Shown here: piece by piece, positions 1 to 64,000 of the stretch | How positions within the stretch are numbered: the stretch's first letter is position 1 | How the letters are laid out: each line of letters opens with the position of its first letter | Program-made: the position numbers and the translations under genes | Notes under the pieces: model-generated | Database searches by the model: none | Told to the model about the DNA's origin: nothing | What the model saw: only the letters and a program-made list of their open reading frames with translations | Assembly: GCA_902767565.1 (NCBI GenBank) | Contig: CACXHY010000001.1 | Location: 166,217-230,216 of the forward strand | Direction: 5' to 3' | Length of the DNA: 64,000 nucleotides | DNA from: an uncultured Eubacteriales bacterium | GTDB taxonomy: Bacteria; Bacillota; Clostridia; Christensenellales; Aristaeellaceae

Positions 1-141
1 GCTGCCTCCATTGCACTGAAAAATCCATTGGCTTTGCCAACATCCGCATTATACCCGAAAACGGACAAAATAACAATGATCCTGCGGCAATTTGTGGCGC
101 AGGATCGCAAAAAGGGGGCTTGTTTCTCCTCTGTATTTCGC

Positions 142-170
142 TTGCATTCCCATACAGGGACTGATAAAAT
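142..170 (+). promoter_or_regulatory. sigma70-like promoter of the isocitrate dehydrogenase gene (TTGCAT-17-TAAAAT)
   Basis: TTGCAT at 142-147, 17-nt spacer, TAAAAT at 165-170, about 30 nt upstream of RBS AAAGGAGG (185-192) and ATG 202. Confidence 0.5.
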
Positions 171-201
171 CGGATCGAATCCCCAAAGGAGGTTTCCGCC
201 G

Positions 202-1710
202 ATGAACAGGATCCGTATGACCACCCCGCTGGTAGAGATGGACGGCGACGAGATGACCCGCGTGCTGTGGGCCATGATCAAGGAAAAACTGCTGCTGCCC
301 TTCGTCGACCTCAAAACGGAATACTATGACCTGGGTCTCCCCCACCGGGATGAAACCGGCGACCAGGTGACCATCGACTCGGCCGAGGCGACCAAGCGGC
401 TCGGCGTGGCGGTGAAGTGCGCCACCATCACACCCAACGCCCAGCGCATGACGGAATACGATCTCCACGAGATGTGGAAGAGCCCCAACGGCACCATCCG
501 CGCGCTGCTCGACGGGACCGTGTTCCGCGCCCCGATCCGGGCGGAGGGCATCAGCCCGGTGGTGCGCACCTGGAAGGCACCCATCACCATCGCGCGCCAC
601 GCCTACGGCGATATCTACAAGAACACCGAGATGCGCGTGCCCGGCGCCGGCAGGGCGGAGCTGGTATTCACGGCCGAGGACGGCACCGAGACCCGCAAGA
701 CCATCCAGGAATTCAAGGGACCGGGCGTGGTCCAGGGCGTGCACAACCTGGACGGGTCCATCGCTTCGTTTGCCCGCAGCTGCTTTGAATACGCGCTGAG
801 CCTGAAGCAGGACCTGTGGTTCTCCGCCAAGGACACCATCTCCAAGACCTATGACGCGGACTTCCGCGACATCTTCCAGCGGATCTACGACGAAGAATAC
901 CGGGAAGCATTCGAAAAGGCCGGCATCACGTATTTCTACACGCTGATCGACGACGCCGTGGCCCGGGTCATCCGCTCCGAGGGCGGCTTCATCTGGGCCT
1001 GCAAAAACTATGACGGCGACGTGATGAGCGATATGCTGGCGACGGCCTTCGGCTCCCTCGCCATGATGACCTCCGTGCTGGTCTCCCCCGACGGCAAGTA
1101 TGAGTACGAGGCCGCTCACGGCACCGTGACCCGGCATTACTACCGCTATCTCAAGGGAGAAGCCACCTCCACCAACCCGACGGCCACCATCTTTGCCTGG
1201 TCCGGTGCCCTGCGCAAGCGCGGAGAGCTGGACGGTCTGGATGATCTGGTGATGTTTGCCGACCTGCTGGAGGAGGCCACCCTTGACACCATCGCCGGCG
1301 GCGTGATGACCAAGGACCTGGCCGCCCTGTGGGAGGGGGACGCCGCGGCCGTCACCTCCGAGGAGTTCCTGGATGCCGTCGCCGAGCGGATCCGGGAAGA
1401 GATGGAGGATGCCGACGACGGGGACGACGAGGCAGTCATCGACTTTGAAACCGTGGTCCTCCGGGATGAGGAAGGGAATGAAGAGTCCTTCGCGCTGGTG
1501 TACCGGGCCATGCGGGGGGACGACGAGTACGCGGTCCTGCTCTCCGATGACGAGGAGGGCTCGGTGCTCATCGTCCGCTGCGTGTATGAGCAGGACGACT
1601 GCAGCTACGAACCGGTGGACGAAGAGACCGCCGACGACATCTTCGATGAATTCCAGGCCGAATGCCCCGAGTTCTTCGATGATGACCCGGAGGATCCCGA
1701 AGATGAGTGA
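202..1710 (+). CDS. icd: NADP-dependent isocitrate dehydrogenase (IDH1/eukaryotic-like type) read-through fused to a C-terminal DUF1292-like acidic domain
   Basis: ATG 202 preceded by AAAGGAGG. N-terminus MNRIRMTTPLVEMDGDEMTRVLW and the whole 400-aa body match the monomer-type NADP-IDH family. Residues ~410-503 (EDADDGDDEAVIDFETVVLRDEEGNEESFALVY...EYAVLL...) match the DUF1292 pattern. The six-frame ORF start at 28 has no RBS. Confidence 0.85.
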   Translation: MNRIRMTTPLVEMDGDEMTRVLWAMIKEKLLLPFVDLKTEYYDLGLPHRDETGDQVTIDSAEATKRLGVAVKCATITPNAQRMTEYDLHEMWKSPNGTIRALLDGTVFRAPIRAEGISPVVRTWKAPITIARHAYGDIYKNTEMRVPGAGRAELVFTAEDGTETRKTIQEFKGPGVVQGVHNLDGSIASFARSCFEYALSLKQDLWFSAKDTISKTYDADFRDIFQRIYDEEYREAFEKAGITYFYTLIDDAVARVIRSEGGFIWACKNYDGDVMSDMLATAFGSLAMMTSVLVSPDGKYEYEAAHGTVTRHYYRYLKGEATSTNPTATIFAWSGALRKRGELDGLDDLVMFADLLEEATLDTIAGGVMTKDLAALWEGDAAAVTSEEFLDAVAERIREEMEDADDGDDEAVIDFETVVLRDEEGNEESFALVYRAMRGDDEYAVLLSDDEEGSVLIVRCVYEQDDCSYEPVDEETADDIFDEFQAECPEFFDDDPEDPEDE

Positions 1711-1969
1711 TGACTGGAGCATCGTCACCCTGACAGATGACGACGGCAACGAGATCGAGTTTTATGAGATCGGCCGCATCGATCTGGACGGCACGGTCTA
1801 TGTCTTTCTGGAGGACCCGGAAGACGAGGGCTCGGTGCTGGTCTTCCGCGCCGGGCGCGAAGGCGGTGAGGAAGTCCTGCAGACCGTGGAGAATGAGGAC
1901 GAGTGCGAAAACGCCTTCTATTACTTTCAGGCGGAGGCTGACGATTACGAGGTCGGACCCGCGGAGTAG
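1703..1969 (+). CDS. DUF1292 family protein (standalone copy), 8-nt overlap with upstream fusion gene
   Basis: MSDDWSIVTLTDDDGNEIEFYEIGRIDLDGTVYVFLEDPEDEGSVLV... is the typical DUF1292 signature. The ATG at 1703 overlaps the icd-fusion stop (1708-1710) in another frame. Confidence 0.75.
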   Translation: MSDDWSIVTLTDDDGNEIEFYEIGRIDLDGTVYVFLEDPEDEGSVLVFRAGREGGEEVLQTVENEDECENAFYYFQAEADDYEVGPAE

Positions 1970-2066
1970 ATCCCGTTCATCCGCAGCCCGATCCCCGCAA
2001 ACGACAACGGCCGCCCGATCCCGCGTCCCCGGAAGGGATGCGCGGGATCGGGCGGCTGCTTTTCAG

Positions 2067-3449
2067 TCAGTCCTCCGTCGGGGCCCGGGCCAGATCCACC
2101 TCAAAGGTCGTGCCCATGCCCACCTTGGAGCGCACGCGGATCTTGCCCGCGTGCGAGACCACGATGATCCTGGCGATGGAGAGTCCCAGGCCATGGCCGC
2201 CGGTCTCCGAATGGCGGGCCGCGTCGGCGCGGTAGAAGCGGTCAAAGATTTTGGGCAGTTCTTCCGTGGGGATGCCGCTGCCCTGATCCGCCACCGTCAG
2301 CAGGCAGCGGTCCGCCTTGCGGCGCACGCCCAGGGTCACGGTGGTACCCGGACCGGAATACTTGACGGCATTGTCCGTCAGGGCGCGCAGCACCTGCTTG
2401 ATCATGTTGCGGTCCGCCTCGATGAGGCAGGGTTCGTCCGGTGTCAGGAGGAAGCTGTGATCCGCGTGCACCATGGCTTCCTCCTGCTGCACCTCGGCCG
2501 CCACCTCCCGGGCGTCGAAGACGGTCTTTTCCAGCAGAAGCGTCTTCTTGTCATGCCTCGCCAGGAAGAGCAGGTTCTCCACCAGGTCCTTCATGGCCGC
2601 CGTCTCGGAACTGATGGCGTTCAGGCTCTCGCTGAGCACCTCCGGGTCTTCCTTTCCCCAGCGCTGCAGCATCTCGGCATAGCCCTGGATCACCGCGATG
2701 GGCGTGCGCAGCTCATGGGACACATCGGACACGAACTGCTTCTGGCTGTTGTAGCTTTGCTCCAGTCGGTCCAGCATGGAGTTGATGACTACCGCCAGTT
2801 CCTGCAGTTCCGTCTTCGTATTCGCCACGTTGATGCGGTTGGAGAGGTTCGCGGCCGACAGGGTGTCGGCCATCTCGGTGATGGAACGGATGGGCTCCAG
2901 CACGGATCTGTTGAGGCGTTTGGCCTTGCGCCAGAAGTAGATCATGCGCAGCAGATCCGCGGCCGCGCCGCCGATGGCCAGGATCAGCAGCGCCTGCCAT
3001 TCGCCCCGCAGATGCAGGGTCACCACGGCCCGGCCCCCGGTCTGCACCGGAACGGCAAATGACACCTGACCCGGAAAACCGCTGCCGAACAGGAGCCCCA
3101 GGTTCTCGCCGAGATCCGCGGGGCCGCCGTCGGGCTGATAGACCGCCTCCGCGCGGCCGTCCTGCAGGATCAGCTGGCTGTAGGCCTGTCCGTCCAGATC
3201 TGGCAGAGAAGCGGCCACGCGTTCCCTGAGGGGGGCCGTGCGCACGGCCTCCCCGATCCCGAAGGCCGCCAGCAGCAGCAGCGCCCAGATCAGGAAGGTC
3301 CGCGCCAGTTCCCCGCAATAATGCAGCGCGATGCGGTAGATCAGCGACAGCTTCACCCGCGACTGCGCCCTGACGATCCCGGAGTGCGTCGTCTCCGAAA
3401 GGCGGTTGAAACGCTCCACCGGTCTCGGTTCCTGTTTTTTCTCCGCCAT
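2067..3449 (-). CDS. sensor histidine kinase (HisKA + HATPase_c), membrane-bound
   Basis: H-box HELRTPIAVIQGYAEML and the ATPase motifs (DNAVKYS, DQGSGIP, GGHGLGLSIA) are present. Start MAEKKQEP at 3449 follows GGAGGA. The ORF track's longer N-terminus lacks an RBS. Confidence 0.85.
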   Translation of the reverse strand: MAEKKQEPRPVERFNRLSETTHSGIVRAQSRVKLSLIYRIALHYCGELARTFLIWALLLLAAFGIGEAVRTAPLRERVAASLPDLDGQAYSQLILQDGRAEAVYQPDGGPADLGENLGLLFGSGFPGQVSFAVPVQTGGRAVVTLHLRGEWQALLILAIGGAAADLLRMIYFWRKAKRLNRSVLEPIRSITEMADTLSAANLSNRINVANTKTELQELAVVINSMLDRLEQSYNSQKQFVSDVSHELRTPIAVIQGYAEMLQRWGKEDPEVLSESLNAISSETAAMKDLVENLLFLARHDKKTLLLEKTVFDAREVAAEVQQEEAMVHADHSFLLTPDEPCLIEADRNMIKQVLRALTDNAVKYSGPGTTVTLGVRRKADRCLLTVADQGSGIPTEELPKIFDRFYRADAARHSETGGHGLGLSIARIIVVSHAGKIRVRSKVGMGTTFEVDLARAPTED

Positions 3450-3459
3450 ATTTCCTCCG

Positions 3460-4146
3460 TCACAGGCTGAACAGATACCCGACGCCCCGGATGGTCTGGA
3501 TGGTGTGGATGCCGAAGCGCTCGTCGATCTTGTGCCGCAGATAGCGGATGTATACGTCCACGACGTTGGTGTCGCCGGCGTACTCATATCCCCAGACGTT
3601 GTTCAGCAGTTCGTCGCGGGTGACCGCCTTTCCCCGGTTCTCCATCAGATAGCGGAGAAGGTCGAATTCCTTCTTGGTCAGCGTGACCGGCTCCTCCCCG
3701 TACCGCACCGCGTAGCTGGCCGGATCGAGGACCAGCTTTCCGGCAGACAGCTTCGCGTCCTCCTCCGCCGGCGCGGCGGCCTGCTCCCGGGGCTTGCGCA
3801 GGGCGACGCGGATGCGGGCCAGCAGCTCCTCGATGGCAAAGGGCTTGGTCATGTAGTCGTCGGCGCCCATGTCGAGGCCCATCACCTTGTCCGACACGTC
3901 GTCCTTGGCGGTCAGCATGATGATGGGCACATCGCTCTCATGGCGAAGACGCCGGCACACCTCGATGCCGCTGAGTTCAGGCAGCATCAGATCCAGCACC
4001 AGCAGATCCGGCGCGTGATTCAGCGCCAGATCCAGGCCGGTGCGTCCGTCGCCGGCGGTCTCCACCTCATAGCCCTCGTGCTTCAGCTCAAGCTCCAGGA
4101 ATCGCGCGATCTTGCGCTCGTCCTCCACAATCAGGATCCTGCTCAT
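3460..4146 (-). CDS. OmpR-family response regulator (REC + winged-helix)
   Basis: MSRILIVEDERKIARFLELELKHEGYEV...; C-terminal trans_reg_C (VWGYEYAGDTNVVDVYIRYLRHKI); RBS GGAGGAG before ATG 4146. Confidence 0.9.
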   Translation of the reverse strand: MSRILIVEDERKIARFLELELKHEGYEVETAGDGRTGLDLALNHAPDLLVLDLMLPELSGIEVCRRLRHESDVPIIMLTAKDDVSDKVMGLDMGADDYMTKPFAIEELLARIRVALRKPREQAAAPAEEDAKLSAGKLVLDPASYAVRYGEEPVTLTKKEFDLLRYLMENRGKAVTRDELLNNVWGYEYAGDTNVVDVYIRYLRHKIDERFGIHTIQTIRGVGYLFSL

Positions 4147-4203
4147 GGTCTCTCCTCCACGCGGCAAAGGGAATGAGGGTCGTCCCCATTCCCGATGCAA
4201 TGA

Positions 4204-4935
4204 TCATTCGATGGTCGCGGTGGCGTAGCCTTCCTCGTCGGTCCCGACCACCATGCTGCCGTCGGTGCTCTCCACCTTGACCGGCACCTGGATCGTCGGG
4301 ACGCCGGCCGCGCGCCGTTCCATGTCGCTGACGATGTCCTCAAGGGGATCCGGGTCGGCCGCTTCCTCGGGCCAGGGCTCCCACACCTCGTCCTTCGGCG
4401 GCTCCTGCTTCCGCTGCTCCTCGGCGGCTTTCGCCTTCCGCGCAGCCTCCTGATGATGCTCCACGGCCTCGCCGACGCCCCGGGCAAAGTTCGTGGCCGT
4501 GCGCTTCACATTGTCGGCCGCGCTCTTCACCATCCGCTCGATGCGCTCGTTGCTTTCATCCGACAGGGCGGAAATGCTGATGCGATATCCAACCAGGATG
4601 CAGACGATGGCCGCTCCCAGCACCAGCCAGGGGCTGACGAACAGGGCGATGATGACGAACAGGATGGGAAGATTGATCACGGGCTTGCCGTTGCCGATTA
4701 CCATGAAGCGGGTTTGCAGGAAGCCTGCTTTCCGGGGCCGGCTCCCGGTGTCTTCCCTGTCCGGTTCGCTCCGCTCGTCCCCGGCTTCCTGCCGGATCCT
4801 TCCGTTGCGCTCCAGATCCACCAGCGCCCGCATCACATCGCCGTTGTGATAATCCAGCAGGGCGATGGCCTCCTCGTAGGTGATCCCGCTTTTGCGGCGG
4901 ATAAATTCGATATCCTCAATGGTGAAGCTTGCCAT
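4204..4935 (-). CDS. DUF4342-like protein with N-terminal NAC/UBA-like domain and two TM helices; co-operonic with the two-component system
   Basis: N-terminus MASFTIEDIEFIRRKSGITYEEAIALLDYHNGDVMRAL; hydrophobic stretch VINLPILFVIIALFVSPWLVLGAAIVCILV; RBS AAGGAGG before 4935. Confidence 0.5.
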   Translation of the reverse strand: MASFTIEDIEFIRRKSGITYEEAIALLDYHNGDVMRALVDLERNGRIRQEAGDERSEPDREDTGSRPRKAGFLQTRFMVIGNGKPVINLPILFVIIALFVSPWLVLGAAIVCILVGYRISISALSDESNERIERMVKSAADNVKRTATNFARGVGEAVEHHQEAARKAKAAEEQRKQEPPKDEVWEPWPEEAADPDPLEDIVSDMERRAAGVPTIQVPVKVESTDGSMVVGTDEEGYATATIE

Positions 4936-5082
4936 GGTGTTTACCTCCTTCTGCCACCGTCCCCCGGTGACAGCATCATCATATCATCCCTCCGCCGCCT
5001 TTGCTTGAGAATCCGTGGGGAAAGAGATGAGAATCAGATTAGAATACCATGGGGATTCGGACAGATCCGTCCGGGCCCGCTG

Positions 5083-5823
5083 TCAGAGGATCCTCTCCGG
5101 CATCCACCGCAGATGATCTCCGGACACCAGCCGGTACAGGATCCCGTTTCTTTCGCCGAGGATGCTGTCGTGAAAGCGGTCCTCCCCGTGACAGTGCGCG
5201 TAGATCACCTGCTCGGCTCCGTATTCCTCCGCCATGTCGGTAAACACGCTGCGCTCCTCCAGGATGCTCGTGGGCGGATAATGCAGGAACATCAGGAACC
5301 GCCGGTAGCCCGCAGCCCGGGCGGCCTCGAAGGAAGCCCTGAGGCGCTCGGCTTCCCGCCGGACCAGTTTCTCCGCCTGCCGTTCCTTCTCCTCGTCCCA
5401 GCCCACGATCCTGCGCCGCCGGTCCAGGTAAAAGGGGCCCTCGAACACGAAACCCTTGGTGCCAACCAGCGCGGCGTCCCCGCAGGCGGCAAAGCTGTTC
5501 TGCACGAAGGTCAGCGCTCCTCCGAATCGTTCGTTCAGCTGAGGGGTCTTCTTCACGTCCCAAAACATGTCATGATTGCCCCGGAACAGGATCTTCCGCC
5601 CCGGAAGAGCCATGATGTATCGGAAGTCCTCCTCGCACTCCGCGAGATCGCGCCCCCAGGAGTGATCCCCCAGCAGGACAAGAGTGTCCCCCGGTCCGAT
5701 CAGGGCGTCACAGTTCCTCCGGAACCGCTTCTCGTGATCCTTCCACAGGCCGGTCAGCTGGCCTCGGGCGTGAAGGGGCGTCTGAAAATGCAGGTGCAGA
5801 TCCCCGATGGCATACAGCCCCAT
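5083..5823 (-). CDS. metallophosphoesterase (calcineurin-like phosphoesterase family)
   Basis: GDLHL, GDHSWG, GNHD and HCHGE metal-binding motifs. Confidence 0.7.
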   Translation of the reverse strand: MGLYAIGDLHLHFQTPLHARGQLTGLWKDHEKRFRRNCDALIGPGDTLVLLGDHSWGRDLAECEEDFRYIMALPGRKILFRGNHDMFWDVKKTPQLNERFGGALTFVQNSFAACGDAALVGTKGFVFEGPFYLDRRRRIVGWDEEKERQAEKLVRREAERLRASFEAARAAGYRRFLMFLHYPPTSILEERSVFTDMAEEYGAEQVIYAHCHGEDRFHDSILGERNGILYRLVSGDHLRWMPERIL

Positions 5824-5975
5824 TCCGCGTCCCTCCCCCGTCCGTCCTTCGCGATCCTTCGCTCCGCTTCATTATAGTCGGCGTTCCCCGCGATTGCAAG
5901 ATGCCGCCGCATTGACATTTCTCCGAAAAAGCGGATAATGGGGAATGTTTTCATTAGCCATCCGGAGGTGATCGC

Positions 5976-8756
5976 GTGCTTGAACTGCGCGGTATCAAGA
6001 GATCCTATCGCACCGGCGAGCTGGTGCAGAAAGCCCTGGACGATGTCAGCCTGACCCTGCGGGACAGCGAATTCGTCTGTGTCCTCGGCCCCAGCGGCAG
6101 CGGAAAGACCACCCTGCTGAACGTGATCGGCGGCCTGGACCGCTACGACAAGGGAGACCTGCTCATCGGCGGCGTCTCCACAAAGTCCTACCGGGAGCGG
6201 GACTGGGACACCTATCGGAACCACACCATCGGCTTCGTGTTCCAGAGCTACAACCTGATCCCCCATCTGTCCGTACTGGCCAACATCGAACTGGCGCTGA
6301 CCATCGCCGGCGTGTCCGCGTCCGAGCGCCGCAGCCGTGCCCGGGAAGCGCTGGCGGAGGTCGGTCTGGCCGGTCAGGAGCACAAGCGGCCCAACCAGAT
6401 GTCCGGCGGCCAGATGCAGCGCGTCGCCATCGCCCGCGCCCTGGTGAACGACCCGGAGATCCTGCTGGCGGACGAGCCCACCGGTGCCCTGGACAGCGAG
6501 ACCTCCGAGCAGGTCATGGCGCTTCTGAAGAAGGTGGCGGAAAAGCGCCTCGTGGTCATGGTCACCCACAACGCGGAACTGGCGGAACAGTACGCCACCC
6601 GCATCGTTCGCCTGCGCGACGGGCGCATCACCGAGGACAGCGATCCCTGTGAAGACAGCCCCGCCGCGCCGGACAGCGCTGGCAAGGTGAAGAAGGCAGG
6701 CATGTCCTTCCTGACCTCCCTCAGCCTCAGCGCCCAGAACCTGCGCACCAAGAAGGGCCGCACCTTCCTGACGGCGCTGGCGGGATCCATCGGCATCATC
6801 GGCATCGCCCTGATCCTCGCCATGTCCTCCAGCGTCAACCAATACATCGTGGATATCCAGCGGGAGACCATGTCCTCCTACCCCGTGACCATCACCGCCC
6901 AGACCGTGGATCTCAGCGGGCTGACGGATCCGCGGGACGAGCTCGTCAATGAGCGGCGCAGCGCCATGGCCGACGCTCGGGAGAATCCGGATGTGATCAG
7001 CGCCGACTATACGCTCATGGAAGCCCGGCAGAACATGACCGGCAGCCTGATCGAGAACAACCTGACCGCCTTCAAGCGCTGGCTGGACGACCCGGAGAGC
7101 GAGATCCACCGGTACGTGGGCGGCAGCGGCATCGTTTACGGCTACAGCGTGGAATTCTCGGTCTACGCGTATGACGGGACCGGAGCCCTGCAGGACACGA
7201 ACAGCGATCCCGACGAGCTCGCAGGGAGCGGCGGACTCGGCTTTGATATGCGGGGCATGCGGGCCATGTCCGTCTTCTTCGGCGGCTCCGCAAGCAGCGG
7301 CGCGTCCAATTTCACCGAGCTGACCCCGGGCGCGGACGGGCAGCCTGTCAGCCAGGTCATTCTGGACAGCTACGAGCTGCTCGCCGGCAGCTGGCCCGCC
7401 GCGGCGGACGAGGTGGTGCTGGTGGTCGGACAGAGCGGGCGGATTTCCGTCAAGACCCTCTACCAGCTGGGACTGATCTCGCTGGAGGAGTATCAGGCCG
7501 CGGCGGATGCCGTCGCGGACGGCACCGAGCCCTCCCTGCCCTCATGGACCCACGCGGAGCTGGTGGGCCGGCGTTTCGTGCTGGTCCCTGCCAGCGAGCG
7601 CTTCGTCGCCAACGGTGACGGCACCTTCCGGGAGCTGGGCACCACGCCGGAGGAGGTCGCCCTGATGGCGGCGAATGGGATCCCCCTGCACGTAAGCGGC
7701 GTCGTGCGCCTCACGGGCAACGGCAGCGCGGTCATCATGGCCCCCGTCGGCTACACCTCCCTGCTGACGGACCTGATCATCGACCGCTGCAATGAGAGCG
7801 CCGTCGTGCAAGCCCAGCTGGCCAGTCCGGACACCAGTGTCCTGACGGGCATCGCCTTCGACCCGGCGGACGACGCCCGGAAGGTCGATGCGGCAAAGCG
7901 CTATATCGCGACGCTCTCCGTCTCGGACAAGGCGACGCTCTACGGCATGATCCTGTACGCCAACCCCGGCGCGTCCTCCTTCGGAAGCATTGGGTCTTCC
8001 GGCATGATGCCCGGCGGAGCGGCCGGCTTCATGCCGGGCGGCATGGACGAGGAAGCCACGGACGCCATGCTCACGGGCATGATCCTGGAGGCGGCGGACG
8101 ACGATACCCTGCTGATGGTCTACGATCAGTATGTGGCCGGCGACAGCTATGAGTCCAACCTGACCAGGTTCGGCTATGTGGACCGCGCATCCCCCGCGTC
8201 GATCTCCATCTACGCGGACAGCTTTGAAGCCAAGGACGCCATCACCGCGTCCATCCGGCGGTACAACGAGACGGTGACCGACAGCGAGAAGATCACCTAC
8301 ACGGACTACATCGCCCTCATCACCTCCTCCATCACCACCATCGTGGACGTCATCTCCTATGTGCTGATCGCCTTCGTGGCGGTATCGCTGGTGGTTTCCT
8401 GCATCATGATCGGCATCATCACCCATATCTCCGTGCTGGAGCGCACCAAGGAGATCGGCATCCTGCGGGCTCTCGGCGCTTCCCGGAGCAACATCACCTC
8501 CGTCTTCAACGCGGAGACGGTCATCGTCGGTTTCTGCGCCGGCCTGATCGGCGTGCTGGCCGCCATGGCGCTGACCGTTCCCATCAATCTGATCCTGCAG
8601 GCCCTCATCGGGTCGACGGGGCTCACCGTCTCCCTGCGGCCGCTGCACGCGCTGATCCTCATCGCCATCTCCATGGCCATCACCGTCGTCGGCGGACTCA
8701 TCCCCGCACGCAAGGCGAGCCGGAAAGATCCCGTGGAAGCCCTGCGCACGGAGTGA
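5976..8756 (+). CDS. ABC transporter, fused ATP-binding and FtsX-type permease (MacB-like)
   Basis: N-terminal Walker A GPSGSGKTT, signature MSGGQMQRVAIARAL, Walker B LLADEPTGALD; C-terminal 4-TM FtsX-like domain; GTG start at 5976 after GGAGGTG. Confidence 0.85.
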   Translation: MLELRGIKRSYRTGELVQKALDDVSLTLRDSEFVCVLGPSGSGKTTLLNVIGGLDRYDKGDLLIGGVSTKSYRERDWDTYRNHTIGFVFQSYNLIPHLSVLANIELALTIAGVSASERRSRAREALAEVGLAGQEHKRPNQMSGGQMQRVAIARALVNDPEILLADEPTGALDSETSEQVMALLKKVAEKRLVVMVTHNAELAEQYATRIVRLRDGRITEDSDPCEDSPAAPDSAGKVKKAGMSFLTSLSLSAQNLRTKKGRTFLTALAGSIGIIGIALILAMSSSVNQYIVDIQRETMSSYPVTITAQTVDLSGLTDPRDELVNERRSAMADARENPDVISADYTLMEARQNMTGSLIENNLTAFKRWLDDPESEIHRYVGGSGIVYGYSVEFSVYAYDGTGALQDTNSDPDELAGSGGLGFDMRGMRAMSVFFGGSASSGASNFTELTPGADGQPVSQVILDSYELLAGSWPAAADEVVLVVGQSGRISVKTLYQLGLISLEEYQAAADAVADGTEPSLPSWTHAELVGRRFVLVPASERFVANGDGTFRELGTTPEEVALMAANGIPLHVSGVVRLTGNGSAVIMAPVGYTSLLTDLIIDRCNESAVVQAQLASPDTSVLTGIAFDPADDARKVDAAKRYIATLSVSDKATLYGMILYANPGASSFGSIGSSGMMPGGAAGFMPGGMDEEATDAMLTGMILEAADDDTLLMVYDQYVAGDSYESNLTRFGYVDRASPASISIYADSFEAKDAITASIRRYNETVTDSEKITYTDYIALITSSITTIVDVISYVLIAFVAVSLVVSCIMIGIITHISVLERTKEIGILRALGASRSNITSVFNAETVIVGFCAGLIGVLAAMALTVPINLILQALIGSTGLTVSLRPLHALILIAISMAITVVGGLIPARKASRKDPVEALRTE

Positions 8757-8850
8757 TGCACCGAGTTGTTACAAGTGCGGGACCGCTATGGACTTTGACC
8801 CGCTTCTGTGGTAGAATCGTTCCGAAACTGGCGTCCCGGAAGGCGCCGCG

Positions 8851-9696
8851 ATGGAGGAGACCGACGTGAAACGACTGCTTGCCCTTCTGCTGGTCCTGAT
8901 CAGCCTCGCCCCGTGCGCCGTGGCCGAACGCCTGCCGGATGAGGTGCTGTTGACCTATTATGACGACAGCATCTTCTTCGGGGATTCCATCACCCAGGGC
9001 TTCCGCCGTTATGTATCCAACCGCCAGCAGACGGATCCGGGATTCATGAGCGGCGTGGAGATCGTGTGCACGGCCAGCATCAGCCTCTACGAGGGAAGCC
9101 GCCGGGGCCTGCAAACCAACCGTTTCCGGTATCGGGGCCAGGATCGTACCTTGTATCAGATCACCCAGCAGATCAGGCCGCAGAAGGTGTTCATCCTGCT
9201 GGGCCTGAACGACCCCGTGGGCATCCAGATCGAAAAGGCCATGGGCTGGATCCGGGACATCATGCGGGGGATGGATGAACTTTGCCCCGGCGTGGAGGTG
9301 TATTTCTTCTCCATGACCCCGGTCACGCCCGGCTACTGCTCGCAGAAGAACCGCCCCCGCTACCAGGAGCAGGTGGACGAGTACAACGCCCGGCTGATCA
9401 TGGTCTGCACGGATATGGGCGCGCATTATGTCGACATCGCGACGCCGCTGAAGGATGAGAACGGTTATCTCGCCTATGACTACAGCAGCGACAAGATCTG
9501 CCACCTCAGCGACGAGGGCGCTGCGGTCTGGGTGCAGGCCCTGTGCGATTATGCCCAGGAGCAGTACGATCTGGGCCTGTGGGTGCCCGGGCAGAACAAT
9601 GCGGGGCCGGAACTGACGCCCTCCACCGCCACGGATCTCGACGGGGCGACGCCTTCCGATCTGCCCTCTGTGCTGACACTGGATCCCAACTACTGA
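8851..9696 (+). CDS. SGNH/GDSL hydrolase family lipoprotein
   Basis: Signal peptide and GDS motif (FFGDSITQGF). Start may be the GTG at 8866 (VKRLLALLLVLISLAPCAV) with RBS GGAGGAG at 8853-8859. Confidence 0.7.
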   Translation: MEETDVKRLLALLLVLISLAPCAVAERLPDEVLLTYYDDSIFFGDSITQGFRRYVSNRQQTDPGFMSGVEIVCTASISLYEGSRRGLQTNRFRYRGQDRTLYQITQQIRPQKVFILLGLNDPVGIQIEKAMGWIRDIMRGMDELCPGVEVYFFSMTPVTPGYCSQKNRPRYQEQVDEYNARLIMVCTDMGAHYVDIATPLKDENGYLAYDYSSDKICHLSDEGAAVWVQALCDYAQEQYDLGLWVPGQNNAGPELTPSTATDLDGATPSDLPSVLTLDPNY

Positions 9697-9732
9697 CGCC
9701 CTGCCGTTTCCGGTTGAGAAAGGAGCCTGTCC

Positions 9733-10185
9733 ATGAAGAAGCTGCTCTCCGCGATCCTGACGCTCTGCCTGCTCTGCGCTTGTGCTCAGTGTGAGCCGGG
9801 CTCCGAAGGCGAGACCCTGCTGGACCGGGTGCTGCGTCTGGTCCCCGACGCCGCCGGGCTGGTGCGCATGAGCGGCGACGACCTCTACGACCTGATCGGC
9901 ATCGATCCCGAAAGCTGCGTGGACTGGGTCTATCTGGCCGCCGCGGATGCCCTGGAGGGGCGGGAACTGATCGTCGTCCTCATGCCCGACGCCGAAAGCG
10001 CCGACGAGGCGGAGACCTTGTTGGATCACTATCTGGAAGCCCGCATGCGGGAGACCCGCAACTACCTCCCCGACGCTTATCAGGCCCTTTCGGAAGCGAG
10101 CGTCGTGCGGCAGGGCTGCCTGCTGATCCTCTCTGTCGCCGCCCCGGAGGCGGATGAAGCCGCCCTGCTGCTTGCGGAGGAGTGA
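9733..10185 (+). CDS. DUF4358-like lipoprotein
   Basis: MKKLLSAILTLCLLCAC signal/lipobox; small acidic secreted protein conserved next to MBOAT/DHHW genes. Confidence 0.55.
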   Translation: MKKLLSAILTLCLLCACAQCEPGSEGETLLDRVLRLVPDAAGLVRMSGDDLYDLIGIDPESCVDWVYLAAADALEGRELIVVLMPDAESADEAETLLDHYLEARMRETRNYLPDAYQALSEASVVRQGCLLILSVAAPEADEAALLLAEE

Positions 10186-10191
10186 CGCCGC

Positions 10192-11571
10192 ATGGTGTTC
10201 AGTTCGTTCACCTTTCTGCTGCTGTTCATGCCCCTGACGCTGCTCGGCTGCCGTCTGCTGCCGGGCAAGGCTCGGATGCCCTTCCTGTTTGCGGCATCCC
10301 TGCTTTTTTATGGCTGGGGCTCTCCCCTGTGGCTGCTCCTGCTGTTCTGGTGCATGCTGGTCTCCTGGGCCGGCACCCTGCTGATGATGCGGGGAGGACG
10401 CCGGCGGCGCTGGTGTCTGGTGCTGATGATCGTGCTGGACCTGCTGCCCCTGTTCTGGTTCAAATACGCCGGCTTTTTCCGGGACACCGTCCAGTCCCTC
10501 ACCGGCTGGAATGCCTTTGAGGCCCTGAGCGGCCTGCTGGGCACGGAGGTGGTCACGCCCATCCTCCCGGCGGGCATTTCCTTCTTTACCTTTCAGGCCA
10601 TTTCCTACATCATCGATGTCTGGCGGGGAGACGCGGGAGCGCAGCGCAGTCCCGTTGTGTTCGGCGTCTATCTCTCGCTTTTCCCCCAGCTGGTGGCCGG
10701 CCCCATCGTGCGCTATTCCGATCTGGAAGCCCAGCTGCTGAGCCATCCGCGTCCCACCTGGGAGCAGATGCGATCCGGCCTGCGCCGCTTCTTTGTCGGT
10801 CTGGGCAAAAAGGTCCTGCTGGCCGACGCCCTGGGCCGCTTCTGGGGGCAGATGAACGGCGACCTGGCGTCGGCGGGAGCGCTCGGCGCATGGGCAGGCC
10901 TGCTGGCCTTCTCCTTTCAGATCTATTTCGACTTCTCCGGTTATTCCGACATGGCGCTGGGCCTGGGCGAAGCGCTGGGCTTCATCATGCCCGAAAACTT
11001 CCTGCATCCCTACCGCGCCATGAGTCTGACCGCTTTCTGGCGGCGCTGGCATGTCTCTCTCACCACCTGGTTCCGTGAGTATGTGTACATCCCTCTGGGC
11101 GGCAACCGCCGGGGCCCATGGCGCAGAGACCTGAACGTGATGATCGTGTGGGCGCTGACGGGCCTGTGGCACGGGGCAGGATGGCATTTCGTGCTGTGGG
11201 GCGTGTACTTCGGCGTCCTGCTGATCCTGGAGAAACGTTTCCTGATCGACACGGGCCGGATGGAGCGCATCCCGAAGCCGTTGCGGCACGTGCTGACTTT
11301 TCTTCTGGTGATGATGGGCTGGGGACTGTTCTCCGGCTTCGGCACTGCCCTGTTCGGGGCGATGTTCGGCTCTGCCGGCTGGGGCTCCGCCGCGGCGCAG
11401 CTGGCCTGCCTCGCCCACGTGCCCCTGCTGCTGTTCTGCTGTGTGATCTCTTTTGCGCCGAAGCTGCCGGACGTGAAAGCCTGGCGCTTCGCGGCCCCCG
11501 TGCTGGCCGTGCTGTGCTTGGCGGCGCTGGCGGCCCAGGGGTACGCTCCCTTCGTCTACTTTGCGTTCTGA
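10192..11571 (+). CDS. MBOAT family O-acyltransferase (DltB/AlgI-like)
   Basis: Multi-TM protein; the conserved His-containing region (WRRWHVSLTTWFREYVYIPLGGNRRG) is typical of membrane-bound O-acyltransferases. Confidence 0.85.
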   Translation: MVFSSFTFLLLFMPLTLLGCRLLPGKARMPFLFAASLLFYGWGSPLWLLLLFWCMLVSWAGTLLMMRGGRRRRWCLVLMIVLDLLPLFWFKYAGFFRDTVQSLTGWNAFEALSGLLGTEVVTPILPAGISFFTFQAISYIIDVWRGDAGAQRSPVVFGVYLSLFPQLVAGPIVRYSDLEAQLLSHPRPTWEQMRSGLRRFFVGLGKKVLLADALGRFWGQMNGDLASAGALGAWAGLLAFSFQIYFDFSGYSDMALGLGEALGFIMPENFLHPYRAMSLTAFWRRWHVSLTTWFREYVYIPLGGNRRGPWRRDLNVMIVWALTGLWHGAGWHFVLWGVYFGVLLILEKRFLIDTGRMERIPKPLRHVLTFLLVMMGWGLFSGFGTALFGAMFGSAGWGSAAAQLACLAHVPLLLFCCVISFAPKLPDVKAWRFAAPVLAVLCLAALAAQGYAPFVYFAF

Positions 11572-11584
11572 GGAGGCTGACGGT

Positions 11585-12718
11585 ATGAAACATGAAAGAC
11601 GTCTGCGCCTCCCCGACGGGGCAGCGGTCACGGCGGGGCTGCTGATCCTGCTGGTCTTCGGCGTGATGGCGGCGCTCGGCTGGGGCGGGACCTTTTCCGA
11701 GCGGGAGAACCGCAACCTGGCACCTGTGCCCGATACGCCCGACCCGGTCAACTGGAATACCGACAAGCAGGTGGAGAGTTATCTCACCGACCACATCCCT
11801 TTCCGCCAGGTCCTGGTGGCGGCGGACAGCGCGGGGCTGTACCTCACGGGGCGCAATTCTCAGCTGAACACCTGGCTGGCGGGCGGCGCGCTGGTGGAGC
11901 GGCCCGTGCAGACGGACGAGCTGTCCCTCCGCGACACGGAGCGCCGGCTGGGCCGTCTGGGCAGTTTCGCGGAAAAGGCCGGCGTCCCCTGGTACATCCT
12001 CACGCCGCCCACCCACGGCAGCCTGACGACAGCCCGCATGTCGCCGCTCATGGCGGCGCAGTACGCGCAGGAGGCGGACATCCACGCGCTGGTGGATGCC
12101 ACGGGTCACCGGGTGGACATGCCGGAGTCCTTCGCGGCCGACCCCGACACCATGTATTACCGCACGGATCACCACTGGACGCTGGCAGGCGCTTACCAGG
12201 CCTACGTGGCGCTGGGGGATGCCCTGGGCTATGCGCCTCTGCCGCTGAACGGCTTCCGGATCACGGAGTACGCCGGTTTCCGCGGCACCACCCTGTCCCG
12301 CTCCGGTCTGCCGTCCCTGTGGTCCGACACGCTGGTCTGCGCGGAGCCCGACAGCCCTGTCACCCTGACCGTGACCGACGGGGACAGCACGGTCACATGG
12401 GATCACCTGATCTTCCCCGAGGACGCCGCCACCTATGACGGCTACGCGGTCTACCTGCACGGGAACCACGGGCTGCTGATCATCGAGCGCCCCGACGCGC
12501 CGGAGGGCACCCTGGTGGTGTTCCGGGATTCCTTCGCCAGCTGCCTGCTGCCCATGCTCAGCCAGCATTACCGCCGGGTCATCGCCGTGGACGCCCGCTA
12601 CTACACCGGCGTTTTCTCCGATGCTCTGGCCGTGAGCGATGACACCGCCGCCATCCTGTATGTGTATTCCCTGGACAGCCTGGTGAACGGCAGTTACATC
12701 ACCCGGAAGGCACGGTAA
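11585..12718 (+). CDS. DHHW family protein (AlgX/AlgJ-like SGNH fold, MBOAT partner)
   Basis: Literal DHHW motif (YYRTDHHWTLAG); N-terminal TM anchor; RBS GAGGAGG before ATG 11585. Confidence 0.8.
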   Translation: MKHERRLRLPDGAAVTAGLLILLVFGVMAALGWGGTFSERENRNLAPVPDTPDPVNWNTDKQVESYLTDHIPFRQVLVAADSAGLYLTGRNSQLNTWLAGGALVERPVQTDELSLRDTERRLGRLGSFAEKAGVPWYILTPPTHGSLTTARMSPLMAAQYAQEADIHALVDATGHRVDMPESFAADPDTMYYRTDHHWTLAGAYQAYVALGDALGYAPLPLNGFRITEYAGFRGTTLSRSGLPSLWSDTLVCAEPDSPVTLTVTDGDSTVTWDHLIFPEDAATYDGYAVYLHGNHGLLIIERPDAPEGTLVVFRDSFASCLLPMLSQHYRRVIAVDARYYTGVFSDALAVSDDTAAILYVYSLDSLVNGSYITRKAR

Positions 12719-12881
12719 CCGTTTCATGGACCGGCAGGCGCATCGCCTGCCTTTTTGCGCCGCGACACAGGCGCTCGGGCCGAACGGCGCCTGGTCCCGC
12801 ATTGCATACTCCGGTCTGTTTTTGCTTGCGTTTGAGCGTCGCTTGTGATATCATTCTCCGCGAACGAAAGGGGTGTTTTTC

Positions 12882-14666
12882 ATGCGAAAGCAGCTGACGG
12901 ATCTGCGCGCGGTCATGCGGGAGAACCATGTGGACTGGGTGCTGGTGCCCACCGACGACTTCCATGCCTCCGAATACGTGGGATCCTATTTCAAGAGCCG
13001 CACCTTCCTGACGGGTTTCACAGGCAGCGCCGGCGTGGCGCTGGCGGGAAAGGACTGGGCCGGTCTGTGGACGGACGGCCGCTATTTCCTGCAGGCAGGC
13101 ATGCAGCTGGAGGGTTCCGGCTTTGAGCTGATGAAGATGGGCGAAAAGGACGTGCCCACGATCCCCCGGTATCTGGAAAAGCACCTGAAAGCCGGGGACG
13201 TGCTCTCCTTCGACGGCCGCACCGTCACCGCGAAGCAGGCCGCTGCCTACCGCGAGATCTGCGGGAAGGCCGGCGCGACGCTGCGCACGGATCTGGACCT
13301 GGTCGGGAGCATCTGGACGGATCGCCCGGCCCTCTCCGCCGAGCCGGTGTTCGAGCTGGACGTGGCCTGGACCGGAAAGAGCCGCACCGACAAGCTGGCG
13401 GAGATCCGCGGGGCGCTGCGCGATGAGGGAGCGGATGCCCTGGTGCTGTCCTCCCTGATGGACATCTGCTGGCTGCTGAACATCCGGGGCAACGACGTCA
13501 CCAGTACCCCGGTGGTGCTCAGCTATATGATCCTCACCCAGGCGGAAGCCCGGCTGTTCATCAATCGCGCCGTGCTGTCGGACGAGATCCTCGGCCGTCT
13601 GGAAAAGGACGGCGTGTCGATCGAGCGGTATGAGGACATTCTTCCCGCCGTGGCGAAGCTGCCCGCCGGGGCGAGGGTGTGGGCGGACCTGCGCACGGTG
13701 AACTCCGCCATTGAGGACGCGCTGCCCGAGGGCGTTACCGTTATCGACAAGCAGAACCCCACGGTGGTCCCCAAGGCCTGCAAGAACCCCACCGAGGTGG
13801 CCAATTTCCGTCAGGCTCACGTCAGGGACGGCGTGGCCGTCACCCGCTTCATCCACTGGCTGAAACACACCGTCGGCAAAGAACCCGTCACCGAGCTCAG
13901 CGCGGCCGCGAAACTGGAAACCTTCCGGGAAGCCCAGGAGCACTACATCGAGCCCAGCTTCTCTCCCATCATCGGCTACGGACCTCACGGAGCCATCATC
14001 CACTACGGCGCGACGGAGGAGAGCGATGTGCCGCTGGAGCCCCGCGGCTTCCTGCTGGCCGATACCGGCGGACACTATCTGGAGGGCACCACCGACATCA
14101 CCCGCACCATCGCCCTGGGGCCGCTGACCGAAGAGGAGAAGCGCATGTATACGCTGGTCCTCCGCAGCCACCTGCAGCTCGGCGCCGTCCGGTTCAAATA
14201 CGGATGCACCGGCCTGAACCTGGACTATGCGGCCAGGGCGCCCTTCTGGAAGGAAGGCCTGGACTACAACCACGGCACCGGCCACGGCGTGGGCTATGTG
14301 CTGGGCGTGCACGAGGGTCCCCAGAGCTTCCGCTGGCGCAGCGCCGGCACGGAACCCGCGGCCGTGCTGGAACCCGGCATGATCACCAGCGACGAGCCCG
14401 GCATCTATCTGGAGGGCAAGTTCGGCGTCCGCATCGAAAACCTGACGGTGGTGTGCGAGAGCGGCGAGACGGAGTACGGCCGCTTCCTGCACACGGAGCA
14501 TCTGACCATGGTGCCCTATGAACTGGACGCCGTGGAGCCTTCCCTGATGACCGCCGAGGAACGGGAACTGCTGAACGCCTATCATCGCCGTGTGCGCGAA
14601 GTCCTCACGCCCTTCCTGCCCGCGGAGGAAGCGGAATGGCTGAAGGAAGCCACCCGCGAGATCTGA
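12882..14666 (+). CDS. Xaa-Pro aminopeptidase (M24B, aminopeptidase P, long form with creatinase-like N-domains)
   Basis: Metal ligands HGTGHGVG, EPGIY and ENL are present; 594 aa; RBS AAAGGGG before ATG 12882. Confidence 0.85.
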   Translation: MRKQLTDLRAVMRENHVDWVLVPTDDFHASEYVGSYFKSRTFLTGFTGSAGVALAGKDWAGLWTDGRYFLQAGMQLEGSGFELMKMGEKDVPTIPRYLEKHLKAGDVLSFDGRTVTAKQAAAYREICGKAGATLRTDLDLVGSIWTDRPALSAEPVFELDVAWTGKSRTDKLAEIRGALRDEGADALVLSSLMDICWLLNIRGNDVTSTPVVLSYMILTQAEARLFINRAVLSDEILGRLEKDGVSIERYEDILPAVAKLPAGARVWADLRTVNSAIEDALPEGVTVIDKQNPTVVPKACKNPTEVANFRQAHVRDGVAVTRFIHWLKHTVGKEPVTELSAAAKLETFREAQEHYIEPSFSPIIGYGPHGAIIHYGATEESDVPLEPRGFLLADTGGHYLEGTTDITRTIALGPLTEEEKRMYTLVLRSHLQLGAVRFKYGCTGLNLDYAARAPFWKEGLDYNHGTGHGVGYVLGVHEGPQSFRWRSAGTEPAAVLEPGMITSDEPGIYLEGKFGVRIENLTVVCESGETEYGRFLHTEHLTMVPYELDAVEPSLMTAEERELLNAYHRRVREVLTPFLPAEEAEWLKEATREI

Positions 14667-14702
14667 AGCCCGAACCCACCCTGACATACGGGAGGAACGC
14701 CC

Positions 14703-15392
14703 ATGCGCAAGGGAGACGAATCCAAACAGCAGATCATTCGCGCCGCCGAGCGCCTGTTCTGCGCCAACGGCTTTGATGAGACCAGCGTGCAGCGCATCCT
14801 TGAGGAGGTCCACGGCAGCAAGGGCGGCTTCTACCACCACTTTGCCAGCAAGGAAGACCTCCTGCGGGCCATCTGCATGCAGCGCGCGGAAGCCGCGGCT
14901 TCCCGGGTGCTCAACGAGGTCAGCGAGCCCGATCCCCTTCGGCAGCTGGACCGGCTGCTCGGCGCCGTGATGCCCTTCTCGAAGGACGACCTGGTCTTCA
15001 TGGGCATGCTGATCCCCATCCTGGACCGCCCCGAGAGCACCCCCGTCCGGGTGGGTTATCAGGACGCGCTGGCAGCGGCCTTCGGACCCATGGTGCAGGG
15101 CTGCATCGAGGAGACGGCCGCCGACGGTACGCTGATGCCCGCAGATCCGAATATCACCGCGCCGGTCATGACCCTGCTGAACGCCTGCTGGTATGATACG
15201 GCGCTCCTGCTGCTGAAGAATATCAGGGAGGGGCGGCCCACCGACCCTTCGGCCCTGCTGGAGCGGCTGACCACCTGCCGCCGTTGCCTGGAGGTGCTGC
15301 TGGACGCGCCTTACGGCAGCCTGACCCTCGTTTCCCTGGAGGACTGGGCGGTTTTTGCCGAGGGCATTGCCCGTCAGATCCGGCGGCAGTAG
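14703..15392 (+). CDS. TetR/AcrR family transcriptional regulator
   Basis: N-terminal HTH (IIRAAERLFCANGFDETSVQRILEEVHGSKGGFYHHFASKEDLL). Confidence 0.85.
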   Translation: MRKGDESKQQIIRAAERLFCANGFDETSVQRILEEVHGSKGGFYHHFASKEDLLRAICMQRAEAAASRVLNEVSEPDPLRQLDRLLGAVMPFSKDDLVFMGMLIPILDRPESTPVRVGYQDALAAAFGPMVQGCIEETAADGTLMPADPNITAPVMTLLNACWYDTALLLLKNIREGRPTDPSALLERLTTCRRCLEVLLDAPYGSLTLVSLEDWAVFAEGIARQIRRQ

Positions 15393-15464
15393 CCGTTTCC
15401 ATCACCCGATTTCCGCACGGAGCGCGCCTCCGCGGGCACGCTCCCGCCAATGAAAGGATCCCGT

Positions 15465-17471
15465 ATGAAAGCGCTGATTCTGAACGCCGGCCTGGGCTCC
15501 CGCATGGGCAGCCTGACCGCTGAGCACCCCAAGTGCATGACCGAGATCGCCCCCGCGGAGACCATCCTCTCCCGTCAGCTCCGCCAGCTTTGCGATGCGG
15601 GCATCACGGATGTGATCATGGCGACGGGCTATTATCATGATGTGCTGACCGCGTACTGCGAAAGCCTGGGGCTGCCCCTGCGCGTCACCTTTGTGCGGAA
15701 TCCCCGTTTTCGCGAGACCAACTACATCTACAGCATCTACTGCGCCCGCGAGCTGCTGGACGACGACCTCCTGCTGATGCACGGCGACCTGGTCTTCGAG
15801 AACGAAGCCCTGGACCGCATCCTCGCCCACGAGGGCAGCTGCATGGCGGTGTCCTCCACCCTCCCCCTGCCGGAGAAGGATTTCAAGGCGGTCGTCGCGG
15901 ACGGAAAAGTCCTCAGGGTCGGCGTGAACTTCTTCACCGATGCCATGGAGGCCCAGGCCCTGTACAAGCTGCGCCGGGAGGACTGGCGGATCTGGCTGGA
16001 CAGCATTGCCGCCTTCTGCGAGGCAGGCCGGGACACGGTCTACGCCGAGGATGCCCTGAACGCGCTGGACGGCGCGGCCAACATCGGCGCGGCTGACCTG
16101 CAGAACCTGCTGTGCGCCGAGATCGACAACGCGGAAGATCTGGCGGTGGTGAAGGCCCGGCTCCGGGAGGTGGAACGCCGCACGGTCTATGTCTGCTTCG
16201 CCACCGATGTGCTGCACGCCGGGCATTTTGCCATTCTGGAAAAGGCCCGGCGTCTCGGCCATGTGACCGTGGGCGTGATGAGCGACGAGGCCGTGGCCAC
16301 CTACAAGCGTTTCCCCCTGGTGAACGAAGCCGACCGGGTCGCGATGTTCCGCAACGTGGTGGGCGTGGAGCGCGTGGTGGTGCAAAAGACCCTCAGTTAC
16401 AGGGAGAATCTGGAAAAGTACCGCCCGGACATCGTGGTCCACGGGGACGACTGGCGCAGCGGCATCCAGAAGCCCATCCGGGACGAGGTGGTATCCGTAC
16501 TGGCCTCTTACGGCGGGCGCCTGGTGGAATTCCCCTACGCCCGGGATGAGCAGCACGCCGCCCTGGACAAGCGCCTGAACGCGGAGCTGGGCACCCCGGA
16601 CGTCCGCCGGGGGCGGCTGCGCCGGGTGCTGGCCATGAAGGGCCTGGTCACCGCCATGGAGGCCCACTCCGGCCTCACCGGGCTGATCGTCGAAAAGACC
16701 GTGGTGGCCGAGAACGGCGGCGTGCGCCAGTTCGACGCCATGTGGATCTCCTCCCTGTGCGATTCCACCGCCAAGGGCAAGCCGGACATCGAGCTGGTGG
16801 ACATGACCTCCCGTTTCCGCACCATCGACGACATCATGGAGGTCACCACCAAGCCCATCATCTTCGACGGCGACACCGGCGGGCTGACGGAGCACTTCGT
16901 CTACACCGTGCGCTCTCTGGAACGGATGGGCGTCTCCATGGTCATCATCGAGGATAAGACCGGCCTGAAGAAGAACAGCCTCTTCGGGACGGAGGTGCCC
17001 CAGACCCAGGAGAGCATCGAAAACTTCTGCGCCAAGATCCGTGCCGGCAAGGCTGCCCAGAAGACCCGGGAGTTCATGATCTGCGCCCGCATCGAAAGCC
17101 TGATCCTGGAGCGCGGCATGGAGGACGCCCTCACCCGGGCCTTCGCCTTTGCGGAAGCCGGGGCCGACGCCGTCATGATCCACAGCCGCAAAAAGGATCC
17201 CGCCGAGATCTTCGAATTCATCGAGAAGTTCCGGGCGAAGGACGGCACGACCCCCATCGTGCTGGTGCCCACCTCCTTCAACACCGTGTATGAGGAGGAG
17301 TTCAAGGAGCGCGGCGCCAACATCATCATTTACGCCAACCATCTCACCCGCACGGGCTTCCCTGCCATGCAGGACGCGGCGCAGACCATCCTGCGCAGTC
17401 ACCGCGCGAAGGAATGCGATGACAAGTGCATGTCCATCAAGGACATCATCACCCTGATCCCGGAGGAGTGA
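15465..17471 (+). CDS. pepM: tri-domain phosphonate biosynthesis protein: LicC/PntC-like nucleotidyltransferase + HxGH cytidylyltransferase + phosphoenolpyruvate mutase (PepM)
   Basis: aa 1-~230 carry the GxGxR-type motif (MKALILNAGLGSRMG) of sugar/choline-phosphate nucleotidyltransferases. aa ~240-380 carry HxGH (VYVCFATDVLHAGHF), as in GCT/Fom1-type cytidylyltransferases. aa ~390-669 carry the PepM hallmark IIEDKTGLKKNSLFG (EDK-x5-NS) and LRRVLAMKGLVTAMEAHSGLTGLIVE. RBS GAAAGGA before ATG 15465. Confidence 0.8.
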   Translation: MKALILNAGLGSRMGSLTAEHPKCMTEIAPAETILSRQLRQLCDAGITDVIMATGYYHDVLTAYCESLGLPLRVTFVRNPRFRETNYIYSIYCARELLDDDLLLMHGDLVFENEALDRILAHEGSCMAVSSTLPLPEKDFKAVVADGKVLRVGVNFFTDAMEAQALYKLRREDWRIWLDSIAAFCEAGRDTVYAEDALNALDGAANIGAADLQNLLCAEIDNAEDLAVVKARLREVERRTVYVCFATDVLHAGHFAILEKARRLGHVTVGVMSDEAVATYKRFPLVNEADRVAMFRNVVGVERVVVQKTLSYRENLEKYRPDIVVHGDDWRSGIQKPIRDEVVSVLASYGGRLVEFPYARDEQHAALDKRLNAELGTPDVRRGRLRRVLAMKGLVTAMEAHSGLTGLIVEKTVVAENGGVRQFDAMWISSLCDSTAKGKPDIELVDMTSRFRTIDDIMEVTTKPIIFDGDTGGLTEHFVYTVRSLERMGVSMVIIEDKTGLKKNSLFGTEVPQTQESIENFCAKIRAGKAAQKTREFMICARIESLILERGMEDALTRAFAFAEAGADAVMIHSRKKDPAEIFEFIEKFRAKDGTTPIVLVPTSFNTVYEEEFKERGANIIIYANHLTRTGFPAMQDAAQTILRSHRAKECDDKCMSIKDIITLIPEE

Positions 17472-17474
17472 CCC

Positions 17475-18581
17475 ATGACACAGCGGATCCTGACACCCAA
17501 CGGACATTACCGCGAACTGGATGAAGCGCTTCGTGACCTGGGCGTCACCCGGCTGCTGCTGGTATGCGACGGGGCCTGGGAGCACCTCGACATCCGGCAT
17601 TGGGCAGAAGAACTCCGGGATGTGACCGTGACCTTCTTCCGGGACTTTCAGCCCAACCCCCGGTACGAGTCCGTCGCCGCCGGCGTGCGGTGCTTCCGGG
17701 AGGCGGACGCGCAGGCGATCTTCGCGGCGGGCGGAGGCTCGGCCATGGACGTGGCCAAATGCATCAAGCTTTTCTGCCGGATGGATGCGGGGCGCAATTA
17801 CCTGGATCAGCCCATCGTTCCCAACGATGTGCCGCTGATCGCCATGCCCACCACCGCGGGCACCGGCTCCGAGGCCACCCGTTATGCCGTCATCTACCGG
17901 GACGGCGAAAAGCAGTCCGTGACCCACGACAGTATCGTCCCCTCGGTGGTGCTGATGGATCCGAGCGCGCTGCGCATGCTGCCACCCTACCAGAGAAAAG
18001 CCACCATGCTGGACGCTCTCTGCCACGCGGTCGAATCCTGCTGGTCGGTCCACAGCACCGACGAGAGCCGCACATACGCGAGGGAGGCCATTTCTCTTGT
18101 GACGGCCCATATGCCGGGCTATCTCGCCAACGCGGAGGAGGGCAACGCGGGCATGCTGCGGGCAGCCAACACCGCGGGCAAAGCCATCAACATCACCCAG
18201 ACCACAGCCGGCCACGCCATGTGCTACAAGCTCACCAGCCTGTATGGCCTTGCCCACGGCCATGCCGCTGCCCTGTGCAACCGGGCGCTGTTTCCCTGGA
18301 TGCTGGCGCACCCGGAGCGCTGCACGGATCCGCGGGGGCCGGAGCACCTGCAGGCCGCGCTTCGGGACATCGCGTCCGCCATGAGCTGCGAAGCCCCGGA
18401 ACAGGCGGCGGACAAGCTGGATCGGCTGGTGCGGGATCTCGGCCTGAGCGTCCCCTCCCCCGCTCCGGAAGACTTTGACACGCTGGTCCGCTCGGTCAAC
18501 CCGGTGCGGCTGAAGAATTTCCCGATGAGGCTCGGGGAGGACGACATCACGGCGCTGTATCACCGCATCCTCCGGGCCTGA
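17475..18581 (+). CDS. iron-containing (group III) alcohol dehydrogenase, probable phosphonoacetaldehyde reductase (PhpC/FomC-like)
   Basis: Fe-ADH family motifs (GGGSAMDVAK, metal His cluster HAMCYKL...HGHA); sits between pepM and ppd; translationally coupled (GGAGGAG overlaps the pepM stop). Confidence 0.7.
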   Translation: MTQRILTPNGHYRELDEALRDLGVTRLLLVCDGAWEHLDIRHWAEELRDVTVTFFRDFQPNPRYESVAAGVRCFREADAQAIFAAGGGSAMDVAKCIKLFCRMDAGRNYLDQPIVPNDVPLIAMPTTAGTGSEATRYAVIYRDGEKQSVTHDSIVPSVVLMDPSALRMLPPYQRKATMLDALCHAVESCWSVHSTDESRTYAREAISLVTAHMPGYLANAEEGNAGMLRAANTAGKAINITQTTAGHAMCYKLTSLYGLAHGHAAALCNRALFPWMLAHPERCTDPRGPEHLQAALRDIASAMSCEAPEQAADKLDRLVRDLGLSVPSPAPEDFDTLVRSVNPVRLKNFPMRLGEDDITALYHRILRA

Positions 18582-18623
18582 GGTCGGTTCCGCGGAACCC
18601 ATTCACCGAGAAGAGGCGATATC

Positions 18624-19751
18624 ATGAACGTACAGACCTTCCTGCGGATCCTCGGCGCCGACTTCTACACCGGTGTGCCGGACAGCCAGCTGAAAGCCCT
18701 GTGCAACGCGCTGATGGCTGCCTACGGCATCGACCCGCGGCACCATGTGATCGCGGCCAACGAGGGCAACTGCGCCGCCCTGGCCGCGGGCTACCACCTC
18801 GCGACGGGCAGGGTCCCCGTGGTGTACATGCAGAACAGCGGCGAGGGCAACATCATCAATCCCGCGGCTTCCCTGCTGAACGGGAAGGTGTACGCCATCC
18901 CCGTGATTTTCGTGATCGGGTGGCGCGGCGAGCCCGGCGTCCACGACGAGCCCCAGCACATCTGGCAGGGCGAGGTGACCGTCAAGCTGCTGGAGGACAT
19001 GGACATCCCCTCCTTCGTCATCGGGAAGGACACCGCGGACGCCGAGGCGGAGGCGGCCATGGCGGGCTTCCGGGAGGAACTGGCCAAAGGGCGGGACGTG
19101 GCATTCGTCATCCGCAAGGGCGCCCTGACAGACGCCCCGGCCGTGCGCTACGAAAACGCAAACACCATGCTCCGGGAGGATATCATCCGGCATGTCGCCG
19201 CGGTCAGCGGGGATGATCCCGTCGTGTCCACCACAGGCAAGGCCTCCCGGGAACTCTTCGAGATCCGGGAAGCCCGAGGCGAAGGCCACGGGAAGGATTT
19301 CCTGACCGTCGGTTCCATGGGGCACGCCTCGTCCATCGCGCTGGGAGTGGCCCTGCAGAAGCCGGTCACCCGGGTGTGGTGCGTGGACGGCGACGGCGCG
19401 GCCCTGATGCATATGGGCGCCATGGCCGTCATCGGCGCGAACCGGCCCCGGAACCTGATCCATGTGATCATCAACAACGGCGCCCACGAGACCGTCGGCG
19501 GCATGCCCACCGCGGCCTCCCGGATCGATCTGACCGGTGTCGCCGCAGCCTGCGGCTATCCCAGCGCGGTGTGCGTGGACACCTTTGCGGATCTCGACCG
19601 CGAACTCGCGGCCGCCCGGGATCGCGGGGAACTGAGCCTGATCGAGGTGAAATGCGCCATCGGCGCGCGGGAGGACCTGGGCCGCCCGACCACCACCGCC
19701 CTGGAGAACAAACGGCGTTTCATGGAGTATCTTCGGGGGGACGGGGAATAA
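18624..19751 (+). CDS. ppd: phosphonopyruvate decarboxylase (TPP-dependent)
   Basis: N-terminus MNVQTFLRILGADFYTGVPDSQLKAL and ~375 aa length are characteristic of Ppd/AepY; TPP-binding GDG...NN region (VDGDGAALMHMG...IINNGAHET). Confidence 0.8.
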   Translation: MNVQTFLRILGADFYTGVPDSQLKALCNALMAAYGIDPRHHVIAANEGNCAALAAGYHLATGRVPVVYMQNSGEGNIINPAASLLNGKVYAIPVIFVIGWRGEPGVHDEPQHIWQGEVTVKLLEDMDIPSFVIGKDTADAEAEAAMAGFREELAKGRDVAFVIRKGALTDAPAVRYENANTMLREDIIRHVAAVSGDDPVVSTTGKASRELFEIREARGEGHGKDFLTVGSMGHASSIALGVALQKPVTRVWCVDGDGAALMHMGAMAVIGANRPRNLIHVIINNGAHETVGGMPTAASRIDLTGVAAACGYPSAVCVDTFADLDRELAAARDRGELSLIEVKCAIGAREDLGRPTTTALENKRRFMEYLRGDGE

Positions 19752-19765
19752 GACCCTCCGCACGC

Positions 19766-19804
19766 AAAAACCAGAGGCCGTTTCTGTCGACCTCTGGTTT
19801 TTTA
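19766..19804. terminator. bidirectional rho-independent terminator between ppd (+) and the KH-domain gene (-)
   Basis: AAAAA-CCAGAGG...CCTCTGG-TTTTTTT hairpin flanked by an A-tract and a T-tract. Confidence 0.7.
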
Positions 19805-19832
19805 TTCCATAATCGTCGGATGGGATCCGCGA

Positions 19833-20126
19833 TCATTCCGCGTCTTCCTCCGCGCTGTCATCCGGAGAAATCACGTCCTCCGCCAGTTCTTCCAACGGGC
19901 GCTGGATCTCCACAAACACATGGGCGCCATCCTTGGGGGTGGCGGCCTTCACCACAGAGCGGATCGCCTTGGCGATGCGGCCCTGCTTTCCGATCACTTT
20001 GCCCATGTCTTCCTCGGCCACGTTCAGCTCCAGAATGGTCCCTTCCGGGCCCTCCGTCTTCTGCACGCGCACCTGCTCGGGATGATCCACCAAGGACTTT
20101 GCCACAAATGTGAGCAGTTCCTGCAT
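19833..20126 (-). CDS. KH domain RNA-binding protein (YlqC-like)
   Basis: VQKTEGPEGTILELNVAEEDMGKVIGKQGRIAKAIRSVV has the GxxG KH motif; conserved position downstream of rpsP. Confidence 0.8.
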   Translation of the reverse strand: MQELLTFVAKSLVDHPEQVRVQKTEGPEGTILELNVAEEDMGKVIGKQGRIAKAIRSVVKAATPKDGAHVFVEIQRPLEELAEDVISPDDSAEEDAE

Positions 20127-20144
20127 GGAGTCTCCTTTCTGAGC

Positions 20145-20390
20145 TTACTTCTCGATGACGCCGGTCTTCTTCAGCAGAAGGCGAACGGTATCGGTGGGCT
20201 GGGCACCGGCGCCGAGCCAGTACTTGGCGCGCTCGCCGTCGACCTTCACCTCGGCGGGCTTTTCCATGGGATTGTAGTAGCCGATCTCCTCGATGAAGCG
20301 GCCGTCGCGGGGGCTGCGCTCGTCAGCGATGACGATGCGGTAGAAGGGGTGCTTCTTCATGCCCATTCTCTTCAGACGAATCTTGACCAT
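20145..20390 (-). CDS. rpsP: 30S ribosomal protein S16
   Basis: [41 protein letters not shown]; the true start is the internal ATG at 20390. Confidence 0.92.
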
Positions 20391-20518
20391 TGGGTTGTTC
20401 CTCCTCGTGTCGTTGCACAAATTCTATTGATGAAACCGCTTTGCGGGATCAACCGGATCCATGAGATGCGGACCGCGAATCCGTCCGCCGCTCATCATTC
20501 TGAATCCTGAACCGTTGC

Positions 20519-21856
20519 TTACATTCCCATGCCCTTCATGTTCTTCATCATGGCGCGCATCTTCTTGCCGCCCTTGGCGCCCTGGAACTGCTTCATCATC
20601 TGGCGCGCCTGATCGAACTGGCGGATGAGGGTGTTGACATCCTGCACCGTGGTGCCGCTGCCGGCGGCGATGCGCTTGCGGCGGGAGGCGTTGAGGATGC
20701 CGGGATTGCGGCGCTCCTTCGGTGTCATGGAGCGGATGATGGCCTCGGGCTTCTTCATGGCGTCGTCGTCCACGTCGATGTCCTTGCCCGACATGCCGGG
20801 AAGCATGCCGATCATGGAACGGATGCCGCCCATCTTCTTCATGCGCTGCATCTGCTGCAGGAAGTCTTCCAGGGTGAGGTCGGTCAGCTTGGTCTTGTTG
20901 GCCAGGGCGTCCATGTCGTCCTCGGTAAAGGCCTCCTGGGCCTTGTCGATGAGGGACAGCACGTCGCCCATGCCGAGGATGCGGCTGGCCATGCGGTCAG
21001 GGTAGAAGGGCTCGATATCGGTGAGCTTCTCGCCGATGCCGGAGAACTTGATGGGCTTGCCGGTCACCTGCCGCACGGACAGGGCAGCGCCGCCGCGGGT
21101 ATCGCCGTCGAGCTTGGTGAGGATCACGCCGTCGATAGTCAGCTTCTCGTTGAAGGTGGTGGCCACGTTCACGGCGTCCTGACCGGTCATGGCATCCACC
21201 ACCAGCAGGATCTCCTGGGGTTTGACGGCCTCCTTCACCCGGGCCAGCTCGTCCATCAGGGCCACGTCGATGTGCAGGCGGCCGGCGGTGTCGATGATGA
21301 GGACGTCGCAGCCGTAGTATTTCGCCTGCTGCACGGCTTCCTGAGCCGTCCTGACCGGGTCCTGGGTGCCGTGCTCGTATACCCTCGCGCCGACCTTTTC
21401 GCCCACCACCTGCAGCTGTTTGATGGCCGCGGGGCGGTAGATATCGCAGGCCGCCAGCATGGGCTTCTTGCCCTGCCTGATGAGCCAGCCCGCCAGCTTG
21501 GCCGCCATGGTGGTCTTGCCCGCGCCCTGCAGGCCGCAGAGCATGTAGATCGTGGGTGTGGAGGGGGACCAGGTCAGCTTGGCCTGGGTGGAGCCCATCA
21601 GCTCGGTCATCTCTTCGTTGACGATCTTGATGACCTGCTGGCCCGGGGTCAGGGAGGACAGCACCTCCTGCCCCACGCACTTTTCGGTGACGCGCTTGAT
21701 GAAGTCCTTGGCGACGGTATAGTTGACGTCAGCTTCCAGCAGGGCCATACGGACCTCGCGCATGCCCTCCTTGACGGTCTGCTCGTTCAGCTTGCCCCTG
21801 CCCGTCATCTTCTTCAGGGCGTTCTGCAGTTTCTGGCTCAAGCCCTCAAAGGCCAT
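20519..21856 (-). CDS. ffh: signal recognition particle protein Ffh
   Basis: N-domain, G-domain (GLQGAGKTT, DTAGR) and Met-rich M-domain (MMKNMKGMGM) are present. Confidence 0.95.
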   Translation of the reverse strand: MAFEGLSQKLQNALKKMTGRGKLNEQTVKEGMREVRMALLEADVNYTVAKDFIKRVTEKCVGQEVLSSLTPGQQVIKIVNEEMTELMGSTQAKLTWSPSTPTIYMLCGLQGAGKTTMAAKLAGWLIRQGKKPMLAACDIYRPAAIKQLQVVGEKVGARVYEHGTQDPVRTAQEAVQQAKYYGCDVLIIDTAGRLHIDVALMDELARVKEAVKPQEILLVVDAMTGQDAVNVATTFNEKLTIDGVILTKLDGDTRGGAALSVRQVTGKPIKFSGIGEKLTDIEPFYPDRMASRILGMGDVLSLIDKAQEAFTEDDMDALANKTKLTDLTLEDFLQQMQRMKKMGGIRSMIGMLPGMSGKDIDVDDDAMKKPEAIIRSMTPKERRNPGILNASRRKRIAAGSGTTVQDVNTLIRQFDQARQMMKQFQGAKGGKKMRAMMKNMKGMGM

Positions 21857-22205
21857 TGCTTTCCTCCTGTTCCAGCCGGATGAGTTCGTCCAGCACGGTT
21901 TCGGCTTCGTTCAGGCGCCCGGCGGCCAGCGAAGCGCGGCACCGGATCAGCCCTTCCTCCACCCGTTGAAAGCGGGCGGCGAGGTGAAGCCTGTTTTCCA
22001 TGTCGCGCAGCTTCTCCGCGGCGCGGTTCAGGGTCTCGTGCACGCCCTGGCGGCTGATCCCGGTGGTCTCGGCGATTTCCGAGAGGGACATGTCCTCCTC
22101 GCAGTGCAGGCTCAGCACCCGCCGCTGGTTTTCCGTCAGCAGCGCCCCGTAAAAGGCCGCCAGCCACGCCAGTTCCACTTTGCGTCCGAGATCTTCCAGC
22201 GCCAT
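21846..22205 (-). CDS. ylxM: YlxM/UPF0122 putative DNA-binding protein
   Basis: Sigma-70 region-4-like HTH (LSLSEIAETTGISRQGVHETLNRA); overlaps the ffh start; ATG at 22205 (MALEDLGRK). Confidence 0.8.
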   Translation of the reverse strand: MALEDLGRKVELAWLAAFYGALLTENQRRVLSLHCEEDMSLSEIAETTGISRQGVHETLNRAAEKLRDMENRLHLAARFQRVEEGLIRCRASLAAGRLNEAETVLDELIRLEQEESNGL

Positions 22206-22217
22206 GCCGCACCTCAC

Positions 22218-22252
22218 TGTCAATGGCTTTCCATTGACACCTGCGCATTATA
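22218..22252 (-). promoter_or_regulatory. ylxM-ffh promoter -10 (TATAAT) with a perfect palindrome TGTCAATGG-N4-CCATTGACA between the -10 and the RBS (candidate operator)
   Basis: Minus strand reads GGGTATAATgcgcaggTGTCAATGGaaagCCATTGACAgtgaggtgcggcATG. Confidence 0.5.
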
Positions 22253-22313
22253 CCCCCGGGAAAGCCGGATGTCAAGGGGTGGACAGCGGAAAATGAAAAG
22301 ACACGGCCCGCCC

Positions 22314-22342
22314 TTGCATTGCCCGGGCAAACGTGCTATAAT
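22314..22342 (+). promoter_or_regulatory. tRNA-Ser promoter (TTGCAT-17-TGcTATAAT, extended -10)
   Basis: TTGCAT 22314-22319 and TATAAT 22337-22342, about 10 nt before the tRNA 5' end. Confidence 0.65.
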
Positions 22343-22353
22343 GCGCCTTGCCT

Positions 22354-22442
22354 GGAGCGGTATCGAAGTGGTCATAACGGCCCTGACTCGAAATCAGGTG
22401 ACGGGCAACCGTCCGTGGGTTCGAATCCCACCCGCTCCGCCA
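22354..22442 (+). tRNA. tRNA-Ser (anticodon CGA), 89 nt, long variable arm, CCA encoded
   Basis: Acceptor GGAGCGG/CCGCTCC; anticodon stem CCTGA/TCAGG with loop CTCGAAA; long variable arm; T-arm GTGGG-TTCGAAT-CCCAC; discriminator G plus CCA. Confidence 0.85.
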
Positions 22443-22449
22443 ACAATAA

Positions 22450-22480
22450 CCGCCCGGCACCCGGTTCCCGGGCGGTTTTT
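22450..22480 (+). terminator. rho-independent terminator after tRNA-Ser
   Basis: CCGCCCGG...CCGGGCGG stem followed by TTTTT. Confidence 0.75.
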
Positions 22481-22541
22481 GTGTGTTCAACGCAGGGAAG
22501 GGCTCTCGGGCGAACGCCCGGTGCGGGCATTGGGTGAAGCG

Positions 22542-23753
22542 ATGAAAGACGCAGCATTGACCGGTATTGAAACAAGGAAGAAGGCAGTCCGTTTCATCAC
22601 GGAACAGATCCGGCACGTTTGTACCCAGTTTCCGCCGCGGACTCCCGGGAGCGAAGGCGAGCATGCGGCGGCTGAATACATGGCGGAGATCCTCCGGAAT
22701 GAATGCGGCTGCCGGGTGAAGACAGAACGCTTTGATTTCCATCCCGGCGGTTTTTGGGGCTATCTCCGGTTCTGTGTGGTTCTGGATCTCCTGTGCGTGA
22801 TGACATTCTTTATGACGCCGTGGCTCAGTCTCTTCTTCGGGACGGTTTCCATGGCGCTGATGATCTCCGAATACATTCTTTATCGGGAGCCGATCGATCC
22901 GCTGTTCGCAAAAAGACAGGGGACAAACGTGACCGCGGTCCGACCCGCCGGGGATGCCGTCCGGCAGCGGATCCTGTTCACGGGCCACATGGACGCGGCA
23001 TGGGAAGCCACGCTCAGCTATCACATCAGCGGCACGTTCTACATCGTGCATGCGCTGCTTGCGACATCAGGCGTCCTGCTGTACTGCCTCTGGTCCGTGC
23101 TGGCCCTGGCCGGTGCCGGAGCCTGGGTCGATACGGCGGCAAAGATCAGTCTGGTGTTCCTGCTGATCTGGCCCGGCGTTTTGTTCTATTGCAACGGCCG
23201 CAGGACGGTGGACGGCGCGAACGACAACCTGACCGGCTGTTTCCTGTCCATCGCATTGATGAAGGCTTTGGAGGAATGCGATGTCCGGCTGGACCATACG
23301 GAGGTGGGCGTCGTTCTGACCGGAGCGGAGGAAGCCGGCCTGCGCGGTGCAAAGGCATGGGCAAAGGCTCACCGCGAGGCGTATCAGGACGTACCGACCT
23401 TTTTGTTCACGATCGATACGATCCATCATCCGCAGTTCCTGATGGTGAATCAGCGGGATATGAACGGGCTTGTCCGGAACGACCGGGAACTGGCCGATCT
23501 GTTTGTCAGCGCGGCGGATGAGCTGGATATCCCCTGCGGCAGAGGGAGCATCCCCATGATGGGCGGATCGACCGACAGCGCAGCCTTCCGGCAAGCGGGC
23601 TTCCGGTCCGTCAGCGTCGCGGGCATGGATCACCATCTGGAGGACTATTACCACACGCGCAGGGATACCTGCGACCGGATCGACCCGGAAGGGATCGGGA
23701 ACTGCTTTGCCGTGATGGCCCGTCTCCTGGAAAAAATGGACGGCATCCGCTGA
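22542..23753 (+). CDS. M28 family metallopeptidase with N-terminal transmembrane segments
   Basis: M28 zinc-ligand motifs (TGHMDAAWEA, NDNLTGC, GAEEAGLRG, HT..D) are present. The ORF-track N-terminal extension (21723-22541) runs through ylxM and the tRNA and is spurious. ATG at 22542. Confidence 0.75.
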   Translation: MKDAALTGIETRKKAVRFITEQIRHVCTQFPPRTPGSEGEHAAAEYMAEILRNECGCRVKTERFDFHPGGFWGYLRFCVVLDLLCVMTFFMTPWLSLFFGTVSMALMISEYILYREPIDPLFAKRQGTNVTAVRPAGDAVRQRILFTGHMDAAWEATLSYHISGTFYIVHALLATSGVLLYCLWSVLALAGAGAWVDTAAKISLVFLLIWPGVLFYCNGRRTVDGANDNLTGCFLSIALMKALEECDVRLDHTEVGVVLTGAEEAGLRGAKAWAKAHREAYQDVPTFLFTIDTIHHPQFLMVNQRDMNGLVRNDRELADLFVSAADELDIPCGRGSIPMMGGSTDSAAFRQAGFRSVSVAGMDHHLEDYYHTRRDTCDRIDPEGIGNCFAVMARLLEKMDGIR

Positions 23754-23767
23754 ACGATCCCCGGGCC

Positions 23768-24239
23768 ATGCAGCAGACGGAAAGGCGCGCATCCAGTGCC
23801 AGTGGACATCGGATGGGCTTCTCTCATGGCTACGGGGATACCCCGGACCAAGCCTGCAGCATCGAGGCCATCCGCAAAGCCTATGATTTCGGCTGCACGT
23901 TCTGCGACACGGCGGAAGCATGCGGCCCCAACCTGCTCCCGGAGTTCCGGGGCCACAACAGGCCCATCCTGGACCTGATCGGCCGATACACTGAGAAGAA
24001 ACAAGCCACCAACGCAGATCTCCCTGGCCTGGATGCTGCACAAATACCCGAACGTGGTGCCGATCCCCGGATCGAAAAACCAGGGCCGCATCCTTGAAAA
24101 CCTCGGCGCATGGAACGTCAGCCTGACCGATGACGAGTTCAAAGCGCTGGACGAGGCGCTCGATGCGATCCCGGTTTACGGCCATCGCGGGTTTGTACAG
24201 GTCGAAGGGTCGAAGATGAGCGACTGGGGCAAGAAGTGA
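23768..24239 (+). pseudogene. aldo/keto reductase pseudogene (N-terminally truncated, internal deletion/frameshift)
   Basis: Two frames carry AKR fragments: GFSHGYGDTPDQACSIEAIRKAYDFGCTFCDTAEACGPN (AKR N-terminal region) and ISLAWMLHKYPNVVPIPGSKNQGRILENLGAWNVSLTDDEFKALDEA (AKR C-terminal region). The ~150 aa in between is missing. Confidence 0.7.
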
Positions 24240-24321
24240 AAGAGCGGTCTCAGATGGCCCTTCGGCGCGCAGGAGCTTTGAAAAGCAGACGCAGCCGGCC
24301 AACGACAGCATAAGCACCGTC

Positions 24322-24364
24322 AAAACAGCCTCCTCCGGGCTTCTGTCCCGGAGGAGGCTGTTTG
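24322..24364. terminator. bidirectional rho-independent terminator
   Basis: AAAA-CAGCCTCCTCCGGG-cttctgt-CCCGGAGGAGGCTG-TTTG. Confidence 0.75.
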
Positions 24365-24432
24365 CGTGAGATGGAAGGCGTCCCGTTTGCACCGCGGATG
24401 CGGCACCGGGCAGCCCGTCTGTCCTGCGCGGA

Positions 24433-24960
24433 TCACTCCGCAGGGACAAAATCTATATCGCTGATAAAATCCACCAGCGCCTGCACTTCCGCATCGGTCA
24501 GCTGGTCACCGGTCATCACGAACTCCAGCTCGTAGCCCCGGTAGATCGTGTAGATGTCCACAAAGCCTTCGCCCGTCACCTTCAGCAGGCGGGTGCCGTA
24601 GGCCGTCTCCAGATCCTCAAAGACGACCTCTTCGTCCATCTCCCGGAAGCTGTCGCGGATCTCCTCCACGGTCGCCTCATCCACATCGTTGAAGCGCTCC
24701 ACGTCGGCGTATTCTTCATTATAGGCAATGGACACGGTCACGACCGTCCTGCCCTCTCCGGCCGTGAGGATGCCCACCAGGTTCAGCGCGGTATCGGCCA
24801 CGGGCATATAGGTGTAGCCTTCGGGCACCCGGGTCCGGATGCCGAAGGACCCGCCCACGTTCAGCGTGCCGATCTCGGTCTTCACGGTGTCCTCACCCAT
24901 AGCGCAAGCCGCGCACAGGACCATGACCAGGCCCAGCGTCAGCGCGATGATTCTCTTCAT
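24433..24960 (-). CDS. secreted/lipoprotein of unknown function (acidic)
   Basis: MKRIIALTLGLVMVLCAACAMG signal peptide. Confidence 0.5.
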   Translation of the reverse strand: MKRIIALTLGLVMVLCAACAMGEDTVKTEIGTLNVGGSFGIRTRVPEGYTYMPVADTALNLVGILTAGEGRTVVTVSIAYNEEYADVERFNDVDEATVEEIRDSFREMDEEVVFEDLETAYGTRLLKVTGEGFVDIYTIYRGYELEFVMTGDQLTDAEVQALVDFISDIDFVPAE

Positions 24961-24991
24961 GTTCGTTTATCTCCCTTCGAATGCTTTCGCT

Positions 24992-25591
24992 TCACTGCAC
25001 ATAGCTCTTGTAGATAAAGCCGACCATGCCGGTCGCGGGGTCGGTCACCTGGTACCAGTCCTTCAGCTCGGCAATGACCGTCAGCTCGTAGTTGCCGCCG
25101 AAGGTGGCCATGGCTTGCGCGTTCTTGCTGGGGAACCACCGCAGATACACCCAGCCGCTGGCCCGGGTGGGACGCACGGTCACCGTATAGGGCGTCACGG
25201 TCTTCGCGGACGCGGTCAGGGTATTCATCTGGGAGACCGTGGTCGCGTTCTTGGTGGTGAACTCATTCGCCGGCTTCTGCTGCGCGGCGTCGGCGTTGTA
25301 GGGAGCGGGCTTCTGCTTCACCAGATAGCGGTACATGACGTAGCCGGTGCGGTTGCCGTAATCCAGCATCGCCCAACCGTCCTTGTGGCCGTAGATGATG
25401 ATCCTTTGGCCGTATGCCAGCGAGCCGATGACATTGCCGTCATCCGCGGCATTCATGCTGGAGCGCACCAGCAGGGGCTTCCCGTTCTTCGTGTAGACGT
25501 ACATCTCCGTCCCCTGGCTTTCCGACAGGGCGGCGGAAACGAGAAGCATCAGCGTCATCGCGGCGAGTACCAGAGCGATCGTTTTTCTCAT
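24992..25591 (-). CDS. secreted protein with two bacterial SH3-like domains
   Basis: Signal peptide MRKTIALVLAAMTLMLLVSAALS; two SH3_3-like repeats (GYVMYRYL / VGFIYKSYV); start at internal ATG 25591. Confidence 0.55.
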   Translation of the reverse strand: MRKTIALVLAAMTLMLLVSAALSESQGTEMYVYTKNGKPLLVRSSMNAADDGNVIGSLAYGQRIIIYGHKDGWAMLDYGNRTGYVMYRYLVKQKPAPYNADAAQQKPANEFTTKNATTVSQMNTLTASAKTVTPYTVTVRPTRASGWVYLRWFPSKNAQAMATFGGNYELTVIAELKDWYQVTDPATGMVGFIYKSYVQ

Positions 25592-25888
25592 TTCAGGTCC
25601 TTCCTTTCCCGCGCTGCTCTCTCTACCGGAACCGCGGCGTCCATTCCTCCGCCGTTTTTGATCGCTCCGGCATGTTTCGCGCATCCGCATTTTACACCAG
25701 CAGTGTCCTGAAGTCAACCGTGTGTCCGTGCGTGATTTGGCTGCATGGACCCACGGAGGATCTTCCGTGTGGGCAGTTTCTTCGGCAAGGCGCTCATGGA
25801 TCAAAACGGAAAGCACCCCGAAGAAAAGAGAACCGGCGAACCGGCTCCCTTATGTGTGCCTTATGATGTCATCGGGCCCGAACGCGGA

Positions 25889-27364
25889 TCAGCCCTTCAG
25901 CTCCCCGTAGAGCTTCAGGTACAGGTCGGCGGAATGCTCCCAGGAGACATCCTTTTCCATGTCACGGAGCACGATGGCATCCCAGCGGCCGCGGTCCTCG
26001 AAGTACAGCCACTCCGCGCGGCGCACGGCGTCCAGCAGCAGGTCCGCCCGGTACCGGTCGAAGGTGAAGCCATTGCCCTCGCCGGTATACTCGTTGTAGG
26101 GCTCCACGGTGTCCTTCAGGCCGCCGGTCTCCCGGACGATCGGGATGGTGCCGTACCGCATGGCGATCAGCTGGGTCAGGCCGCAGGGCTCGAAGAGGCT
26201 GGGCACCAGCAGAGCGTCCGCGCCGGCGTATATCTGATGGGCCAGGCTTTCGTCGTACTTGATGTAAGCGCAGACCTGCCCCTTGTATGCGCTTTCGTAA
26301 TAGCGGAAGGCGTCCTCGTAGCGCGGATCGCCCGTGCCCAGGATCACCACCTGGATCCGCTCGTCCATCATCTCGGTGAAGATGGTGTTGATCAGGTCCA
26401 GACCCTTCTGGTCCGTCAGGCGGGAGATCAAGCCCACCACGAACTTGTCTTCGTCCACCGCCAGGCCCAGCCGCTCCTGCAGGGCCTTTTTGTTCAGCTT
26501 CTTGGCCTGCAGCGCGTTCTCTTCCCCGTATGCGGCGTGCAGCAGCTTGTCGGTCCTGCTGTTCCAGATATCGATGTCGATGCCGTTCACGATGCCCTTC
26601 AGTTTCTCCCGGTGATAGGAGAGGTGGCTGTTGAGGCCCTCGCCGTAGAAGTCGGTCTGGATCTCCCCCGCGTAGGTGTCGCTGACGGTGGTGATCCGGT
26701 CCGCGTAGGCCAGGCCGCCCTTGAACATGTTGGCCTCCCTGTCGTTGACCTTGAACACGGCATAGTCAAAGAGGTAGTCCGGCAGGCCGGTCCAGTATTT
26801 CAGATGCTCGATGCTGCAGATCCCCTGGAACCGCAGGTTGTGGATGGTGAGGACGCTGCGGGCGGCGCCGACGGGGGTCACGCTGAACAGCGTGCGCAGA
26901 TAGACGGGCACCAGCGCCGCCTGCCAGTCGTGGCAGTGGATCACGTCCGGGATCCAGTCCATGAAGTTGAGAGCGGCCAGGGCAGCCTTCGAGAAATAGC
27001 AGTACTTGGGGATGTCCTCCCACAGGCCGGTATAGGGGTTGCCCCAGTCAAAGAACTCCCGGTTGTCGATGAAATCATAGGTGACCCCGTCCAGTACCGA
27101 CTCCATGACGCCCACGTGATAGGTGCGGCCATCCTGGGTCAGATCCATCATGAAGGAGCCCCTCCAGACCATGCGCTCCTTGAACCTGTCGGGGATGCAG
27201 CGGTAGCAGGGCATGATCACCCGCACCTCGCAGCCCTCCCGCAGAAGGGCCCGGGGCAGGGCATACATCACATCCCCCAGGCCGCCGGTCTTGATGAAGG
27301 GATAGCACTCTGAGCCGATGAAAGCGACCTTCATGGCCCGATCCGCAAGCTTGCCGTTCGACAT
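25889..27364 (-). CDS. glgA: glycogen synthase (GT5, ADP-glucose type)
   Basis: KVAFIGSECYPFIKTGGLGDV... has the K-T-G-G-L motif. The start is either ATG 27364 (MSNGKLADRAMK..., strong RBS AGAAGGAG 8 nt upstream) or the canonical MKVAF at 27334 (no RBS). Confidence 0.85.
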   Translation of the reverse strand: MSNGKLADRAMKVAFIGSECYPFIKTGGLGDVMYALPRALLREGCEVRVIMPCYRCIPDRFKERMVWRGSFMMDLTQDGRTYHVGVMESVLDGVTYDFIDNREFFDWGNPYTGLWEDIPKYCYFSKAALAALNFMDWIPDVIHCHDWQAALVPVYLRTLFSVTPVGAARSVLTIHNLRFQGICSIEHLKYWTGLPDYLFDYAVFKVNDREANMFKGGLAYADRITTVSDTYAGEIQTDFYGEGLNSHLSYHREKLKGIVNGIDIDIWNSRTDKLLHAAYGEENALQAKKLNKKALQERLGLAVDEDKFVVGLISRLTDQKGLDLINTIFTEMMDERIQVVILGTGDPRYEDAFRYYESAYKGQVCAYIKYDESLAHQIYAGADALLVPSLFEPCGLTQLIAMRYGTIPIVRETGGLKDTVEPYNEYTGEGNGFTFDRYRADLLLDAVRRAEWLYFEDRGRWDAIVLRDMEKDVSWEHSADLYLKLYGELKG

Positions 27365-27535
27365 GTCTGACGCTCCTTCTCTTTTACTGTCGTTGTGTGG
27401 TCCCGGTGATTTCACTATACCCCATCGGGCGGAATCGTTCAATAGGAAGATCGGAAACGGACCTCGTCAGCCTCTTTGTCCGCGGGGTATCGGTCCCGCA
27501 GCATCTTCATCTTCCCATGGCCTTGCGTCCGTGCG

Positions 27536-30361
27536 TCAACAGATGGCTGACGTATCGATCCAGACGGCAGGGCGGACGGCGTTCGTACTGCCTGCCGGAC
27601 TGCCTTTTACGCGGCCGTTTTCGGTTACCTCGCATGGAAAGCCCTTGCTTTCCAACGAGCGAAGCCACCAGCTGACGGTCATGCTGCCGTCCATGAAGTA
27701 ATCGCCGCTCGTATGCCATCTGACTTTGGAATACGCACGCCCGGTGGGCAGGCACATCCACTCGTCATCAGAGACAAAGCAGCGTTTCGCTTCCGCATAA
27801 CTCAGCAGGAACACCCTGTCCCGGGTGTCACGGCCGTCATCGGCACTGCTCTCCGGCCGGCTCTGGCTTCGGCTGTTATCCACATTCGACAGCAGGATCG
27901 CCTGCTGCTCCTTATCGCTGAATGCCGCATGCAGGAAGGTCTCGTTCAGCCATCTGCGTATATCGCTGTTTTCCCAGGGTTCATTCGTTTTGGCCCACCA
28001 GCGGTTCCAGTCGCTGTTTTCATCCTCCTCCGCTTCTTCACTGTATTCCGGCTCATCCCCATCGGCAAATTCGTTATACTGATACGCATCCACGCCGTAA
28101 ACGCTGATCAGCAGCGAGCGATGATCAGTTGCGTCGTGTTCCAGCACCTTCCACAGGATCGGAGCGGCGGATCCCGGCTCATCCGCAAGCGGATAGGAAC
28201 CGAAGGCCACGATCCTCCCGGGTGTCCCGAAGGGATCAGCGTCCGGAGCATGGCGCATCTTGTCCTGTTCCAGCATCGCGTCCACGTCCCGGTACCCTTT
28301 GATCTGCTCAAACAAGGCTTTCGCCCGACCGTACATGCCCGCGCTGTAGTACGCCATGCCTGATCCGTATTTTTCCTCCCGGGCGTCAGGCGCTTCGAGT
28401 ACGCGTTCCCGGGCCTGCTTCGTCTCCGCGTCCAGCCTGGCGCAGTTGGCCTCCTCGTCCGCCAGGCGCTGCGTGGCCTGACGCAGCCTGGCCTCCACCT
28501 CGGCGCGCCGTTTGCCGCTGAACAGCCCGCGCAGCTGGCTCAGTTCCTCATTCAGGCGCCGCACTTCGGCGGAGGCCTGGTTCCTGGCGGCAACCGCTCT
28601 CTGCGACGCCTGGATCGCCTTCTGCGCGGCCTGATCCGCATTCTGATACGCCGAGCGCTGCTCCTCACAGCGGCGCCGGATCTCATCGGCCAGCCCTTCC
28701 GCCTGCCGAATCCCCTGCCGCCATTCGGCCTGACGCCTGACCAGAGACTCCGCCTTTTCCCGAAGGCGCAGCATGTCCTCTCTTCTGACTTCGCGATCGC
28801 GCTCTTCGCACTCCTGTTTCAGCGGTGCAAAGCTTTCGACGGCGATGAACTCCCGTCTTTTGTTTTCCACCATCCGGACCTGGTAAACGGTGTTCGCCTG
28901 CCGCAGCTGCTGCCGAAGGATCTCCATCGCGCGGGACTCACATTGCCGTATCAGTTCCTCCGTGGCATCGGTACGGACGCTCCTCAGCTCCTGTCTGGCC
29001 TTCATCAGGCCGTCCACCGAAGCGAGCGGATCGTTCACCAGCGCCGCCGCGCGCCCGACGGTCCTCCGGTCCTGCTCCTCCCGTTTTTCCAGGTGGGCGA
29101 TCCGCGCCTGCAGCACCCATGCCAGCCACTCCCGGGCGTCTCTCAATCCTATCTCACCGGGGATCCGCTCCAGGCGCATCCTGAGCTGCCCGTCGGAAAA
29201 GCGAAGCGCCTTCCGGTAGTCCTTGTCCTCCTGCAAGTCGGGTCTGAGCGCGATCAGCCGGCTGTCGCTGTCGCACCGGTACCTGGTCAGCAGACGCAGC
29301 CAATAGGCCTGGGCGTTTTCCGGATCCTTGTCCAGCACGCGGTCGATATACTCGTCCGCCTTCGCCCATTCCTGATCCTGCAGGAACAGTTCAGCGCGCC
29401 TGAGCAGCGGCGCGGTCTCGCTCGCGTTTCCGTTTCCGTAACCGACCGCCGCGGGCGCGGGCGCCATCTCCTTCCCGCACAGCTTCACCACGCCCCGGGT
29501 CAGGTCCTGCAGCCAGCCCAGCTTTCCCATATCCTGGGCCTGCAGCTGGCGGAACTCCTTGGGGATATCGTAGGCGTCCACGTCCTTGAAGCAGGGGATC
29601 AGCGTCTTGCTCCTGTCCGTCTTCATCATTGACAGGAAGCGCATCCATTCGTTCTTCACCCACACCGCGTCGTAGTATTCGAATTTCGTACCGACCGCGA
29701 GCATAACTTTTGCCGAGGACAGGGCCGCGTAGATGTAAGGCTCATACTGCTGCCCCAGCTTGTCCTCCAGCGTGATCCGGGCGAAAAACACCTTGAGTCC
29801 CCTGCCGGTCAGGCTGTCGTATATGTCCTGGGCCAGCACGCTGTCCTCGGTGCGGCCGCCCTCCTCCGCCGTTTCCTTGTAGCAGATGAACACGTCGTAG
29901 GGCGCTTCATTGGCCACGATCGTCAGGATCCCCTTCTGGATGCGGTCAATGGCTTTCGCCTCGTCCCGGTACAGCCGCCGCGATATGGCGTCCGCATATT
30001 CGCAGGCCTGTTCAAAATCGCTGTCATCCAGAATGGACGCGGTCAGGGTCCGGTGGCAGGTGGGCACTTTGTTCCCCGTGGCCGGATCGTCCACATATTC
30101 GATGCCGTACTTGCACAGGCACTGGCCCCAGTACGCTTCCGCTTCCTCAGGGAATTCCGCCGTGATGGAGACGTACACAGCCGCCGCCCGGTCGAATTCC
30201 GCATTCATCCGCAGCCGGTTCGCCCGATTGAACAGGTTGGCCCTTTTTTCGTCGTCCGCCGCGGGGACGGTCTGCTGCGTGCCGCAAAAGTCGCATTCAC
30301 AGATCGTGCTCCCCGCCGTGATGTTCAGATCCCCGCCGCACATTTTGCATTTCAGGATCAT
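27536..30361 (-). CDS. large zinc-ribbon / TPR-like / TIR-domain / coiled-coil / DUF6273-like protein (candidate NADase effector)
   Basis: N-terminal CKMCGG...CECDFCG zinc ribbon; TPR-like EAEAYWGQCLCKYGIEYVDD; TIR domain ~29490-29910 (DVFICYKETAEEGG...LKVFFARITLEDKLGQQYEPYIYAALSSAKVMLAVGTKFEYYDAVWVKNEWMRF); long coiled coil; C-terminal ILWKVL...WWLRS...PAVWID domain; RBS GGGAGGA before ATG 30361. Confidence 0.75.
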   Translation of the reverse strand: MILKCKMCGGDLNITAGSTICECDFCGTQQTVPAADDEKRANLFNRANRLRMNAEFDRAAAVYVSITAEFPEEAEAYWGQCLCKYGIEYVDDPATGNKVPTCHRTLTASILDDSDFEQACEYADAISRRLYRDEAKAIDRIQKGILTIVANEAPYDVFICYKETAEEGGRTEDSVLAQDIYDSLTGRGLKVFFARITLEDKLGQQYEPYIYAALSSAKVMLAVGTKFEYYDAVWVKNEWMRFLSMMKTDRSKTLIPCFKDVDAYDIPKEFRQLQAQDMGKLGWLQDLTRGVVKLCGKEMAPAPAAVGYGNGNASETAPLLRRAELFLQDQEWAKADEYIDRVLDKDPENAQAYWLRLLTRYRCDSDSRLIALRPDLQEDKDYRKALRFSDGQLRMRLERIPGEIGLRDAREWLAWVLQARIAHLEKREEQDRRTVGRAAALVNDPLASVDGLMKARQELRSVRTDATEELIRQCESRAMEILRQQLRQANTVYQVRMVENKRREFIAVESFAPLKQECEERDREVRREDMLRLREKAESLVRRQAEWRQGIRQAEGLADEIRRRCEEQRSAYQNADQAAQKAIQASQRAVAARNQASAEVRRLNEELSQLRGLFSGKRRAEVEARLRQATQRLADEEANCARLDAETKQARERVLEAPDAREEKYGSGMAYYSAGMYGRAKALFEQIKGYRDVDAMLEQDKMRHAPDADPFGTPGRIVAFGSYPLADEPGSAAPILWKVLEHDATDHRSLLISVYGVDAYQYNEFADGDEPEYSEEAEEDENSDWNRWWAKTNEPWENSDIRRWLNETFLHAAFSDKEQQAILLSNVDNSRSQSRPESSADDGRDTRDRVFLLSYAEAKRCFVSDDEWMCLPTGRAYSKVRWHTSGDYFMDGSMTVSWWLRSLESKGFPCEVTENGRVKGSPAGSTNAVRPAVWIDTSAIC
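29490..29910 (-). other. TIR domain region within the 941-aa protein
   Basis: DVFICY (beta-A), SAKVMLAVGT (beta-D-like), WVKNEW (alpha-C-like, putative catalytic Glu). Confidence 0.6.
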
Positions 30362-30386
30362 GACCATTCCTCCCGAATCCTTCGCT

Positions 30387-31082
30387 TCACTTGCTGATGG
30401 CGGCTACCCGGTTGCGCTCTGTGAGGGTGTCGAGCACTTTCGTGCAGAGCTTTCCGGCCCCGTCCCTGTCGCCGTCCGTGATGGCCTGCTGAAGCTCCTT
30501 CATCTGCTGCAGGATGTCCTCCTCCAGCGGCACGGTCTCAGCGGAGGAGACCGGATCGCTGAAGCGCAGCTCCTCGGCCAGCTTCTTCACCTTCGCCTTC
30601 AGCTCCCCTTCGGGGCACACGGAGGCCAGGGACGCAGCCAACGACTGCAGCCCCCGCATGAAGGTGACGTCCTTTTTCAGCTGTGCGTCCTGCCGGACCA
30701 CCTCGTCCCGAACGGTCTCCGTGGTGATGCATCCCACCACCGCGGCGGCGAACAGCAGGGCAGAGGGGATCACCGCGCACCAGGCCGGTACCGTCACGAA
30801 GATGCACAGCACCATCACGATGAGACTGAGGATCAGCTGGACCGCCAGGTAGATCAGCCCCACCCTGGCCACGGAAAACCCATAGAAGCGGCTCCGGGCA
30901 TCATTCTTCCCCATTTCCGCCGCATTGAAAACATAAAGCTGGAAAACGATCGCCAGCAGGCCGAAGCCGAAGGAAAGCCAGAAGGCCGCGTTCCGCTTTG
31001 CCGGAAGAAAGAGGGAGATCATCACGAACACGCCGGCGACGACGAGCATCAGCACGATGGCGCGCAGGGTAAGCTTTTTCAC
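30387..31082 (-). CDS. small 4-TM membrane protein with cytoplasmic coiled-coil tail (unknown function)
   Basis: Four hydrophobic helices in the first 130 aa, then a charged, helical C-terminus; 4-nt spacer to the SPFH gene and 19 nt to the TIR gene. Confidence 0.6.
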   Translation of the reverse strand: MKKLTLRAIVLMLVVAGVFVMISLFLPAKRNAAFWLSFGFGLLAIVFQLYVFNAAEMGKNDARSRFYGFSVARVGLIYLAVQLILSLIVMVLCIFVTVPAWCAVIPSALLFAAAVVGCITTETVRDEVVRQDAQLKKDVTFMRGLQSLAASLASVCPEGELKAKVKKLAEELRFSDPVSSAETVPLEEDILQQMKELQQAITDGDRDGAGKLCTKVLDTLTERNRVAAISK

Positions 31083-31085
31083 GGG

Positions 31086-32915
31086 TCATTCTCCTCTCTT
31101 CCGTCCGCAGTTGCCGCAGAAATTGCCGGTGATGCCCTTCTGACCGCACACGCAGTCCCACGCGGCCGGAGGCTCCGGACGGCGGGCGCCGCAGTTGGTG
31201 CAGAAGTTGCCGGTGATGCCCTTCTGTCCGCAGCCGCAGTCCCAGGTCTGCACAGGTGCAGGCCGCCGGGCGCCGCAGTTGCCGCAGAAATTGCCCGTGA
31301 TGCCCTTCTGCCCGCAGCTGCAGTCCCAGGTGTCCGCGGACGGGGCGGCGGAGGCGGGAGACGCGGGCTGTGCCTGGATGTTCATCGCCTGCATGATGCC
31401 GCCGAGCTGCGGGGCGATGGCACCGGCAGCCGCCATGCCGACCCCGAGGCCCAGCATGTCGCCGATGATGCCGCTGCCGCCGCCGGACGAGATCACCGGC
31501 CCCATATTACCGATGCTTTCCGCATAGGCCTTCTGCACCTCGGCCTGCAGCACATCCTTCTGGCTATATCCCTTGGCCTTCATGATCTCGGCCTCCGTCA
31601 GACCGGCCATGCGCTGCGCCTGAGCCTCTGCCTGCGCCTCGATGACCCGACGTTCCGCGGCCCTGCGGGCGATCTCGGTCTCGGTGGTCTGGCGCTGGAT
31701 CTCGGCCTCCCTGCGGGCCGCCTCAATGGCTGCCTTGCTCTGCTCCTCCGCGGTCCGGTACATGGTCTCGCTCTGTGCCTTGGCGGTCTTCACCGTGGCC
31801 TCGGCCTGATACATGCGGGTCTGGAGCGTGATGGTATGGAGCTCGCGGATGCGCTTGAAGTTCGGGTCGTCCTCCGGCAGCACCACATTGGTCACGTAGA
31901 ACTGCGGGATGGTCAGGCCGTAATCCTCGAATCCCGGAGCGATCGCGTCCCGCAGGCTGGCGGAGAGCAGGTCCAGTTTCGTATCGATCTCCAGGATATC
32001 GATGGCTTCCTTCGTGATGATGGAAGCCAGGTTCGTCTTGACGGCACTGGTGATGAGCGGGCGGAAGGAGGCCTGGATCGACTTCGTCAGTCCCGGGCCT
32101 TCTTCCCAGGAGATGCCCTTCATGGTGCCGACCAGTTTGACCAGCAGCTTGCGGGAGTTGGAGACCTGCACGTTCATCTCACCGGAAGCGCCCAGCTGCA
32201 GCGGTGTGCCGGTCAGCGGATCGATAAAGCGGGCTTTCTCCGGAGTGCCCCACTTGATCGCCATCTGCACGGTCTTGTTGATGAAATAGACCTCCGAGTG
32301 AAAGGTGCCTTCCGTATCGGTGGGCAGGGGGCTGACCCGCTCCAGCATGGGCAGCTTCTGCGTCTCAAGGGTGTAACGGCCGGGTCCGAAGAGATCCAGA
32401 GCCTGACCGTCGCGGAAGAAGATAGCCTCCTGGCTCTCGTGGACGATCAGCTGGGAGCCGTAATTGAAATCCTCGATGGGATGCTTCCAGACGAAGACGC
32501 TGTTGTCGCCCTCGTATTTGATGATGCTGGCCAGACCGTCCCGGCGGGTCTGCTCCGCGATCAGGCGCTCCTGCACGTCGTTCACATAATCGCAGACCGG
32601 GCAGGTAAAGCTGACGGCGCCTTTTGCCGTGCTCAGCCGGATGCCGCACTGGCGGCAGGAGAAGGCCTGCTCCCGCTGTCCGTCCGACAGGGCGTCGATG
32701 GAGGCATTGCAGACCGGGCAGACCGCCTTGGAGCCCTTGGTCTGATCATAGACGATCTGGTTGGAACAGCGCGGGCACTTGACCGAAGCCATTTTATCCA
32801 GCTTCAGGTCGATGGTGTATCCGCAGCTGCAGGGGATCTTCTTTTTCGCGAAGATCCCGGTCTTTCCCTGGGCATACTTCCCGCACGCGGGACACGCGAT
32901 CGCAAACTGTGCCAT
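31086..32915 (-). CDS. SPFH/band-7 domain protein with N-terminal and tandem C-terminal zinc ribbons (COG4260 / YdjI-like, flotillin-like)
   Basis: Four CxxC pairs in the first 150 aa; central SPFH domain with coiled coil; C-terminal WDC(x)CGQKGITGNFCxNCGxRRP repeated three times; RBS GGGAGGAAAG before ATG 32915. Confidence 0.75.
   Translation of the reverse strand: MAQFAIACPACGKYAQGKTGIFAKKKIPCSCGYTIDLKLDKMASVKCPRCSNQIVYDQTKGSKAVCPVCNASIDALSDGQREQAFSCRQCGIRLSTAKGAVSFTCPVCDYVNDVQERLIAEQTRRDGLASIIKYEGDNSVFVWKHPIEDFNYGSQLIVHESQEAIFFRDGQALDLFGPGRYTLETQKLPMLERVSPLPTDTEGTFHSEVYFINKTVQMAIKWGTPEKARFIDPLTGTPLQLGASGEMNVQVSNSRKLLVKLVGTMKGISWEEGPGLTKSIQASFRPLITSAVKTNLASIITKEAIDILEIDTKLDLLSASLRDAIAPGFEDYGLTIPQFYVTNVVLPEDDPNFKRIRELHTITLQTRMYQAEATVKTAKAQSETMYRTAEEQSKAAIEAARREAEIQRQTTETEIARRAAERRVIEAQAEAQAQRMAGLTEAEIMKAKGYSQKDVLQAEVQKAYAESIGNMGPVISSGGGSGIIGDMLGLGVGMAAAGAIAPQLGGIMQAMNIQAQPASPASAAPSADTWDCSCGQKGITGNFCGNCGARRPAPVQTWDCGCGQKGITGNFCTNCGARRPEPPAAWDCVCGQKGITGNFCGNCGRKRGE
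31108..31345. repeat. three tandem 84-nt direct repeats inside the SPFH gene (encoding 28-aa zinc-ribbon repeats)
   Basis: Repeat units start at 31108, 31192 and 31276 (period 84) with ~85% identity between units. Confidence 0.85.
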
Positions 32916-33096
32916 TGTTCTTTCCTCCCGATCAGTGTATCGCTTATACCTGCGCGATCCGGCGCATGGCGGCTGACGACGGTCTGTCACGCGTCAGCCC
33001 GGAGAAGCCGCCGGTACGCGTGTCCGGTTGCCGGAACGGCTGTCCCGTCACCGCAGCGCAAGCCTCTGTCTGCGGCAGATCATTTCACTATTTTGG

Positions 33097-33125
33097 AGTA
33101 TACCACAATTGCGGCGCGGATTCAA
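33097..33125 (-). promoter_or_regulatory. near-consensus sigma70 promoter (TTGAAT-17-TATACT, TG-extended) of the SPFH/4-TM/TIR operon
   Basis: Minus strand reads cTTGAATccgcgccgcaattgTGgTATACT; about 175 nt upstream of the SPFH gene start. Confidence 0.6.
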
Positions 33126-33281
33126 GTCTCGTGACGGAGAAGGACCGGTCAGACCTGACGCCGCAGCGCATCCAAAATGACCCGAAGCGCCGGCGGAGCA
33201 TCCTTTCCACCACACCATCGAGAGGAAGCGTCCGCAGGGCGGGAGAACGCCGCGCTCCGGGCATGAAGCGGCGTGTCCGCA

Positions 33282-33322
33282 CAGAGCAAAACCCCGGGAA
33301 CGGCGGGTTTGCCGTCCCGGGG
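33282..33322 (-). terminator. rho-independent terminator after the VirD4-like ATPase gene
   Basis: CCCCGGGA(A)CGGC-aaaccc-GCCGTTCCCGGGG hairpin followed by TTTTGCTCT on the minus strand. Confidence 0.7.
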
Positions 33323-33393
33323 CAGGATGCAAGGTATTCTGCTGCCCGTCTGCGGATCGTCGCGGGCATCGGTCGAAGCCGGTGGAACGGTCC

Positions 33394-34794
33394 CTATGCG
33401 CTTTGCCGTGCCGCGTCCCGGGAGAGGCGCCGCTCGACCGCGCTGAGGTCTTCCAACTGCGTATAGAAAGGCGGCGTTCTTTCCCGGATGATCACGCCTT
33501 CCTCATACCGCATCAGCGACAGCTGGGCAGGCGTGATCAGAGGATCGCCGAGGGGGTTGTGACCGCACAGCTGGCTGAGTTTCAACCTGAAGCTTTCATC
33601 CTTGGCGATGTTCAGCGCGATCCAGGTGGAGCAATTGGCGGATATCGTTCCCGCCGCCGCGCCGTATACGCCTTCCAGCTGGCTGTAGCTCTGGATCGCG
33701 AGGACATACCGGATGCCGCGTGACCGGGAGATGGTCAGCGCCGTTTCCAGCCCTGGGATGGCAGGCCGGATATTGCACAGCTCATCCAGGTATATCTCCG
33801 TGCGGACCGGCAGGCGGCCGCCATGCTTCATGGCGCAATCGTTCAGGTCCTGGATCATCTGCGTCAGGAGCATCCCCTGCAGGCCGCCCAGCGCTGTCGA
33901 GTCATCCGGAAGGCTGATGTAGAGCACCGTCGGGCTGAGACCGATCTCCTGAAAGTCCAGGGCTTTGGGACGGGTCATCATCTCCAGGATATCGTCCCGG
34001 GCCGTAAAGTGCGTGATATAGCTGTTGAAGCAGGTCAGCACGTTGCCCCGCGTTACGTTGGAGCCATTCCGGAAGCCTTCCAGATTCCGCCGGGCCGGTG
34101 AATCCTTCGGGAGTTCGTCCGCAGAACTGAACAGCGGCGAAAGACTGTCGTAATCGCTGTCTGCCGTAATGGAAGCAGCCATTTTCAGCACTACGGACAG
34201 TGTCAGATCCCGGTTTGACTCCCAGATCGTGTAACAGATGCCCCGGAACAGGCTTGCGGAGGTGTTGCGCCAGAACGGATCGGAGCGGCTGCTTGGACCG
34301 TCATTAAAAACGGCGGCGATCAGGTCCTCCAGCAGTTTGACCGCCTTGTTCCGCTGCTTTCCGCCCTGCTTGTAAAGCGTGTTGATCTTCAGGAAGGGAT
34401 TCCAGGGGCTGCCCTTCTCGGGATCCCGGAAATCGACCCGCCGGATGGTGTATCCGCATTTGCGGGCCAGGTCCGACGTGGCCGCTTCCAACTCGCCCTT
34501 CACGTCAAAGACCACATAGGAGCGTTTGCTGCGGGCGGAGAGGGAATAGAGAAGCGACGGAATGATGATCAGCCGGGACTTGCCGGTGCCGGTGGCGCCG
34601 ATCACCAGCACATGGCGGCACTCATCTCCGCCGTCGGCCAGGACCCGGCCCCCGTGGTTGAGTAGGATGACGCCACCCTCCTCGCGGGCGTCGTCCCACG
34701 CGCCCTGCACGCAGCCCGGCATGCCGGTCAAGTCCGCATCGGAAGCCCATCCGGAAGAAGTATGCAGTCGATTCAGATACTTCTCGTAGTACAT
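33394..34794 (-). CDS. TraG/VirD4/TrwB-family (type IV coupling protein-like) ATPase, soluble form without TM helices
   Basis: Walker A VLVIGATGTGKS; FDVKGELEA motif; DPFWRNTSASLF; C-terminal region typical of T4CP all-alpha/TraG-D_C; no N-terminal TM segments; RBS AAGGAGG before ATG 34794. Confidence 0.65.
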   Translation of the reverse strand: MYYEKYLNRLHTSSGWASDADLTGMPGCVQGAWDDAREEGGVILLNHGGRVLADGGDECRHVLVIGATGTGKSRLIIIPSLLYSLSARSKRSYVVFDVKGELEAATSDLARKCGYTIRRVDFRDPEKGSPWNPFLKINTLYKQGGKQRNKAVKLLEDLIAAVFNDGPSSRSDPFWRNTSASLFRGICYTIWESNRDLTLSVVLKMAASITADSDYDSLSPLFSSADELPKDSPARRNLEGFRNGSNVTRGNVLTCFNSYITHFTARDDILEMMTRPKALDFQEIGLSPTVLYISLPDDSTALGGLQGMLLTQMIQDLNDCAMKHGGRLPVRTEIYLDELCNIRPAIPGLETALTISRSRGIRYVLAIQSYSQLEGVYGAAAGTISANCSTWIALNIAKDESFRLKLSQLCGHNPLGDPLITPAQLSLMRYEEGVIIRERTPPFYTQLEDLSAVERRLSRDAARQSA

Positions 34795-34805
34795 GGCATC
34801 CTCCT

Positions 34806-35567
34806 TCATTCGACGGAGCCGAACCCGATCCTCCTGGAGCCGGGGCATCTGTCGGGCTTTCCCGTCCTCGTCCTGTTGAAGCGATTCATGTAGGAGTAGG
34901 GGTCCTCCAGCGCCGAACGAAGGCTGTCTTCCGTGATGATGTCATTCCCGGCGCCGCAGGAGTGCAGAAAGCGCACGGCATCAAACCCCTTGTCGCCCTC
35001 CACCTCTCTCAGCGCGGCTTTCAGGAGCCGCGCCGCTTCATCGGTCGCGCAGGTCATGCCCGCCTTCCCGAGCATCACGCGGAGAGAGGCATGCCAATGG
35101 CGGCTCCTCACTTGCTCCACGTCCAGCCTGCCGTCAAAATCCAGGCAGTCGGCTGCCGTCAGACATTCGTTTTCCGTCGATACGCCGTAGAATACCGTGA
35201 CGCATTTCGAGGCGAGGCCATCGCGGATGGCCATGACCTCGCCCAGAGCCTTCAGGCGGTGACGGTCCTCCGGGTGTTTCAGCAGGCCGGAGATGTTCAG
35301 CAGAACCAATCCGCAGAAATGGCTCTTTCTCCCCGCCGCGGCGATCAGTCTTCCGCACAGGGCGGCCAGATCACGAAAACTGTTGGGGTCCTCATCCCCG
35401 GTGATCTCCATGGAGACCATGGGGCAGCTGTTCAGAACGGTGCGTTCTGGAAAACCGTCGGGTATGGAAGCATTGATGCCGCAGATGATTTCCTCCAGAT
35501 CATCTTTCGGGCAGTTGAGCAGGATCCGGGAACCGGGTGGTTTGGCAAAGAGCTGCGCAATCGTCAT
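34806..35567 (-). CDS. hypothetical protein (253 aa), co-operonic with the VirD4-like ATPase
   Basis: 12-nt spacer to the downstream gene; no recognisable motifs. Confidence 0.45.
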   Translation of the reverse strand: MTIAQLFAKPPGSRILLNCPKDDLEEIICGINASIPDGFPERTVLNSCPMVSMEITGDEDPNSFRDLAALCGRLIAAAGRKSHFCGLVLLNISGLLKHPEDRHRLKALGEVMAIRDGLASKCVTVFYGVSTENECLTAADCLDFDGRLDVEQVRSRHWHASLRVMLGKAGMTCATDEAARLLKAALREVEGDKGFDAVRFLHSCGAGNDIITEDSLRSALEDPYSYMNRFNRTRTGKPDRCPGSRRIGFGSVE

Positions 35568-36173
35568 TTCCGTCGCGTTCCTCCCGCGTGCGTCCGCATT
35601 GCCGCTTGCGATGTTCCGTTTGCACCTGTACGATATCAGATAATGAGCCCTTTGTCATTGACCTTGCAGTTCACACCGGGAAAGCAGACGCGCATCCCGG
35701 AAGCAGAAAAGGCCGTGATCGCCGGTGCCGCATGGTGCCGGCCGTCACGGGCTGTTCCTTATCCGGTGCGGTTGATCATACCGCTCATCATCCTCCGCCG
35801 TTTCAGGCGTGCCGTTCTCCGGGGGCCTGGATCGGGGCGGATCTGCGGTCCGCCGTATTTCAGGCGGTTTCGTCACCGGTCAGATCGCCGTCGGTTGGCC
35901 GGAAGATCAGGACCTTGCTCCGGAACGCTTTCCAGGCGGAATCGAAACAGCGCTTACCGCAGCAGACAACCCGGGTTCGGGTGCCGTCCCGGCGAAGCAT
36001 CTCATGCTTCAGACAGGCGCTATCGCCATGTGTGAAGCTGTTGTTCACCTGTAGCATGAAAGCTTGATCCGCGCTTGTCTTGCGGGAACGGTCCGCATGT
36101 GCTATATTCAGGGAAGCACATGTTTCCCCCATCCAATGACTGATAGAGCGCCTGCGCGCAAAGGAGGAGCACC

Positions 36174-36692
36174 ATGGCCGAAACCCTGATCACCCTGAAA
36201 ACACGGCGCAGCTGCCGGGCCTACAAGCCGGAACTGATCGAAGAGGACAAGCTGAACGCCATCATTGAAGCCGGCACCTACGCCGCCACCGGCATGGGCC
36301 GGCAGTCGCCCATCATCATCGCCGTCACGGACAGGACCGTGCGGGACCGGCTCTCCCGGATGAACGCCGCTGTCATGGGCGCCGGCTCCGATCCCTTCTA
36401 CGGCGCGCCGGAACTGCTGATCGTGCTGGCTGACCGGGATATGCCCACCTATCTGTACGACGGCAGTCTGGTCCTCGGGAACATGATGAACGCCGCCGCG
36501 GATCTGGGCGTAGCCAGCTGCTGGATCCACCGGGCGAAGGAAGAGTTCGAGAGCGAGGAAGGCAAGGCCTTCCTGAAGGAGCTTGGCATCGAGGGCAACT
36601 ACGAGGGCATCGGCCACCTGATCCTCGGCTACGCCGCAAAGCCCGCCGCGGATCCGGCTCCCCGGAAGGCTGATTATGTCTACAGGGTGTGA
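36174..36692 (+). CDS. nitroreductase family protein
   Basis: LKTRRSCRAY...; small NAD(P)H nitroreductase fold signature; RBS AAAGGAGGAG. Confidence 0.8.
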   Translation: MAETLITLKTRRSCRAYKPELIEEDKLNAIIEAGTYAATGMGRQSPIIIAVTDRTVRDRLSRMNAAVMGAGSDPFYGAPELLIVLADRDMPTYLYDGSLVLGNMMNAAADLGVASCWIHRAKEEFESEEGKAFLKELGIEGNYEGIGHLILGYAAKPAADPAPRKADYVYRV

Positions 36693-36766
36693 TCGCTCCG
36701 CATCCCGCGCACCCGCAAGCCGCTTTGCCCGCCTGCGCGTCTGACAGGACAGGAGGACACGATCCC

Positions 36767-37936
36767 ATGCTTCCCACCCTCGCACCCGAAACTCGGAGCT
36801 GGCTGGACGACGTCCACAAAAAGCTGTGCCGCAAAATGCCCTATGCCGTCGAAAAGGCGCGGCAGGTCCCCTGGATCCCCTACAGCACCCGGGACGGCGG
36901 CTGGGCACCCAACGCCATCGACTGGTGGACCAACGGCTTCTGGCCCGCCGCCATGTGGCAGATGGCGCTGGCTACCGGGGATGCCCGCTACCGGGAGGAG
37001 GCCGTGCGGACCGAGATCATGCTGGACGACGCCCTCGCCCATTTCGACATCCTCAATCACGACGCCGGCTTCATGTGGCTGATCTCCTCGGGCGTCCGCC
37101 ACGCCCTGGAAGACAGCGCGGAAAGCTATGGCCGCGCCATGCGGGCCGCCCAGCACCTCGCCTGCCGCTTCAATCCCAACGGCTTTATCCGGGCCTGGAA
37201 CGGCGCTCACAACGCAGGGTGGGCCATCATCGACTGCATGATGAACCTGCCCCTGCTTTACTGGGCCAGCCGGCAGACCGGGGATCCCCGCTTCCGGCTG
37301 ATGGCCGAGCGTCACGCGGACACCGCCATGCGGACATTCGTGCGGCCGGACGGCAGCTGCCACCACATCGTGGCCTTTGACCCCGTGACGGGGGATGTGA
37401 CCGACACCCCCTGCGGGCAGGGATTCGCGCCGGGTTCCAGCTGGAGCCGGGGACAGGCATGGGGACTGTACGGTTTCACCCTGAGCTGGCTGCAGACCGG
37501 GAGGCGGGAATACCTTGACACGGCGCGACGCATCGCCGCCTGTTTCGTCTCACAGCTGACGGAGGACGGCATCCCGCGCTGCGATCTCCGTCAGCCGGCG
37601 GAGCCCGACCTGAAGGACTGCGCCGCCGGAGCCATCGCGGCCGCCGGGCTGATCGTGCTGTCACGGGAAACGGAGGAGCGGGAGGCCGCTATGTTCCTGG
37701 AGGCGTCGCTTCGCATGCTCCGGGCAATGGAACGGACGTGCGTCAACTGGGCTTTGGACGATCCGGCCCTGCTGACCCGCTGCACGACTGCCTATCACGA
37801 TCCCGGCGGTCATCACATCGCCATGGTCTACGCGGACTATTTCTTTATCGAGGCGATCGAGGCGCTGCGCGGGCAGGAAATGCTGTTCTGGGCACCGGAC
37901 CTCCGCTCCGCGGGGAAGGACGGTGAGCGCCCGTGA
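36767..37936 (+). CDS. glycoside hydrolase family 88/105-like (unsaturated glucuronyl/rhamnogalacturonyl hydrolase)
   Basis: WTNGFWPAAMWQMALATGD, HDAGFMW and SRGQAWGLYGF motifs; RBS GGAGGAC before ATG 36767. Confidence 0.6.
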   Translation: MLPTLAPETRSWLDDVHKKLCRKMPYAVEKARQVPWIPYSTRDGGWAPNAIDWWTNGFWPAAMWQMALATGDARYREEAVRTEIMLDDALAHFDILNHDAGFMWLISSGVRHALEDSAESYGRAMRAAQHLACRFNPNGFIRAWNGAHNAGWAIIDCMMNLPLLYWASRQTGDPRFRLMAERHADTAMRTFVRPDGSCHHIVAFDPVTGDVTDTPCGQGFAPGSSWSRGQAWGLYGFTLSWLQTGRREYLDTARRIAACFVSQLTEDGIPRCDLRQPAEPDLKDCAAGAIAAAGLIVLSRETEEREAAMFLEASLRMLRAMERTCVNWALDDPALLTRCTTAYHDPGGHHIAMVYADYFFIEAIEALRGQEMLFWAPDLRSAGKDGERP

Positions 37937-39069
37937 CCGTACGGCAGGAATGGCTGGACAGCCTGCTGCGCATCGTTTCGCCTGTGCTGAACGCGCTGGC
38001 GGAAGGCCGGCTGAAAGAGACGCTGCCGCAGGACTTTCAACCCGACCGTGCACGTTTCGCGCCGCTGGAGGCCTTTGCCCGGAGCATGCTGGGCCTGGCC
38101 CCCTGGCTGGAGGCGGACCCTGCGGAGCTGAGCCCGGAGGAAAGGAAGCTTCAGCGCGTCTGGCGGGAAAAAGCCCTGGTCTGCCTGGATCGGGCCACAG
38201 ATCCCGCTTCGCCTGATGCCATGCTGTTTGACCGGGACGGACAGCCGCTGGTAGACATCGCCTTTCTGGCGCACGCCGTTGTGCGGGCTCCCCGGGCGCT
38301 GGCGGGTGCCCTGAACAGCCGGGTCCGCCGGCAGCTGGCGGACGCCTTCCGGTCCAGCCGCAGGATCCCGTCCGGTGAGTCCAATTGGATGCTGTTCACC
38401 GCCATGGTGGAAGCCGGGCTTTTCGCGCTGGGCGAGGAATGCGATCTCATGCGCATCCTGGCGCCGCTCCGGGCCTTTCAGGGCTGGTATCTGGGCGACG
38501 GCATTTACGGGGACGGTCCCCGTTTCCGCTGGGATTCGTACAACAGCTTTGTGATCCAGCCCATGCTGACGGATCTGGTGCGGCAGACCGCCTGCCTTCA
38601 TCCCGACATAGAGGCCATGAGGGAAAACGTCCTGCGCCGGGCTGCCCGCCACGCCTCTCAGCTGGAGAGGATGATCGGTCCGGACGGGAGTTACCCTGTT
38701 ATCGGCCGTTCCGTCTGCTATCGCTTCGGTTCCTTCCAGATGCTGGCCCAGGCCGCGCTGCAGCATATGCCGTTACCCGGCCTCTCCCCTGCCGCCGTCC
38801 GCTGCGGCCTCACCGCCGTGATCCGCCGGGTGTCGTCCGGGGACGGGATGTTTGACGGCGCTGGATTCCTGCGGCCCGGCATCATCGGCTCGCAGCCGGA
38901 GCTGGCGGAGTATTACATCAATACCGGCTCCCTCTACCTGTGCAGCGCGGTTTTCCTGCCGTTGGGGCTCTCCCCCGCCGATGCCTTCTGGGCCGACCCC
39001 GATGCCGACTGGACTTCCAGGGTCATCTGGGGCGGCGGTGCCGGCACATTGGACCACGCCGTCGATTGA
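37933..39069 (+). CDS. DUF2264 domain protein
   Basis: Length and motifs consistent with DUF2264; commonly paired with GH88/105 hydrolases; GTG start overlapping the upstream stop. Confidence 0.55.
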   Translation: MTVRQEWLDSLLRIVSPVLNALAEGRLKETLPQDFQPDRARFAPLEAFARSMLGLAPWLEADPAELSPEERKLQRVWREKALVCLDRATDPASPDAMLFDRDGQPLVDIAFLAHAVVRAPRALAGALNSRVRRQLADAFRSSRRIPSGESNWMLFTAMVEAGLFALGEECDLMRILAPLRAFQGWYLGDGIYGDGPRFRWDSYNSFVIQPMLTDLVRQTACLHPDIEAMRENVLRRAARHASQLERMIGPDGSYPVIGRSVCYRFGSFQMLAQAALQHMPLPGLSPAAVRCGLTAVIRRVSSGDGMFDGAGFLRPGIIGSQPELAEYYINTGSLYLCSAVFLPLGLSPADAFWADPDADWTSRVIWGGGAGTLDHAVD

Positions 39070-39326
39070 AAGCAGCCGCTCGGGCTGTGCCGGCACCTGT
39101 GGGACTCCTTCATCGCGGCGCCGCGGCGCCGCGTTGCTTGTTCAGCCTTCGCATGGCCGGACGGCGGGAAACACGCCCGAAAATGCCTTTCCATCGGGGG
39201 CCGGGGACGTTTTTCCGCGGAAAGCTTCCCCCGGACGGCTCACTCTCTCCTCACCCTCCCGGCGGAGAGCGGCCGGAGGTGAACGATAACTCGCCGGTTT
39301 TTTCGGCGCTTTTTGCTTTCCGCCAT

Positions 39327-39355
39327 TTGACGGACTGTTCCCGACATGATATGAT
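39327..39355 (+). promoter_or_regulatory. sigma70-like promoter (TTGACG-17-TATGAT) at the truncation junction upstream of the ABC transporter genes
   Basis: TTGACG at 39327-39332 and TATGAT at 39350-39355. Confidence 0.5.
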
Positions 39356-39357
39356 AG

Positions 39358-39567
39358 GTTGATTATGTATCGGATGCGCTGGACAAACTCAGCTGCACCC
39401 GCATCGTCATCGCTCACCGCCTGTCCACCATCCGCAACTGCGACCGGATCCTCGTCATGAACAAGGGCACGATCATTGAGGAAGGCACCTATGAGGAACT
39501 GATCGCGGCCGACGGATATTTCGCGGAACTGGTCGAGCGCCAGCGGCTGGACACCGCGAGCGCCTGA
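39358..39567 (+). pseudogene. 5'-truncated remnant of an ABC exporter ATP-binding gene (last ~70 codons only)
   Basis: VDYVSDALDKLSCTRIVIAHRLSTIRNCDRILVMNKGTIIEEGTYEELIAADGYFAELVERQRL is the D-loop/H-loop C-terminus of ABC exporters. The frame opens directly after a TAG at 39355-39357 and has no start codon. Confidence 0.7.
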
Positions 39568-39611
39568 CCGCATCCATCCCACGATATGGCTCACAGAAAG
39601 GAGATCATTCT

Positions 39612-41006
39612 ATGGAGTCCTGGCTTGTCAAAGGCGTGTTCGATCCGCTGGAGTTCATCGGCACGCTGTACTTCGGCACGCTGTCATGGTATACCATCGT
39701 CTGCCGTCTGCTGATGATGCTGGGAATCTGGAAGATTCTTGAGAAGTCCGGCATCAAGGGCTGGTGGGCGCTGATCCCGTGGGCGCGGGATTACCAGCTG
39801 GCCCGGTGCGCCGGCCGAGAGCCCGAGGGCAGGGTCCTGAGCGTGCTGAATTTCGTCATCAGCATGGTCGACACCTTCGGCTTTGCGACGCTGGTGGCGC
39901 TGCACCGGGACGCGGAGGCCCAGGCTGCGAACGCGGTCATCATGGCCGATGTGCTCACCCTGACGCTGGGCCTTGCTTCAGTGATCTATCAGATCCGCGT
40001 TTATTCCGGGCTCTGCGAGGTATACGGTGTCCGCAAGCGCTGGCTCTGGGCGTGGATCCTGGACCCGACCAGCGCCATCGTGCCGCTGATCTGGGGTTTC
40101 GGCAAGAAGTTTCAGCCTGCCTGGCAGGTGGAGGATATCCGGGCGGAGATGGCCCGGCTGGCGAGCCGCGGCAGCGCCGACGTGATGGACGAGGGCCTGA
40201 CGGTGAATCTGGAGGAGCGCAGCGCCACGGAATTCTTCCAGAAGAAAGTGCTGCTGCGGGACATCCACATGTCCATCCCCCAGGGGCACATGGTCCTGCT
40301 GCTGGGCGGTTCCGGCGCGGGCAAAACCACCTATCTGAATGCCATCAACGGCTATGAGAAGGCCGATGCCAAGGTCCTGCTGAACGGCAGCGACATGTAT
40401 ACCCAGTACAAGAAAATGCAGTATGAGGTCGGATTCGTGCCCCAGGCCGAAATGATGCGGGGCAAGGACACCGTGCTGCACACCCTGCTGGACGCGGCAA
40501 AGCTCCGCCTGCCCCAGGACGTGACCGCGGCGCAGCGCCGGGAGCGCGTGAACGAAGTCATGGACATCTTCGGCCTCCAGCCTGTGAAGAACAACCTGGT
40601 GGAGAAGCTGTCGGGCGGCCAGAAGAAGCGCCTGTCCATCTCAATGGAATTCATCTCCAATCCGTCGCTGTTCATCCTGGACGAGCCGGACTCGGGTCTG
40701 GACGGCGTCATGGCGCGGGAACTCTTCGAGCAGCTGCGGAAGATCACCGACACCGGCAAGATCGTCATCGTCATCACCCACACGCCGGACCGCGTGATCG
40801 ACCTGTTCGACGACGTGATCGTGCTGGCCAAGGACAGCGCCCGCACCGGGCGGCTGGCCTTCTACGGGAGCATCGACGAAGCGCGCGCGTTTTTCGGGCG
40901 CGAGCGCATGGAACAGATCGTCAAGTCCGTCAACCGCAAGGAAGAGGGCGGCGACGGTCTGGCGGATGATTTCGTGATGAAATACGCGGAGGTGCAGCAT
41001 GGCTGA
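39612..41006 (+). CDS. ABC transporter ATP-binding protein with N-terminal ~180-aa membrane domain
   Basis: Walker A GGSGAGKTT, signature LSGGQKKRLSI, Walker B LFILDEPDSGLD. Confidence 0.85.
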   Translation: MESWLVKGVFDPLEFIGTLYFGTLSWYTIVCRLLMMLGIWKILEKSGIKGWWALIPWARDYQLARCAGREPEGRVLSVLNFVISMVDTFGFATLVALHRDAEAQAANAVIMADVLTLTLGLASVIYQIRVYSGLCEVYGVRKRWLWAWILDPTSAIVPLIWGFGKKFQPAWQVEDIRAEMARLASRGSADVMDEGLTVNLEERSATEFFQKKVLLRDIHMSIPQGHMVLLLGGSGAGKTTYLNAINGYEKADAKVLLNGSDMYTQYKKMQYEVGFVPQAEMMRGKDTVLHTLLDAAKLRLPQDVTAAQRRERVNEVMDIFGLQPVKNNLVEKLSGGQKKRLSISMEFISNPSLFILDEPDSGLDGVMARELFEQLRKITDTGKIVIVITHTPDRVIDLFDDVIVLAKDSARTGRLAFYGSIDEARAFFGRERMEQIVKSVNRKEEGGDGLADDFVMKYAEVQHG

Positions 41007-42291
41007 TGTGAATGAGAAAAAGGTCCGCAGCTTCAGGGCAAGGCACCGGGGCCGCGATGCGCAGGTGTTCATCTATCTGGGCAAGCTGCTGCGCATGTTC
41101 GTCTATCAGAGCGACTGGAAGGTGCTGCCCATGGCGGCCCTGATCGCCGGACTGGTGGGCATGGTCATCCGGAAGCGCATGTTCATCAACATGGAGGGCA
41201 CGCTCATGGGCGCCTTCGCCCTGGTATGCGTGTGCATCTGGAACGGCTGCTTCAACTCGATCCAGGTCATTTGCCGCGAGCGCGACGTGATCAAGCGCGA
41301 ACACCGCTCCGGCATGCATATCTCCTCCTACATCTTTTCGCACATGGTCTATCAGATGATGCTGTGCATCGCGCAGACCGCCATCACCCTGTATGCCCTC
41401 CGCCTGATCGGCATCAGTTTCCCCTCCAAGGGCCTGATCACGCCGTGGATGATCATGGATCTGGGAATCTCGATGCTGCTGATCACCTACGCTTCGGACA
41501 TGCTGTCCCTGTGGGTGTCCACCCTGGCGAAGACCACGACCACCGCCATGACCATCATGCCCTTTGTGCTGATCTTCCAGCTGGTGTTCTCCGGCGGCAT
41601 GCTCAACCTGCCGGCCTGGACACAGCCCCTGACCTACTTTACCATCTCCAACCCCGGCCTGAAGGTGCTGGCCGCGCAGTCGGACATCAACAACCTCCCC
41701 TTCGTGACGATTTCCGACATGATCGGCAGGATGCGGGACAACGAGATCAGCGGGGAGATCACGCTCGGACAGGTTCTGGACCTTCTCTCGGATGAGGAAA
41801 ACCCCACCGTGGCGAACATCCGCGAGATCGAGCTCGGCAGCATCCGGACCGTCGGCGAACTGCGGGACGCGCTGTACAGCTCGCAGACCGTTCAGGCTCA
41901 CCGCGATGACGCGCTCACGGAAGGATTCACCGTGGGGGACGCGCTGGATCTGCTGGAGCCCTTCTGGGAGCAGAACGCGGACACGCCCATCCCCGGCTCC
42001 ACAACGGTCGGCGCGGTGGTCGACTGGCTCGCAGCCAACCCGGATGTGCAGGCGCACCGGGAGGACAAGTTCAGCTTCAGCGTGACCGTGGGCCAGCTGC
42101 TGGATTTCGTGGGCGAGGAGAATGTGCGCACGTTCGTGGAGGAGAAAGCCGCAGCGACAAGCTACAAGCCGGAATACGAGCTGACCACGAAGAACGTCAC
42201 CGCCTACTGGCTGCACATCGGCGCGTTCATCCTGGGCTTCGCACTGCTGGCCACCATCACGCTGGAGTTCATCGACAAGGACAAGCGCTGA
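40999..42291 (+). CDS. ABC-2 type permease with large extracytoplasmic domain containing ~50-aa internal repeats
   Basis: Six TM segments; the region 41750-42200 encodes 2.5 repeats of the pattern TVGxxLDxL...VQAHR(D/E)D; start overlaps the ATPase stop. Confidence 0.75.
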   Translation: MADVNEKKVRSFRARHRGRDAQVFIYLGKLLRMFVYQSDWKVLPMAALIAGLVGMVIRKRMFINMEGTLMGAFALVCVCIWNGCFNSIQVICRERDVIKREHRSGMHISSYIFSHMVYQMMLCIAQTAITLYALRLIGISFPSKGLITPWMIMDLGISMLLITYASDMLSLWVSTLAKTTTTAMTIMPFVLIFQLVFSGGMLNLPAWTQPLTYFTISNPGLKVLAAQSDINNLPFVTISDMIGRMRDNEISGEITLGQVLDLLSDEENPTVANIREIELGSIRTVGELRDALYSSQTVQAHRDDALTEGFTVGDALDLLEPFWEQNADTPIPGSTTVGAVVDWLAANPDVQAHREDKFSFSVTVGQLLDFVGEENVRTFVEEKAAATSYKPEYELTTKNVTAYWLHIGAFILGFALLATITLEFIDKDKR

Positions 42292-42301
42292 CCGGAGCAA
42301 G

Positions 42302-42694
42302 CGATCCATTATCCTGGCGGAGATCACCCACCCGGACCAGAAGAAGATCCTGAACCGCCTGATCATCACCCTTCCTCTGCCGGGCGTCGGCGCGATCCTG
42401 ACGATGCTGGACTTCAATATGCTGTGGCGCTGCTTCTCCCGGAGCAGCCAGACGCTGGCCATGATCTCCCTGTGGGTGGCAACCGGGTATCTGGTGAAAG
42501 AGGGCAAGTACCGCTATGGGTCTCTGCCGACGGCGCTCCCCGCCGCCTTCATGTCAGCCGTCAGCCTCACCTGCATTCTGATGGCGGAGGAGGGCTTTGG
42601 GCTCTCTTCCTCCGTCGCCTGCCCGGCGGGAGCCTGCTTTGCCGCCGCCATGCTCGCCGTATATGCGGTGCTGTTCAGGCGGTTCCGCGGGTGA
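42302..42694 (+). pseudogene. C-terminal fragment of a CstA-like (carbon starvation protein A family) membrane protein
   Basis: FSRSSQTLAMISLWVATGYLVKEGK and YGSLPTALPAAFMSAVSLTCILM resemble the conserved C-terminal TM helices of CstA (FGxSNQxLAxxAL...K). No start codon or N-terminal body. Confidence 0.35.
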
Positions 42695-43370
42695 CAGCGA
42701 ATCAGGTCCTTCTCGCTGCGGACACGGCTGTCTTTGCACGGTTTTGGCAGTAGATCAACGGATTGTTCTTTTGCAAAGGGTCTGAGGTGTGAGAACAGCA
42801 ACAGAAAACAGCCGCACAACGCCTGGGAGCGCCTCTTTCCGCGAGGCGACAGACGCGCTTGTGCAAGCTGCGTACAGAAGAGTACTACATACAGATCAGA
42901 TTGTCAAGCAGCGCGAAGCATACGAACAGGAGTTGAAGGACACGACGAGGCTGAAACACATTACATCTGATCGGAAGCGGCATTGTATCCGGGTTTCGGA
43001 TGAGGTGAAGAGAATGAATAAGACAAAAGCTCGAGCCTCATGGGTATAAGTCCCGTCAACACCGCTGAAAGCGGAGAATCAGCTCAAGCTCCCTCAAAAC
43101 ATATCACAGAAGCTCGAAAGTGTCAAGCAGTCGCATTCGAGCGACCGGAAGCAACACGCAGGTATTATCCGTGAACACAAACGAAGGTGTCCGCCGTCCG
43201 TCGGATGCAGCAATGCTGCCCCCTCCGTACACGTCCAAGACGTCAACTGCAGACCCCTCAATTCGATTATGCCCGGAAAACCGACACCGTCAAGCAGCGC
43301 GATGCATTCGCGCAGGCTCAAATCACCGCTGAGACCGAAACGCATTACGGCGATCGGGAGCGGTGTTTTA

Positions 43371-44465
43371 TTACGCGCCGAAGTATGCCGAGATCTCCCG
43401 CATCCGTTCGCTCTGCCTGGCGCCGAAGGGACAGCGGCGGTCGCAGTGGCTGCAGCCCACGCAGTCCGAGGCGGTTTTCTCCAGCTTGCGGTAATGGTCC
43501 GCCGCCATGGCGTCCCCGGCCCGGGCCAGGTCGTAGTATTTGTTGATGAGGCCGATATCCAGCCCCGCCGGGCAGGGCTTGCAATGGTTGCAGTACACGC
43601 ACCGGCCGCCGGCCTCCGCCGGGGCGAAGGTGCCGATGACGCTGTAGTCCAGCGCCTCCTCGGGCTGCTCGAAATAGGCCAGCAGACGGCGCACATCCTC
43701 CGTATCCCGCACGCCGCATAGGGCGGTCAGCACCCCCGGCTTGTCCAGGACATACCGGATGCACTGGTAGGGCGTGAGGGCCGCGCCGAAGGGCGACTGA
43801 TCGGCGAAGAGCAGCTGGCCGCCGGAGAAAGGCTTCATGACCGAGATGCCGATGCCATCCTTCTCGCAGCGGCGGTATACCGCCTCCCGCTCCTCCACCC
43901 CGCCGTTGGCGAACTCGCCGTGACCGTAATCATAAGCGGGGTTGACGGAGAACATCAGCATGTCCACGGGCGCCTCGTCCAGGATGCGCTGAATGACGGC
44001 GGGCGTGTGGGAGGACAGGCCGATATGCCGGACCGTGCCGTCCTCCTTCAGCCTCAGCAGATGATCCAGGACGCCGTTGCGCCGGTAGGTCTCCCAGTCG
44101 CCCGGTTCGTCCTGGCAATGGATGAAGCCGTAGTCGATATAGTCGGTCCGAAGCTGTTCCATCTGCCAGGCCACCGAGCGCTTCACATCGTCGATCTTCA
44201 GGGACCAGCCGTAGGTGCCCTTGCTGTAATCCGCGCCGAAGTGGATCTGGTAGCGCACGTCCGCGCGCACATCCCTCAGCGCCTCGCCCCAGAGGGGAAA
44301 GGCCCTGCCGTCCCCGGCGGCGAGGTCGAAATAGCGGATGCCGCCCTCATAAGCGGTGCGCAGCGCCTCCACGCCCTCCTCCATGCCGGCCTCGTACAGA
44401 TAAGCCGAGCCGAGACCGATCACGCTGATGCTGTCGCCCGTGCGCCTGTTGGTCCTGTACTCCAT
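43371..44465 (-). CDS. aldo/keto reductase fused to a C-terminal Cys-rich 4Fe-4S ferredoxin-like domain
   Basis: AKR N-terminus MEYRTNRRTGDSISVIGLGSAY; C-terminal CVYCNHCKPCP...CVGCSHCDRRCP; RBS GGGAGG before ATG 44465. Confidence 0.8.
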   Translation of the reverse strand: MEYRTNRRTGDSISVIGLGSAYLYEAGMEEGVEALRTAYEGGIRYFDLAAGDGRAFPLWGEALRDVRADVRYQIHFGADYSKGTYGWSLKIDDVKRSVAWQMEQLRTDYIDYGFIHCQDEPGDWETYRRNGVLDHLLRLKEDGTVRHIGLSSHTPAVIQRILDEAPVDMLMFSVNPAYDYGHGEFANGGVEEREAVYRRCEKDGIGISVMKPFSGGQLLFADQSPFGAALTPYQCIRYVLDKPGVLTALCGVRDTEDVRRLLAYFEQPEEALDYSVIGTFAPAEAGGRCVYCNHCKPCPAGLDIGLINKYYDLARAGDAMAADHYRKLEKTASDCVGCSHCDRRCPFGARQSERMREISAYFGA

Positions 44466-44664
44466 GCCAACGCCTCCCTTTGTCGGCTGCATCCCGAAAC
44501 GGACGGCGCTGTCCGTACCGCCCGCGTGTACTTTGGGATCCGGTTCCGATTCCTTGATTCCCTGATGATATGATATAATATCCCACCGGGAGAAAAAGCG
44601 CAAGGGCTTCCATGCACCCGGCTCCGCGGCATGCGGGATGATCTGCGGGATGGAGAGGGATCCG

Positions 44665-45096
44665 ATGAGATTCAGGCACACGAACCGGCACGGCTTCCTG
44701 ATCGGCTTTATCGATTTCTTTACGGCGGGGATCTTCCTGCTCTTCTACATGCCGCTGAGCGGGCTGCAGGATGAGATCGAGGAAGTCCTCGGCCACCGGG
44801 TGCTCCCCTATCGGAAGGCCTATCTGCTGGGCATCCCGACGCTCTTTGCGTACCCGCTGATCTGGATGGCGCGGATCTGCCAGGAACTGAAGGACAGGGC
44901 TATCGCGCTCGGCGTTGACGGCCCGTACACCAGCTGGCGCCACATGGTCGGATGGAACACCCTGGGCCTGCCGCTGATGGGCCCCGCGGTGGCCACGCAC
45001 CGCTTCTTCAATACCCTGAACCGGGTGGAAGCCGAACTGAACCGGCGGACAGCCGGCGAAACCGCTGGACCGGCAGAGAGGAGAGCACAGCCATGA
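44665..45096 (+). CDS. DUF4234-like small membrane protein
   Basis: Two hydrophobic helices with GxY...W-type motifs. Confidence 0.45.
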   Translation: MRFRHTNRHGFLIGFIDFFTAGIFLLFYMPLSGLQDEIEEVLGHRVLPYRKAYLLGIPTLFAYPLIWMARICQELKDRAIALGVDGPYTSWRHMVGWNTLGLPLMGPAVATHRFFNTLNRVEAELNRRTAGETAGPAERRAQP

Positions 45097-45353
45097 TCCG
45101 GACGACCGTGAAGATCTCGGGCATAATGTGCGGCAGGTGTGAAGCCCACATCAACGACGCCATCCGGGCGGCCTTCCCTGTGAAGAAGGTCTCAGGCTCC
45201 CACGGAAGGCGTGATGCTGTCATCCTCTCGGAAGTGCCGCCCGACGCGCAGAAGCTCCGGCAGATCATCGACGCCACGGGGTATACCTTCGTGTCCGCGC
45301 AGACGGAGACCACCGCCGAAAATGGGCTTTTCGCCCGGCTGTTCGGGCGCTGA
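45093..45353 (+). CDS. heavy-metal-associated (HMA) domain protein, CopZ-like
   Basis: ferredoxin-like fold pattern with a degenerate metal-binding motif MCGRC (canonical HMA motif is GMxCxxC); 86 aa; overlaps the upstream stop. Confidence 0.5.
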   Translation: MIRTTVKISGIMCGRCEAHINDAIRAAFPVKKVSGSHGRRDAVILSEVPPDAQKLRQIIDATGYTFVSAQTETTAENGLFARLFGR

Positions 45354-45392
45354 CCCGGCCTCCGCCATTCTCGGTACAAACAAGGAACACGG

Positions 45393-45600
45393 GTAACTGT
45401 TCAGTCGGTCGGCAGACCCACATGGATGGACAGGAAACGCACAAATCGGTTTTCTTCCAAGCGAGCCGTGTATGGCGGGTGCGGGCCGCAGGCCCGCACT
45501 CTCTTCTCCCCCTTCCCTCGGGAATGGGGTAGGGGGATGGGGCAAAGCGGTTTGGAGATCATCTGCTGACGCAGTTCACAGGGCGGACTGAACAGTTACG
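45393..45600. repeat. 14-bp perfect inverted repeats (GTAACTGTTCAGTC / GACTGAACAGTTAC) bracketing ~180 bp of non-coding DNA
   Basis: The left arm is at 45393-45406 and the right arm at 45587-45600. The interior has G-rich and C-rich tracts and a GTGCGGGC/GCCCGCAC hairpin. Confidence 0.7.
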
Positions 45601-45634
45601 AACATAGTTCGATCCAGCAGCGCTTTCTCCGGTG

Positions 45635-45663
45635 TTGACAAGTGGCAAAGCATGTGATATGAT
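45635..45663 (+). promoter_or_regulatory. consensus sigma70 promoter (TTGACA-17-TGaTATGAT) of the DUF3793 gene
   Basis: TTGACA at 45635-45640 and TATGAT at 45658-45663. The ~125-nt leader contains the self-complementary CCGCGCGG...CCGCGCGG hairpin (45691-45730) and GTTAGTTTATGCTAAC. Confidence 0.65.
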
Positions 45664-45793
45664 CTGACTGTTAGTTTTGACTAATACCTGCCGCGCGGCA
45701 TGTGTTTCTCCCTTCTCATGATCCGCGCGGCTTCTCTAAGACATAAAGGTTAGTTTATGCTAACACTTGATGCATCAAATCACGGAGGCCGTT

Positions 45794-46342
45794 ATGTCCC
45801 ACGAAATGCTGATCCGATGCTGCGCGCCGACCATGGCCTGCCTGAAAACCGGCAGCATGTTCACCTGCGCCTTCGACAGCAGGGAAGCCATGACGGACGA
45901 GCTGCGCAGGCTGAACCGGCGGCTTGGCGGCAAAGGCCTGCGCATCCTCCCCCTGCGCTGGCGCGGCGGGAGGGCGCTGCTGTACCTGTACCGGCCGAAG
46001 CTGCTGGAACGGGACCTGCGCGACCCTCTGTCCCGCAGGCTTCTCTCGGAGTGCGGCTATACCTGCGGCGACGCAGCGGTGTGCATCGCCCGGCTAATCT
46101 CGCGCCTGCGGGACAGCGCCGGTTTCCCCCACGAGGTGGGGTTGTTCCTGGGCTATCCCCCGGCGGACGTGGACGGATTCATGCACCGGAAGGACGAGTG
46201 CAAGCTCTGCGGGATCTGGAAGGTCTACGACGACGTGGAGAGCGCGACCCGTCAGTTTGCCCGCTGCAGGCACTGTACGGAGATCTATCTCCGCCGTTAC
46301 GCGGATGGCTGCTCCCTCGACAGGCTGGCCGTCGCCCGATGA
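45794..46342 (+). CDS. DUF3793 family protein (Cys-rich)
   Basis: MSHEMLIRCCAPTMACLKTGSMFTC...GYPPADVDGF; RBS GGAGG before ATG 45794. Confidence 0.55.
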   Translation: MSHEMLIRCCAPTMACLKTGSMFTCAFDSREAMTDELRRLNRRLGGKGLRILPLRWRGGRALLYLYRPKLLERDLRDPLSRRLLSECGYTCGDAAVCIARLISRLRDSAGFPHEVGLFLGYPPADVDGFMHRKDECKLCGIWKVYDDVESATRQFARCRHCTEIYLRRYADGCSLDRLAVAR

Positions 46343-46534
46343 CCGTGCTTGCGCGGCCGCGCCGGAACTGCAGATCAAATCACACAGGCCGTGCCGGACA
46401 TGGCATGGCTTTTTCACGTCTCCCGGTCTTTTTCGTTAAGCACGCGTATTCGCGGTTGCGTCGGGAGGACTTTTGCGGTATGATGATCCTGTCAGGATAA
46501 GAAAAACGAATCCGAAACGACGGGAGCTGAGCCC

Positions 46535-47407
46535 ATGCACCGACAGATGCGCTACTTCATCGCCGTGGTGGAGACCGGCAGCTTTTTCGAGGCCGGAGAG
46601 GTCTGCCACATCTCGCAGTCCGCCGTCTCCCAGCAGATCAAGGCGCTGGAAAACGAACTGCAGGTCACGCTGCTGGAGCGGCACGGGCGGAAGTTCACGG
46701 TGACCCCGGCGGGACAATACTTCTATGCCCAGGCCAAACGGCAGGTGGCGTCGCTGGATGTGCTGATCCGCGAGGTGCGGCGCATCGACAGCGACGAGTA
46801 CCAGAGCCTGCGAGTGGGCGTCCTGAACGGCTTCAGCCCGCGCATCATGCGGCAGGCGATCCGGGAATTCACGCAGAATCATCCCCACGTGCGCCTTTCC
46901 CTGACCACCGGGACCCACGAGGAGCTCTTTCACGCGCAGCACGACGGCAGGCTGGACATGGCCGTCAACGACCAGTGGCGGAAGCTGTCGGAGCAGGCCA
47001 TCAACGAGGAACTGACGGACCAGCCGCTCTTCGCCATGCTCCGGCAGGACCACCCGCTGGCGGTCGCGCCGGTGGCTGCCCTGGAAGCGCTGAAGGATTG
47101 GATGTGCATCCTTGTCACGCCGGAGGAACAGCGGGAGAACGAGGTCGTGCACTGGCGGGATTACTTCGGCCTGCAGAGCGACTTTCTGTTTGTGGATAAT
47201 GTGGAGACCGCCTGCATGGACGCCGCATCGGGAGCCGGATTCTACCTGTGCGACGGGGACATGCCGTGCCCCGACGGAACAGTCCTGCTGCCCCTGACCC
47301 GGGGCGGCGCGCCTATGACCCGCAAGATGTTCGCCTTCTGGCCGGAGAGCCGCGATTCTTCCCTGCAGTGGGAGTTTACCCAAGCGCTGCACACGGTCAT
47401 CAAATAA
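46535..47407 (+). CDS. LysR family transcriptional regulator
   Basis: N-terminal HTH MRYFIAVVETGSFFEAGEVCHISQSAVSQQIKALENEL plus a LysR substrate-binding domain. Confidence 0.9.
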   Translation: MHRQMRYFIAVVETGSFFEAGEVCHISQSAVSQQIKALENELQVTLLERHGRKFTVTPAGQYFYAQAKRQVASLDVLIREVRRIDSDEYQSLRVGVLNGFSPRIMRQAIREFTQNHPHVRLSLTTGTHEELFHAQHDGRLDMAVNDQWRKLSEQAINEELTDQPLFAMLRQDHPLAVAPVAALEALKDWMCILVTPEEQRENEVVHWRDYFGLQSDFLFVDNVETACMDAASGAGFYLCDGDMPCPDGTVLLPLTRGGAPMTRKMFAFWPESRDSSLQWEFTQALHTVIK

Positions 47408-47530
47408 GTGTTTCTTATTGGACGGCCTCGGAATCGGAATTGATTCGGGGCTGGTTTTTGTTTATGATGAAGATGCAGCAGGGAGATGGCTGTATCATCA
47501 GAGACAGACGGGCAGAAAGGCGGATGCGGT

Positions 47531-48043
47531 ATGGCTACACTCATCGCGTATTATTCCAGGAAGGGACAGAACTACTGGAATGGCAATATCATTGACCTGG
47601 CCAAAGGCAACACTGAGCGTGCTGCGGAATTCGTGCAGAAGGCGGTCGGCGGCGATCTGTTCGAAATCGAGACCGTGCGGACGTACAGCAAGGATTATCA
47701 CGCCTGCACTGTTGAGGCTAAAGCTGAGCTGCAGGAGGGTGCCCGCCCAGAGCTGAAGGCGATTCCGGACAGCCTGGACGATTATGACACGATCTTCCTG
47801 GGCTACCCCAACTGGTGCGGCACGATGCCCATGGCGGTGTGGACGTTCCTGGAGCACTTCGACCTGACCGGCAAGAAGATCGTGCCCTTCTGCACCAACG
47901 AGGGCAGCGGCATGGGCAGCAGCGAACGGGACCTGAAGAAGATCTGCAAAGGCGCGACTGTCGTGTCCGGCCTTTCGGTTCACGGGTCCGAAGTGACAAA
48001 CAGTGAAGCAAAAATCGCGGCCTGGGCGAAGAATAACGTTTGA
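47531..48043 (+). CDS. flavodoxin family protein
   Basis: LIAYYSRKGQNY...DTIFLGYPNWCGTMP flavodoxin-like fold. Confidence 0.7.
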   Translation: MATLIAYYSRKGQNYWNGNIIDLAKGNTERAAEFVQKAVGGDLFEIETVRTYSKDYHACTVEAKAELQEGARPELKAIPDSLDDYDTIFLGYPNWCGTMPMAVWTFLEHFDLTGKKIVPFCTNEGSGMGSSERDLKKICKGATVVSGLSVHGSEVTNSEAKIAAWAKNNV

Positions 48044-48057
48044 GGAGGAAAATCACC

Positions 48058-49191
48058 ATGACAGAAAACCGCTATTTCCCGGAAATCCACGGCAACTTCG
48101 GCTTCGGCTGCATGCGCCTGCCCATGAAGGACGGCGAGGTGAACCACGAGCTGTTCTGCCGGATGGCGGACGCCTTTCTCGACGCGGGGCTGAACTACTT
48201 CGATACGGCCCACGGCTACCTGGGCGGCAAGAGCGAGACGGCGATCCGCGAAGCCGTCGCGAAGCGGCATAACCGGAGCGAGTTCATCCTCACGGACAAG
48301 CTGACCACCTCTTTCTTCAGGAAACAGGAAGACATTCGTCCTTTCTTCGAGAGCCAGCTGGAAGCCTGCGGCGTAGATTACTTTGATTTCTACCTGATGC
48401 ATGCTCAGGACAGGAACAACTATCAGAAATACAAGGCCTGCCGCGCATATGAGACAGCCCTCGAGCTGAAGGCCGAAGGCAGGATCCGCCATTTCGGCAT
48501 CTCCTTCCACGACAAGGCCGAGGTGCTGGATATGATCCTCACCGAGCACCCGGAGATCGAGGTCGTGCAGATGCAGTTCAACTATGTGGATTACGAGGAT
48601 GCCTCCGTGGAAAGCCGCAAGGTCTACGAGGTGGCCGAGAAGCACGGCAAGCCCGTCCTCGTCATGGAGCCGGTGAAGGGCGGCAGCCTGGTGAACCTTC
48701 CGGAAGAAGCTGACAGGATCTTCCGCGATCTGGGCGGCGGCAGCAACGCCAGCTACGCCCTGCGCTTCGCGGCGAGCTTCCCGAACATGTGCGTGGTCCT
48801 CTCAGGCATGAGCGACATGGCCCAGATGGAGGACAACCTGAGCGCCATGCGCGATTTCGAACCCCTGAACGCCGAGGAGCGGGAGGCAGTGGACAAGGTC
48901 TGTGCCATCTTCCGCGGGCTGAACCTGATCCCCTGCACGGGCTGCCGCTACTGTATCGAAGAGAGCACCTGCCCGAAGGGAATCCGCATCCCGGACATGT
49001 TCTCCTCCCTGAATGCCCACGAGGCTTTCCACAACTGGAACACCGCCTATTACTACAACAACGTCATCACCGGCGATGGCCACGGCAAGGCCTCCGAGTG
49101 CATCCGCTGCGGCAAGTGCGAGCGGGTCTGCCCCCAGCATCTGCCGATACGGGAATTGCTGAAGAACGTCGCAGAGACCTTTGAGACCTGA
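48058..49191 (+). CDS. aldo/keto reductase fused to a C-terminal 4Fe-4S ferredoxin-like domain (paralog of 43371..44465)
   Basis: AKR N-terminus GFGCMRLPMKDG...YFDTAHGY; C-terminal CTGCRYCIEESTCP...CIRCGKCERVCP; RBS GAGGAGG before ATG 48058. Confidence 0.8.
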   Translation: MTENRYFPEIHGNFGFGCMRLPMKDGEVNHELFCRMADAFLDAGLNYFDTAHGYLGGKSETAIREAVAKRHNRSEFILTDKLTTSFFRKQEDIRPFFESQLEACGVDYFDFYLMHAQDRNNYQKYKACRAYETALELKAEGRIRHFGISFHDKAEVLDMILTEHPEIEVVQMQFNYVDYEDASVESRKVYEVAEKHGKPVLVMEPVKGGSLVNLPEEADRIFRDLGGGSNASYALRFAASFPNMCVVLSGMSDMAQMEDNLSAMRDFEPLNAEEREAVDKVCAIFRGLNLIPCTGCRYCIEESTCPKGIRIPDMFSSLNAHEAFHNWNTAYYYNNVITGDGHGKASECIRCGKCERVCPQHLPIRELLKNVAETFET

Positions 49192-49198
49192 GGGGGAC

Positions 49199-50041
49199 AT
49201 GGAAATGTTGAACAAGGAAGTTATGCTTGTGACCGGCGCCGGGCAGATCAGCATGGCGATCGCCCGCCGCGTGGGCTTCGGAAAGAAAATCATCCTCGGT
49301 GATAAACGGATCGAAAATGCCAATGCCATTGCAAAGACCATGAACGAAGCCGGTTTCGATGTTGTGCCCTTTGAGATGGATCTCTCCAGCCGCGAAAGCA
49401 TTCTTGCGATCATCGCGGAAGCGCAGAAGTACGGCGAAATCAAGTATCTGGTCAACGGTGCGGGCGTGTCGCCGAGCCAGGCGCCGATCGAGGTTGTCCT
49501 GAAGGTTGATCTCTACGGCACGGCGGTATTGCTCGAAGAAGTCGGCAAAGTGATCGCCCCGGGCGGCAGCGGCGTGACGATCTCCAGCCAGTCCGGCTGG
49601 CGGATGCCCGCGCTGACCGCGGAGGAGGACGCGCAGCTGGCCACGGCCCCCACAGAAGAGCTGCTGAGCCTGCCGATCCTGCAGAAAGAGAACGTGCGCG
49701 ACAATCTCCACGCCTATCAGCTGGCGAAGCGCTGCAACGAAAAGCGCGTCATGGCGGAGTGCGTCAAATGGGGCATGCGCGGCGCGCGGCTCAACGACAT
49801 CGCTCCGGGCATCATCGTGACGCCGCTGGCCATTGACGAGTTCAACGGCCCCCGCGGAGACTTCTACAAGAATATGTTCGCAAAGTGCCCGGCCGGACGT
49901 CCTGGAACGGCGGACGAGGTTGCGAACGTTGCTGCCCTGCTCATGAGCGACGCGGGCGCCTTCATCACCGGCTCCACCGTCCTGATCGACGGCGGTGCGA
50001 CCGCCAGCTACTTCTACGGCCCGCTGAAGCCGCAGGCCTGA
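49199..50041 (+). CDS. SDR family oxidoreductase
   Basis: VTGAGQISMAIARR glycine-rich NAD(P)-binding motif; catalytic YxxxK (YQLAK). Confidence 0.8.
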   Translation: MEMLNKEVMLVTGAGQISMAIARRVGFGKKIILGDKRIENANAIAKTMNEAGFDVVPFEMDLSSRESILAIIAEAQKYGEIKYLVNGAGVSPSQAPIEVVLKVDLYGTAVLLEEVGKVIAPGGSGVTISSQSGWRMPALTAEEDAQLATAPTEELLSLPILQKENVRDNLHAYQLAKRCNEKRVMAECVKWGMRGARLNDIAPGIIVTPLAIDEFNGPRGDFYKNMFAKCPAGRPGTADEVANVAALLMSDAGAFITGSTVLIDGGATASYFYGPLKPQA

Positions 50042-50072
50042 ACCAGACGCGGAGGAGAAAGAGGGAATCGCC

Positions 50073-51500
50073 TTGACATTCATCCAGAGACTGATCGAAC
50101 CCAAAGCGCAGCTTCCGGAGGAGCGCAAGACCTTCACCAACGCCACGCTGAAGGCCATGATCGTCCCGCTGGTCATCGAGAGCGTCCTGCAGATGGTGGT
50201 CGGCCTGGCCGACACTATGATGGCCAGCCATGCCGGCGAGGGCGTACTGACCGGCGTCGGACTCGACAATCTGATCATCACGGTCTTTATCTATCTGTTC
50301 ACCGCCCTATCCGCGGGCGGCGCGGTGGTCGTGTCTCAGTATATCGGCAGCAGGGATCAGGAGCATGCCGACCTCTCCGCATCCCAGGTCTTTCATATCG
50401 CCGGGCTGCTGTCGCTGGTCTGCACGGCGCTCATGCTGATCTTCGGCGAGGCGCTGATCGACTGGGTCTTTGCCGAAAAGAGCGACGCCGTTAGATCCGC
50501 CTGCAAAACTTACATGTGGATCGTGGCGCTTTCCTTCCCGGCCACGGCGATCTACAACGCAGGGGCCGCGGTCTTCCGGGCCATGGGACAGACGCGCATC
50601 ACCATGTGGGTCACTCTGACGGGCAATATCGTGAACGTGATCGGAAACGCCATCGGCGTCTTTGTCCTGCACGCCGGGGCGGCGGGCGTCGCGTGGCCCA
50701 CCACCATATCCTGGTACCTGAATGCGGCGCTGATGACCTGGCTCTGCCTGGGCACCTCCCGGGGCGAGGCTCTGCTGGAACATCTGAAGGCATCGCGCAA
50801 GGTAAAAGTCAGGCTCCGGCCCCGCGACGCGTTCGTCCTGCACCCCGCGATGGCGAAGCGCATCCTGGGCGTCGCCATCCCCAACTCCATCGAGAACACG
50901 CTGTTCCAGGCTTCCAAGGTGGTCATCAGCTTCATGCTGCTGGCCAGCCTGCCCGACATGCACATCGACGCGAACTCCACCGGCCAGACCTTCTGGTCCC
51001 TCGCCGCCTGCATGGGAACGGCCATGGGCACCGTCTTCATCACCGTGGTCGGACAGTGCACCGGCGCGGGCGACAATGAAGCCGCGGAGTGGTACATCCG
51101 GAAACTGACCCGGCTGTCGCTGGTGCTGGCCACGGTCTGGAACGCCATGGTCATGATCCTCTGCCCGCTGCTGATGCCGCTGTACGATCTGCCCGTGGAG
51201 ACAAAGACGCTGATCCTCATCATCGTGGGCATCCACAACCTGTTCTCCGCCTTCGTGCAGCCCTTCTCCGGGCCGCTGTCCTCGGGTCTGCGGGCCGCGG
51301 GCGACGTGAAATTCACCATGTGGGCATCGATCTTCGCCACGGTGGTCTGCCGCACCTTCCTGTCCTTCGTCTTTGCAAAGTGGCTGGGGATGGGCGTGAT
51401 CGGCATCGCCATCGCCATGGTGCTGGACTGGTGCATCAAAGCGGTCCTCGACGCGTCACGTTTTGACAGCGGCAAGTGGAAGGACCGCAAGATCATCTGA
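50073..51500 (+). CDS. MATE family efflux transporter
   Basis: 12-TM architecture; MATE N-terminal motif (TFTNATLKAMIVPLVIESVLQMVVGLADTMM); TTG start after GAGGGA. Confidence 0.8.
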   Translation: MTFIQRLIEPKAQLPEERKTFTNATLKAMIVPLVIESVLQMVVGLADTMMASHAGEGVLTGVGLDNLIITVFIYLFTALSAGGAVVVSQYIGSRDQEHADLSASQVFHIAGLLSLVCTALMLIFGEALIDWVFAEKSDAVRSACKTYMWIVALSFPATAIYNAGAAVFRAMGQTRITMWVTLTGNIVNVIGNAIGVFVLHAGAAGVAWPTTISWYLNAALMTWLCLGTSRGEALLEHLKASRKVKVRLRPRDAFVLHPAMAKRILGVAIPNSIENTLFQASKVVISFMLLASLPDMHIDANSTGQTFWSLAACMGTAMGTVFITVVGQCTGAGDNEAAEWYIRKLTRLSLVLATVWNAMVMILCPLLMPLYDLPVETKTLILIIVGIHNLFSAFVQPFSGPLSSGLRAAGDVKFTMWASIFATVVCRTFLSFVFAKWLGMGVIGIAIAMVLDWCIKAVLDASRFDSGKWKDRKII

Positions 51501-51669
51501 TGCCGGTCTCACATCGGAATCGCAAGTCACGCAAAGGGATTCAGCCGAAGGTCCGGGGCAGGCGGAAGGCCCCGGCAGCGCTCAGCAGAGTGCGAGATCC
51601 CCTTGCCGGGATACGGTATTTCTGATATGATCGGTATGACAACCCGCGAGGACAAGGAGGGATCCGGAT

Positions 51670-51996
51670 ATGGCCATCACCGTCAACCTGCGCTACACCG
51701 GCACGGGCGGAAATGCCCGCAAGTTTGCCGAGGAAATGACCGCGAGCGGCACCGTCGACGCGATCCGCGCCGAGGCCGGCAATCTGCGCTACGAATACTT
51801 CATATCTCTGGACGACCCCGAAACCGTGCTGCTGATCGACAGCTGGACGGACCAGACCGCGATCGACGTTCACCACGCCTCCCCCATGATGGCGACCCTC
51901 GCCGCGCTGCGCGAGAAGTACGACCTCCACATGGCGGTGGAGCGGTATGTCAGCGCGGAGGTCCCGGAGTCGGAGAACCGCTTCATTCGCAGGTGA
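51670..51996 (+). CDS. antibiotic biosynthesis monooxygenase (ABM) family protein
   Basis: ~108 aa ferredoxin-like ABM domain. Confidence 0.55.
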   Translation: MAITVNLRYTGTGGNARKFAEEMTASGTVDAIRAEAGNLRYEYFISLDDPETVLLIDSWTDQTAIDVHHASPMMATLAALREKYDLHMAVERYVSAEVPESENRFIRR

Positions 51997-52138
51997 ACCT
52001 GTCTGCCGTGCCGGATCGGCTGCCTCCGGCACGGTTTTGTGATGGCCGCGCACCCATATGGATCGTCCAATCTTGCACAAGTCTGCGCCATCGGGTATAA
52101 TGGCGGTGATATCTCAGAGAAACGGAACGGTCACGGTC

Positions 52139-53464
52139 ATGGAAAAAGAGCAGGAGAGCCGCTTTGAACACGGCGGGCTGATCACGAACTACTTCCGCCT
52201 GGCGCTGCCGGTAGTGCTGGGATCCATCGTCACCATCGTCTACAATCTGGCGGATACCTATTTCATCTCGCAGACAGAAAACACCTCGCTCATCGCAGGG
52301 GTGTCGGTTTGCGCGCCGATCTTCACGATCCTGATGGCCTTCGGAAACATCTTCGGTCAGGGAGGCAGCTCTCTGCTCTCCCGCCTTCTCGGACAAAAGC
52401 GCCCGAAAGACGCGCGGAGGGTCAGCGCATTCTGCTTCTGGATCGCGCTGGCCACGGGAGCAGCTGTCGGAGGGCTGGCGCTTGTGCTGCGGGATCCCTT
52501 TCTTTCCATTTTGGGCGCCAGCGCGGACAGCCTGCCTCACGCCCGGGAATACGGGACCGTGCTGATGCTTGGCGCACCGCTCATCACGGTGAATTTCATC
52601 CACATGAACCTGCTGCGCTGCGACGGAAAGGCCGCCCTCTCCATGACGGGCACGCTGATCGGCGCCGCGGTCAACATCATTCTGGATTCGCTGCTGATCC
52701 CCGGCATGGGCGCCTGCGGCGCGGCCATCGCCACCGTCATCGGGTACGGCTGCAGCGATCTGTTTCTGTTCTTCATCGCCGCACGCTTCAGTGCCGTCCT
52801 TTCCGTCCGTCCGCTGCTGCGCATTGAAGAGCCGTTCCTGAAGGATGTGCTGTCCATCGGCGTAACGGCCGCGATCACCAATATCGCCGGCAGCATATGC
52901 ATGATCCTGCTGAACCGGCAGCTGCTGCCGTACGGGGATGACCGCATCGCCGCCATGGGCATTGTGCTGAAGGTGACCATGATCGTGCAAATGATCCTGG
53001 TAGGCTTCTCCTTCGGAGGCGTGCCGCTGTTCGGTTATCTCTCCGGCGCCGGAAGACAGGATCGGATCCGCAAACTGCTGCGGTTCTGTCTGCTGTTCCT
53101 CGTCAGCCTGTCGCTGCTCATGACCCTTGTCATCGTGCTGGCGGCGGCGCCGCTCCTCAGCCTCGTCACCCCGGATGAGCAGCTGGTCACGCTCGGCGTG
53201 CCCATGCTGCGCCGGCTGGTGAGCGGCTGCGTTTTCGCGGGCGTGGTGATGCTGCTGACCTGTCTCTGCCAGGCGTCGGGCAAGGCCGGGCCCGCGCTGA
53301 TCCTGTCCCTCAGCCGTCAGGGCGTCGTCTTCGCGGTCGTGCTGCTGATCGCATCCCGCCTGTTCGGGTACGAGGGCATTCTCGCGTCCCAGCCGGCGGC
53401 GGATCTGCTCAGCGCGGTGCTGGCCGTGCTCATCGTTCGGCGCATTCTGACGGGCATAGAGTGA
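52139..53464 (+). CDS. MATE family efflux transporter (second copy)
   Basis: 12 TM; MATE motifs. A TATAAT at 52094-52099 suggests its own promoter; start taken at ATG 52139 (MEKEQES). Confidence 0.75.
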   Translation: MEKEQESRFEHGGLITNYFRLALPVVLGSIVTIVYNLADTYFISQTENTSLIAGVSVCAPIFTILMAFGNIFGQGGSSLLSRLLGQKRPKDARRVSAFCFWIALATGAAVGGLALVLRDPFLSILGASADSLPHAREYGTVLMLGAPLITVNFIHMNLLRCDGKAALSMTGTLIGAAVNIILDSLLIPGMGACGAAIATVIGYGCSDLFLFFIAARFSAVLSVRPLLRIEEPFLKDVLSIGVTAAITNIAGSICMILLNRQLLPYGDDRIAAMGIVLKVTMIVQMILVGFSFGGVPLFGYLSGAGRQDRIRKLLRFCLLFLVSLSLLMTLVIVLAAAPLLSLVTPDEQLVTLGVPMLRRLVSGCVFAGVVMLLTCLCQASGKAGPALILSLSRQGVVFAVVLLIASRLFGYEGILASQPAADLLSAVLAVLIVRRILTGIE

Positions 53465-53571
53465 TGCGCCGGACCATCATGACCCGGCGACCGGACGGAT
53501 CTGTCCTCACGGCGGGATGCGCATTCACAGGCCGCTTGCCCTTCCGTGACGGCATGGGATGACCGAGAGAG

Positions 53572-54447
53572 GTGAGACCGTTGTACCTGTCAGCCTTCTA
53601 TTTCCCGGGCGCGGAGCGGGAAGCCGACTTCATGTTCGGCCTCAAGACCACGTACGATCAGAGCGTTTATCCGTATGGCGTCCTTCCGAAGGCGGGCCTT
53701 GACGAGATCTTCTTCAAGCCTGTAACGATCCTGTACGGCGGAAACGGCTGCGGCAAAAGCACCGCCCTCAATGTGATCGCGGAAAAGCTGCGGCTGGACC
53801 GGACCTGCTCGTATAACCGGTCCCGCTTCTTCGGGCGGTTCGTGGATGACTGCCGGGCTTCGGTGGAGGACGGGATCCCGAAGGGGAGCCGCATCATCAC
53901 CAGCGACGACGTGTTCAACATGATGCTGGACATCCGCGCGCTCAACGACGGCATCGACCTCCGGCGGGAGGAGCTGGCGGAAGACTACTTCCGGCTGAAG
54001 CGGGAGAGATTCCGGGTGCAGTCGCTGGACGACTACGAGCACCTGCGGCAGGTGACCCTCGCGCGGAGCAAAACGCTGAGCAGATTCATGGCGCAGGAGT
54101 CCGGGAAAAGCGTCCGGGAACGCTCCAACGGCGAGAGCGCGCTCATGTACTTTCAGAGCAGGATGGACACGGATACCCTCTGCCTGCTGGACGAGCCCGA
54201 AAACAGCCTGAGCCCGGAGAACCAGCTGATCCTGGCGGACTTCCTGGCCGAAGCCGTCCGCTACTGCGGGAACCAGCTGATCATCAGCACCCATTCCCCC
54301 TTCCTGCTGGCGCTCCCGGGCGCCCGCATCATCGACCTGGACCGGCAGTCCGAGGTGGCGGACAGCTGGACCGAACTGAAGAATCCCCGGGTCTATTACG
54401 AGTTCTTCAGGAAACACGCGGCCGAGTTCGAGGACCGGCGGGAATGA
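53572..54447 (+). CDS. AAA-type ATP-binding protein (AAA_21/ABC-ATPase-like, orphan)
   Basis: P-loop GGNGCGKST and Walker B LLDEPENSLSP; no adjacent permease or partner; GTG start. Confidence 0.55.
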   Translation: MRPLYLSAFYFPGAEREADFMFGLKTTYDQSVYPYGVLPKAGLDEIFFKPVTILYGGNGCGKSTALNVIAEKLRLDRTCSYNRSRFFGRFVDDCRASVEDGIPKGSRIITSDDVFNMMLDIRALNDGIDLRREELAEDYFRLKRERFRVQSLDDYEHLRQVTLARSKTLSRFMAQESGKSVRERSNGESALMYFQSRMDTDTLCLLDEPENSLSPENQLILADFLAEAVRYCGNQLIISTHSPFLLALPGARIIDLDRQSEVADSWTELKNPRVYYEFFRKHAAEFEDRRE

Positions 54448-54544
54448 ATCCCGCAGAGGAAAAGGCGGCCCGCCGCTCAGAGGACGGACCGCCCACGCTT
54501 TAAGGAAATGGCGGGAGAAGCGAAGGCCTCTCCCGTCATTTGCG

Positions 54545-54841
54545 TTACTCGATGTTCAGAACATCCGAAAACCCGGTGACCTCGAAGACTTCCTTTACGA
54601 GTTCGTTGGCGTTCCTGATGACCAGCCCGTCCTTGTTCATCAGGCTCTTATGGGCGGTCAGCAGTACGCGCAAACCCGCCGAGGAAATATAGTCCAGCTT
54701 TTCAAGGTCAAGGGTCAGGGAGGAAATCGCAGGGAGATGCTTGTTCAGAAGCTCCTCCAGTTCCGGTGCAGACATCGTGTCCAGGCGCCCCTCCAGGGCG
54801 ACAGCCAGCTTGTCATTTTCTCTGGTTGGATGAATCGTCAT
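54545..54841 (-). CDS. STAS-domain protein (anti-sigma-factor antagonist-like)
   Basis: LEGRLDTMSAPELEELL...LDLEKLDYISSAGLRVLL, with the conserved phospho-Ser context DYISSAG. The start is probably the internal ATG at 54841 (MTIHPT, spacing to AAAGGAG ok). Confidence 0.75.
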   Translation of the reverse strand: MTIHPTRENDKLAVALEGRLDTMSAPELEELLNKHLPAISSLTLDLEKLDYISSAGLRVLLTAHKSLMNKDGLVIRNANELVKEVFEVTGFSDVLNIE

Positions 54842-54864
54842 ATCCATTTCTCCTTTGCATCGAC

Positions 54865-55407
54865 TCACTCGGCAAATTCCTTCGTGACGGTGAGTTCGAC
54901 AAGATGCCGCCGGATCCCGATCTTCACGTCGTCCGTGAGGGAGAGCAGGACCGAGCGCTCCAGCTTATCCCATTTGGGCTCATTGATCACCGTGTCGGTG
55001 AGATCCGCGGCCTGGGAACGGTTGCCGGATTCGCTGTAGTAGCGGTCCACATCCGAACCCACCGCCATGGCGGCCTCGTAGATCTCACGGAGTTTTCCGA
55101 GGAAACCCTTGGCCGCTTCATTGGTCCCGGAGGAGGAGGAGCGGACCAGTTCGCCGCGCTGCGTGTTGCCCAGCGTCTGCCTGGACTGCAGATGCAGGGT
55201 AAAGACCTTCCCCTCGTTCTCGATCCAGAACTCCGCGTCCAGCTTCCCCGCGATACTGCGCACCAGGGAAAGCATCTCCTCGGTGATCAGGCAGAGCTGC
55301 CGGGTCTCCTTCGGGGTAAGAATGCCCTCCGCTGCCAGTTCCGTTTCCTTGTGAGCGTCACTGAAGCCATCCCCGGTGCTGCGGATGACAATGGTTCTTG
55401 ATTTCAT
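54865..55407 (-). CDS. hypothetical protein (180 aa) co-operonic with the STAS protein
   Basis: No clear motifs; the stop abuts the STAS gene start. Confidence 0.4.
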   Translation of the reverse strand: MKSRTIVIRSTGDGFSDAHKETELAAEGILTPKETRQLCLITEEMLSLVRSIAGKLDAEFWIENEGKVFTLHLQSRQTLGNTQRGELVRSSSSGTNEAAKGFLGKLREIYEAAMAVGSDVDRYYSESGNRSQAADLTDTVINEPKWDKLERSVLLSLTDDVKIGIRRHLVELTVTKEFAE

Positions 55408-55534
55408 GGGTTCAGGTTCCTCCTTTGGTCGAACATGATAAGCGCCGCCGGATCCTCATCGCGCACCCCGGCGCTCCGCGGGCATGACAGCCGCTGTGAT
55501 GCCACGCCCGCGGAGCCGCTGTGATGCGCGGCAA

Positions 55535-57577
55535 TCAAATTGCCGTCAGGAAAGGCGCCAGAATGGACAGCATGAGCGAAGCGATCAGCAGGATGATGGC
55601 GCCGCCCAGACGGGAAGAGATCTGCGCGAAGGGCATGAGTTCCATGCGGTCGGCGGCAGAGAGCACGGCCACATCGCCTGTGCCGCCCATGTTGGACATG
55701 CACAGACCCGCGGTGACGCCGGACTCAAAGGGATAGAAGCCGACAAACTTGCCGATGAGCGCAGCGCCGGTGAACGCGCCGATGCAGGTGGCCGCGCACA
55801 GCAGCAGGTAAGTGATGCTGAAGCTGGAGATGACGGTGGCGATTTCAAGATAGCATACGCCAATGCCCAGAAGCAGCACGTTGGTCAGGTTCTTCATGAT
55901 GAACTGGAACCACTGATAGCAGGCTACTTCGATATGTTCCGGGACGATGTTGGTGATCTTGCACACAGCCACGGTAATGATCATCCACGCGTAGGCATGC
56001 ACGGTAATGCCGGTTCCGAGTGCGTTCCAGCAGCCCTGCAGAATGTAGCCGACGGCAAAGAAGGTACCGGAGACCAGAAGGCCAATGCCGAGGTTCTTCA
56101 AATCGATCTTGTCGCGCTTCTGCTGCATTTCGGGGCTGATTTCCATTTCCTTGGGATCCATGGTGCCCGCCTGCATCAGGGCGCCGTTTCCGTTCAGTTT
56201 GCCCTTGAGGACCTTGACCAGGATGCCGGCCAGCACGATGGAGATCGCGTTGCCGATGGCCACGGCCGGCGTCATGACGGACAGAGCCTGCGCCGCAGAC
56301 ATGGAGCCGCTGCCCTCAAAGATCTTGGATAGCGGGGACGCGCCGGCGCCCATGCCGCCGCCCATGATGGGCAGGGCAATCAGCAGCAGCGCGTTCATGG
56401 GCGGATACCCCATGATGAGCGCCACGCCCATGCACAGCGCGAAGGCCAGGATCAGGCCGCCGAAGATGGCCGGGAAGTAACGGGCCGCAGCCTTCATCAG
56501 GAGCTTGCGGTTCATGCCCAGAATGGAGCCCGTGATCAGGGCCGCAATGTACCAGTCAAGGAATCCGCCGGTGGTTTTGAAGAAGGTGCCGATGTTGCTC
56601 ACCAGGTCCAGATTGCCGAAGGGAAGGAACATATTCCAGCCCTTTTTGCCCTCGTACTGCTTGGCGAGCTCGCCGGTATCCAGATACTCCTGAATCTCAG
56701 GCACGCAGTCGGCCGCTTCCACAGAAACGCTCTTGACGGCTTTGCCGCCGTCAAACTCAACCTTTACGGTGACGGGCTTGTTCTGATAGCCCTTGACGAC
56801 GGAGGTGTAGGTTTTGCCTTCTTCACGCTTGACGCTGGAATCCTTCAGGATGCCGTTGATCGCGCCGTTGACGGCCGTCACGGTCACTCCGATTGGATCC
56901 TTCTTGCCGGATGAGGCCGTGACACCCGTGTAGTAGCCGCTGAATGCCTCGCCGGTAATGTAGGCGCGGGCTGCGTCCGCCTGCGTGCCTGCCGCTTCGT
57001 CGGCTGTGATGTCCACAATGTACTCATTGGGCTCAACGACCAGCGTCTTTACCTTTCCGCCTTCGTTCCTGCCTTTGACGACATTCGCATCAACGGTGAC
57101 CCTGACGGTCACACGCTTTGTATCGGCCGCGTCGCCTTCCTTGACTTCCGGATAGGTGTATACGTACTCCCTGGCCGTGTCCGGATTGTCCTTGTCCACC
57201 TCGTTGATGAGGATGTGGTCGACGGCCTTGTCCACCAGTTCTACGGCTGCCCGGGTCTCGGTCGGCAGAGCGTACTTGGCCGTCACGCTGTTGAAAGCCG
57301 GGATCAGTCCGAAATAGACCAGCAGCGCGGAGCCGAAGATGACCACGATGGCGCCGCCGCCCAGGTAGGACTTGATGATGGGCGTATGGTCACCGATCCA
57401 GGCGAGGATCTCGCCCACGACGATCATAAAGACGAAGCAGCCAGCCATGCCGGCCGGAAGCACACCCAGATAAGTGGCCAGCAGTACCAGCACGGTGACG
57501 ATCGCGAAGATTGGCCAGGGTAGGCCGAAGAACTTCAAAGGATTCTTCTTTTTTTCCGTCGGTTTTGCGTTGCTCAT
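55535..57577 (-). CDS. 2-hydroxycarboxylate transporter (2-HCT, CitS/MleP family) with a ~230-aa extracytoplasmic insertion
   Basis: N-terminus LKFFGLPWPIFAIV...GDHTPIIKSYLGGGAIVVIFGSALLVYFGLIP and the C-terminal two-thirds match 2-HCT topology. aa ~120-350 form a non-membrane insert (VTVRVTVDANVVKG...VVKGYQNKPVTVKVEFDGGKAVKSVSVEA). Start ATG 57577 (MSNAKPTEKKK). Confidence 0.7.
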   Translation of the reverse strand: MSNAKPTEKKKNPLKFFGLPWPIFAIVTVLVLLATYLGVLPAGMAGCFVFMIVVGEILAWIGDHTPIIKSYLGGGAIVVIFGSALLVYFGLIPAFNSVTAKYALPTETRAAVELVDKAVDHILINEVDKDNPDTAREYVYTYPEVKEGDAADTKRVTVRVTVDANVVKGRNEGGKVKTLVVEPNEYIVDITADEAAGTQADAARAYITGEAFSGYYTGVTASSGKKDPIGVTVTAVNGAINGILKDSSVKREEGKTYTSVVKGYQNKPVTVKVEFDGGKAVKSVSVEAADCVPEIQEYLDTGELAKQYEGKKGWNMFLPFGNLDLVSNIGTFFKTTGGFLDWYIAALITGSILGMNRKLLMKAAARYFPAIFGGLILAFALCMGVALIMGYPPMNALLLIALPIMGGGMGAGASPLSKIFEGSGSMSAAQALSVMTPAVAIGNAISIVLAGILVKVLKGKLNGNGALMQAGTMDPKEMEISPEMQQKRDKIDLKNLGIGLLVSGTFFAVGYILQGCWNALGTGITVHAYAWMIITVAVCKITNIVPEHIEVACYQWFQFIMKNLTNVLLLGIGVCYLEIATVISSFSITYLLLCAATCIGAFTGAALIGKFVGFYPFESGVTAGLCMSNMGGTGDVAVLSAADRMELMPFAQISSRLGGAIILLIASLMLSILAPFLTAI

Positions 57578-57634
57578 GGCACAATTCCCTTTCCTCTCGT
57601 TCTGGCATGGGGGTTGGGGGATCACCTGACCGGA

Positions 57635-58804
57635 TCACAGTCTCGCCACACCGCTGTCACGGGCAGCCTGGGCGACGGCGGCGGCCACGGCCGGGCCGAT
57701 GCGCTTGTCGAAGGCCATGGGCAGGATGTAGGTTGCACTGAGTTCCTCCGGGGAGACAAGATCAGCCAGGGCGTGGGAAGCGGCCTGCTTCATGGCCTCG
57801 TTGATATCGCGGGCGCGCACGTCCAGGGCACCGCGGAACAGGCCCGGGAAGCACATCACGTTGTTGATCTGGTTGGGATGGTCGCTGCGGCCGGTGCCCA
57901 CCACCGCCGCGCCGGCGGCCAGAGCTTCATCCGGCTCGATCTCGGGCGTGGGGTTGGCCATGGGGAACACGATGGCGCCGGGGGCCATGGAACGGACCAT
58001 GTCCTGGCTGACGATGTGCGGCGCGCTGACGCCGATGAACACGTCGGAATCCTTCATGGCGTCGGCCAGCTTGCCGGAGAACTTCTCCGGGTTGGTGATC
58101 CTCGCCATCTCCTCCTGGGCAGGGTTCATCTGCTCGCCCTCGCAGAGGATGCCGAAGCGGTCCACCATCTTCAGGTGCTTCACGCCGAGGTTCATCAGAT
58201 GCTTGCCGATGGCGATGCCGGCGGAGCCCGCGCCGTTGATGACGCACTTTGCCTCGCCGATGTCCTTGCCCACCACGCGGAGGGCGTTGATCAGCGCCGC
58301 GCCGACCACGACGGCGGTGCCGTGCTGGTCATCATGGAACACGGGGATGTCGCAGATCTCCTTCAGCTTGCGCTCGATCTCGAAGCAGCGCGGTGCGGCG
58401 ATATCCTCCAGGTTGATGCCGCCGAAGGAGCCGGAGATCAGGTACACGGTCCGGACGATCTCGTCCACATCCTTGGAGCGAATACAGATGGGGAAGGCGT
58501 CCACGTCGCCGAAAGCCTTGAACAGCGCGCACTTGCCCTCCATGACGGGCATGCCCGCCTCGGGGCCGATGTCGCCCAGGCCCAGCACAGCGGTGCCATC
58601 GGTGATGACGGCCACCATGTTGTGGCGGCGGGTCAGGGTGAAGGACTTGTCATAGTCCTTCTGGATCTCCAGGCAAGGTTGGGCCACACCGGGGGTGTAG
58701 GCCAGGGACAGGTCCTCCTTGTTCCGGACGGGCACACGGGAAACGACCTCGATCTTGCCCTGCCACTCGCCGTGCAGGCGCAGGGATTCCTCTGCGTAAT
58801 TCAA
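57635..58804 (-). CDS. NAD(P)-dependent malic enzyme (bacterial short type), TTG start
   Basis: (M)[19 protein letters not shown] matches the MaeA/YtsJ N-terminus. The dinucleotide motif is [13 protein letters not shown] at 58804 sits 7 nt after a perfect AGGAGG; there is no in-frame ATG/GTG with an RBS upstream. Confidence 0.8.
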
Positions 58805-59101
58805 AGGAACACCTCCTATATATTTGCTGATTCCATTGTATATGGCTTGAGCGGAAAAAGCAAGCCCATTTTCGACAAATACGAGGAATTTGCTTTGAAA
58901 CCATAAGATATGCTGCGCCTTCTTCTTCATTGCACGGACAAGGCGCAGTGCATGCCGATCCGGCAGTGCCGCTGCAGTGAGTGCCGTTTGCGGACATGGA
59001 ACATACCCGCGGCGGTCTTTTCTGCGGCGCGGGGATCCCGGCAAATCAAGAGCCCCCGCCCGCAGAACTGCGGACAGGGGCAGTTCGGCCTCGCGGCCGG
59101 A

Positions 59102-60253
59102 TCACTTGTTCAGGTAAATGAGTTCGTGGGTCTCGGGATCACGGGCAAACTGGGACAGGAATTCCCAGACCACCTCGGCCTCGGAGGGCATGAGCCAGTG
59201 GGGAGCGCCCTCGACCGCCACCAGACGGAAGGTGCAGACACCGTCCTCGTTGTAGTAGCTGCCGATGTAGTAATTCTGCTCGTCATAGTGGCGGACTTCC
59301 ATCTGGCCCAGGGTCTGGTACTGCAGGCCGGTCATGCGTTCCACGCCGTAGGCGGAATTGCGGGCCACGTTTTCCAGCAGTTCGGGGGTCATCTCCGGAG
59401 CCACGGCGCCGCTGACGGTGATCCAGTAGTTGACCTCGGGCGTGGCGATGGGCATGCTGTCGGCAGTGCCTCCGAAGAAGCAGATGGGCATGACCGCCGC
59501 GCCCAGGGCGTCGAATTTTTCCTGATCGAACGCCCAGTAGAGCTGAGAGTCGGGCTCGCAGGGAGTGTTGTCGCGCTCGTCACCGATGCCGTCGCCGTTC
59601 TTGCCGAGCGGTCCGATGCCGCCGGGGGCCGCCGCTGCGAAGAGCTCGGGATAATTGATGATCGCGTTCAGGGTCGAGACGCCGCCCTTGGAGAAGCCGG
59701 TGACGTAGATACGGCTCTCGTCGATGGAATACTCGCCGCGCACGGTGTCCAGAATGCGCGGGATCTCCTCGATCAGGATATCGCCGTTGCTGGCCCAGGG
59801 ACAGATGGTGATGAAGCCCTCACGGCCGCCCAGCTCGGCAAAGCCGTAGGTCTCCGCCAGCATGATATCGTTCTGGTTGCCGTGCAGGCAGAAGACCACC
59901 GGGAACTTGTAGTCCTCGCCGAACTCATGGCCGGTGGGCACGAACACGGACCACATATGGTCCGCATCATCCGCGTCATAGACCTTCTTGGTCAGACCCA
60001 GGGAAGCCCAGTGAGCGATGACTGCGGGATCTTCCTGGCCCGCCAGGCCATAGACGGTGAAATAGTACAGTTTCTCATACAGCATGTTGGCGGCCTTGGT
60101 CTCAATGAATTCCGTCGGCTTGTAAAGCTTGGCCTCACGGCCGGAGCCCATCAGGTAGCCGGAGAACGCGTCGTACACGGGATCAGCAGCCAGCGCGGAG
60201 ACGCAGCTCAGCATCATCGCGGCCACAAGGGCCAGAGCAAACAGTTTTTTCAT
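59102..60253 (-). CDS. secreted alpha/beta hydrolase (esterase/PHB-depolymerase-like)
   Basis: Signal peptide MKKLFALALVAAMMLSCVSALA; nucleophile elbow GFSKGG; RBS GGAAGGGGA before ATG 60253. Confidence 0.7.
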   Translation of the reverse strand: MKKLFALALVAAMMLSCVSALAADPVYDAFSGYLMGSGREAKLYKPTEFIETKAANMLYEKLYYFTVYGLAGQEDPAVIAHWASLGLTKKVYDADDADHMWSVFVPTGHEFGEDYKFPVVFCLHGNQNDIMLAETYGFAELGGREGFITICPWASNGDILIEEIPRILDTVRGEYSIDESRIYVTGFSKGGVSTLNAIINYPELFAAAAPGGIGPLGKNGDGIGDERDNTPCEPDSQLYWAFDQEKFDALGAAVMPICFFGGTADSMPIATPEVNYWITVSGAVAPEMTPELLENVARNSAYGVERMTGLQYQTLGQMEVRHYDEQNYYIGSYYNEDGVCTFRLVAVEGAPHWLMPSEAEVVWEFLSQFARDPETHELIYLNK

Positions 60254-60647
60254 GGTTCCCCTTCCTTTCATTTGCGGTCGGTCAACTGGGAAACGGGTTG
60301 CTGTGCGTTCAGCACGTTCCCGGCCGTCATATGATATGCGCAGCGTATCATCATGAGCAGAGCCGGAGCCGTGCGGGATGCCGGTGATCGGCGGGGTCCT
60401 GAAGCCCATCCGCCATGATTTGACCCGTCCGTGCGTCATATAATGCAACACGTGTCTCTTTGTTCGTGACGATCGTATCACTATATTTGTGTTATGTCAA
60501 TATGTTTTTTTCCGTTTTGAACATTTTGTGGAGGCCAGTCGATGTTCTCCCGTCTCTGTGATCCGGATCAATTGCAGACGCGTGTCTGTATTTGCAAACG
60601 GAGCGATCGTATACCCGGCCGCGGACCCTGGCGGGAGCATGCCACCA

Positions 60648-60697
60648 CAAAAAAACAGGAACGGTCCCGCGGAAACCATATCCGTCGGGACCGTTCC
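60648..60697 (-). terminator. rho-independent terminator of the esterase gene 60769..61587
   Basis: Perfect 12-bp stem GGAACGGTCCCG...CGGGACCGTTCC followed by TGTTTTTTT on the minus strand. Confidence 0.8.
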
Positions 60698-60768
60698 CGG
60701 GTGTGCTGCCGGCATATCAGGCTTGCCCTGTACTGCACATCGGCAGGATCGGATCCTTATGCCTGAGG

Positions 60769-61587
60769 TCAGACCCCTACGTTGCCGCTGTTGCGGCCCT
60801 GGCCGGTCATCTTCAGAGGCAGCCAGTCCAGCGCCCGGTGGATCTGGTCATCCCAGAGATCCCAGGTGTGGCCGCCATCGGTTTCTGCCCACGTGATATC
60901 GAAGCCCGCGTCTTCAAAGGCCTTCCTGTAGGCCCGGTTGACGTCGATCAGGCTGTCCCCGGTGCCGCACGCAAGATAGATCCTCGGGAGCTCCGCGTTC
61001 TCCCGGACAAGGCGCTCGATCAGGACCCGGGGATTGCGGTCCGAGGACACTGCCTCGTTCAGCGGGCCGAAGTTGCTCTCCTCAAAAGAGATGCGGGCCG
61101 ACCCGGCATTCTCCGCGTCCTCAAGGATATGGAGCGCTGAAGACAGGCCGATAATATGGCTGAAGGTCTCATGGTATTTCAGGCCGTTCCTGACAGCGCC
61201 GTATCCGCCCATGGACAGGCCGCCGATAAAGGTGTCCTCGCGCCGACGGGAGAGCGGGAACATCCGCCGGGTGATCTCCACCAGCTCCTCACCGATGTAC
61301 TGCCCATAACGGTCTCCCCCGGCAGGCTGGTCGAGGTAGAAATGGTTGTCCCCCGAAGGCATCACCACCGCCAGATCCCGCTCCTCCGCCCAGCGCTGGA
61401 TGCGTGTCCCGCTGACCCAGTCGCCGCAGGAGCCCAGCAGCCCGTGCAGAAGATAGAGCGTCTTGAAGGGCTTCGGCGGCGGCACGGGCGAGCCGTCAAA
61501 GCTGATCTTGTCCACCGGCAGGATCACCTGGATCGGCACCGAACGAAACAGGCACTGCGAGACAAAGCTGACCTGGATCAAAGCCAT
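60769..61587 (-). CDS. esterase family alpha/beta hydrolase (S-formylglutathione hydrolase/esterase D-like)
   Basis: GLSMGGYGA nucleophile elbow; TLYLLHGLLGS; RBS AAGGAG before ATG 61587. Confidence 0.7.
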   Translation of the reverse strand: MALIQVSFVSQCLFRSVPIQVILPVDKISFDGSPVPPPKPFKTLYLLHGLLGSCGDWVSGTRIQRWAEERDLAVVMPSGDNHFYLDQPAGGDRYGQYIGEELVEITRRMFPLSRRREDTFIGGLSMGGYGAVRNGLKYHETFSHIIGLSSALHILEDAENAGSARISFEESNFGPLNEAVSSDRNPRVLIERLVRENAELPRIYLACGTGDSLIDVNRAYRKAFEDAGFDITWAETDGGHTWDLWDDQIHRALDWLPLKMTGQGRNSGNVGV

Positions 61588-61801
61588 GGGAACGCTCCTT
61601 TCGGGACGGTCATCAACGGTTTTTGGATAGCGCTGCGGACATGAATTGACAGATCACGACCGCACGGTCCGCCGCTGTGTCCATTCTATGCAAAAACACC
61701 GGCATCGTCAAGAACGGATAAATAGCTTGCACCGCGTGTCCATTCATAGTATAATGCAGGCAGAGAAGCATGTTCCCTGACGACAGCGCGGGAGGTCAGC
61801 T

Positions 61802-62467
61802 ATGAATAACCCCGAACGGCGTGACAGACAAATGCTCTACATATCGGATGACGCGGTCTATCAGGAACAGCTGCCCGCCCGCAGGCTGACGCAGAAGCTG
61901 AACACGGCGGACCGGTCCGACTTCGCGGCCATCACGGCCATCTGCAGGGAACTGCTGCCCAATGTGGCCGAACCGTTCATCAATCCACCCTTCTACTGCG
62001 ATTACGGGACCCACATCTACTGCAAGGGCTCCTTCTTCATGAACTACAACTGCACCATCCTGGACGTGTCGAAGGTCGTCGTCGGGGACAATTTCCTCTG
62101 CGGTCCCAATGTGGCGATCTACAGCGCCAGCCATCCCCTCCACCCGGCGGTGCGCAACACGGCCTATGAGCTGGGGCTGGATGTGGTCATCGGCGATAAT
62201 GTCTGGATCGGCGGCAACAGCGTGATCTGTCCCGGGGTGACCGTCGGCAGCAACGTGGTGATCGGAGCGGGCAGCGTGGTGACCCGGGACATCCCGGACT
62301 GGTCCTTCGCCGCCGGGAACCCTGCCCGGGTCATACGCGCCATCACGGAAGAGGACTGCGCGTTCTACGCTCACCGCCGGCCCATCGATGCGGAGGCATT
62401 TGCCCATATGCAGACCATGTGGGAGGAGGCCGGGGACAGCGTCAAGTATCCGAAAGCGGATGATTGA
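61802..62467 (+). CDS. sugar O-acetyltransferase (maltose/galactoside acetyltransferase-like, left-handed beta-helix)
   Basis: Hexapeptide repeats (VVIGDNVWIGGNSVICPGVTVGSNVVIGAGSVV); RBS GGGAGG before ATG 61802. Confidence 0.8.
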   Translation: MNNPERRDRQMLYISDDAVYQEQLPARRLTQKLNTADRSDFAAITAICRELLPNVAEPFINPPFYCDYGTHIYCKGSFFMNYNCTILDVSKVVVGDNFLCGPNVAIYSASHPLHPAVRNTAYELGLDVVIGDNVWIGGNSVICPGVTVGSNVVIGAGSVVTRDIPDWSFAAGNPARVIRAITEEDCAFYAHRRPIDAEAFAHMQTMWEEAGDSVKYPKADD

Positions 62468-62670
62468 AGCTCTCGTCCGGCGGCTCCCGGTATGAACAGA
62501 GGATGCCTTCGTCCCCTCCCCTTCGGCGAAACGCAGCCCCGGTTTCGCCCGGCATCGTTTACAATAATTGCGTGATTTTACCTTTTCTTAACTTTTTTGT
62601 AAAAAGTACTTCCATTTTTCGCCTGCATCGTGTATAATGTGCACGATTGCGAAAGCAGGAGGGATCGCAT

Positions 62671-62946
62671 ATGTCCGAGGTATTCAAGACCCAGCAGTAC
62701 AGAACCACCAAGATGGAGCCCATCCCCTCCTCGGGAAATGAGGCGCAGGACATCCTGATGTATGTGTACAGCGCCCTGCAGGCAAAGGGCTACGATCCCA
62801 TCACCCAGCTGGTGGGCTATATCATCTCCGGAGATCCTACCTACATCACCAGTTATAACCAGGCCCGCAGCCTGATCTGCCGCCTGGAGCGGGACGAGAT
62901 CCTGGAGGAACTGGTGGCCTTCTACATGGAGGGACACAAGGGCTGA
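62671..62946 (+). CDS. ireB: IreB family regulatory phosphoprotein (UPF0297)
   Basis: [43 protein letters not shown] is near-identical in pattern to the IreB family; RBS AGGAGGG before ATG 62671. Confidence 0.8.
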
Positions 62947-62963
62947 CAGCGCGCCGAGATCCG

Positions 62964-62990
62964 ACCCGTCCGGAAACGGGCGGGTTTTTG
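62964..62990 (+). terminator. rho-independent terminator after ireB
   Basis: CCCGTCCG-gaaa-CGGGCGGG followed by TTTTTG. Confidence 0.65.
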
Positions 62991-63137
62991 TGCGCATTTT
63001 GTGACGAACACGGGAAGACGCAGCCGCGTGGGAACGATCTTCTGATTTCCGTCTCTCCTTCCCTTTTTGGTTGAGATGTGGTAGGATACAAGCTGATCAA
63101 ATGTCGGCGGAGAGCATCCGCCGGAAGAGAGGTTCAC

Positions 63138-64000
63138 ATGCAGCGATCAGACAGGCAGGCCGTGGATGCCATCCTCAACGACTATGCCGGCGGGCGGCTG
63201 ATCGACCGGATGGAAATGCCGCACCGGCCAGACAAGGAATCCGTGTACTCCCTGCTGGAGGAGCTGTTTTCCGTGCTTTTCTACGGGTATTATCCCTCCA
63301 AAGCCCGGCTGGCGGACGACCCCACCGACGCGCTGCGGATGGTGGTGGAGGAAGCCATGCTGCACATGCGGCACCTGGTGATGAGCGCCCTGCCCTGCGA
63401 TGCACGCTACGCGGCCATGTCCACCGCGGAGATCGCGGAAGAGGCCGGCGAGATCACCGAAGCGTTTTTCCGATCGATCCCCCGTGTACGCGCCCTGCTG
63501 GACACCGATCTGCAGGCGATCTTCAACGGTGATCCCGCGGCGGAAAACCGGGATGAGATCCTGCTGGCCTATCCGGGCTTCTACGCCATCACCATCTATC
63601 GCCTGGCCCATGAGCTGCAGATGCTGCAGGTGCCCATGCTGCCCCGCATCATGAGCGAGCGGGCCCACAGCCAGACCGGCATCGACATCCATCCCGGCGC
63701 AACGATCGGCCCGTCCTTTTTCATCGACCACGGCACCGGCATCGTGGTGGGCGAGACCACGGTGATCGGAGAAGGCGTCAAGCTCTATCAGGGCGTGACC
63801 CTCGGCGCGCTCTCCACCCGCGGCGGGCAGTCCCTGCGGGGAAAGCGCCGCCACCCCACCATCGGCAGCAGCGTGACGATCTACGCCGGCGCTTCCGTGC
63901 TGGGCGACACGACCATCGGCGACGGCTGCACCATCGGGTCCAACGTATTCATCACCCGGGACATCCCGGCCGACACCACGGTCACCATGCAGGATCAGGA
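63138..64000 (+). CDS. cysE: serine O-acetyltransferase (long N-terminal form), 3' end beyond the window
   Basis: The hand translation gives ...HPGATIGPSFFIDHGTGIVVGETTVIGEGVKLYQGVTLGALS...HPTIGSSVTIYAGASVLGDTTIGDGCTIGSNVFI hexapeptide repeats and a SAT N-domain. RBS GAAGAGAGG before ATG 63138. There is no stop before position 64000. Confidence 0.85.
   Translation, partial: MQRSDRQAVDAILNDYAGGRLIDRMEMPHRPDKESVYSLLEELFSVLFYGYYPSKARLADDPTDALRMVVEEAMLHMRHLVMSALPCDARYAAMSTAEIAEEAGEITEAFFRSIPRVRALLDTDLQAIFNGDPAAENRDEILLAYPGFYAITIYRLAHELQMLQVPMLPRIMSERAHSQTGIDIHPGATIGPSFFIDHGTGIVVGETTVIGEGVKLYQGVTLGALSTRGGQSLRGKRRHPTIGSSVTIYAGASVLGDTTIGDGCTIGSNVFITRDIPADTTVTMQDQ

Follow-up and report, generated by a model that had tools for sequence, protein, structure and literature searches.

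LicC-like PntC enzymes cytidylylate the phosphonate AEP, and the formation of CMP-HEP from 2-hydroxyethylphosphonate (HEP) and CTP is known for Fom1 only, as cited in the same survey (Rice et al. 2019, Nat Commun 10:3698, PMC6697681). In that survey, which applied the EDKxxxxxNS motif as the criterion for PEP mutases (Ppm), proteins that combine a Ppm with a PF12804 and a PF01467 domain made up 2.9% of the motif-bearing RefSeq Ppm; this class was counted there with no individual member, product, genomic context, or biochemistry given. The HEP branch, consisting of Ppm, Ppd, and PhpC/FomC/DhpG, has been inventoried as well, together with the HEP-decorated exopolysaccharide of Stackebrandtia nassauensis (Li & Horsman 2022). 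A literature search found no measured enzyme activity or C-P compound for any member of the tri-domain family.

The operon described here, located in a 64-kb window (the whole stretch of DNA that was analysed), encodes a protein of the same domain architecture and, judging from sequence comparison, is a further copy of this catalogued system. The present analysis documents the distribution of the double-transferase Ppm class, the conserved three-gene cassette that encodes it, and its permuted fusions. The first-pass annotation had called the fusion of two transferase domains to a PEP mutase unusual, a view that is not supported, given the published count and of the full-length relatives (70 to 83% identity) found in at least 579 species genomes. 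The features of the locus are as follows.

12873-14666: pepP, upstream of the TetR gene
14703..15392, + strand: TetR-family regulator (TetR_N), a doubtful member of the cassette that probably goes with pepP
15465..17471, + strand: gene 1, 668-aa nucleotidyltransferase-cytidylyltransferase-PEP mutase protein (ORF; Pfam PF12804, PF01467, and PF13714)
15465..16169, + strand: N-terminal domain of gene 1 (residues 1-235), LicC/PntC-like NTP transferase of a distinct 'HGD' subfamily
16170..16580, + strand: middle domain of gene 1 (residues ~236-372), Fom1-type HxGH cytidylyltransferase
16617..17468, + strand: C-terminal domain of gene 1 (residues 385-668), PEP mutase by TIGR02320, motif, and fold
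17475..18581, + strand: gene 2, 368-aa group-III Fe-alcohol dehydrogenase (Pfam Fe-ADH and ADH_Fe_C), putative phosphonoacetaldehyde reductase
18624..19751, + strand: gene 3, 375-aa phosphonopyruvate decarboxylase (Ppd; TIGR03297, TPP_enzyme_N and TPP_enzyme_C)
19766..19808, no strand assigned: bidirectional intrinsic terminator, a hairpin with an A-run on one side and a T-run on the other, separating gene 3 from the KH-domain gene that converges on it

The three ORFs are intact, as originally reported, and form a single operon. Gene 1 starts with the ATG at 15465 (its homologues, full length at 75-83% identity, also begin with MKALIL) and has a Shine-Dalgarno sequence, AAAGGA, 7 nt 5' of it. 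Translational coupling had been proposed for all three genes; the junction of genes 1 and 2 is indeed tight (TGA, 3 nt, ATG, with the GGAG for gene 2 inside the end of gene 1), but a 42-nt gap lies between genes 2 and 3, and gene 3 has its own GAGG. A hairpin at 19766-19802 (dG -18.7 kcal/mol, z -4.2) ends the operon after gene 3.

The reading of gene 1 as a fusion of LicC/PntC-like, Fom1-like, and PEP mutase domains is upheld by Pfam (PF12804, residues 3-122; PF01467, residues 248-343; PF13714, residues 389-643), curated HMMs, and structure comparison, and the strings quoted for these domains in the first-pass annotation (MKALILNAGLGSRMG, CFATDVLHAGHF, and IIEDKTGLKKNSLFG) are all found in its translation. 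Among 78 homologues, the invariant columns comprise 76 of 230 in the N-terminal domain, 42 of 142 in the middle domain, and 165 of 284 in the PepM domain, and the protein from the window keeps every family-invariant residue checked. Because all three domains are strongly conserved, none of them is a relic.

Of known structures, the cytidylyltransferase (CyTase) of Streptomyces wedmorensis Fom1 (PDB 5X3D) comes closest to the middle domain, with a phmmer E value of 2.7e-37 over 125 residues; in Foldseek, its predicted model matches the HEP-CMP-bound Fom1 structure with TMt 0.95, rmsd 1.2 A, and 47% identity. This domain spans positions 4-138 of the 144 in the rfaE_dom_II profile, and both histidines of its HxGH motif (H251-A-G-H254) are invariant in sets of 33 and 78 homologues. 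Just as in Fom1, the HxGH CyTase directly precedes the PEP mutase and goes along with Ppd and an Fe-ADH. Unlike Fom1, the gene 1 protein carries an extra N-terminal LicC/PntC-like domain, its relatives are encoded in polysaccharide loci and not in antibiotic clusters, and the Fom3, Fom4, and FomD genes of the fosfomycin cluster are absent from the flanks.

The C-terminal domain, taken for a bona fide PEP mutase from the start, is confirmed as one by homology and is predicted to have this activity: TIGR02320, the PEP mutase equivalog, matches the gene 1 protein at 399.3 bits (cutoff, 319.55), and the protein stays below the cutoffs of the sister models Pphn_pyruv_hyd (147 versus 374) and prpB (83 versus 354). 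The EDKxxxxxNS loop (E496-D497-K498-TGLKK-N504-S505) is retained and is invariant in the same 33 and 78 homologues. In Foldseek, the PEP mutases 5UNC, 1S2W, and 1PYM (30-33% identity) come out above the methylisocitrate lyases (~22%), for a model with low pLDDT in the PepM gating loop and the C-terminal helix. The prpB score and the Foldseek ranking speak against a methylisocitrate lyase identity of this domain, and the EDKxxxxxNS motif sets Ppm apart from its isocitrate lyase relatives.

The N-terminal domain belongs to the same fold family (PF12804/PF00483) as PntC (Tde1415 of Treponema denticola, PDB 6PD1 and 6PD2; Ari1348) and LicC of S. pneumoniae (1JYK). Sequence matches to LicC 1JYK (1.7e-9), PntC 6PD1 (8e-7), and IPCT 2XME agree with its original LicC/PntC-like assignment, although the similarity to PntC and LicC is remote (E values of 1e-9 to 1e-6). 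It shares with them the GxGxR...K signature, acidic metal-site residues, and an association with Ppm and LicD genes. Its own signature consists of G9xG11xR13, K23, H106-G-D108, E195, and E219xD221, each kept in ~95-100% of 127 family representatives; G9, G11, R13, K23, D108, E219, and D221, kept in at least 119 of the 127, align with LicC and Tde-PntC, with E219 and D221 placed on what we take to be the EID motif of LicC. The main difference is His106, present in 126 of the 127 representatives, which replaces the amine-contacting Glu104 of Tde-PntC and Asp105 of Spn-LicC; the second acidic position, Tde Glu196, is apparently kept as E195 in the alignment. Because His106 stands where the amine-contacting acid of PntC and LicC is, the substrate of this domain is probably not simply that of PntC. 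In addition, Tde1415 contains a fused AEP transaminase, whereas the partner of the N-terminal domain here is an alcohol dehydrogenase.

This partnership is also seen in the N-domain family, where 43 of the best 150 representatives are fusions of the N domain with an Fe-ADH, and further members have the N+ADH+LicD, N+ADH+LicD+LicD, and N+CT+ADH architectures (CT being the Fom1-like cytidylyltransferase). From these fusion patterns, the two transferases may have separate tasks: the N-terminal 'HGD' transferase would feed the ADH product to LicD and the Fom1-like domain would be the partner that always stays with the PEP mutase.

The identity of gene 3 as a phosphonopyruvate decarboxylase is confirmed by its score against the TIGR03297 equivalog (453.6 bits; cutoff, 312.5); the match extends over the whole profile (positions 1-360 of 360), and the protein has both TPP-binding domains. 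Gene 2 reached none of the NCBIfam equivalogs (134 bits against PsrA TIGR03405, cutoff 424); its two Fe-ADH domains, a 60%-identical homologue named 'phosphonoacetaldehyde reductase' by NCBI, and the finding of an Fe-ADH gene beside the fusion gene at 72 of the 80 species-level loci are consistent with the reductase role proposed for it initially. The set of Ppm, Ppd, and Fe-containing alcohol dehydrogenase resembles the HEP branch (PhpC/FomC/DhpG) and predicts HEP, a known glycan substituent; gene 2 is likened to that branch by its Fe-ADH class and gene context, and the hosts differ in being uncultured anaerobic gut and rumen bacteria.

We therefore consider it likely that the operon turns phosphoenolpyruvate into CMP-activated HEP, destined in most relatives for transfer to a surface glycan. 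The PEP mutase domain would convert PEP to phosphonopyruvate, Ppd would irreversibly decarboxylate it to phosphonoacetaldehyde, the Fe-ADH would reduce the latter to HEP, and the cytidylyltransferase domains would combine HEP with CTP to give CMP-HEP, a sequence of steps that was outlined in the first-pass annotation and holds by homology. In most relatives, LicD-family or TagF-like phosphotransferases of the same polysaccharide locus would then move the phosphonyl group onto a cell-surface glycan. The analysis shows the gene and domain identities (curated HMMs and structure comparison), the conservation of the three domains, the shared synteny, and the recurring gene fusions; from these we infer the catalytic activities, the HEP end product, the transferase domain that acts on HEP, and the glycan acceptor. 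What weighs against this simple scheme is that both transferase domains are under strong constraint, although they would be redundant if both made CMP-HEP, for which the scheme has no explanation.

The cassette recurs in hundreds of bacteria from gut and rumen, usually inside sugar-coat gene clusters, and the genomes with full-length relatives of the fusion protein include those of Clostridia, Prevotella, Chloroflexi, and Lentisphaeria. In the closest relatives (78-83% identity), and likewise in R. flavefaciens 007c, it is found in LicD/Wzy/flippase loci. All three genes are contiguous in 64 of the 80 species-level loci, 55 with the gene order tri-ADH-Ppd and 9 with the order tri-Ppd-ADH, the latter all in Bacteroidales or Prevotella. 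Among the 77 related loci in which the fusion gene was called, neighbours include LicD (29 loci), Wzx flippase (19 loci), GT2 (17 loci), and TagF-like proteins (~14 loci), and 24 of the 43 fully flanked loci have LicD or TagF within 10 kb of the cassette. Compared with the complete Pnt glycan pathway as defined by Rice et al. (2019), the phosphotransferase and glycan-assembly genes, present in many relatives, are absent in the window: tblastn searches with neighbours from related loci found none of the LicD, TagF-like, or flippase clusters, and the 64 kb contain no CDP-alcohol (CDP-OH) transferase motif. With no such transferase within the window, the final step would depend on a gene elsewhere in this genome, and the glycan destination is less certain here; 19 of the 43 fully flanked relatives likewise have neither LicD nor TagF within 10 kb.

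As described initially, the operon is inserted between housekeeping genes, with pepP and the TetR gene upstream and convergent KH, rpsP, and ffh genes downstream; ylxM is the only other flanking gene. The initial report of no Fom3/Fom4-type tailoring enzyme nearby is therefore correct, and radical-SAM methyltransferase, epoxidase, CMP-phosphonate hydrolase, ATP-grasp enzyme, and exporter genes are all absent from ±5 kb of the operon. The first-pass annotation set the three genes downstream of the TetR regulator; its membership in the cluster is not supported. The pepP-TetR pair is kept in relatives with or without the cassette (loci L035, L090, and L091, of which L091 has no cassette after TetR), and a TetR homologue was found in only 1 of the 80 other cassette loci (L035), where it neighbours pepP and is oriented away from the cassette. 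The TetR gene probably belongs with pepP rather than with the cassette.

These surroundings bear on two other explanations of the operon. Instead of a surface decoration, it could make a free small-molecule phosphonate (HEP for secretion, or a precursor of the fosfomycin or phosphinothricin type), with CMP-HEP being transient as in Streptomyces fosfomycin biosynthesis and the adjacent TetR potentially serving as its control. The Fom1 CyTase is the nearest known relative of the middle domain, LicD and TagF transferases are missing both from the window and from within 10 kb of the cassette in 19 of the 43 related loci, and the TetR gene ends just 72 nt 5' of the operon, all of which would fit. 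Still, this is unlikely, given that the ±5 kb contain neither a tailoring enzyme nor an exporter, that pepP, not the cassette, is the constant companion of TetR, and that glycan loci are the overwhelming setting of the relatives, with N-domain relatives physically fused to LicD. It is likewise improbable that rearrangement or transfer brought an orphan piece of a glycan locus to this place, where it is silent or functionless for want of its transferase partners. Such an origin would agree with the LicD/Wzy loci that house the cassette in the closest relatives, with the position of this copy among housekeeping genes and no partner in 64 kb, and with the absence of the cassette after the KH gene in relatives whose Ffh is 95%, 90%, and 86% identical and after TetR in a relative with 77% identical pepP. 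Decay is at odds with three intact ORFs that have ribosome-binding sites and a terminator, with the retention of the family-invariant residues, and with a near-identical copy on an independent metagenome contig, L089, whose proteins are 97-100% identical for the genes covered and which ends inside gene 1. The GC3 of the cassette genes (0.84-0.89) is the same as that of the flanking genes and therefore argues for long residence under selection.

The remaining explanations concern the product. That it is AEP or some other non-HEP phosphonate, with the PntC-like N domain activating AEP, the transaminase encoded elsewhere, and the Fe-ADH having a different role, would be in line with the AEP preference of the characterised PntC enzymes and with the class-V aminotransferases of five related loci (in L036, this gene follows the fusion gene directly and takes the position of the ADH) and the aminotransferase upstream in the R. 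flavefaciens locus. Nonetheless, it seems quite improbable, as the window has no homologue of the AEPT-like (class-V) aminotransferases of related loci, ADH is the regular partner in the species-level loci and is itself fused to N-domain relatives, and an invariant His takes the place of the amine-contacting Glu104 of PntC. The absence of AEP transaminase, LicD, and CDP-alcohol transferase genes had been noted at first pass and, in searches with neighbours from related loci and for the CDP-alcohol transferase motif, extends to the entire window. In the pneumococcal CDP-2-glycerol pathway, a reductase of the Fe-ADH type works alongside a LicC-like cytidylyltransferase, and the transfer step is of the LicD type. 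By analogy, and considering the TagF-like genes of some related loci, the N domain and Fe-ADH might act like Gtp2 and Gtp1 to make a CDP-polyol, such as CDP-2-glycerol, their link to the PEP mutase being coincidental. This is highly improbable: a Gtp3-like phosphotransferase is absent, Ppm and Ppd are the only substrate-generating enzymes in the window, and CT-PepM adjoins all three N+ADH-type fusion contexts inspected, accompanied by Ppd in two of them. Synthesis of CMP-activated HEP remains the preferred reading.

With respect to the history of this copy, the horizontal acquisition proposed in the first-pass annotation is supported by the scattered occurrence of the cassette among close relatives and by the identity seen across phyla, but composition (GC3) carries no such signal. 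The suggested link to the upstream O-acylation genes is not supported, as a terminator and pepP lie in between and MBOAT neighbours are found in only 3-4 of ~80 related loci.

Three intact ORFs in the same sense occupy positions 15465-19751 on the + strand, and their domain matches agree with the three-gene phosphonate cluster proposed in the first-pass annotation:

15465-17471, + strand: gene 1, 668 aa, with PF12804/PF00483 at residues 3-122, PF01467 at 248-343 and PF13714 at 389-643
17475-18581, + strand: gene 2, a group-III Fe-alcohol dehydrogenase (Fe-ADH)
18624-19751, + strand: gene 3, matching the TIGR03297 phosphonopyruvate decarboxylase (Ppd) equivalog with 453.6 bits against a cutoff of 312.5
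19766-19802: terminator hairpin (dG -18.7 kcal/mol, z -4.2) flanked by A- and T-runs

The start of gene 1 was placed at 15465 rather than at the upstream ATG at 15450 because MKALIL opens all homologues and this start is preceded at 7 nt by an AAAGGA ribosome-binding site. Translational coupling had been assumed for all three genes; genes 1 and 2 are indeed tightly spaced (3 nt, with a GGAG in the last part of gene 1), but gene 3 follows gene 2 only after 42 nt and has a GAGG of its own. The hairpin, established by direct folding and missed by a consensus promoter/terminator scan because of its long loop, is the terminator shared by the cassette operon and the KH-rpsP-ffh genes that run towards it. 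The presence of an RNA element such as a riboswitch ahead of gene 1 was considered and dropped, as Rfam and ARAGORN searches of the 64 kb returned no match other than tRNA-Ser(CGA) at 22354-22442 (22354-22439 in Rfam). This tRNA gene lies just past the ylxM-ffh-rpsP-KH block, ~2.6 kb from the cassette.

Gene 1 encodes an N-terminal LicC/PntC-like domain (N-domain), a middle Fom1-like cytidylyltransferase domain (CT) and a C-terminal PEP mutase domain (PepM). Curated criteria place the cassette in both the PEP mutase and the Ppd family. The C-terminal part of gene 1 scores 399.3 bits on the TIGR02320 PEP mutase equivalog (cutoff 319.55), compared with 147 bits for phosphonopyruvate hydrolase and 83 bits for methylisocitrate lyase, and its EDKxxxxxNS loop (E496...S505) is invariant across homologues. 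In an AlphaFold2 model of the whole gene 1 protein (mean pLDDT 75.9), the solved structures best matching this part are the PEP mutases 5UNC, 1S2W and 1PYM (30-33% identity), with methylisocitrate lyases behind at ~22%. The PEP mutase assignment made earlier is thus upheld at the sequence level, with no grouping with isocitrate lyases. No curated equivalog cutoff was reached by gene 2. The middle domain matches the Fom1 cytidylyltransferase 5X3D with an E value of 2.7e-37 over 125 residues (phmmer), and its model superposes on the HEP-CMP-bound Fom1 structure (HEP, 2-hydroxyethylphosphonate) with a TMt of 0.95 and an rmsd of 1.2 A, so that sequence and modelled structure both place it in the Fom1-type family. 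Among 78 full-length homologues, invariant columns number 76 of 230 in the N-domain, 42 of 142 in the middle domain and 165 of 284 in PepM. None of the three domains looks like a decaying relic, and the strong conservation speaks against the two transferase domains being inactive remnants, an outcome that the first-pass annotation had named as fatal to its reading.

The N-domain is only remotely similar to solved enzymes, the closest being LicC (1JYK, 1.7e-9), inositol-1-phosphate cytidylyltransferase (2XME, 5e-8) and Tde-PntC (6PD1, 8e-7). Its signature, consisting of GxGxR13, K23, TNYIxS90, H106-G-D108, KDxK141, YAE195 and ExD221, is kept in ~95-100% of 127 representatives. His106 aligns with Glu104 of Tde-PntC, which, like Asp105 of LicC, touches the substrate amine (Rice et al. 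2019, PMC6697681). The N-domain can be assigned to the LicC/PntC superfamily, yet it departs from PntC in one substrate-contact criterion (His for Glu104), and the invariant His106 would fit a non-amine substrate such as HEP.

Onto the observed enzyme identities, conservation, synteny and fusions of the cassette, a most likely pathway can be drawn by analogy to the Ppm-Ppd-PhpC logic, Fom1 and PntC/LicC, from which all activities, HEP as the product and the acceptor are predicted. Following the established Ppm-Ppd-PhpC route to HEP (Li & Horsman 2022), the PepM domain would convert PEP to phosphonopyruvate, Ppd would convert this to phosphonoacetaldehyde, and the Fe-ADH would reduce the latter to HEP. 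The cytidylyltransferase domains would then produce CMP-activated HEP (CMP-HEP), a step based on Fom1 as cited in Rice et al. 2019 (PMC6697681), and the phosphonyl group would finally pass to a surface glycan by way of a LicD- or TagF-type enzyme. The system resembles Fom1 (CT-PepM, which makes and activates HEP) merged with a tailoring transferase of the PntC type. It does not belong to the fosfomycin-type clusters, nor does it form a complete Pnt glycan pathway within the window. The proposed scheme leaves the retention of two cytidylyltransferases under strong constraint unaccounted for.

The fusion of two different transferases to PepM, previously called unusual, turns out to be widespread. 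In the RefSeq inventory of PEP mutases (Ppm) by Rice et al. 2019 (PMC6697681), PF12804 fusions make up 33.0%, PF01467 fusions 23.6% and fusions with both 2.9%; the double fusion was counted there and nothing further was said of it. The architecture is therefore already catalogued, and the cassette is a further copy of a biochemically uncharacterised kind; in our literature search, neither the tri-domain protein nor the transfer of CMP-HEP to glycans was the subject of any characterisation. The best 120 matches to the gene 1 protein in a collection of 5.8 billion proteins are all full-length tri-domain proteins (75-83% identity). Scanning a single genome for each GTDB species gave relatives of gene 1 in at least 579 genomes, the best 80 of which are full-length with 69-76% identity. 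The hosts include Clostridia (Lachnospiraceae, Ruminococcus, Oscillospiraceae, Christensenellales), Prevotella/Bacteroidales, Chloroflexi (Flexilinea) and Lentisphaeria. The cassette spans four phyla and at least 579 species at ~70% or higher identity, and few phosphonate modules are shared as widely among the anaerobes of gut and rumen. Identity of ~70% between Firmicutes and Bacteroidetes is far beyond that of vertically inherited proteins, and the fusion gene has evidently moved horizontally among these anaerobes. Two tri-domain copies on different contigs were seen in each of the MAGs RGIG5966 (loci L003 and L059) and Lapin-003-2__bin46 (L018 and L019), which suggests either that one genome can hold several loci for phosphonate-decorated glycans or that contigs were mis-binned.

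The order of the cassette genes was determined by tblastn over 80 species-level loci; a simple greedy ORF caller drops real genes in favour of antisense ORFs at high-GC loci.

Arrangement of the cassette genes in 80 loci
fusion-ADH-Ppd: 55 loci
fusion-Ppd-ADH: 9 loci, all Bacteroidales/Prevotella
fusion-ADH only: 8 loci, four of them on truncated contigs
Ppd without ADH: 3 loci
neither ADH nor Ppd: 5 loci

In a set of Bacteroidales/Prevotella loci with the swapped Ppd/ADH order (L052, L062, L068-L071, L073, L076 and L079), the fusion protein is ~70% identical to that of the window, Ppd 48-53% and ADH 40-47%; either much tighter constraint acts on the fusion gene, or it has been exchanged independently of Ppd and ADH. 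In a minority variant, L036, a class-V (AEP-transaminase-like; AEP, 2-aminoethylphosphonate) aminotransferase gene at 12036-13136 replaces Fe-ADH directly 3' of the fusion gene, a hint that the same fusion protein could serve an AEP branch. Extra standalone paralogues of the N-domain (237-262 aa, at most 60% identical to residues 1-240 of the window protein) occur in L006 (12000-17700) and L060 (7707-8495); the one in L006 lies beside a short-chain dehydrogenase at the usual place of Fe-ADH.

The neighbours of the cassette at 77 related loci with a called fusion gene were all clustered and then scanned with Pfam. LicD was found at 29 loci (44 copies in total), Wzx-type flippases at 19, GT2 and epimerases at 17 each, TagF-like CDP-glycerol glycerophosphotransferases at ~14, hexapeptide acyltransferases at 13, GT4 at 11 and class-V aminotransferases at 5. 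Of the 43 loci flanked by 8 kb or more on each side, 24 have LicD or TagF-like genes within 10 kb. The closest relatives of the gene 1 protein (78-83% identity) are encoded in LicD-rich surface-glycan loci, a pattern shared by the cultured Ruminococcus flavefaciens 007c, and in the P0007 loci LicD flanks the cassette on both sides in a textbook Wzx/Wzy polysaccharide setting.

An exhaustive HMMER search with the N-domain alone retrieved 190 representatives at E <= 1e-30, and fusions were tallied in 126 of the best 150, those of at least 225 aa. Approximately 79 of the 126 carry no other cassette domain, most being standalone proteins of ~240 aa, and 43 are N-domain-Fe-ADH fusions of ~600 aa, the ADH part sharing 31-49% identity with gene 2. 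Rarer forms include N-ADH-LicD (890-912 aa), N-ADH-LicD-LicD (1228 aa), N-CT (375-438 aa) and N-CT-ADH (751 aa). Genomic context was viewed for three such fusions:

L148: N-ADH, kinase, CT-PepM, methyltransferase, Ppd
L151: CT-PepM ... LicD, GT2, N-CT-ADH, LicD
L152: CT-PepM, Ppd, N-ADH-LicD-LicD

Directly 3' of CT-PepM and Ppd in L152 (8439-15982), two giant fusions stand side by side, one joining an NTP-transferase, Fe-ADH and two LicD domains (1228 aa), the other joining Fe-ADH, a TagF-like glycerophosphotransferase and an MptE-like domain (1287 aa). The recurrence of the same five activities in permuted fusions is strong comparative evidence that they form one pathway. Within these fusions, the N-domain goes with ADH and LicD, and the Fom1-like domain remains with PEP mutase.

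A rather unlikely solution to the retention of both transferases is that they are non-redundant, the N-domain ('HGD' domain) being a new HEP-specific branch of PntC that passes CMP-HEP to LicD and the Fom1-like domain having an undescribed role. The latter might activate a second phosphonate, use another nucleotide, or supply monomers for a teichoic-acid-like poly(hydroxyethylphosphonate) made by TagF-/LicD-type enzymes. In that case, a C-P-containing surface polymer would have gone unrecognised in a large group of anaerobes of the gut and rumen. Phosphonate decorations alter how bacterial surfaces are charged, how well they resist phosphatases and how antigenic they are, and lock phosphorus in C-P bonds. 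The question of the two transferases is now directly testable, and among the comparative data the permuted fusions, N-ADH-LicD versus CT-PepM, are the most useful set.

The window itself holds an ordinary copy of the cassette, detached from its usual glycan-locus partners. Homologue searches across the whole 64 kb gave no match to LicD, TagF-like, flippase or AEP-transaminase genes, and a motif search for CDP-alcohol transferases was equally negative, extending the earlier remark that no AEP transaminase, LicD or CDP-alcohol transferase is nearby. Upstream lie the following features:

5976-8756: ABC/FtsX-type gene, upstream of the O-acylation-type cluster
8851-12751: surface O-acylation-type cluster, four genes closed by a strong terminator
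8851-9696: GDSL lipase-like
9733-10185: DUF4358 lipoprotein
10192-11571: MBOAT
11561-12718: DHHW/AlgX-like
12733-12751: terminator at the 3' end of these four genes
12873-15392: pepP-TetR pair

The suggested link between the cassette and the MBOAT/DHHW/GDSL genes was dropped: the 12733-12751 terminator and pepP intervene, and no specific association is visible, since MBOAT neighbours only 3-4 related cassette loci. TetR, previously noted upstream of the cluster, goes with pepP and not with the phosphonate genes. The adjacency of these two genes is conserved in related Clostridia (pepP, an Xaa-Pro aminopeptidase, 67-85% identical; TetR 44-77%) whether or not the cassette is present. The pair is kept in L091 (pepP 77% identical), where a secreted SH3-like protein follows TetR in place of the cassette, and in L090 (85%), which is uninformative on the cassette because its contig ends within TetR. 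In L035 (pepP 67%; pair at 5541-8039), the cassette adjoins pepP on the opposite side in divergent orientation.

On the other flank, the Ffh of the window, whose host is an uncultured Clostridia MAG, is ~83% identical to sequences labelled Aristaeellaceae. Three relatives with Ffh 95%, 90% and 86% identical (L153-L155) keep ylxM-ffh-rpsP-KH. Beyond the KH gene (~12000 in each) none has the cassette and the content is different in each case: tRNA synthetases, a GH94 enzyme, or a phage integrase with scpB after it. In this lineage the junction has the appearance of a hot spot for recombination. The earlier proposal of horizontal acquisition is borne out in part. The patchy presence of the cassette at a rearrangement-prone junction is consistent with acquisition or relocation, but there is no compositional sign of foreign origin: GC is 0.65-0.66 across the operon versus 0.60-0.67 in the flanks, and GC3 (0.84-0.89) is that of the host. 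The event was therefore not recent, or the donor was similar in composition. An independent metagenome contig (L089) spans 5976 to the middle of gene 1, and its proteins match those of the window at 97-100% identity, the ABC/FtsX and O-acylation-type block included.

Follow-up and report, generated by a model that had tools for sequence, protein, structure and literature searches.

In Bacillus subtilis, the SPFH protein YdjI is soluble, contains a low-complexity region together with a zinc finger at its C-terminus, and relies on membrane proteins as partners (PMC8581546). Cytoplasmic C-type-lectin (CLec) sensors fused to TIR or CHAT effectors have been described as putative conflict systems (PMC10907252), and conflict systems with C-type-lectin "antigen sensors" diversified by diversity-generating retroelements (DGRs) are also known (Kaur et al. 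2020, PMC7159879; Dore et al. 2024, PMC10907252). DUF6273 itself is assigned in the literature to a C-type-lectin-like fold and is a documented DGR target in gut phages. The operon described here, from a 64,000-nucleotide stretch (the window) of an uncultured Eubacteriales genome, encodes an SPFH protein, a protein with four transmembrane helices (4-TM) and a TIR protein ending in DUF6273. Our best reading is that the trio is an undescribed, widespread module of gut Clostridia and constitutes a TIR-based conflict system. PADLOC and NCBIfam models gave no match to the trio, in line with the original prediction that it corresponds to no named system, and our literature search found no paper describing it.

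The three genes form a tight operon on the minus strand in the order SPFH (31086–32915), 4-TM (30387–31082) and TIR (27536–30361), as seen in the list of open reading frames and the sequence and as originally described. The gaps, previously given as 4 and 19 nt, are 3 nt between SPFH and 4-TM and 25 nt between 4-TM and TIR, the latter shrinking to 19 nt with the ATG at 30367 as start. The proposed near-consensus promoter, a sigma-70-like TTGAAT-17 nt-TATACT with a TG extension (33097–33125, minus strand), is readable in the sequence and was recovered by a consensus scan (9/12 matches), but the two promoter-type sites in the region are not above chance (shuffle expectation 1.5 ± 1.2). A 5′ leader of roughly 180 nt (32916–33096) separates it from the SPFH start codon; no Rfam family was found there at E ≤ 1. 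The independent terminator assigned to the upstream operon is visible downstream of the VirD4-like gene as the hairpin CCCCGGGACGG...CCGTTCCCGGGG followed by TTTTG, but is absent from the terminator-scan list because it has just four T. The suggested defence-island flavour was not borne out: the neighbours in the window are housekeeping genes (Ffh, glgA, a peptidase, a nitroreductase and an ABC transporter), the trio and its neighbours have equal GC3, with no compositional sign of recent transfer, and the VirD4-like operon does not recur as a conserved partner.

The first gene encodes a 609-aa protein whose assignment to the SPFH/band-7 group is upheld by Pfam (Band_7_1, 1.5e-36). Its start is the ATG at 32915, preceded by a GGGAGG ribosome-binding site; a longer frame with a GTG start (to 32990) is unlikely. 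Zinc ribbons are followed by the SPFH domain (31869–32474; aa 148–349, or aa 173–374 of the 634-aa ORF), an Ala/Glu-rich helix, a Gly-rich low-complexity segment and further zinc ribbons. The protein has 6 + 6 Cys knuckles and therefore three N-terminal and three C-terminal ribbons, which corrects an earlier count of four plus three. The N-terminal ribbons (CPAC/CSC, CPRC/CPVC and CRQC/CPVC; 32592–32894) were located by knuckle count, translation and sub-threshold zinc-ribbon Pfam matches; the C-terminal ribbons (WDCxCGQKGITGNFCxNCG; 31107–31322) are evident from knuckles and translation and are encoded by an 84-nt × 2.7 tandem repeat at 31105–31331 (Tandem Repeats Finder). The SPFH protein is unusually conserved (70–80% identity among the top 120 database clusters), and both it and the 4-TM protein are far better conserved than the TIR proteins.

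The second gene starts with GTG behind AGAGGAG and encodes a 231-aa membrane protein, modelled (AF2, pLDDT 86.6) with the four TM helices already proposed for it; its tail, previously called a coiled coil, is modelled as a cytoplasmic helical bundle. Alignment columns reveal conserved SRFYGFP, RFSDPVS and ERNRxC motifs, and the invariant polar cytoplasmic motifs are R125, E127, Q131, S175-D-P177 and R223-N224. No Pfam, PADLOC or NCBIfam family matched the protein, and Foldseek of the model against the PDB gave no fold match at E < 0.09.

The third gene starts with ATG at 30361, 7 nt after GGGAGG, and its 941-aa product, identical to a database protein (P0001), consists of a zinc ribbon, a helical domain, TIR, TPR, a charged linker and DUF6273 (from the ORF list, Pfam and the model). 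Two of the domain identities originally read from the translation are confirmed by Pfam: TIR_2 (2.8e-10; 29525–29893, aa 159–281 of the 943-aa ORF) and DUF6273 (1.1e-20; 27554–28021, aa 783–938 of that ORF), which is presumed to bind ligands and carries an acidic insertion peculiar to the window's protein (alignment A1). Residues C5, C8, C23 and C26 of the N-terminal zinc ribbon (30284–30349) are invariant in 123 TIR paralogs (alignment A2), as are W234, N237, E238 and W239. The W-V-K-N-E motif lines up with WCLNE in plant SNC1 and WCLME in L6, so that Glu238 (codon 29648–29650) occupies, as predicted, the place where TIR NADases have their catalytic glutamate. The TIR fold is nearer to SARM1 and plant TIRs than to ThsB, and ThsB models gave no match to the protein. 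The N-terminal segment first noted as TPR-like proved weak, with a single hairpin (E = 0.038) and YGIEYVDD modelled as a β-strand; a clearer TPR lies C-terminal to the TIR domain (29162–29425, aa 313–400), where positions 313–420 of the family profile match consensus TPR proteins, Pfam TPR matches are weak and the model has helical hairpins. The linker that follows (28202–29161, aa 400–720) is charged and largely helical, and its composition (39% E/K/R/Q) is consistent with a coiled coil; it contains a conserved GLFSGKRR motif at aa 612, of which G612, L613 and F614 are invariant (alignment A1). With neither a TM segment nor a signal peptide (maximum hydropathy 1.02), the protein is cytoplasmic.

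Clustered at 50% identity, the family runs to about 3,900 clusters (3,926 representatives at E ≤ 1e-30) and spans at least 561 species-level genome stretches. Its carriers are gut commensals, gut Clostridia, in which the system is chromosomal, and it was absent from the phage and plasmid collections searched. In counts that are not independent, because the loci are best-scoring matches and many are samples of the same species, SPFH was found in 57 of 80 TIR-anchored genome loci (35 of 43 when the locus is at least 15 kb), and in 31 loci the TIR gene comes directly after 4-TM; with the 4-TM gene as anchor, 45 of 55 metagenome loci have SPFH immediately upstream (within a 600-nt cut-off), the other ten also carry it (nine with one intervening gene, one with a gap of more than 600 nt), and the trio is complete in 32/46. 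SPFH, 4-TM and TIR are the only recurrent families among 953 neighbourhood ORFs; no fourth gene recurs, and neither a secretion-system gene nor pspA is among the recurrent neighbours. The divergence of SPFH correlates with that of 4-TM (rho 0.68, p = 3e-6), and TIR divergence is uncorrelated. SPFH/4-TM pairs have TIR partners across hundreds of genomes, and the adjacency that underlay the original prediction is not coincidental. Some loci have defence or mobile neighbours (retron RT, AbiEi, SIR2_2, PDC-S01/S22, resolvases and integrases); of the neighbour genes sampled, only about 6% match defence models, a modest enrichment at best.

Loci carry one to five TIR paralogs (at least two in 39/80), which are 500–1,400 aa long and join a constant 300-aa N-module to differing C-terminal binding domains. 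Among 119 paralogs these are RCC1 (42) and DUF6273 (36), together with LRR_5, MORN and Lipocalin_3. Within the same species, the C-terminal halves of TIR proteins are swapped between flanks that are 97% identical. In 282 between-sample pairs the N-modules are 97.5% identical and the C-terminal 220 aa just 48%, with C-terminal identity below 60% in 210 of them. The C-terminal alleles are discrete and common to several samples, and no DGR parts (reverse transcriptase or template repeat) were found within ±8–10 kb of 169 loci or in the window. The C-terminal diversity comes from exchange of whole modules. Such swaps on near-identical N-modules within species, together with the paralog arrays, are the signature of an arms race, not of housekeeping. 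The arrays, the swappable sensor domains and the C-type-lectin-like fold of DUF6273 did not feature in the original prediction.

The explanation we favour, tentatively, is a conflict system of three components, most likely directed against phages, in which sensor-TIR receptors sit on an SPFH/4-TM membrane platform. The 941-aa protein would be both sensor and effector in the cytoplasm, with the long charged linker joining its constant N-module (zinc ribbon, helical/Cys-His domain, TIR and TPR) to a swappable ligand-binding domain: the C-type-lectin-like DUF6273 in the window and an RCC1 propeller, LRR, MORN or lipocalin-like domain in paralogs. The soluble SPFH protein, with its six zinc ribbons, and an obligate 4-TM partner may assemble into an oligomeric platform on the inner side of the membrane, on which receptors could dock through the conserved N-module. 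Binding of a foreign ligand, probably during phage attack, to the C-terminal domain would then promote TIR–TIR assembly and NAD+ cleavage via Glu238, and growth would stop (abortive infection). We infer a defence function from these features; counting against it are the housekeeping neighbourhood and native composition, the small share of defence-model matches among neighbour genes, the empty PADLOC search, the absence from phage and plasmid collections and the SPFH conservation, which might be expected of a housekeeping machine.

The strongest competitor, which we nevertheless think unlikely, is a Thoeris-like arrangement in which the TIR receptors are sensors making an NAD+-derived signalling nucleotide, read by the 4-TM helical bundle or by the SPFH protein, and the SPFH/4-TM pair, as their shared effector, permeabilises or depolarises the membrane. 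Transmembrane effectors are known in type II Thoeris, CBASS and Pycsar. The 4-TM protein sits in the membrane, its invariant polar motifs could make up a binding site, the layout of one conserved partner module plus one to several divergent TIR genes mirrors Thoeris, and the pair is conserved far above the TIR proteins, which would suit an effector that they share. Against this, neither SLOG, Macro, SAVED nor CARF was found in the partners (Pfam, NCBIfam, PADLOC), and both Foldseek of the 4-TM model and the ThsB models came up empty. It is rather improbable that the operon is instead a housekeeping envelope-stress or membrane-organisation module akin to PspA-YdjGHI, in which SPFH/4-TM maintains or repairs membrane domains and the TIR proteins are adaptors or regulators recruiting varied clients through their C-terminal domains, with no role in immunity. 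The YdjI-like character and high conservation of the SPFH protein, the chromosomal setting among housekeeping genes of like composition and the PADLOC result would suit such a module; however, pspA is missing from the operon and its recurrent neighbours, the catalytic-position Glu is invariant in 123/123 paralogs, which favours an enzyme over an adaptor, and the arms-race signatures point elsewhere. We give little credence to export of the TIR proteins against host cells or rival bacteria (TcpB-/TirS-type), with adhesin-like C-termini for targeting and SPFH/4-TM aiding release. Its attraction is that RCC1_2, BspA-type LRR_5 and DUF6273 are common in extracellular and phage receptor-binding proteins, that interaction with surfaces or a host would likewise agree with hypervariable binding domains and that the carriers are gut commensals, but the 941-aa protein lacks a signal peptide and TM segments, the invariant zinc ribbon is a folded metal site poorly suited to Sec export, no secretion-system gene is conserved nearby, and the window's VirD4-like gene does not recur as a partner. 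Chance adjacency in this genome, for which only the lack of annotation linking the genes speaks, is ruled out by the TIR- and 4-TM-anchored loci, which link the same families in dozens of distinct lineages.

Compared with the B. subtilis PspA-YdjG-YdjH-YdjI module, the trio shares a Band_7_1-type SPFH protein whose gene adjoins that of an integral membrane protein, and a partner beginning with a zinc ribbon (MIISYKCPNC in YdjG, MILKCKMCGG in the TIR protein). It differs in having no pspA, in placing SPFH first, in the three extra N-terminal and two extra C-terminal ribbons of its SPFH protein and in having as zinc-ribbon partner a TIR protein without TM segments; the original analogy to ydjGHI holds for the SPFH protein only. 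With the single-protein TIR sensors or NADases (SpbK of B. subtilis, AbTir and SARM1-type proteins) it has in common a TIR fold with a catalytic-position Glu and the union of sensor and TIR in a single polypeptide, whereas its receptors are linked genetically to SPFH and 4-TM and form paralog arrays with exchangeable RCC1, C-type-lectin-like and LRR domains. Thoeris (ThsA with one or more ThsB TIR proteins) likewise has a catalytic-position Glu and sets a single conserved partner module beside one to several divergent TIR genes; in type II ThsA this partner, too, is bound to the membrane. Unlike Thoeris, the trio has no ThsB match and a TIR fold nearer to SARM1 and plant TIRs, its partner is SPFH plus 4-TM without SIR2, SLOG or Macro, and its TIR proteins are 500–1,400 aa long, with a zinc-ribbon/helical N-domain, TPR and large C-terminal binding domains. 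The DGR C-type-lectin systems also pair a cytoplasmic C-type-lectin-fold sensor with effector domains, including TIR, and in both cases sensor variability suggests recognition of changing ligands. The trio, in contrast, operates without a STAND or MoxR NTPase and, over the loci and window surveyed, without a reverse transcriptase or template repeat; its alleles are discrete, recur in several samples and diversify by exchange of whole C-terminal modules.

The SPFH, 4-TM and TIR genes form a unit, as the same three families are linked across lineages whether the search is anchored on the TIR gene or on the 4-TM gene. Two homologues, 40-49% identical, sit in the same order of SPFH gene, gene for a protein of about 214 residues and TIR/DUF6273 gene. 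When one genome per species was scanned, at least 561 stretches proved to encode relatives of the TIR protein, carried by Oscillospiraceae, Acutalibacteraceae, Ruminococcus, Christensenellales, Lachnospiraceae, Blautia, Roseburia and Solobacterium. Some carriers are cultured (Pseudoflavonifractor capillosus An827, Blautia sp. HCP3S3_H10_2, Lachnospiraceae bacterium NE2001 and Ruminococcaceae bacterium YRB3002), and the system is therefore directly testable. Among the best 80 loci (as in all our linkage counts, these are best-scoring loci, with repeat samples of the same species included and genes called heuristically), the SPFH gene is found in 57 and the 4-TM gene in 44, and the TIR gene directly follows the 4-TM gene in 31; counting only the 43 loci that reach 15 kb, 35 have SPFH. 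Clustering of all 953 ORFs of these loci yielded three recurrent families only: TIR (82 loci), SPFH (55) and 4-TM (50).

The 4-TM protein has at least 472 relatives in metagenomes, and the loci anchored on it tell the same story. Of 55 informative loci, 45 have the SPFH gene directly upstream of the 4-TM gene, and the remaining 10 keep it too, nine with one intervening gene and one with a gap beyond the 600-nt cut-off. In 40 of 58 loci a TIR gene begins no more than 1.5 kb downstream, and it is frequently upstream instead; 32 of 46 loci have the complete trio. Measured from the window proteins, the divergence of SPFH correlates with that of 4-TM (rho 0.68); TIR divergence does not. Recurrent linkage from both anchors refutes chance adjacency. 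In one lineage (loci L113, L151, L153, L156-L158 and L160-L162) an extra gene lies between SPFH and 4-TM; its product is weakly similar to the TPR part of the TIR protein (residues 290-400) and has no TIR module. Other loci (L015, L032, L045 and others) hold three or four TIR paralogs with neither SPFH nor 4-TM in the available flank, and satellite receptor arrays may thus sit apart from the SPFH/4-TM pair.

In the window the three ORFs run in the same direction on the minus strand. The likely starts are ATG 32915, preceded by GGGAGG, for the SPFH gene (31086-32915); GTG 31082, preceded by AGAGGAG, for the 4-TM gene (30387-31082); and ATG 30361, 7 nt after GGGAGG, for the TIR gene (27536-30361), whose 941-residue product from this start is an exact match to the public protein P0001. 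The tight spacing of the original prediction holds, with gaps of 3 and 25 nt from the re-read starts in place of 4 and 19. The promoter proposed for the operon (TTGAAT-17-TGgTATACT, 33125-33097) is present and plausible but gains no statistical support, because shuffled sequences also give two such sites in 7 kb. A GC-rich hairpin followed by TTTTG lies 3' of the upstream VirD4-like gene and is not among the terminators reported by the scan. The SPFH 5' UTR of about 180 nt matches no Rfam family, and the idea of a riboswitch or other leader RNA there was dropped.

The TIR protein has no transmembrane segment and matches TIR_2 (2.8e-10) and DUF6273 (1.1e-20) in Pfam. The model of its first 420 residues (pLDDT 84.8) consists of a zinc ribbon, a helical domain with a β-hairpin, the TIR domain and TPRs. 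Searching the PDB by sequence with the family profile returned TPR matches only; recognition of the TIR domain needed fold comparison, in which Foldseek matched the model to TIR domains with probability 1.0 (L7, TIR-STING, SPARTA TIR-APAZ at 3.0 Å, and AbTir with a TM-score of 0.76). The phmmer alignment pairs WVKNE with SNC1 WCLNE and L6 WCLME, motifs whose glutamate is catalytic according to established studies of plant and SARM1 TIR domains. Fold model and alignment thus bear out the predicted TIR fold and the conserved glutamate (WxxxE) of TIR NADase/cyclase enzymes. One relative, P0043 (1217 residues), carries two tandem zinc-ribbon/helical/TIR modules in one polypeptide. Midway along the charged linker, LxGLFSGKKR is nearly invariant in paralogs of the DUF6273 type (GLFSG at 28514-28528, residues 612-616, in the window) while the linker around it is otherwise poorly conserved; the motif might act as a hinge or mark a site of processing or interaction. 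The DUF6273 domain of the window protein contains an acidic insertion, EFADGDEPEYSEEAEEDENSDWNRWW (28060-28150, residues ~740-770), that is missing from all 16 aligned homologues.

The SPFH protein belongs to Band_7_1 (PF13421, 1.5e-36) and has a single weakly hydrophobic, Gly-rich segment. Its three predicted C-terminal zinc ribbons are there, encoded by a tandem repeat (84 nt × 2.7, 84% matches, 31105-31331), but the N-terminal ribbons number three and not four, giving six plus six Cys knuckles. Homologues run from 569 to 665 residues in length, and the C-terminal copy number apparently differs between them. The 4-TM protein has no Pfam family; its confident model (pLDDT 86.6) shows four transmembrane helices, the last running on into a cytoplasmic helical bundle, and has no significant match among PDB folds. 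SPFH identity is 70-80% across the top 120 clusters, unlike the variable TIR paralogs.

These paralogs are often several to a locus (two to five in 39 of 80 loci). All share an N-terminal module of roughly 300-400 residues, in which C5/C8/C23/C26, W78, E88, Y89, R104 and W234-V-x-N-E-W239 are among the residues invariant over 123 sequences. An exhaustive HMMER search with a 300-residue N-module query found 3,926 cluster representatives at E ≤ 1e-30, the match always being N-terminal, in proteins of 485-1,448 residues. What follows the module differs: among 119 paralogs the C-terminal parts are RCC1-like propellers in 42 and DUF6273 in 36, with LRR_5, MORN and Lipocalin_3 (Pfam) among the others. 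A CIDE-N-like match occurs in 14 of the 119 (loci L009-L087; best E 8e-10); CIDE-N is known from metazoan apoptotic DNA-fragmentation factors. The exchange is visible between close relatives. In 282 between-sample pairs with N-terminal 300 residues at least 93% identical (mean 97.5%), the middle regions and the C-terminal 220 residues average only 48% identity, and the C-terminus is below 60% identical in 210. Some exchanged pairs occupy the same place, directly after the 4-TM gene; L143 and L144, for example, have N-modules 96.7% identical and C-terminal parts 14.5% identical, and same-species loci with flanks 97% identical have exchanged C-terminal halves.

Others have shown that DUF6273 has a C-type-lectin-like fold and is a target of diversity-generating retroelements (DGRs) in gut phages. 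In the DUF6273-type genes of relatives, the last ~150 nt ahead of a conserved 3' block are hypervariable, and the loops they encode are rich in N, D, Y, S and G, residue types typical of DGR variable repeats (VRs). No template repeat (TR) of the 3' 700 nt of the TIR gene exists in the 64-kb window, no adenine-biased repeat pair was found across 169 loci and the window, and no recurrent RT gene is among the clustered ORFs of the 80 loci. The conserved 3' end of the VR gave only two viral-contig matches, both inside genes. The alleles are discrete and common to many samples, and variable codons differ at third positions too. With TR and repeat pairs missing, alleles discrete and third positions varying, nothing points to a DGR active at the locus, and we reject one; a trans-acting DGR elsewhere in the genome, or an ancestral one, may have contributed. 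The C-terminal domain of the window protein looks unlike a DGR target.

The supposed defence-island flavour of the locus is unsupported in the window, because the neighbours are housekeeping genes (Ffh, M28 peptidase, glgA, nitroreductase, DUF2264 and an ABC transporter) and the trio has the same GC3; nor is the VirD4-like unit conserved with the system. This unit (33394-35567, minus strand) comprises two overlapping genes, for a VirD4/TraG-like coupling-protein ATPase of 484 residues and a 253-residue protein without family. The ATPase has no transmembrane helices, matches T4SS-DNA_transf (Pfam, 1.7e-40) and scores 220 bits against NCBIfam conju_CD1115, under the cutoff of 250, with weak PADLOC matches to mad8/HerA; no further conjugation genes were seen among the annotated genes nearby. 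Both proteins were discarded as parts of the system, being found only in the window's strain apart from one weak match in locus L028; the unit may be a separate accessory or defence-like module. Two further minus-strand genes (24433-25816), flanked by glgA and the aldo-keto-reductase region, encode small proteins that are probably secreted or lipoproteins; one contains a pair of bacterial SH3 domains, the other has no family.

Around 48 other loci, 149 flanking ORFs include a few defence genes (retron-type RT, AbiEi, SIR2_2, MzaA-like, PDC-S01/S22) and mobility genes (four resolvases and two integrases), and one IMG/VR contig has the system beside two serine recombinases. As the matches are scattered, this test of a defence island is not decisive and enrichment is suggestive at most. 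One Clostridia MAG has a retron-type RT of 310 residues (L031, 2671-3600; YADD, VTG; PADLOC RT_II-A, 2.5e-83) adjoining the system. One abundant human-gut species has an HSP70/MreB-like ATPase with an MZB zinc-binding domain immediately ahead of its first TIR paralog (L003-L006, 1-1223; L089, 4863-6920), beyond which L089 has two large serine recombinases; confined to this species and not found in other lineages, the protein was rejected as a partner. Carriage on phages or plasmids was not seen: the N-module has no match in the phage and plasmid collections, and DUF6273 has one weak phage match.

The evidence fits a conflict system because a constant, putatively enzymatic TIR module with an invariant glutamate at the catalytic position is combined with exchangeable ligand-binding domains, arrays, diversification between strains and a genetic tether to a conserved membrane-associated pair. 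We tentatively favour a model in which the receptors would dock, through the zinc-ribbon/helical N-domain, onto an oligomeric SPFH/4-TM platform; ligand binding would drive TIR assembly, the assembled TIR domains would cleave NAD+, and the cell would arrest. In the main rival a TIR-made signal would be read by an SPFH/4-TM effector in the manner of Thoeris. One conserved partner for many TIR proteins is the architecture this would produce, but neither SPFH nor 4-TM has a known signal-binding domain (Pfam, NCBIfam and PADLOC reveal no SLOG, Macro or SIR2-type ThsA domain in either), and we consider it unlikely. About equally speculative is a Toll-like-receptor-style repertoire of gut Clostridia, in which arrays of modular, strain-specific cytoplasmic TIR receptors (propeller, lectin-like, LRR) would have a flotillin-like SPFH cage, with a dedicated 4-TM anchor, as signalling partner or assembly scaffold. 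The SPFH/4-TM complex would be a new type of membrane effector or signalosome that reads a TIR-made nucleotide by an undescribed binding fold; this would be the first direct role of SPFH in prokaryotic immunity. A housekeeping role in envelope stress would suit the YdjI-like, highly conserved SPFH protein and the housekeeping genomic context, but leaves the invariant glutamate, the arrays and the cassette exchange unexplained, and we hold it to be more doubtful still. Export of the TIR proteins toward host or competitors is very improbable because they lack any export signal.

Bacteria, plants and animals share TIR domains as a currency of immunity, and SPFH/flotillin proteins are ubiquitous membrane organisers with vague roles in bacteria. 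Here the two are genetically tied, in at least 561 species and some 3,900 protein clusters, in the dominant Clostridia of gut and rumen, where, to our knowledge, tests of defence systems are very few. If the trio is a defence system, a large unrecognised family enters gut phage-host ecology, with a natural case of modular receptor diversification (constant TIR module, many sensor cassettes) and an entry point to Band_7_1 SPFH function. Were it an envelope-stress machine instead, an enzymatic TIR component would be a first for that class.

As predicted, the trio matches no named system: none of the three proteins has an NCBIfam match, and none matches a PADLOC-DB v2 model of a known or candidate system at E ≤ 0.01. 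In full-text literature searches (subscription literature outside their scope) no publication connected SPFH with TIR in a bacterial system. The trio does not look like a member of Thoeris, having no ThsA-type domain and no match to the ThsB models, nor is it a DGR/NTPase conflict system, as it has no RT, TR or NTPase at the locus. The analogy to the B. subtilis PspA-YdjG-YdjH-YdjI membrane-stress module survives in part: the SPFH protein, a Band_7_1 protein with C-terminal zinc ribbons, matches the description of YdjI (PMC8581546), but none of the three genes is PspA-like and the 80 loci contain no fourth recurrent family. With pspA missing, the trio is not a PspA-YdjGHI operon. In its working mode it would be most like TIR sensor-effector proteins and Thoeris; we infer its function as that of a TIR-based conflict system, a kind already known, with a partner module that is new.

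What the first reader, a model, noticed from the sequence alone, without database searches (positions are those of the whole stretch)
33282..35567. Orphan, TM-less VirD4/TraG-family ATPase in a two-gene operon with an unknown 253-aa protein, with no conjugation machinery nearby
The 466-aa protein has the T4 coupling-protein hallmarks: Walker A VIGATGTGKS, the FDVKGELEA motif, DPFWRN and a TraG-D_C-like C-terminus. It lacks the N-terminal TM helices of canonical T4CPs, and there is no relaxase, VirB4, pilin or integrase anywhere in the window.

It is translationally coupled to a motif-less 253-aa protein, with a 12-nt spacer. It has its own terminator (33282-33322) and sits directly upstream of the TIR/SPFH operon.

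Soluble FtsK/HerA/TraG-superfamily ATPases with a small partner are recurrent components of anti-phage systems, so this pair could be a second defence-type module. Alternatively it is a decayed remnant of an integrated conjugative element. Either reading makes the 27.5-35.6 kb region an accessory island.
Basis: partly seen in the sequence, partly recalled or inferred. Interest (0 to 1): 0.55.

Follow-up and report, generated by a model that had tools for sequence, protein, structure and literature searches.

The report
Orphan soluble coupling-protein ATPase with dead-AAA+ partner
A conjugation-type DNA-pumping ATPase that has lost its membrane anchor is always encoded next to a catalytically dead AAA+-fold protein and never next to conjugation genes; this rare pair from uncultured gut Clostridia looks like a conjugation motor re-used for another, still untested, job.

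Summary
Window 34806-35567 (-) encodes a 253-aa protein and 33394-34794 (-) a 466-aa VirD4/TraG-family ATPase. They are separated by 11 nt containing AGGAGG and followed by a strong hairpin terminator.

The ATPase is a true coupling-protein (T4CP) fold, with best structural matches to Cagbeta and TrwB rather than HerA. Its catalytic motifs are intact and it has no membrane helices. The "motif-less" partner has an AAA+ fold of the clamp-loader/initiator type. It lacks Walker A and B and carries an invariant C-terminal I-G-F tail.

The pair is adjacent in 13 independent genomic contexts, down to 18-25% partner identity. None contains type IV secretion (T4SS) genes, whereas a canonical relative used as a control sits among relaxase, VirB4-, VirB6- and VirB3-like genes. 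So the "decayed ICE remnant" reading is rejected.

The family is tiny: about 28 partner clusters among 1.84 billion representative proteins. It is absent from the plasmid and phage collections, matches no PADLOC system, and lies in a foreign low-GC island in one genome.

Function is untested. My best reading (confidence 0.38) is an exapted soluble DNA motor, loaded or gated by the dead AAA+ partner, acting in conflict with invading DNA. I rate it a new variant of a known kind, interest about 0.55.

The parts
34806..35567 (-). Partner gene, 253 aa. Degenerate AAA+ fold (alpha/beta core plus helical lid), no Walker A or B, soluble.
34821..34829 (-). Codons for I247-G248-F249, the C-terminal 'RRIGF' motif on a disordered tail of the partner.
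   Evidence: G248 and F249 are invariant across 24 sequences, down to 22% identity. pLDDT is below 50 for residues 240-253. A role as a docking peptide is inferred, not shown.
34795..34805 (-). 11-nt intergenic spacer with the Shine-Dalgarno sequence AGGAGG between the partner stop codon and the ATPase start codon.
   Evidence: Sequence. The equivalent gaps in 11 other loci measured are 12-36 nt, each containing a GGAG-type Shine-Dalgarno motif; the thirteenth context, L032, has 18 nt by its gene calls.
33394..34794 (-). ATPase gene, 466 aa. VirD4/TraG-type coupling-protein fold (nucleotide-binding domain plus all-alpha domain) without the N-terminal transmembrane domain.
   Evidence: Pfam PF02534 1.5e-40. 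NCBIfam CD1115 family 3.7e-65, at 220 bits below the 250-bit cut-off. AlphaFold2 model pLDDT 86.7, pTM 0.85. Foldseek: Cagbeta 2e-14, TrwB about 1e-12, HerA 6e-7 or worse. No transmembrane segment.
34576..34599 (-). Walker A motif GATGTGKS (residues 66-73).
   Evidence: G66, G69, G71 and K72 are invariant in 26 homologues.
33781..33786 (-). Walker B residues D337-E338 (in YLDELCNI).
   Evidence: Invariant in 26 homologues, as are R357-S358-R359-G360 and Q368/Q372. Also kept in the distant L032 copy.
33288..33322 (-). Intrinsic-terminator-like hairpin plus UUUU, 72 nt after the ATPase stop codon.
   Evidence: Energy -30.7 kcal/mol, z = -3.63, 0 of 200 shuffles as stable.
35630..35658 (-). Sigma-70-like promoter match (ATGACA-17-TATCGT, TG-extended), about 60 nt upstream of the partner start codon.
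   Evidence: Consensus scan. This is weak evidence only: 2 sites found against 0.8 expected by chance.

Best explanation
**What is shown**
- This is an autonomous two-gene module in which a conjugative coupling protein has been taken out of conjugation.
- The ATPase descends from the Firmicutes CD1115-type VirD4 family. It has lost the membrane anchor and kept a complete ATPase site and the all-alpha domain.
- It is always co-transcribed with, and co-diverges with, a soluble AAA+-fold protein that cannot bind ATP in the canonical way.
- Type IV secretion genes are absent from every context examined.

**What is inferred**
- The ATPase assembles into a cytoplasmic ring that binds and pumps DNA or a nucleoprotein, as TrwB and VirD4 do.
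- The dead AAA+ partner resembles clamp-loader delta/RFC and ORC/Cdc6 subunits that open or load rings. It gates assembly or loads the ring onto its substrate, possibly by docking its invariant C-terminal I-G-F tail.
- The module works in conflict with foreign DNA. It would intercept or compete for incoming conjugative, plasmid or phage DNA, in the manner proposed for 'HerA/FtsK capture' systems. It does not export DNA.
For: **Identity of the ATPase**
- Assigned to the VirD4/TraG family by profile searches and fold comparison.
- Catalytic residues are invariant.
- No transmembrane segment in any of the 60 clade members.

**Partner**
- AAA+ fold without a P-loop.
- G-F tail invariant down to 22% identity.

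**Strict linkage**
- 13 intact contexts. Gaps of 11-36 nt with a Shine-Dalgarno motif were measured in 12 of them; L032 has 18 nt by its gene calls.
- Pairwise identities of the two proteins correlate at r = 0.94.
- Linkage persists in L032, where the partner is 18-25% and the ATPase 25-29% identical to the others.

**No T4SS**
- None in any context.
- Positive control: the canonical relative in L033 lies among conjugation genes.

**Accessory and horizontally moved**
- A 9-kb island of GC 0.45-0.52 in a GC 0.62-0.68 genome. The junction is seen in two further assemblies, from other samples.
- One copy is decayed.
- Only about 28 partner clusters among 1.84 billion representative proteins.

**Neighbours often conflict-type**
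- TIR, WYL, IetA/TRIP13-like AAA, NADAR, Macro, NUDIX, vWA+PP2C.

**Precedents in the literature and PDB**
- HerA/FtsK domains captured from mobile elements into defence systems, coupled to Orc/Cdc6 AAA+ or inactive helicase domains (PMC10853773).
- A T4SS-DNA_transf domain proposed as a sensor in some Menshen NsnA proteins (PMC12065111).
- A T4CP regulated by a small cytosolic partner, Cagbeta/CagZ (PDB 8dol, top hit).
- Deleting the transmembrane domain abolishes conjugation for TrwB, PcfC and MobB (PMC7431656).
Against: - There is no experimental evidence of any kind.
- Neither protein has a nuclease or other effector domain.
- No PADLOC model matches beyond weak P-loop and mad8 similarity.
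- Neighbourhoods are heterogeneous, and several are plain housekeeping, for example TrkHA and SHMT in L015.
- Guilt by association is therefore weak and was not tested statistically.
- Physical interaction of the two proteins, ring formation and DNA binding were not modelled or measured.
- The family is so rare that selection for defence cannot be inferred from its distribution.
Confidence: 0.38

Rival explanations
1. A trans-acting coupling protein. The pair recruits a substrate (a chromosomal island or mobilisable element) to a T4SS encoded elsewhere in the genome. The partner would act as adaptor or anchor, as in two-partner coupling proteins.
For: - Mobilisable elements sometimes carry a coupling protein but no T4SS (PMC4027160).
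- Coupling proteins without a transmembrane domain exist and use a second protein, as TraJ/TraI of pIP501 do (PMC7431656).
- The ATPase keeps the all-alpha domain and the TraG-D_C region used for substrate recognition.
Against: - No relaxase, oriT-binding protein or integrase accompanies the pair in any of 13 contexts.
- The partner is soluble, not a membrane anchor.
- Deleting the transmembrane domain abolishes transfer in TrwB, PcfC and MobB (PMC7431656).
- The pair is absent from 72,556 plasmids.
Confidence: 0.2
2. A maintenance or DNA-handling function of a small non-conjugative mobile island. The motor serves the element's own replication, segregation or hitch-hiking, not host defence.
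For: - In L001 the pair lies in a compositionally foreign 9-kb block with a sigma-70 factor, DUF3232, NADAR and small ORFs.
- Parts of that block recur in L005, L015 and L025: the sigma factor, a DUF2828/DUF7788 vWA protein, and small-ORF families 5 and 8.
Against: - No integrase, transposase, replication gene or flanking repeat was found in any context.
- Only the pair itself is universal.
- No match in viral contigs or phage genomes.
Confidence: 0.2
3. A lineage-specific housekeeping DNA translocase, analogous to soluble FtsK-like SftA, used in chromosome handling or sporulation by these Clostridia.
For: - In L015 the pair matches host codon usage (GC3 0.87-0.95) and sits between trkHA and glyA.
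- The nearest longer relative, P0063, also lies among core genes with no T4SS: a DnaJ-domain gene, a PCRF/RF-1 release-factor gene and thrS.
Against: - Found in only 6 of 185,579 species-representative genomes, although that search was pattern-limited.
- One copy is truncated with the partner deleted.
- Horizontal acquisition in L001.
- Position is not conserved between genomes.
Confidence: 0.1
4. A decaying remnant of an integrated conjugative element.
For: - The closest family is the conjugative CD1115 VirD4 family.
- SprT-like genes, common on conjugative elements, occur near some copies.
Against: - 13 independent intact copies with invariant catalytic residues and a conserved dedicated partner.
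- All lack the transmembrane domain in the same way.
- No other conjugation gene in any context, in contrast to the control.
- The partner is unrelated to the genes upstream of a canonical coupling protein.
Confidence: 0.04

Closest known systems
VirD4/TraG type IV coupling proteins, Firmicutes CD1115 family (NF045973; MPF-FATA conjugative elements)
   Same: - Same fold: nucleotide-binding domain plus all-alpha domain.
- Same motifs: GSxxWA-like N-terminal motif, Walker A and B, RSRG...IQS..Q.
- Best sequence and structure matches.
   Different: - No N-terminal transmembrane domain.
- 130-260 residues shorter.
- Only 24-30% identical, and below the NCBIfam cut-off (220 against 250 bits).
- Never next to a relaxase or T4SS genes, unlike the control locus L033.
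Coupling proteins without a transmembrane domain, working as two-partner systems (TraJ/TraI of pIP501; class iii of Llosa and Alkorta, cited in PMC7431656)
   Same: A VirD4-type ATPase without membrane helices, encoded next to a dedicated partner.
   Different: - TraI is a membrane protein within a 15-gene tra operon.
- Here the partner is a soluble dead AAA+ fold and there is no tra operon.
Cagbeta-CagZ of Helicobacter pylori (PDB 8dol)
   Same: - A coupling-protein ATPase controlled by a small cytosolic protein.
- Cagbeta is the top structural match of the ATPase: E 2e-14, TM-score normalised to the query 0.69.
   Different: - Cagbeta is membrane-anchored and part of the cag T4SS.
- From my own knowledge, not tested here: CagZ is a helical protein, not an AAA+ fold.
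'HerA/FtsK capture' counter-invader systems (PMC10853773)
   Same: - A pumping ATPase of the HerA/FtsK superfamily taken from a mobile-element source.
- It is coupled to an AAA+ (Orc/Cdc6-type) or inactive helicase-type partner.
   Different: - The described systems contain an active restriction-type endonuclease and wHTH domains. This pair has no nuclease or HTH detected.
- The ATPase here is specifically VirD4-type.
- The AAA+ partner here is completely inactive.
Two-gene HerA-effector defence systems (SIR2-HerA, DUF4297-HerA) and mad8 of MADS
   Same: - A soluble ring ATPase of the same superfamily with one partner.
- Weak PADLOC similarity to mad8 (2e-7) and to HerA P-loops.
   Different: - HerA structures match about seven orders of magnitude worse than coupling proteins.
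- The partner is not SIR2, a nuclease or DUF4297.
- No PADLOC system-level match.
Menshen NsnA variants with an N-terminal T4SS-DNA_transf domain (PMC12065111)
   Same: A coupling-protein-type ATPase domain placed in a non-conjugative, proposed anti-phage context.
   Different: There it is one domain fused to ParB-DUF262 within a three-gene system. Here it is a stand-alone protein with a different partner.

Membership tests
VirD4/TraG type IV coupling protein | P-loop nucleotide-binding domain with Walker A and B of the FtsK/HerA superfamily | tested here: met
   PF02534 1.5e-40. GATGTGKS and DE are invariant.
VirD4/TraG type IV coupling protein | All-alpha domain inserted in the nucleotide-binding domain | tested here: met
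   TrwB_AAD_bind 6.5e-18. Helices span about residues 133-286 in the model. Full-length structural alignment to Cagbeta and TrwB.
VirD4/TraG type IV coupling protein | N-terminal transmembrane anchor | tested here: not met
   No 19-residue window reaches a Kyte-Doolittle mean of 1.6 in any of 60 clade members. 57 of the 60 longer relatives have at least one such window; one of the three exceptions, P0068, is an N-terminally truncated copy of P0073.
VirD4/TraG type IV coupling protein | Encoded with a relaxase and/or T4SS (VirB4 and others) | tested here: not met
   0 of 13 contexts and nothing in the 64-kb window. Control locus L033 shows Relaxase, MobC, TrbL_2, PrgI and a VirB4-like gene.
VirD4/TraG type IV coupling protein | NCBIfam equivalog score for the CD1115 family | tested here: not met
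   220.5 bits against a cut-off of 250.
VirD4/TraG type IV coupling protein | Hexameric, DNA-dependent ATPase that couples a substrate to the secretion channel | not testable with these tools
   Needs biochemistry, or multimer modelling that was not available.
HerA-type defence ATPases | HerA fold as best structural and sequence match; known partner (SIR2, DUF4297, NurA) | tested here: not met
   DUF87 matches only residues 60-106, at 4e-5. HerA structures score E 6e-7 or worse, against 2e-14 for coupling proteins. The partner has none of those domains.
AAA+ ATPases (partner protein) | Alpha/beta core plus helical lid | tested here: met
AAA+ ATPases (partner protein) | Walker A GxxxxGK[ST] and Walker B hhhhDE | tested here: not met
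   No GK[ST] anywhere in 19 homologues. The strand at the Walker B position reads LLLLN[IV]S. No AAA Pfam hit.
HerA/FtsK capture defence systems (PMC10853773) | Captured HerA/FtsK-superfamily ATPase coupled to an AAA+ or inactive helicase-type module | tested here: inconclusive
   Architecture is analogous. Homology of the partner to the Orc/Cdc6 proteins of those systems was not tested directly.
HerA/FtsK capture defence systems (PMC10853773) | Active restriction-type endonuclease and wHTH in the system | tested here: not met
   No nuclease or HTH domain in either protein. Both models are fully accounted for by the ATPase and AAA+ folds.
Catalogued anti-phage systems (PADLOC 2.0) | Match to system component models | tested here: not met
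   Only mad8 at 2e-7 and HerA P-loop hits for the ATPase, and none for the partner.

The most novel reading that the evidence does not exclude
The pair is a previously undescribed minimal anti-mobile-element system. A domesticated, cytoplasmic coupling protein acts as a decoy or interceptor. With its all-alpha domain it recognises the relaxase-DNA complexes or DNA ends of incoming conjugative elements or phages. It is loaded onto them by a dead clamp-loader-like AAA+ subunit, and it blocks their establishment by ATP-driven translocation or sequestration, without any nuclease.
Probability: 0.15. Interest if true: 0.8.

Novelty: new variant of a known kind. Interest (0 to 1): 0.55.

Why it matters
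Coupling proteins are treated as diagnostic markers of conjugation, and annotation pipelines call this gene "conjugative DNA transfer protein". A conserved lineage that has shed both the membrane anchor and the secretion machinery, and gained a dedicated dead AAA+ partner, shows two things:

- The marker can mislead mobilome surveys.
- The conjugation motor can be re-used as a soluble machine.

If the conflict reading is right, it would add a nuclease-free example to the emerging idea that defence systems capture DNA pumps from the elements they fight. It would also give a simple two-protein system for studying how a ring translocase is gated by an inactive AAA+ subunit.

Tried and rejected
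**Searches that found nothing**
- PADLOC, PHROGs and NCBIfam give no family for the partner.
- The partner profile against PDB sequences gives nothing meaningful.
- IMG/VR scans with both alignments find no relative.
- The partner has no match in the PLSDB plasmid or INPHARED phage collections.
- Rfam finds nothing in 32900-36300.
- There are no island-flanking direct repeats and no tRNA next to the pair.

**Ideas tested and dropped**
- A third conserved gene was looked for. The small ORFs flanking the pair are subclade-specific, and the window's 65-aa ORF (35860-36057) has no homologue outside this genome.
- The partner is not a diverged form of the DUF4240 or DUF3801 genes that precede a canonical coupling protein. 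hhalign probabilities are 0.2% or lower.
- Functional linkage with the TIR/SPFH operon was rejected. The adjacency occurs only in this genome, and a terminator and a promoter-like site separate the two units.

**Searches limited or unavailable**
- The metagenome scan added only 4 loci.
- The AFDB Foldseek library was unavailable.
- A profile of distant partners returned only 4 proteins.
Full report
**1. The observation**

The region holds two minus-strand genes. The partner gene spans 34806-35567 and encodes 253 aa. The ATPase gene spans 33394-34794 and encodes 466 aa.

A longer ORF starting at 34848 overlaps the partner gene, but it is not the real start. All 26 aligned homologues begin MYYEKYLN at the position of ATG 34794.

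The junction reads TGA-AGGAGGATGCC-ATG.

Seventy-two nucleotides after the ATPase stop codon lies a GC-rich hairpin followed by UUUU (33288-33322). Its energy is -30.7 kcal/mol with z = -3.6, and none of 200 shuffles fold as well. A promoter-like TTGAAT-17-TATACT then precedes the SPFH gene. The pair is therefore its own transcription unit.

**2. The ATPase**

- Pfam gives T4SS-DNA_transf at 1.5e-40, TrwB_AAD_bind at 6.5e-18 and TraG-D_C at 2.8e-17. The HerA domain DUF87 matches only the P-loop stretch, at 4e-5.
- NCBIfam's best model is the VirD4-like CD1115 family, at 3.7e-65. The score of 220 bits is below the 250-bit cut-off.
- An AlphaFold2 model (pLDDT 86.7, pTM 0.85) matches Cagbeta (E 2e-14, TM-score normalised to the query 0.69) and TrwB (about 1e-12) over its full length. 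HerA structures appear only from 6e-7.
- Walker A (GATGTGKS), Walker B (DE in YLDELCNI), RSRG and the IQS..Q motif are invariant in 26 homologues.
- None of the 60 members of this short clade has a hydrophobic segment, and Walker A sits at about residue 66. The 600-730-aa relatives have one or two N-terminal hydrophobic segments, with Walker A at residues 126-189.

**3. The partner**

No sequence library recognises it.

With an 18-sequence alignment, AlphaFold2 gives pLDDT 85. The model is a five-stranded alpha/beta core plus a helical lid.

- Foldseek ranks clamp-loader subunits first: RFC, then chain D of the E. coli gamma complex (1jr3). From my own knowledge, not from the tool output, that chain is the delta subunit, which binds no nucleotide. 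ORC/Cdc6 and CbbX follow.

No homologue contains a GK[ST] motif. The strand at the Walker B position reads LLLLN[IV]S. It is therefore a catalytically dead AAA+ fold.

Across 24 sequences, down to 22% identity, only seven columns are invariant. They include the G-F of a C-terminal "RRIGF" motif. That motif sits on a tail modelled as disordered, which is the pattern of a docking peptide. The docking role is an inference.

**4. Distribution and linkage**

The ATPase search found about 60 clusters of 455-485-aa proteins at 42-70% identity. There is then a gap to canonical proteins at 24-30%.

The partner family is tiny. Only 32 hits, about 28 of them credible, were found among 1.84 billion representative proteins.

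Carriers are uncultured gut and rumen Clostridia, labelled Aristaeellaceae, Eubacteriales or "Clostridia bacterium".

I examined 13 independent intact contexts: the window, L001, L004, L005, L009, L012, L015, L016, L020, L021, L023, L029 and L032.

- In every one the partner directly precedes the ATPase on the same strand. The gaps of 11-36 nt contain a GGAG-type Shine-Dalgarno motif in the 12 loci measured; L032 has 18 nt by its gene calls.
- Pairwise identities of the two proteins correlate at r = 0.94.
- The linkage persists in L032, where the partner is 18-25% and the ATPase 25-29% identical to the others.
- That ATPase is still closer to the short clade than to canonical coupling proteins, at 173 against 110 bits.

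**5. Context**

No context contains a relaxase, VirB4, VirB6- or VirB3-like gene, or an integrase.

As a positive control, a canonical CD1115 protein (P0105) was looked up in the same way. It sits among Relaxase, MobC/NikA, DUF3801, TrbL_2, PrgI, a VirB4-like ATPase and an M23 peptidase.

The window itself is housekeeping and metabolic throughout.

Apart from the pair, nothing is universal. Recurrent but non-universal neighbours are:

- a sigma-70 factor;
- a DUF2828/DUF7788 vWA protein;
- NADAR, DUF3232 and SprT-like genes;
- in the most divergent branch, vWA plus PP2C and a second soluble TrwB-like module.

Other neighbours include WYL, an IetA/TRIP13-like AAA, Macro, NUDIX and, here, TIR. 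None of these forms a PADLOC system with the pair.

**6. Mobility and dispensability**

- In L001 the pair lies in a 9-kb block of GC 0.45-0.52 inside a genome of GC 0.62-0.68. GC at third codon positions (GC3) is 0.52-0.67 in the block, against 0.82-0.93 in the flanks.
- The junction between the host GH1 gene and the island is reproduced in contig L003, from another sample's assembly; the shorter contig L002 shows the same pair-plus-sigma-factor arrangement.
- In L025/L026 the ATPase is truncated to 374 aa without Walker A, and the partner is deleted.
- In the window the GC3 of the pair is 0.76-0.78, against 0.84-0.89 for the genes on either side. No flanking repeats or tRNA were found.
- The partner has no match in plasmid, phage or viral-contig collections.
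- The ATPase matches only canonical CD1115 proteins of conjugative plasmids, at 30% identity or less.

**7. Interpretation**

Shown: this is a conserved, autonomous, horizontally transferable two-gene module. It consists of a coupling-protein ATPase that has lost its membrane anchor and all secretion partners, plus a dead AAA+ protein. The "decayed ICE remnant" reading is contradicted by the data.

Inferred: because the catalytic site and the all-alpha domain are conserved, the ATPase probably still forms an ATP-driven ring on nucleic acid. The partner belongs structurally to the clamp-loader/initiator group, whose members open or load rings. It carries an invariant tail motif, so it most likely gates or loads the ATPase.

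A role in export through a T4SS is unlikely, for three reasons:

- Deleting the transmembrane domain abolishes transfer in TrwB, PcfC and MobB (PMC7431656).
- The one known natural class without a transmembrane domain uses a membrane partner inside a tra operon, as TraJ/TraI of pIP501 do (PMC7431656).
- The partner here is soluble.

The closest published concept is "HerA/FtsK capture". In it, defence systems recruit pumping ATPases from mobile elements and couple them to Orc/Cdc6 AAA+ or inactive helicase modules (PMC10853773). A T4SS-DNA_transf domain has also been noted as a putative sensor in some Menshen NsnA proteins (PMC12065111). Cagbeta/CagZ shows that a small cytosolic protein can control a coupling protein (PDB 8dol).

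Unlike those systems, this pair has no nuclease.

I therefore favour a conflict-related soluble DNA motor, at confidence about 0.38. The rivals are trans-mobilisation (0.2), island maintenance (0.2), a housekeeping role (0.1) and an ICE remnant (0.04).

**8. Verdict**

This is a new variant of a known kind. It is of moderate interest because it is rare, untested and found only in uncultured organisms, but it is clean, conserved and directly testable.

Noticed in passing
None matches a PADLOC model. The operon has its own promoter-like site at 33125-33097. It is linked to the pair only in this genome.
   Followed up: partly
window 31105-31356: Three tandem 84-nt repeats (76-79% identical to the reference copy) within the 3' end of the SPFH gene. 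They encode three repeats of about 28 aa of a CxC...CxxC zinc-ribbon-like motif (WDCxCGQKGITGNFCxNCGxRRP).
   Followed up: no
L021 1795-5779 (-) and L023 526-3473 (-): In the most divergent branch, a second soluble TrwB-like ATPase (468-470 aa; TrwB_AAD_bind 1e-34; mad8 6e-12) is transcribed divergently from the pair. It has its own conserved companions: a 108-aa protein, a 321-369-aa protein with an HEDRH motif, and a 400-aa protein. The pair there is followed by a vWA protein and a PP2C phosphatase.
   Followed up: partly
L027 10001-12025: The nearest longer relative (P0063, 674 aa, two N-terminal hydrophobic segments, 29% identical) is also an orphan. It lies between a DnaJ-domain gene and PCRF/RF-1 release-factor and threonyl-tRNA synthetase genes, with no T4SS gene within 10 kb. 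Orphan VirD4-like genes in Clostridia may be more common than assumed.
   Followed up: no
L001 about 8400-17500: A 9-kb island of GC 0.45-0.52 in a GC 0.62-0.68 genome. It carries the pair, a sigma-70 factor (regions 1.2-4), DUF3232, NADAR and several small ORFs. It has no integrase, tRNA or obvious boundary repeats.
   Followed up: partly
P0061 (691 aa): Another VirD4-like protein without hydrophobic segments, with Walker A at residue 49 and a precomputed Ribosomal_L12 (PF00542) hit. It is closer to the short clade (168 bits) than to canonical proteins (129 bits). Its context was not examined.
   Followed up: no
window 35568-36173: An unusually long (about 600 nt) non-coding stretch upstream of the partner gene. 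It has no Rfam match. Its only ORF (65 aa, 35860-36057) has low GC3 and no homologue outside this genome.
   Followed up: partly
window 53572-54447 (+): A 291-aa ORF matching only the C-terminal ends of the AAA_15 and AAA_21 (OLD/AbiEii-type ABC ATPase) profiles. It may be a short or truncated defence-type ATPase.
   Followed up: no
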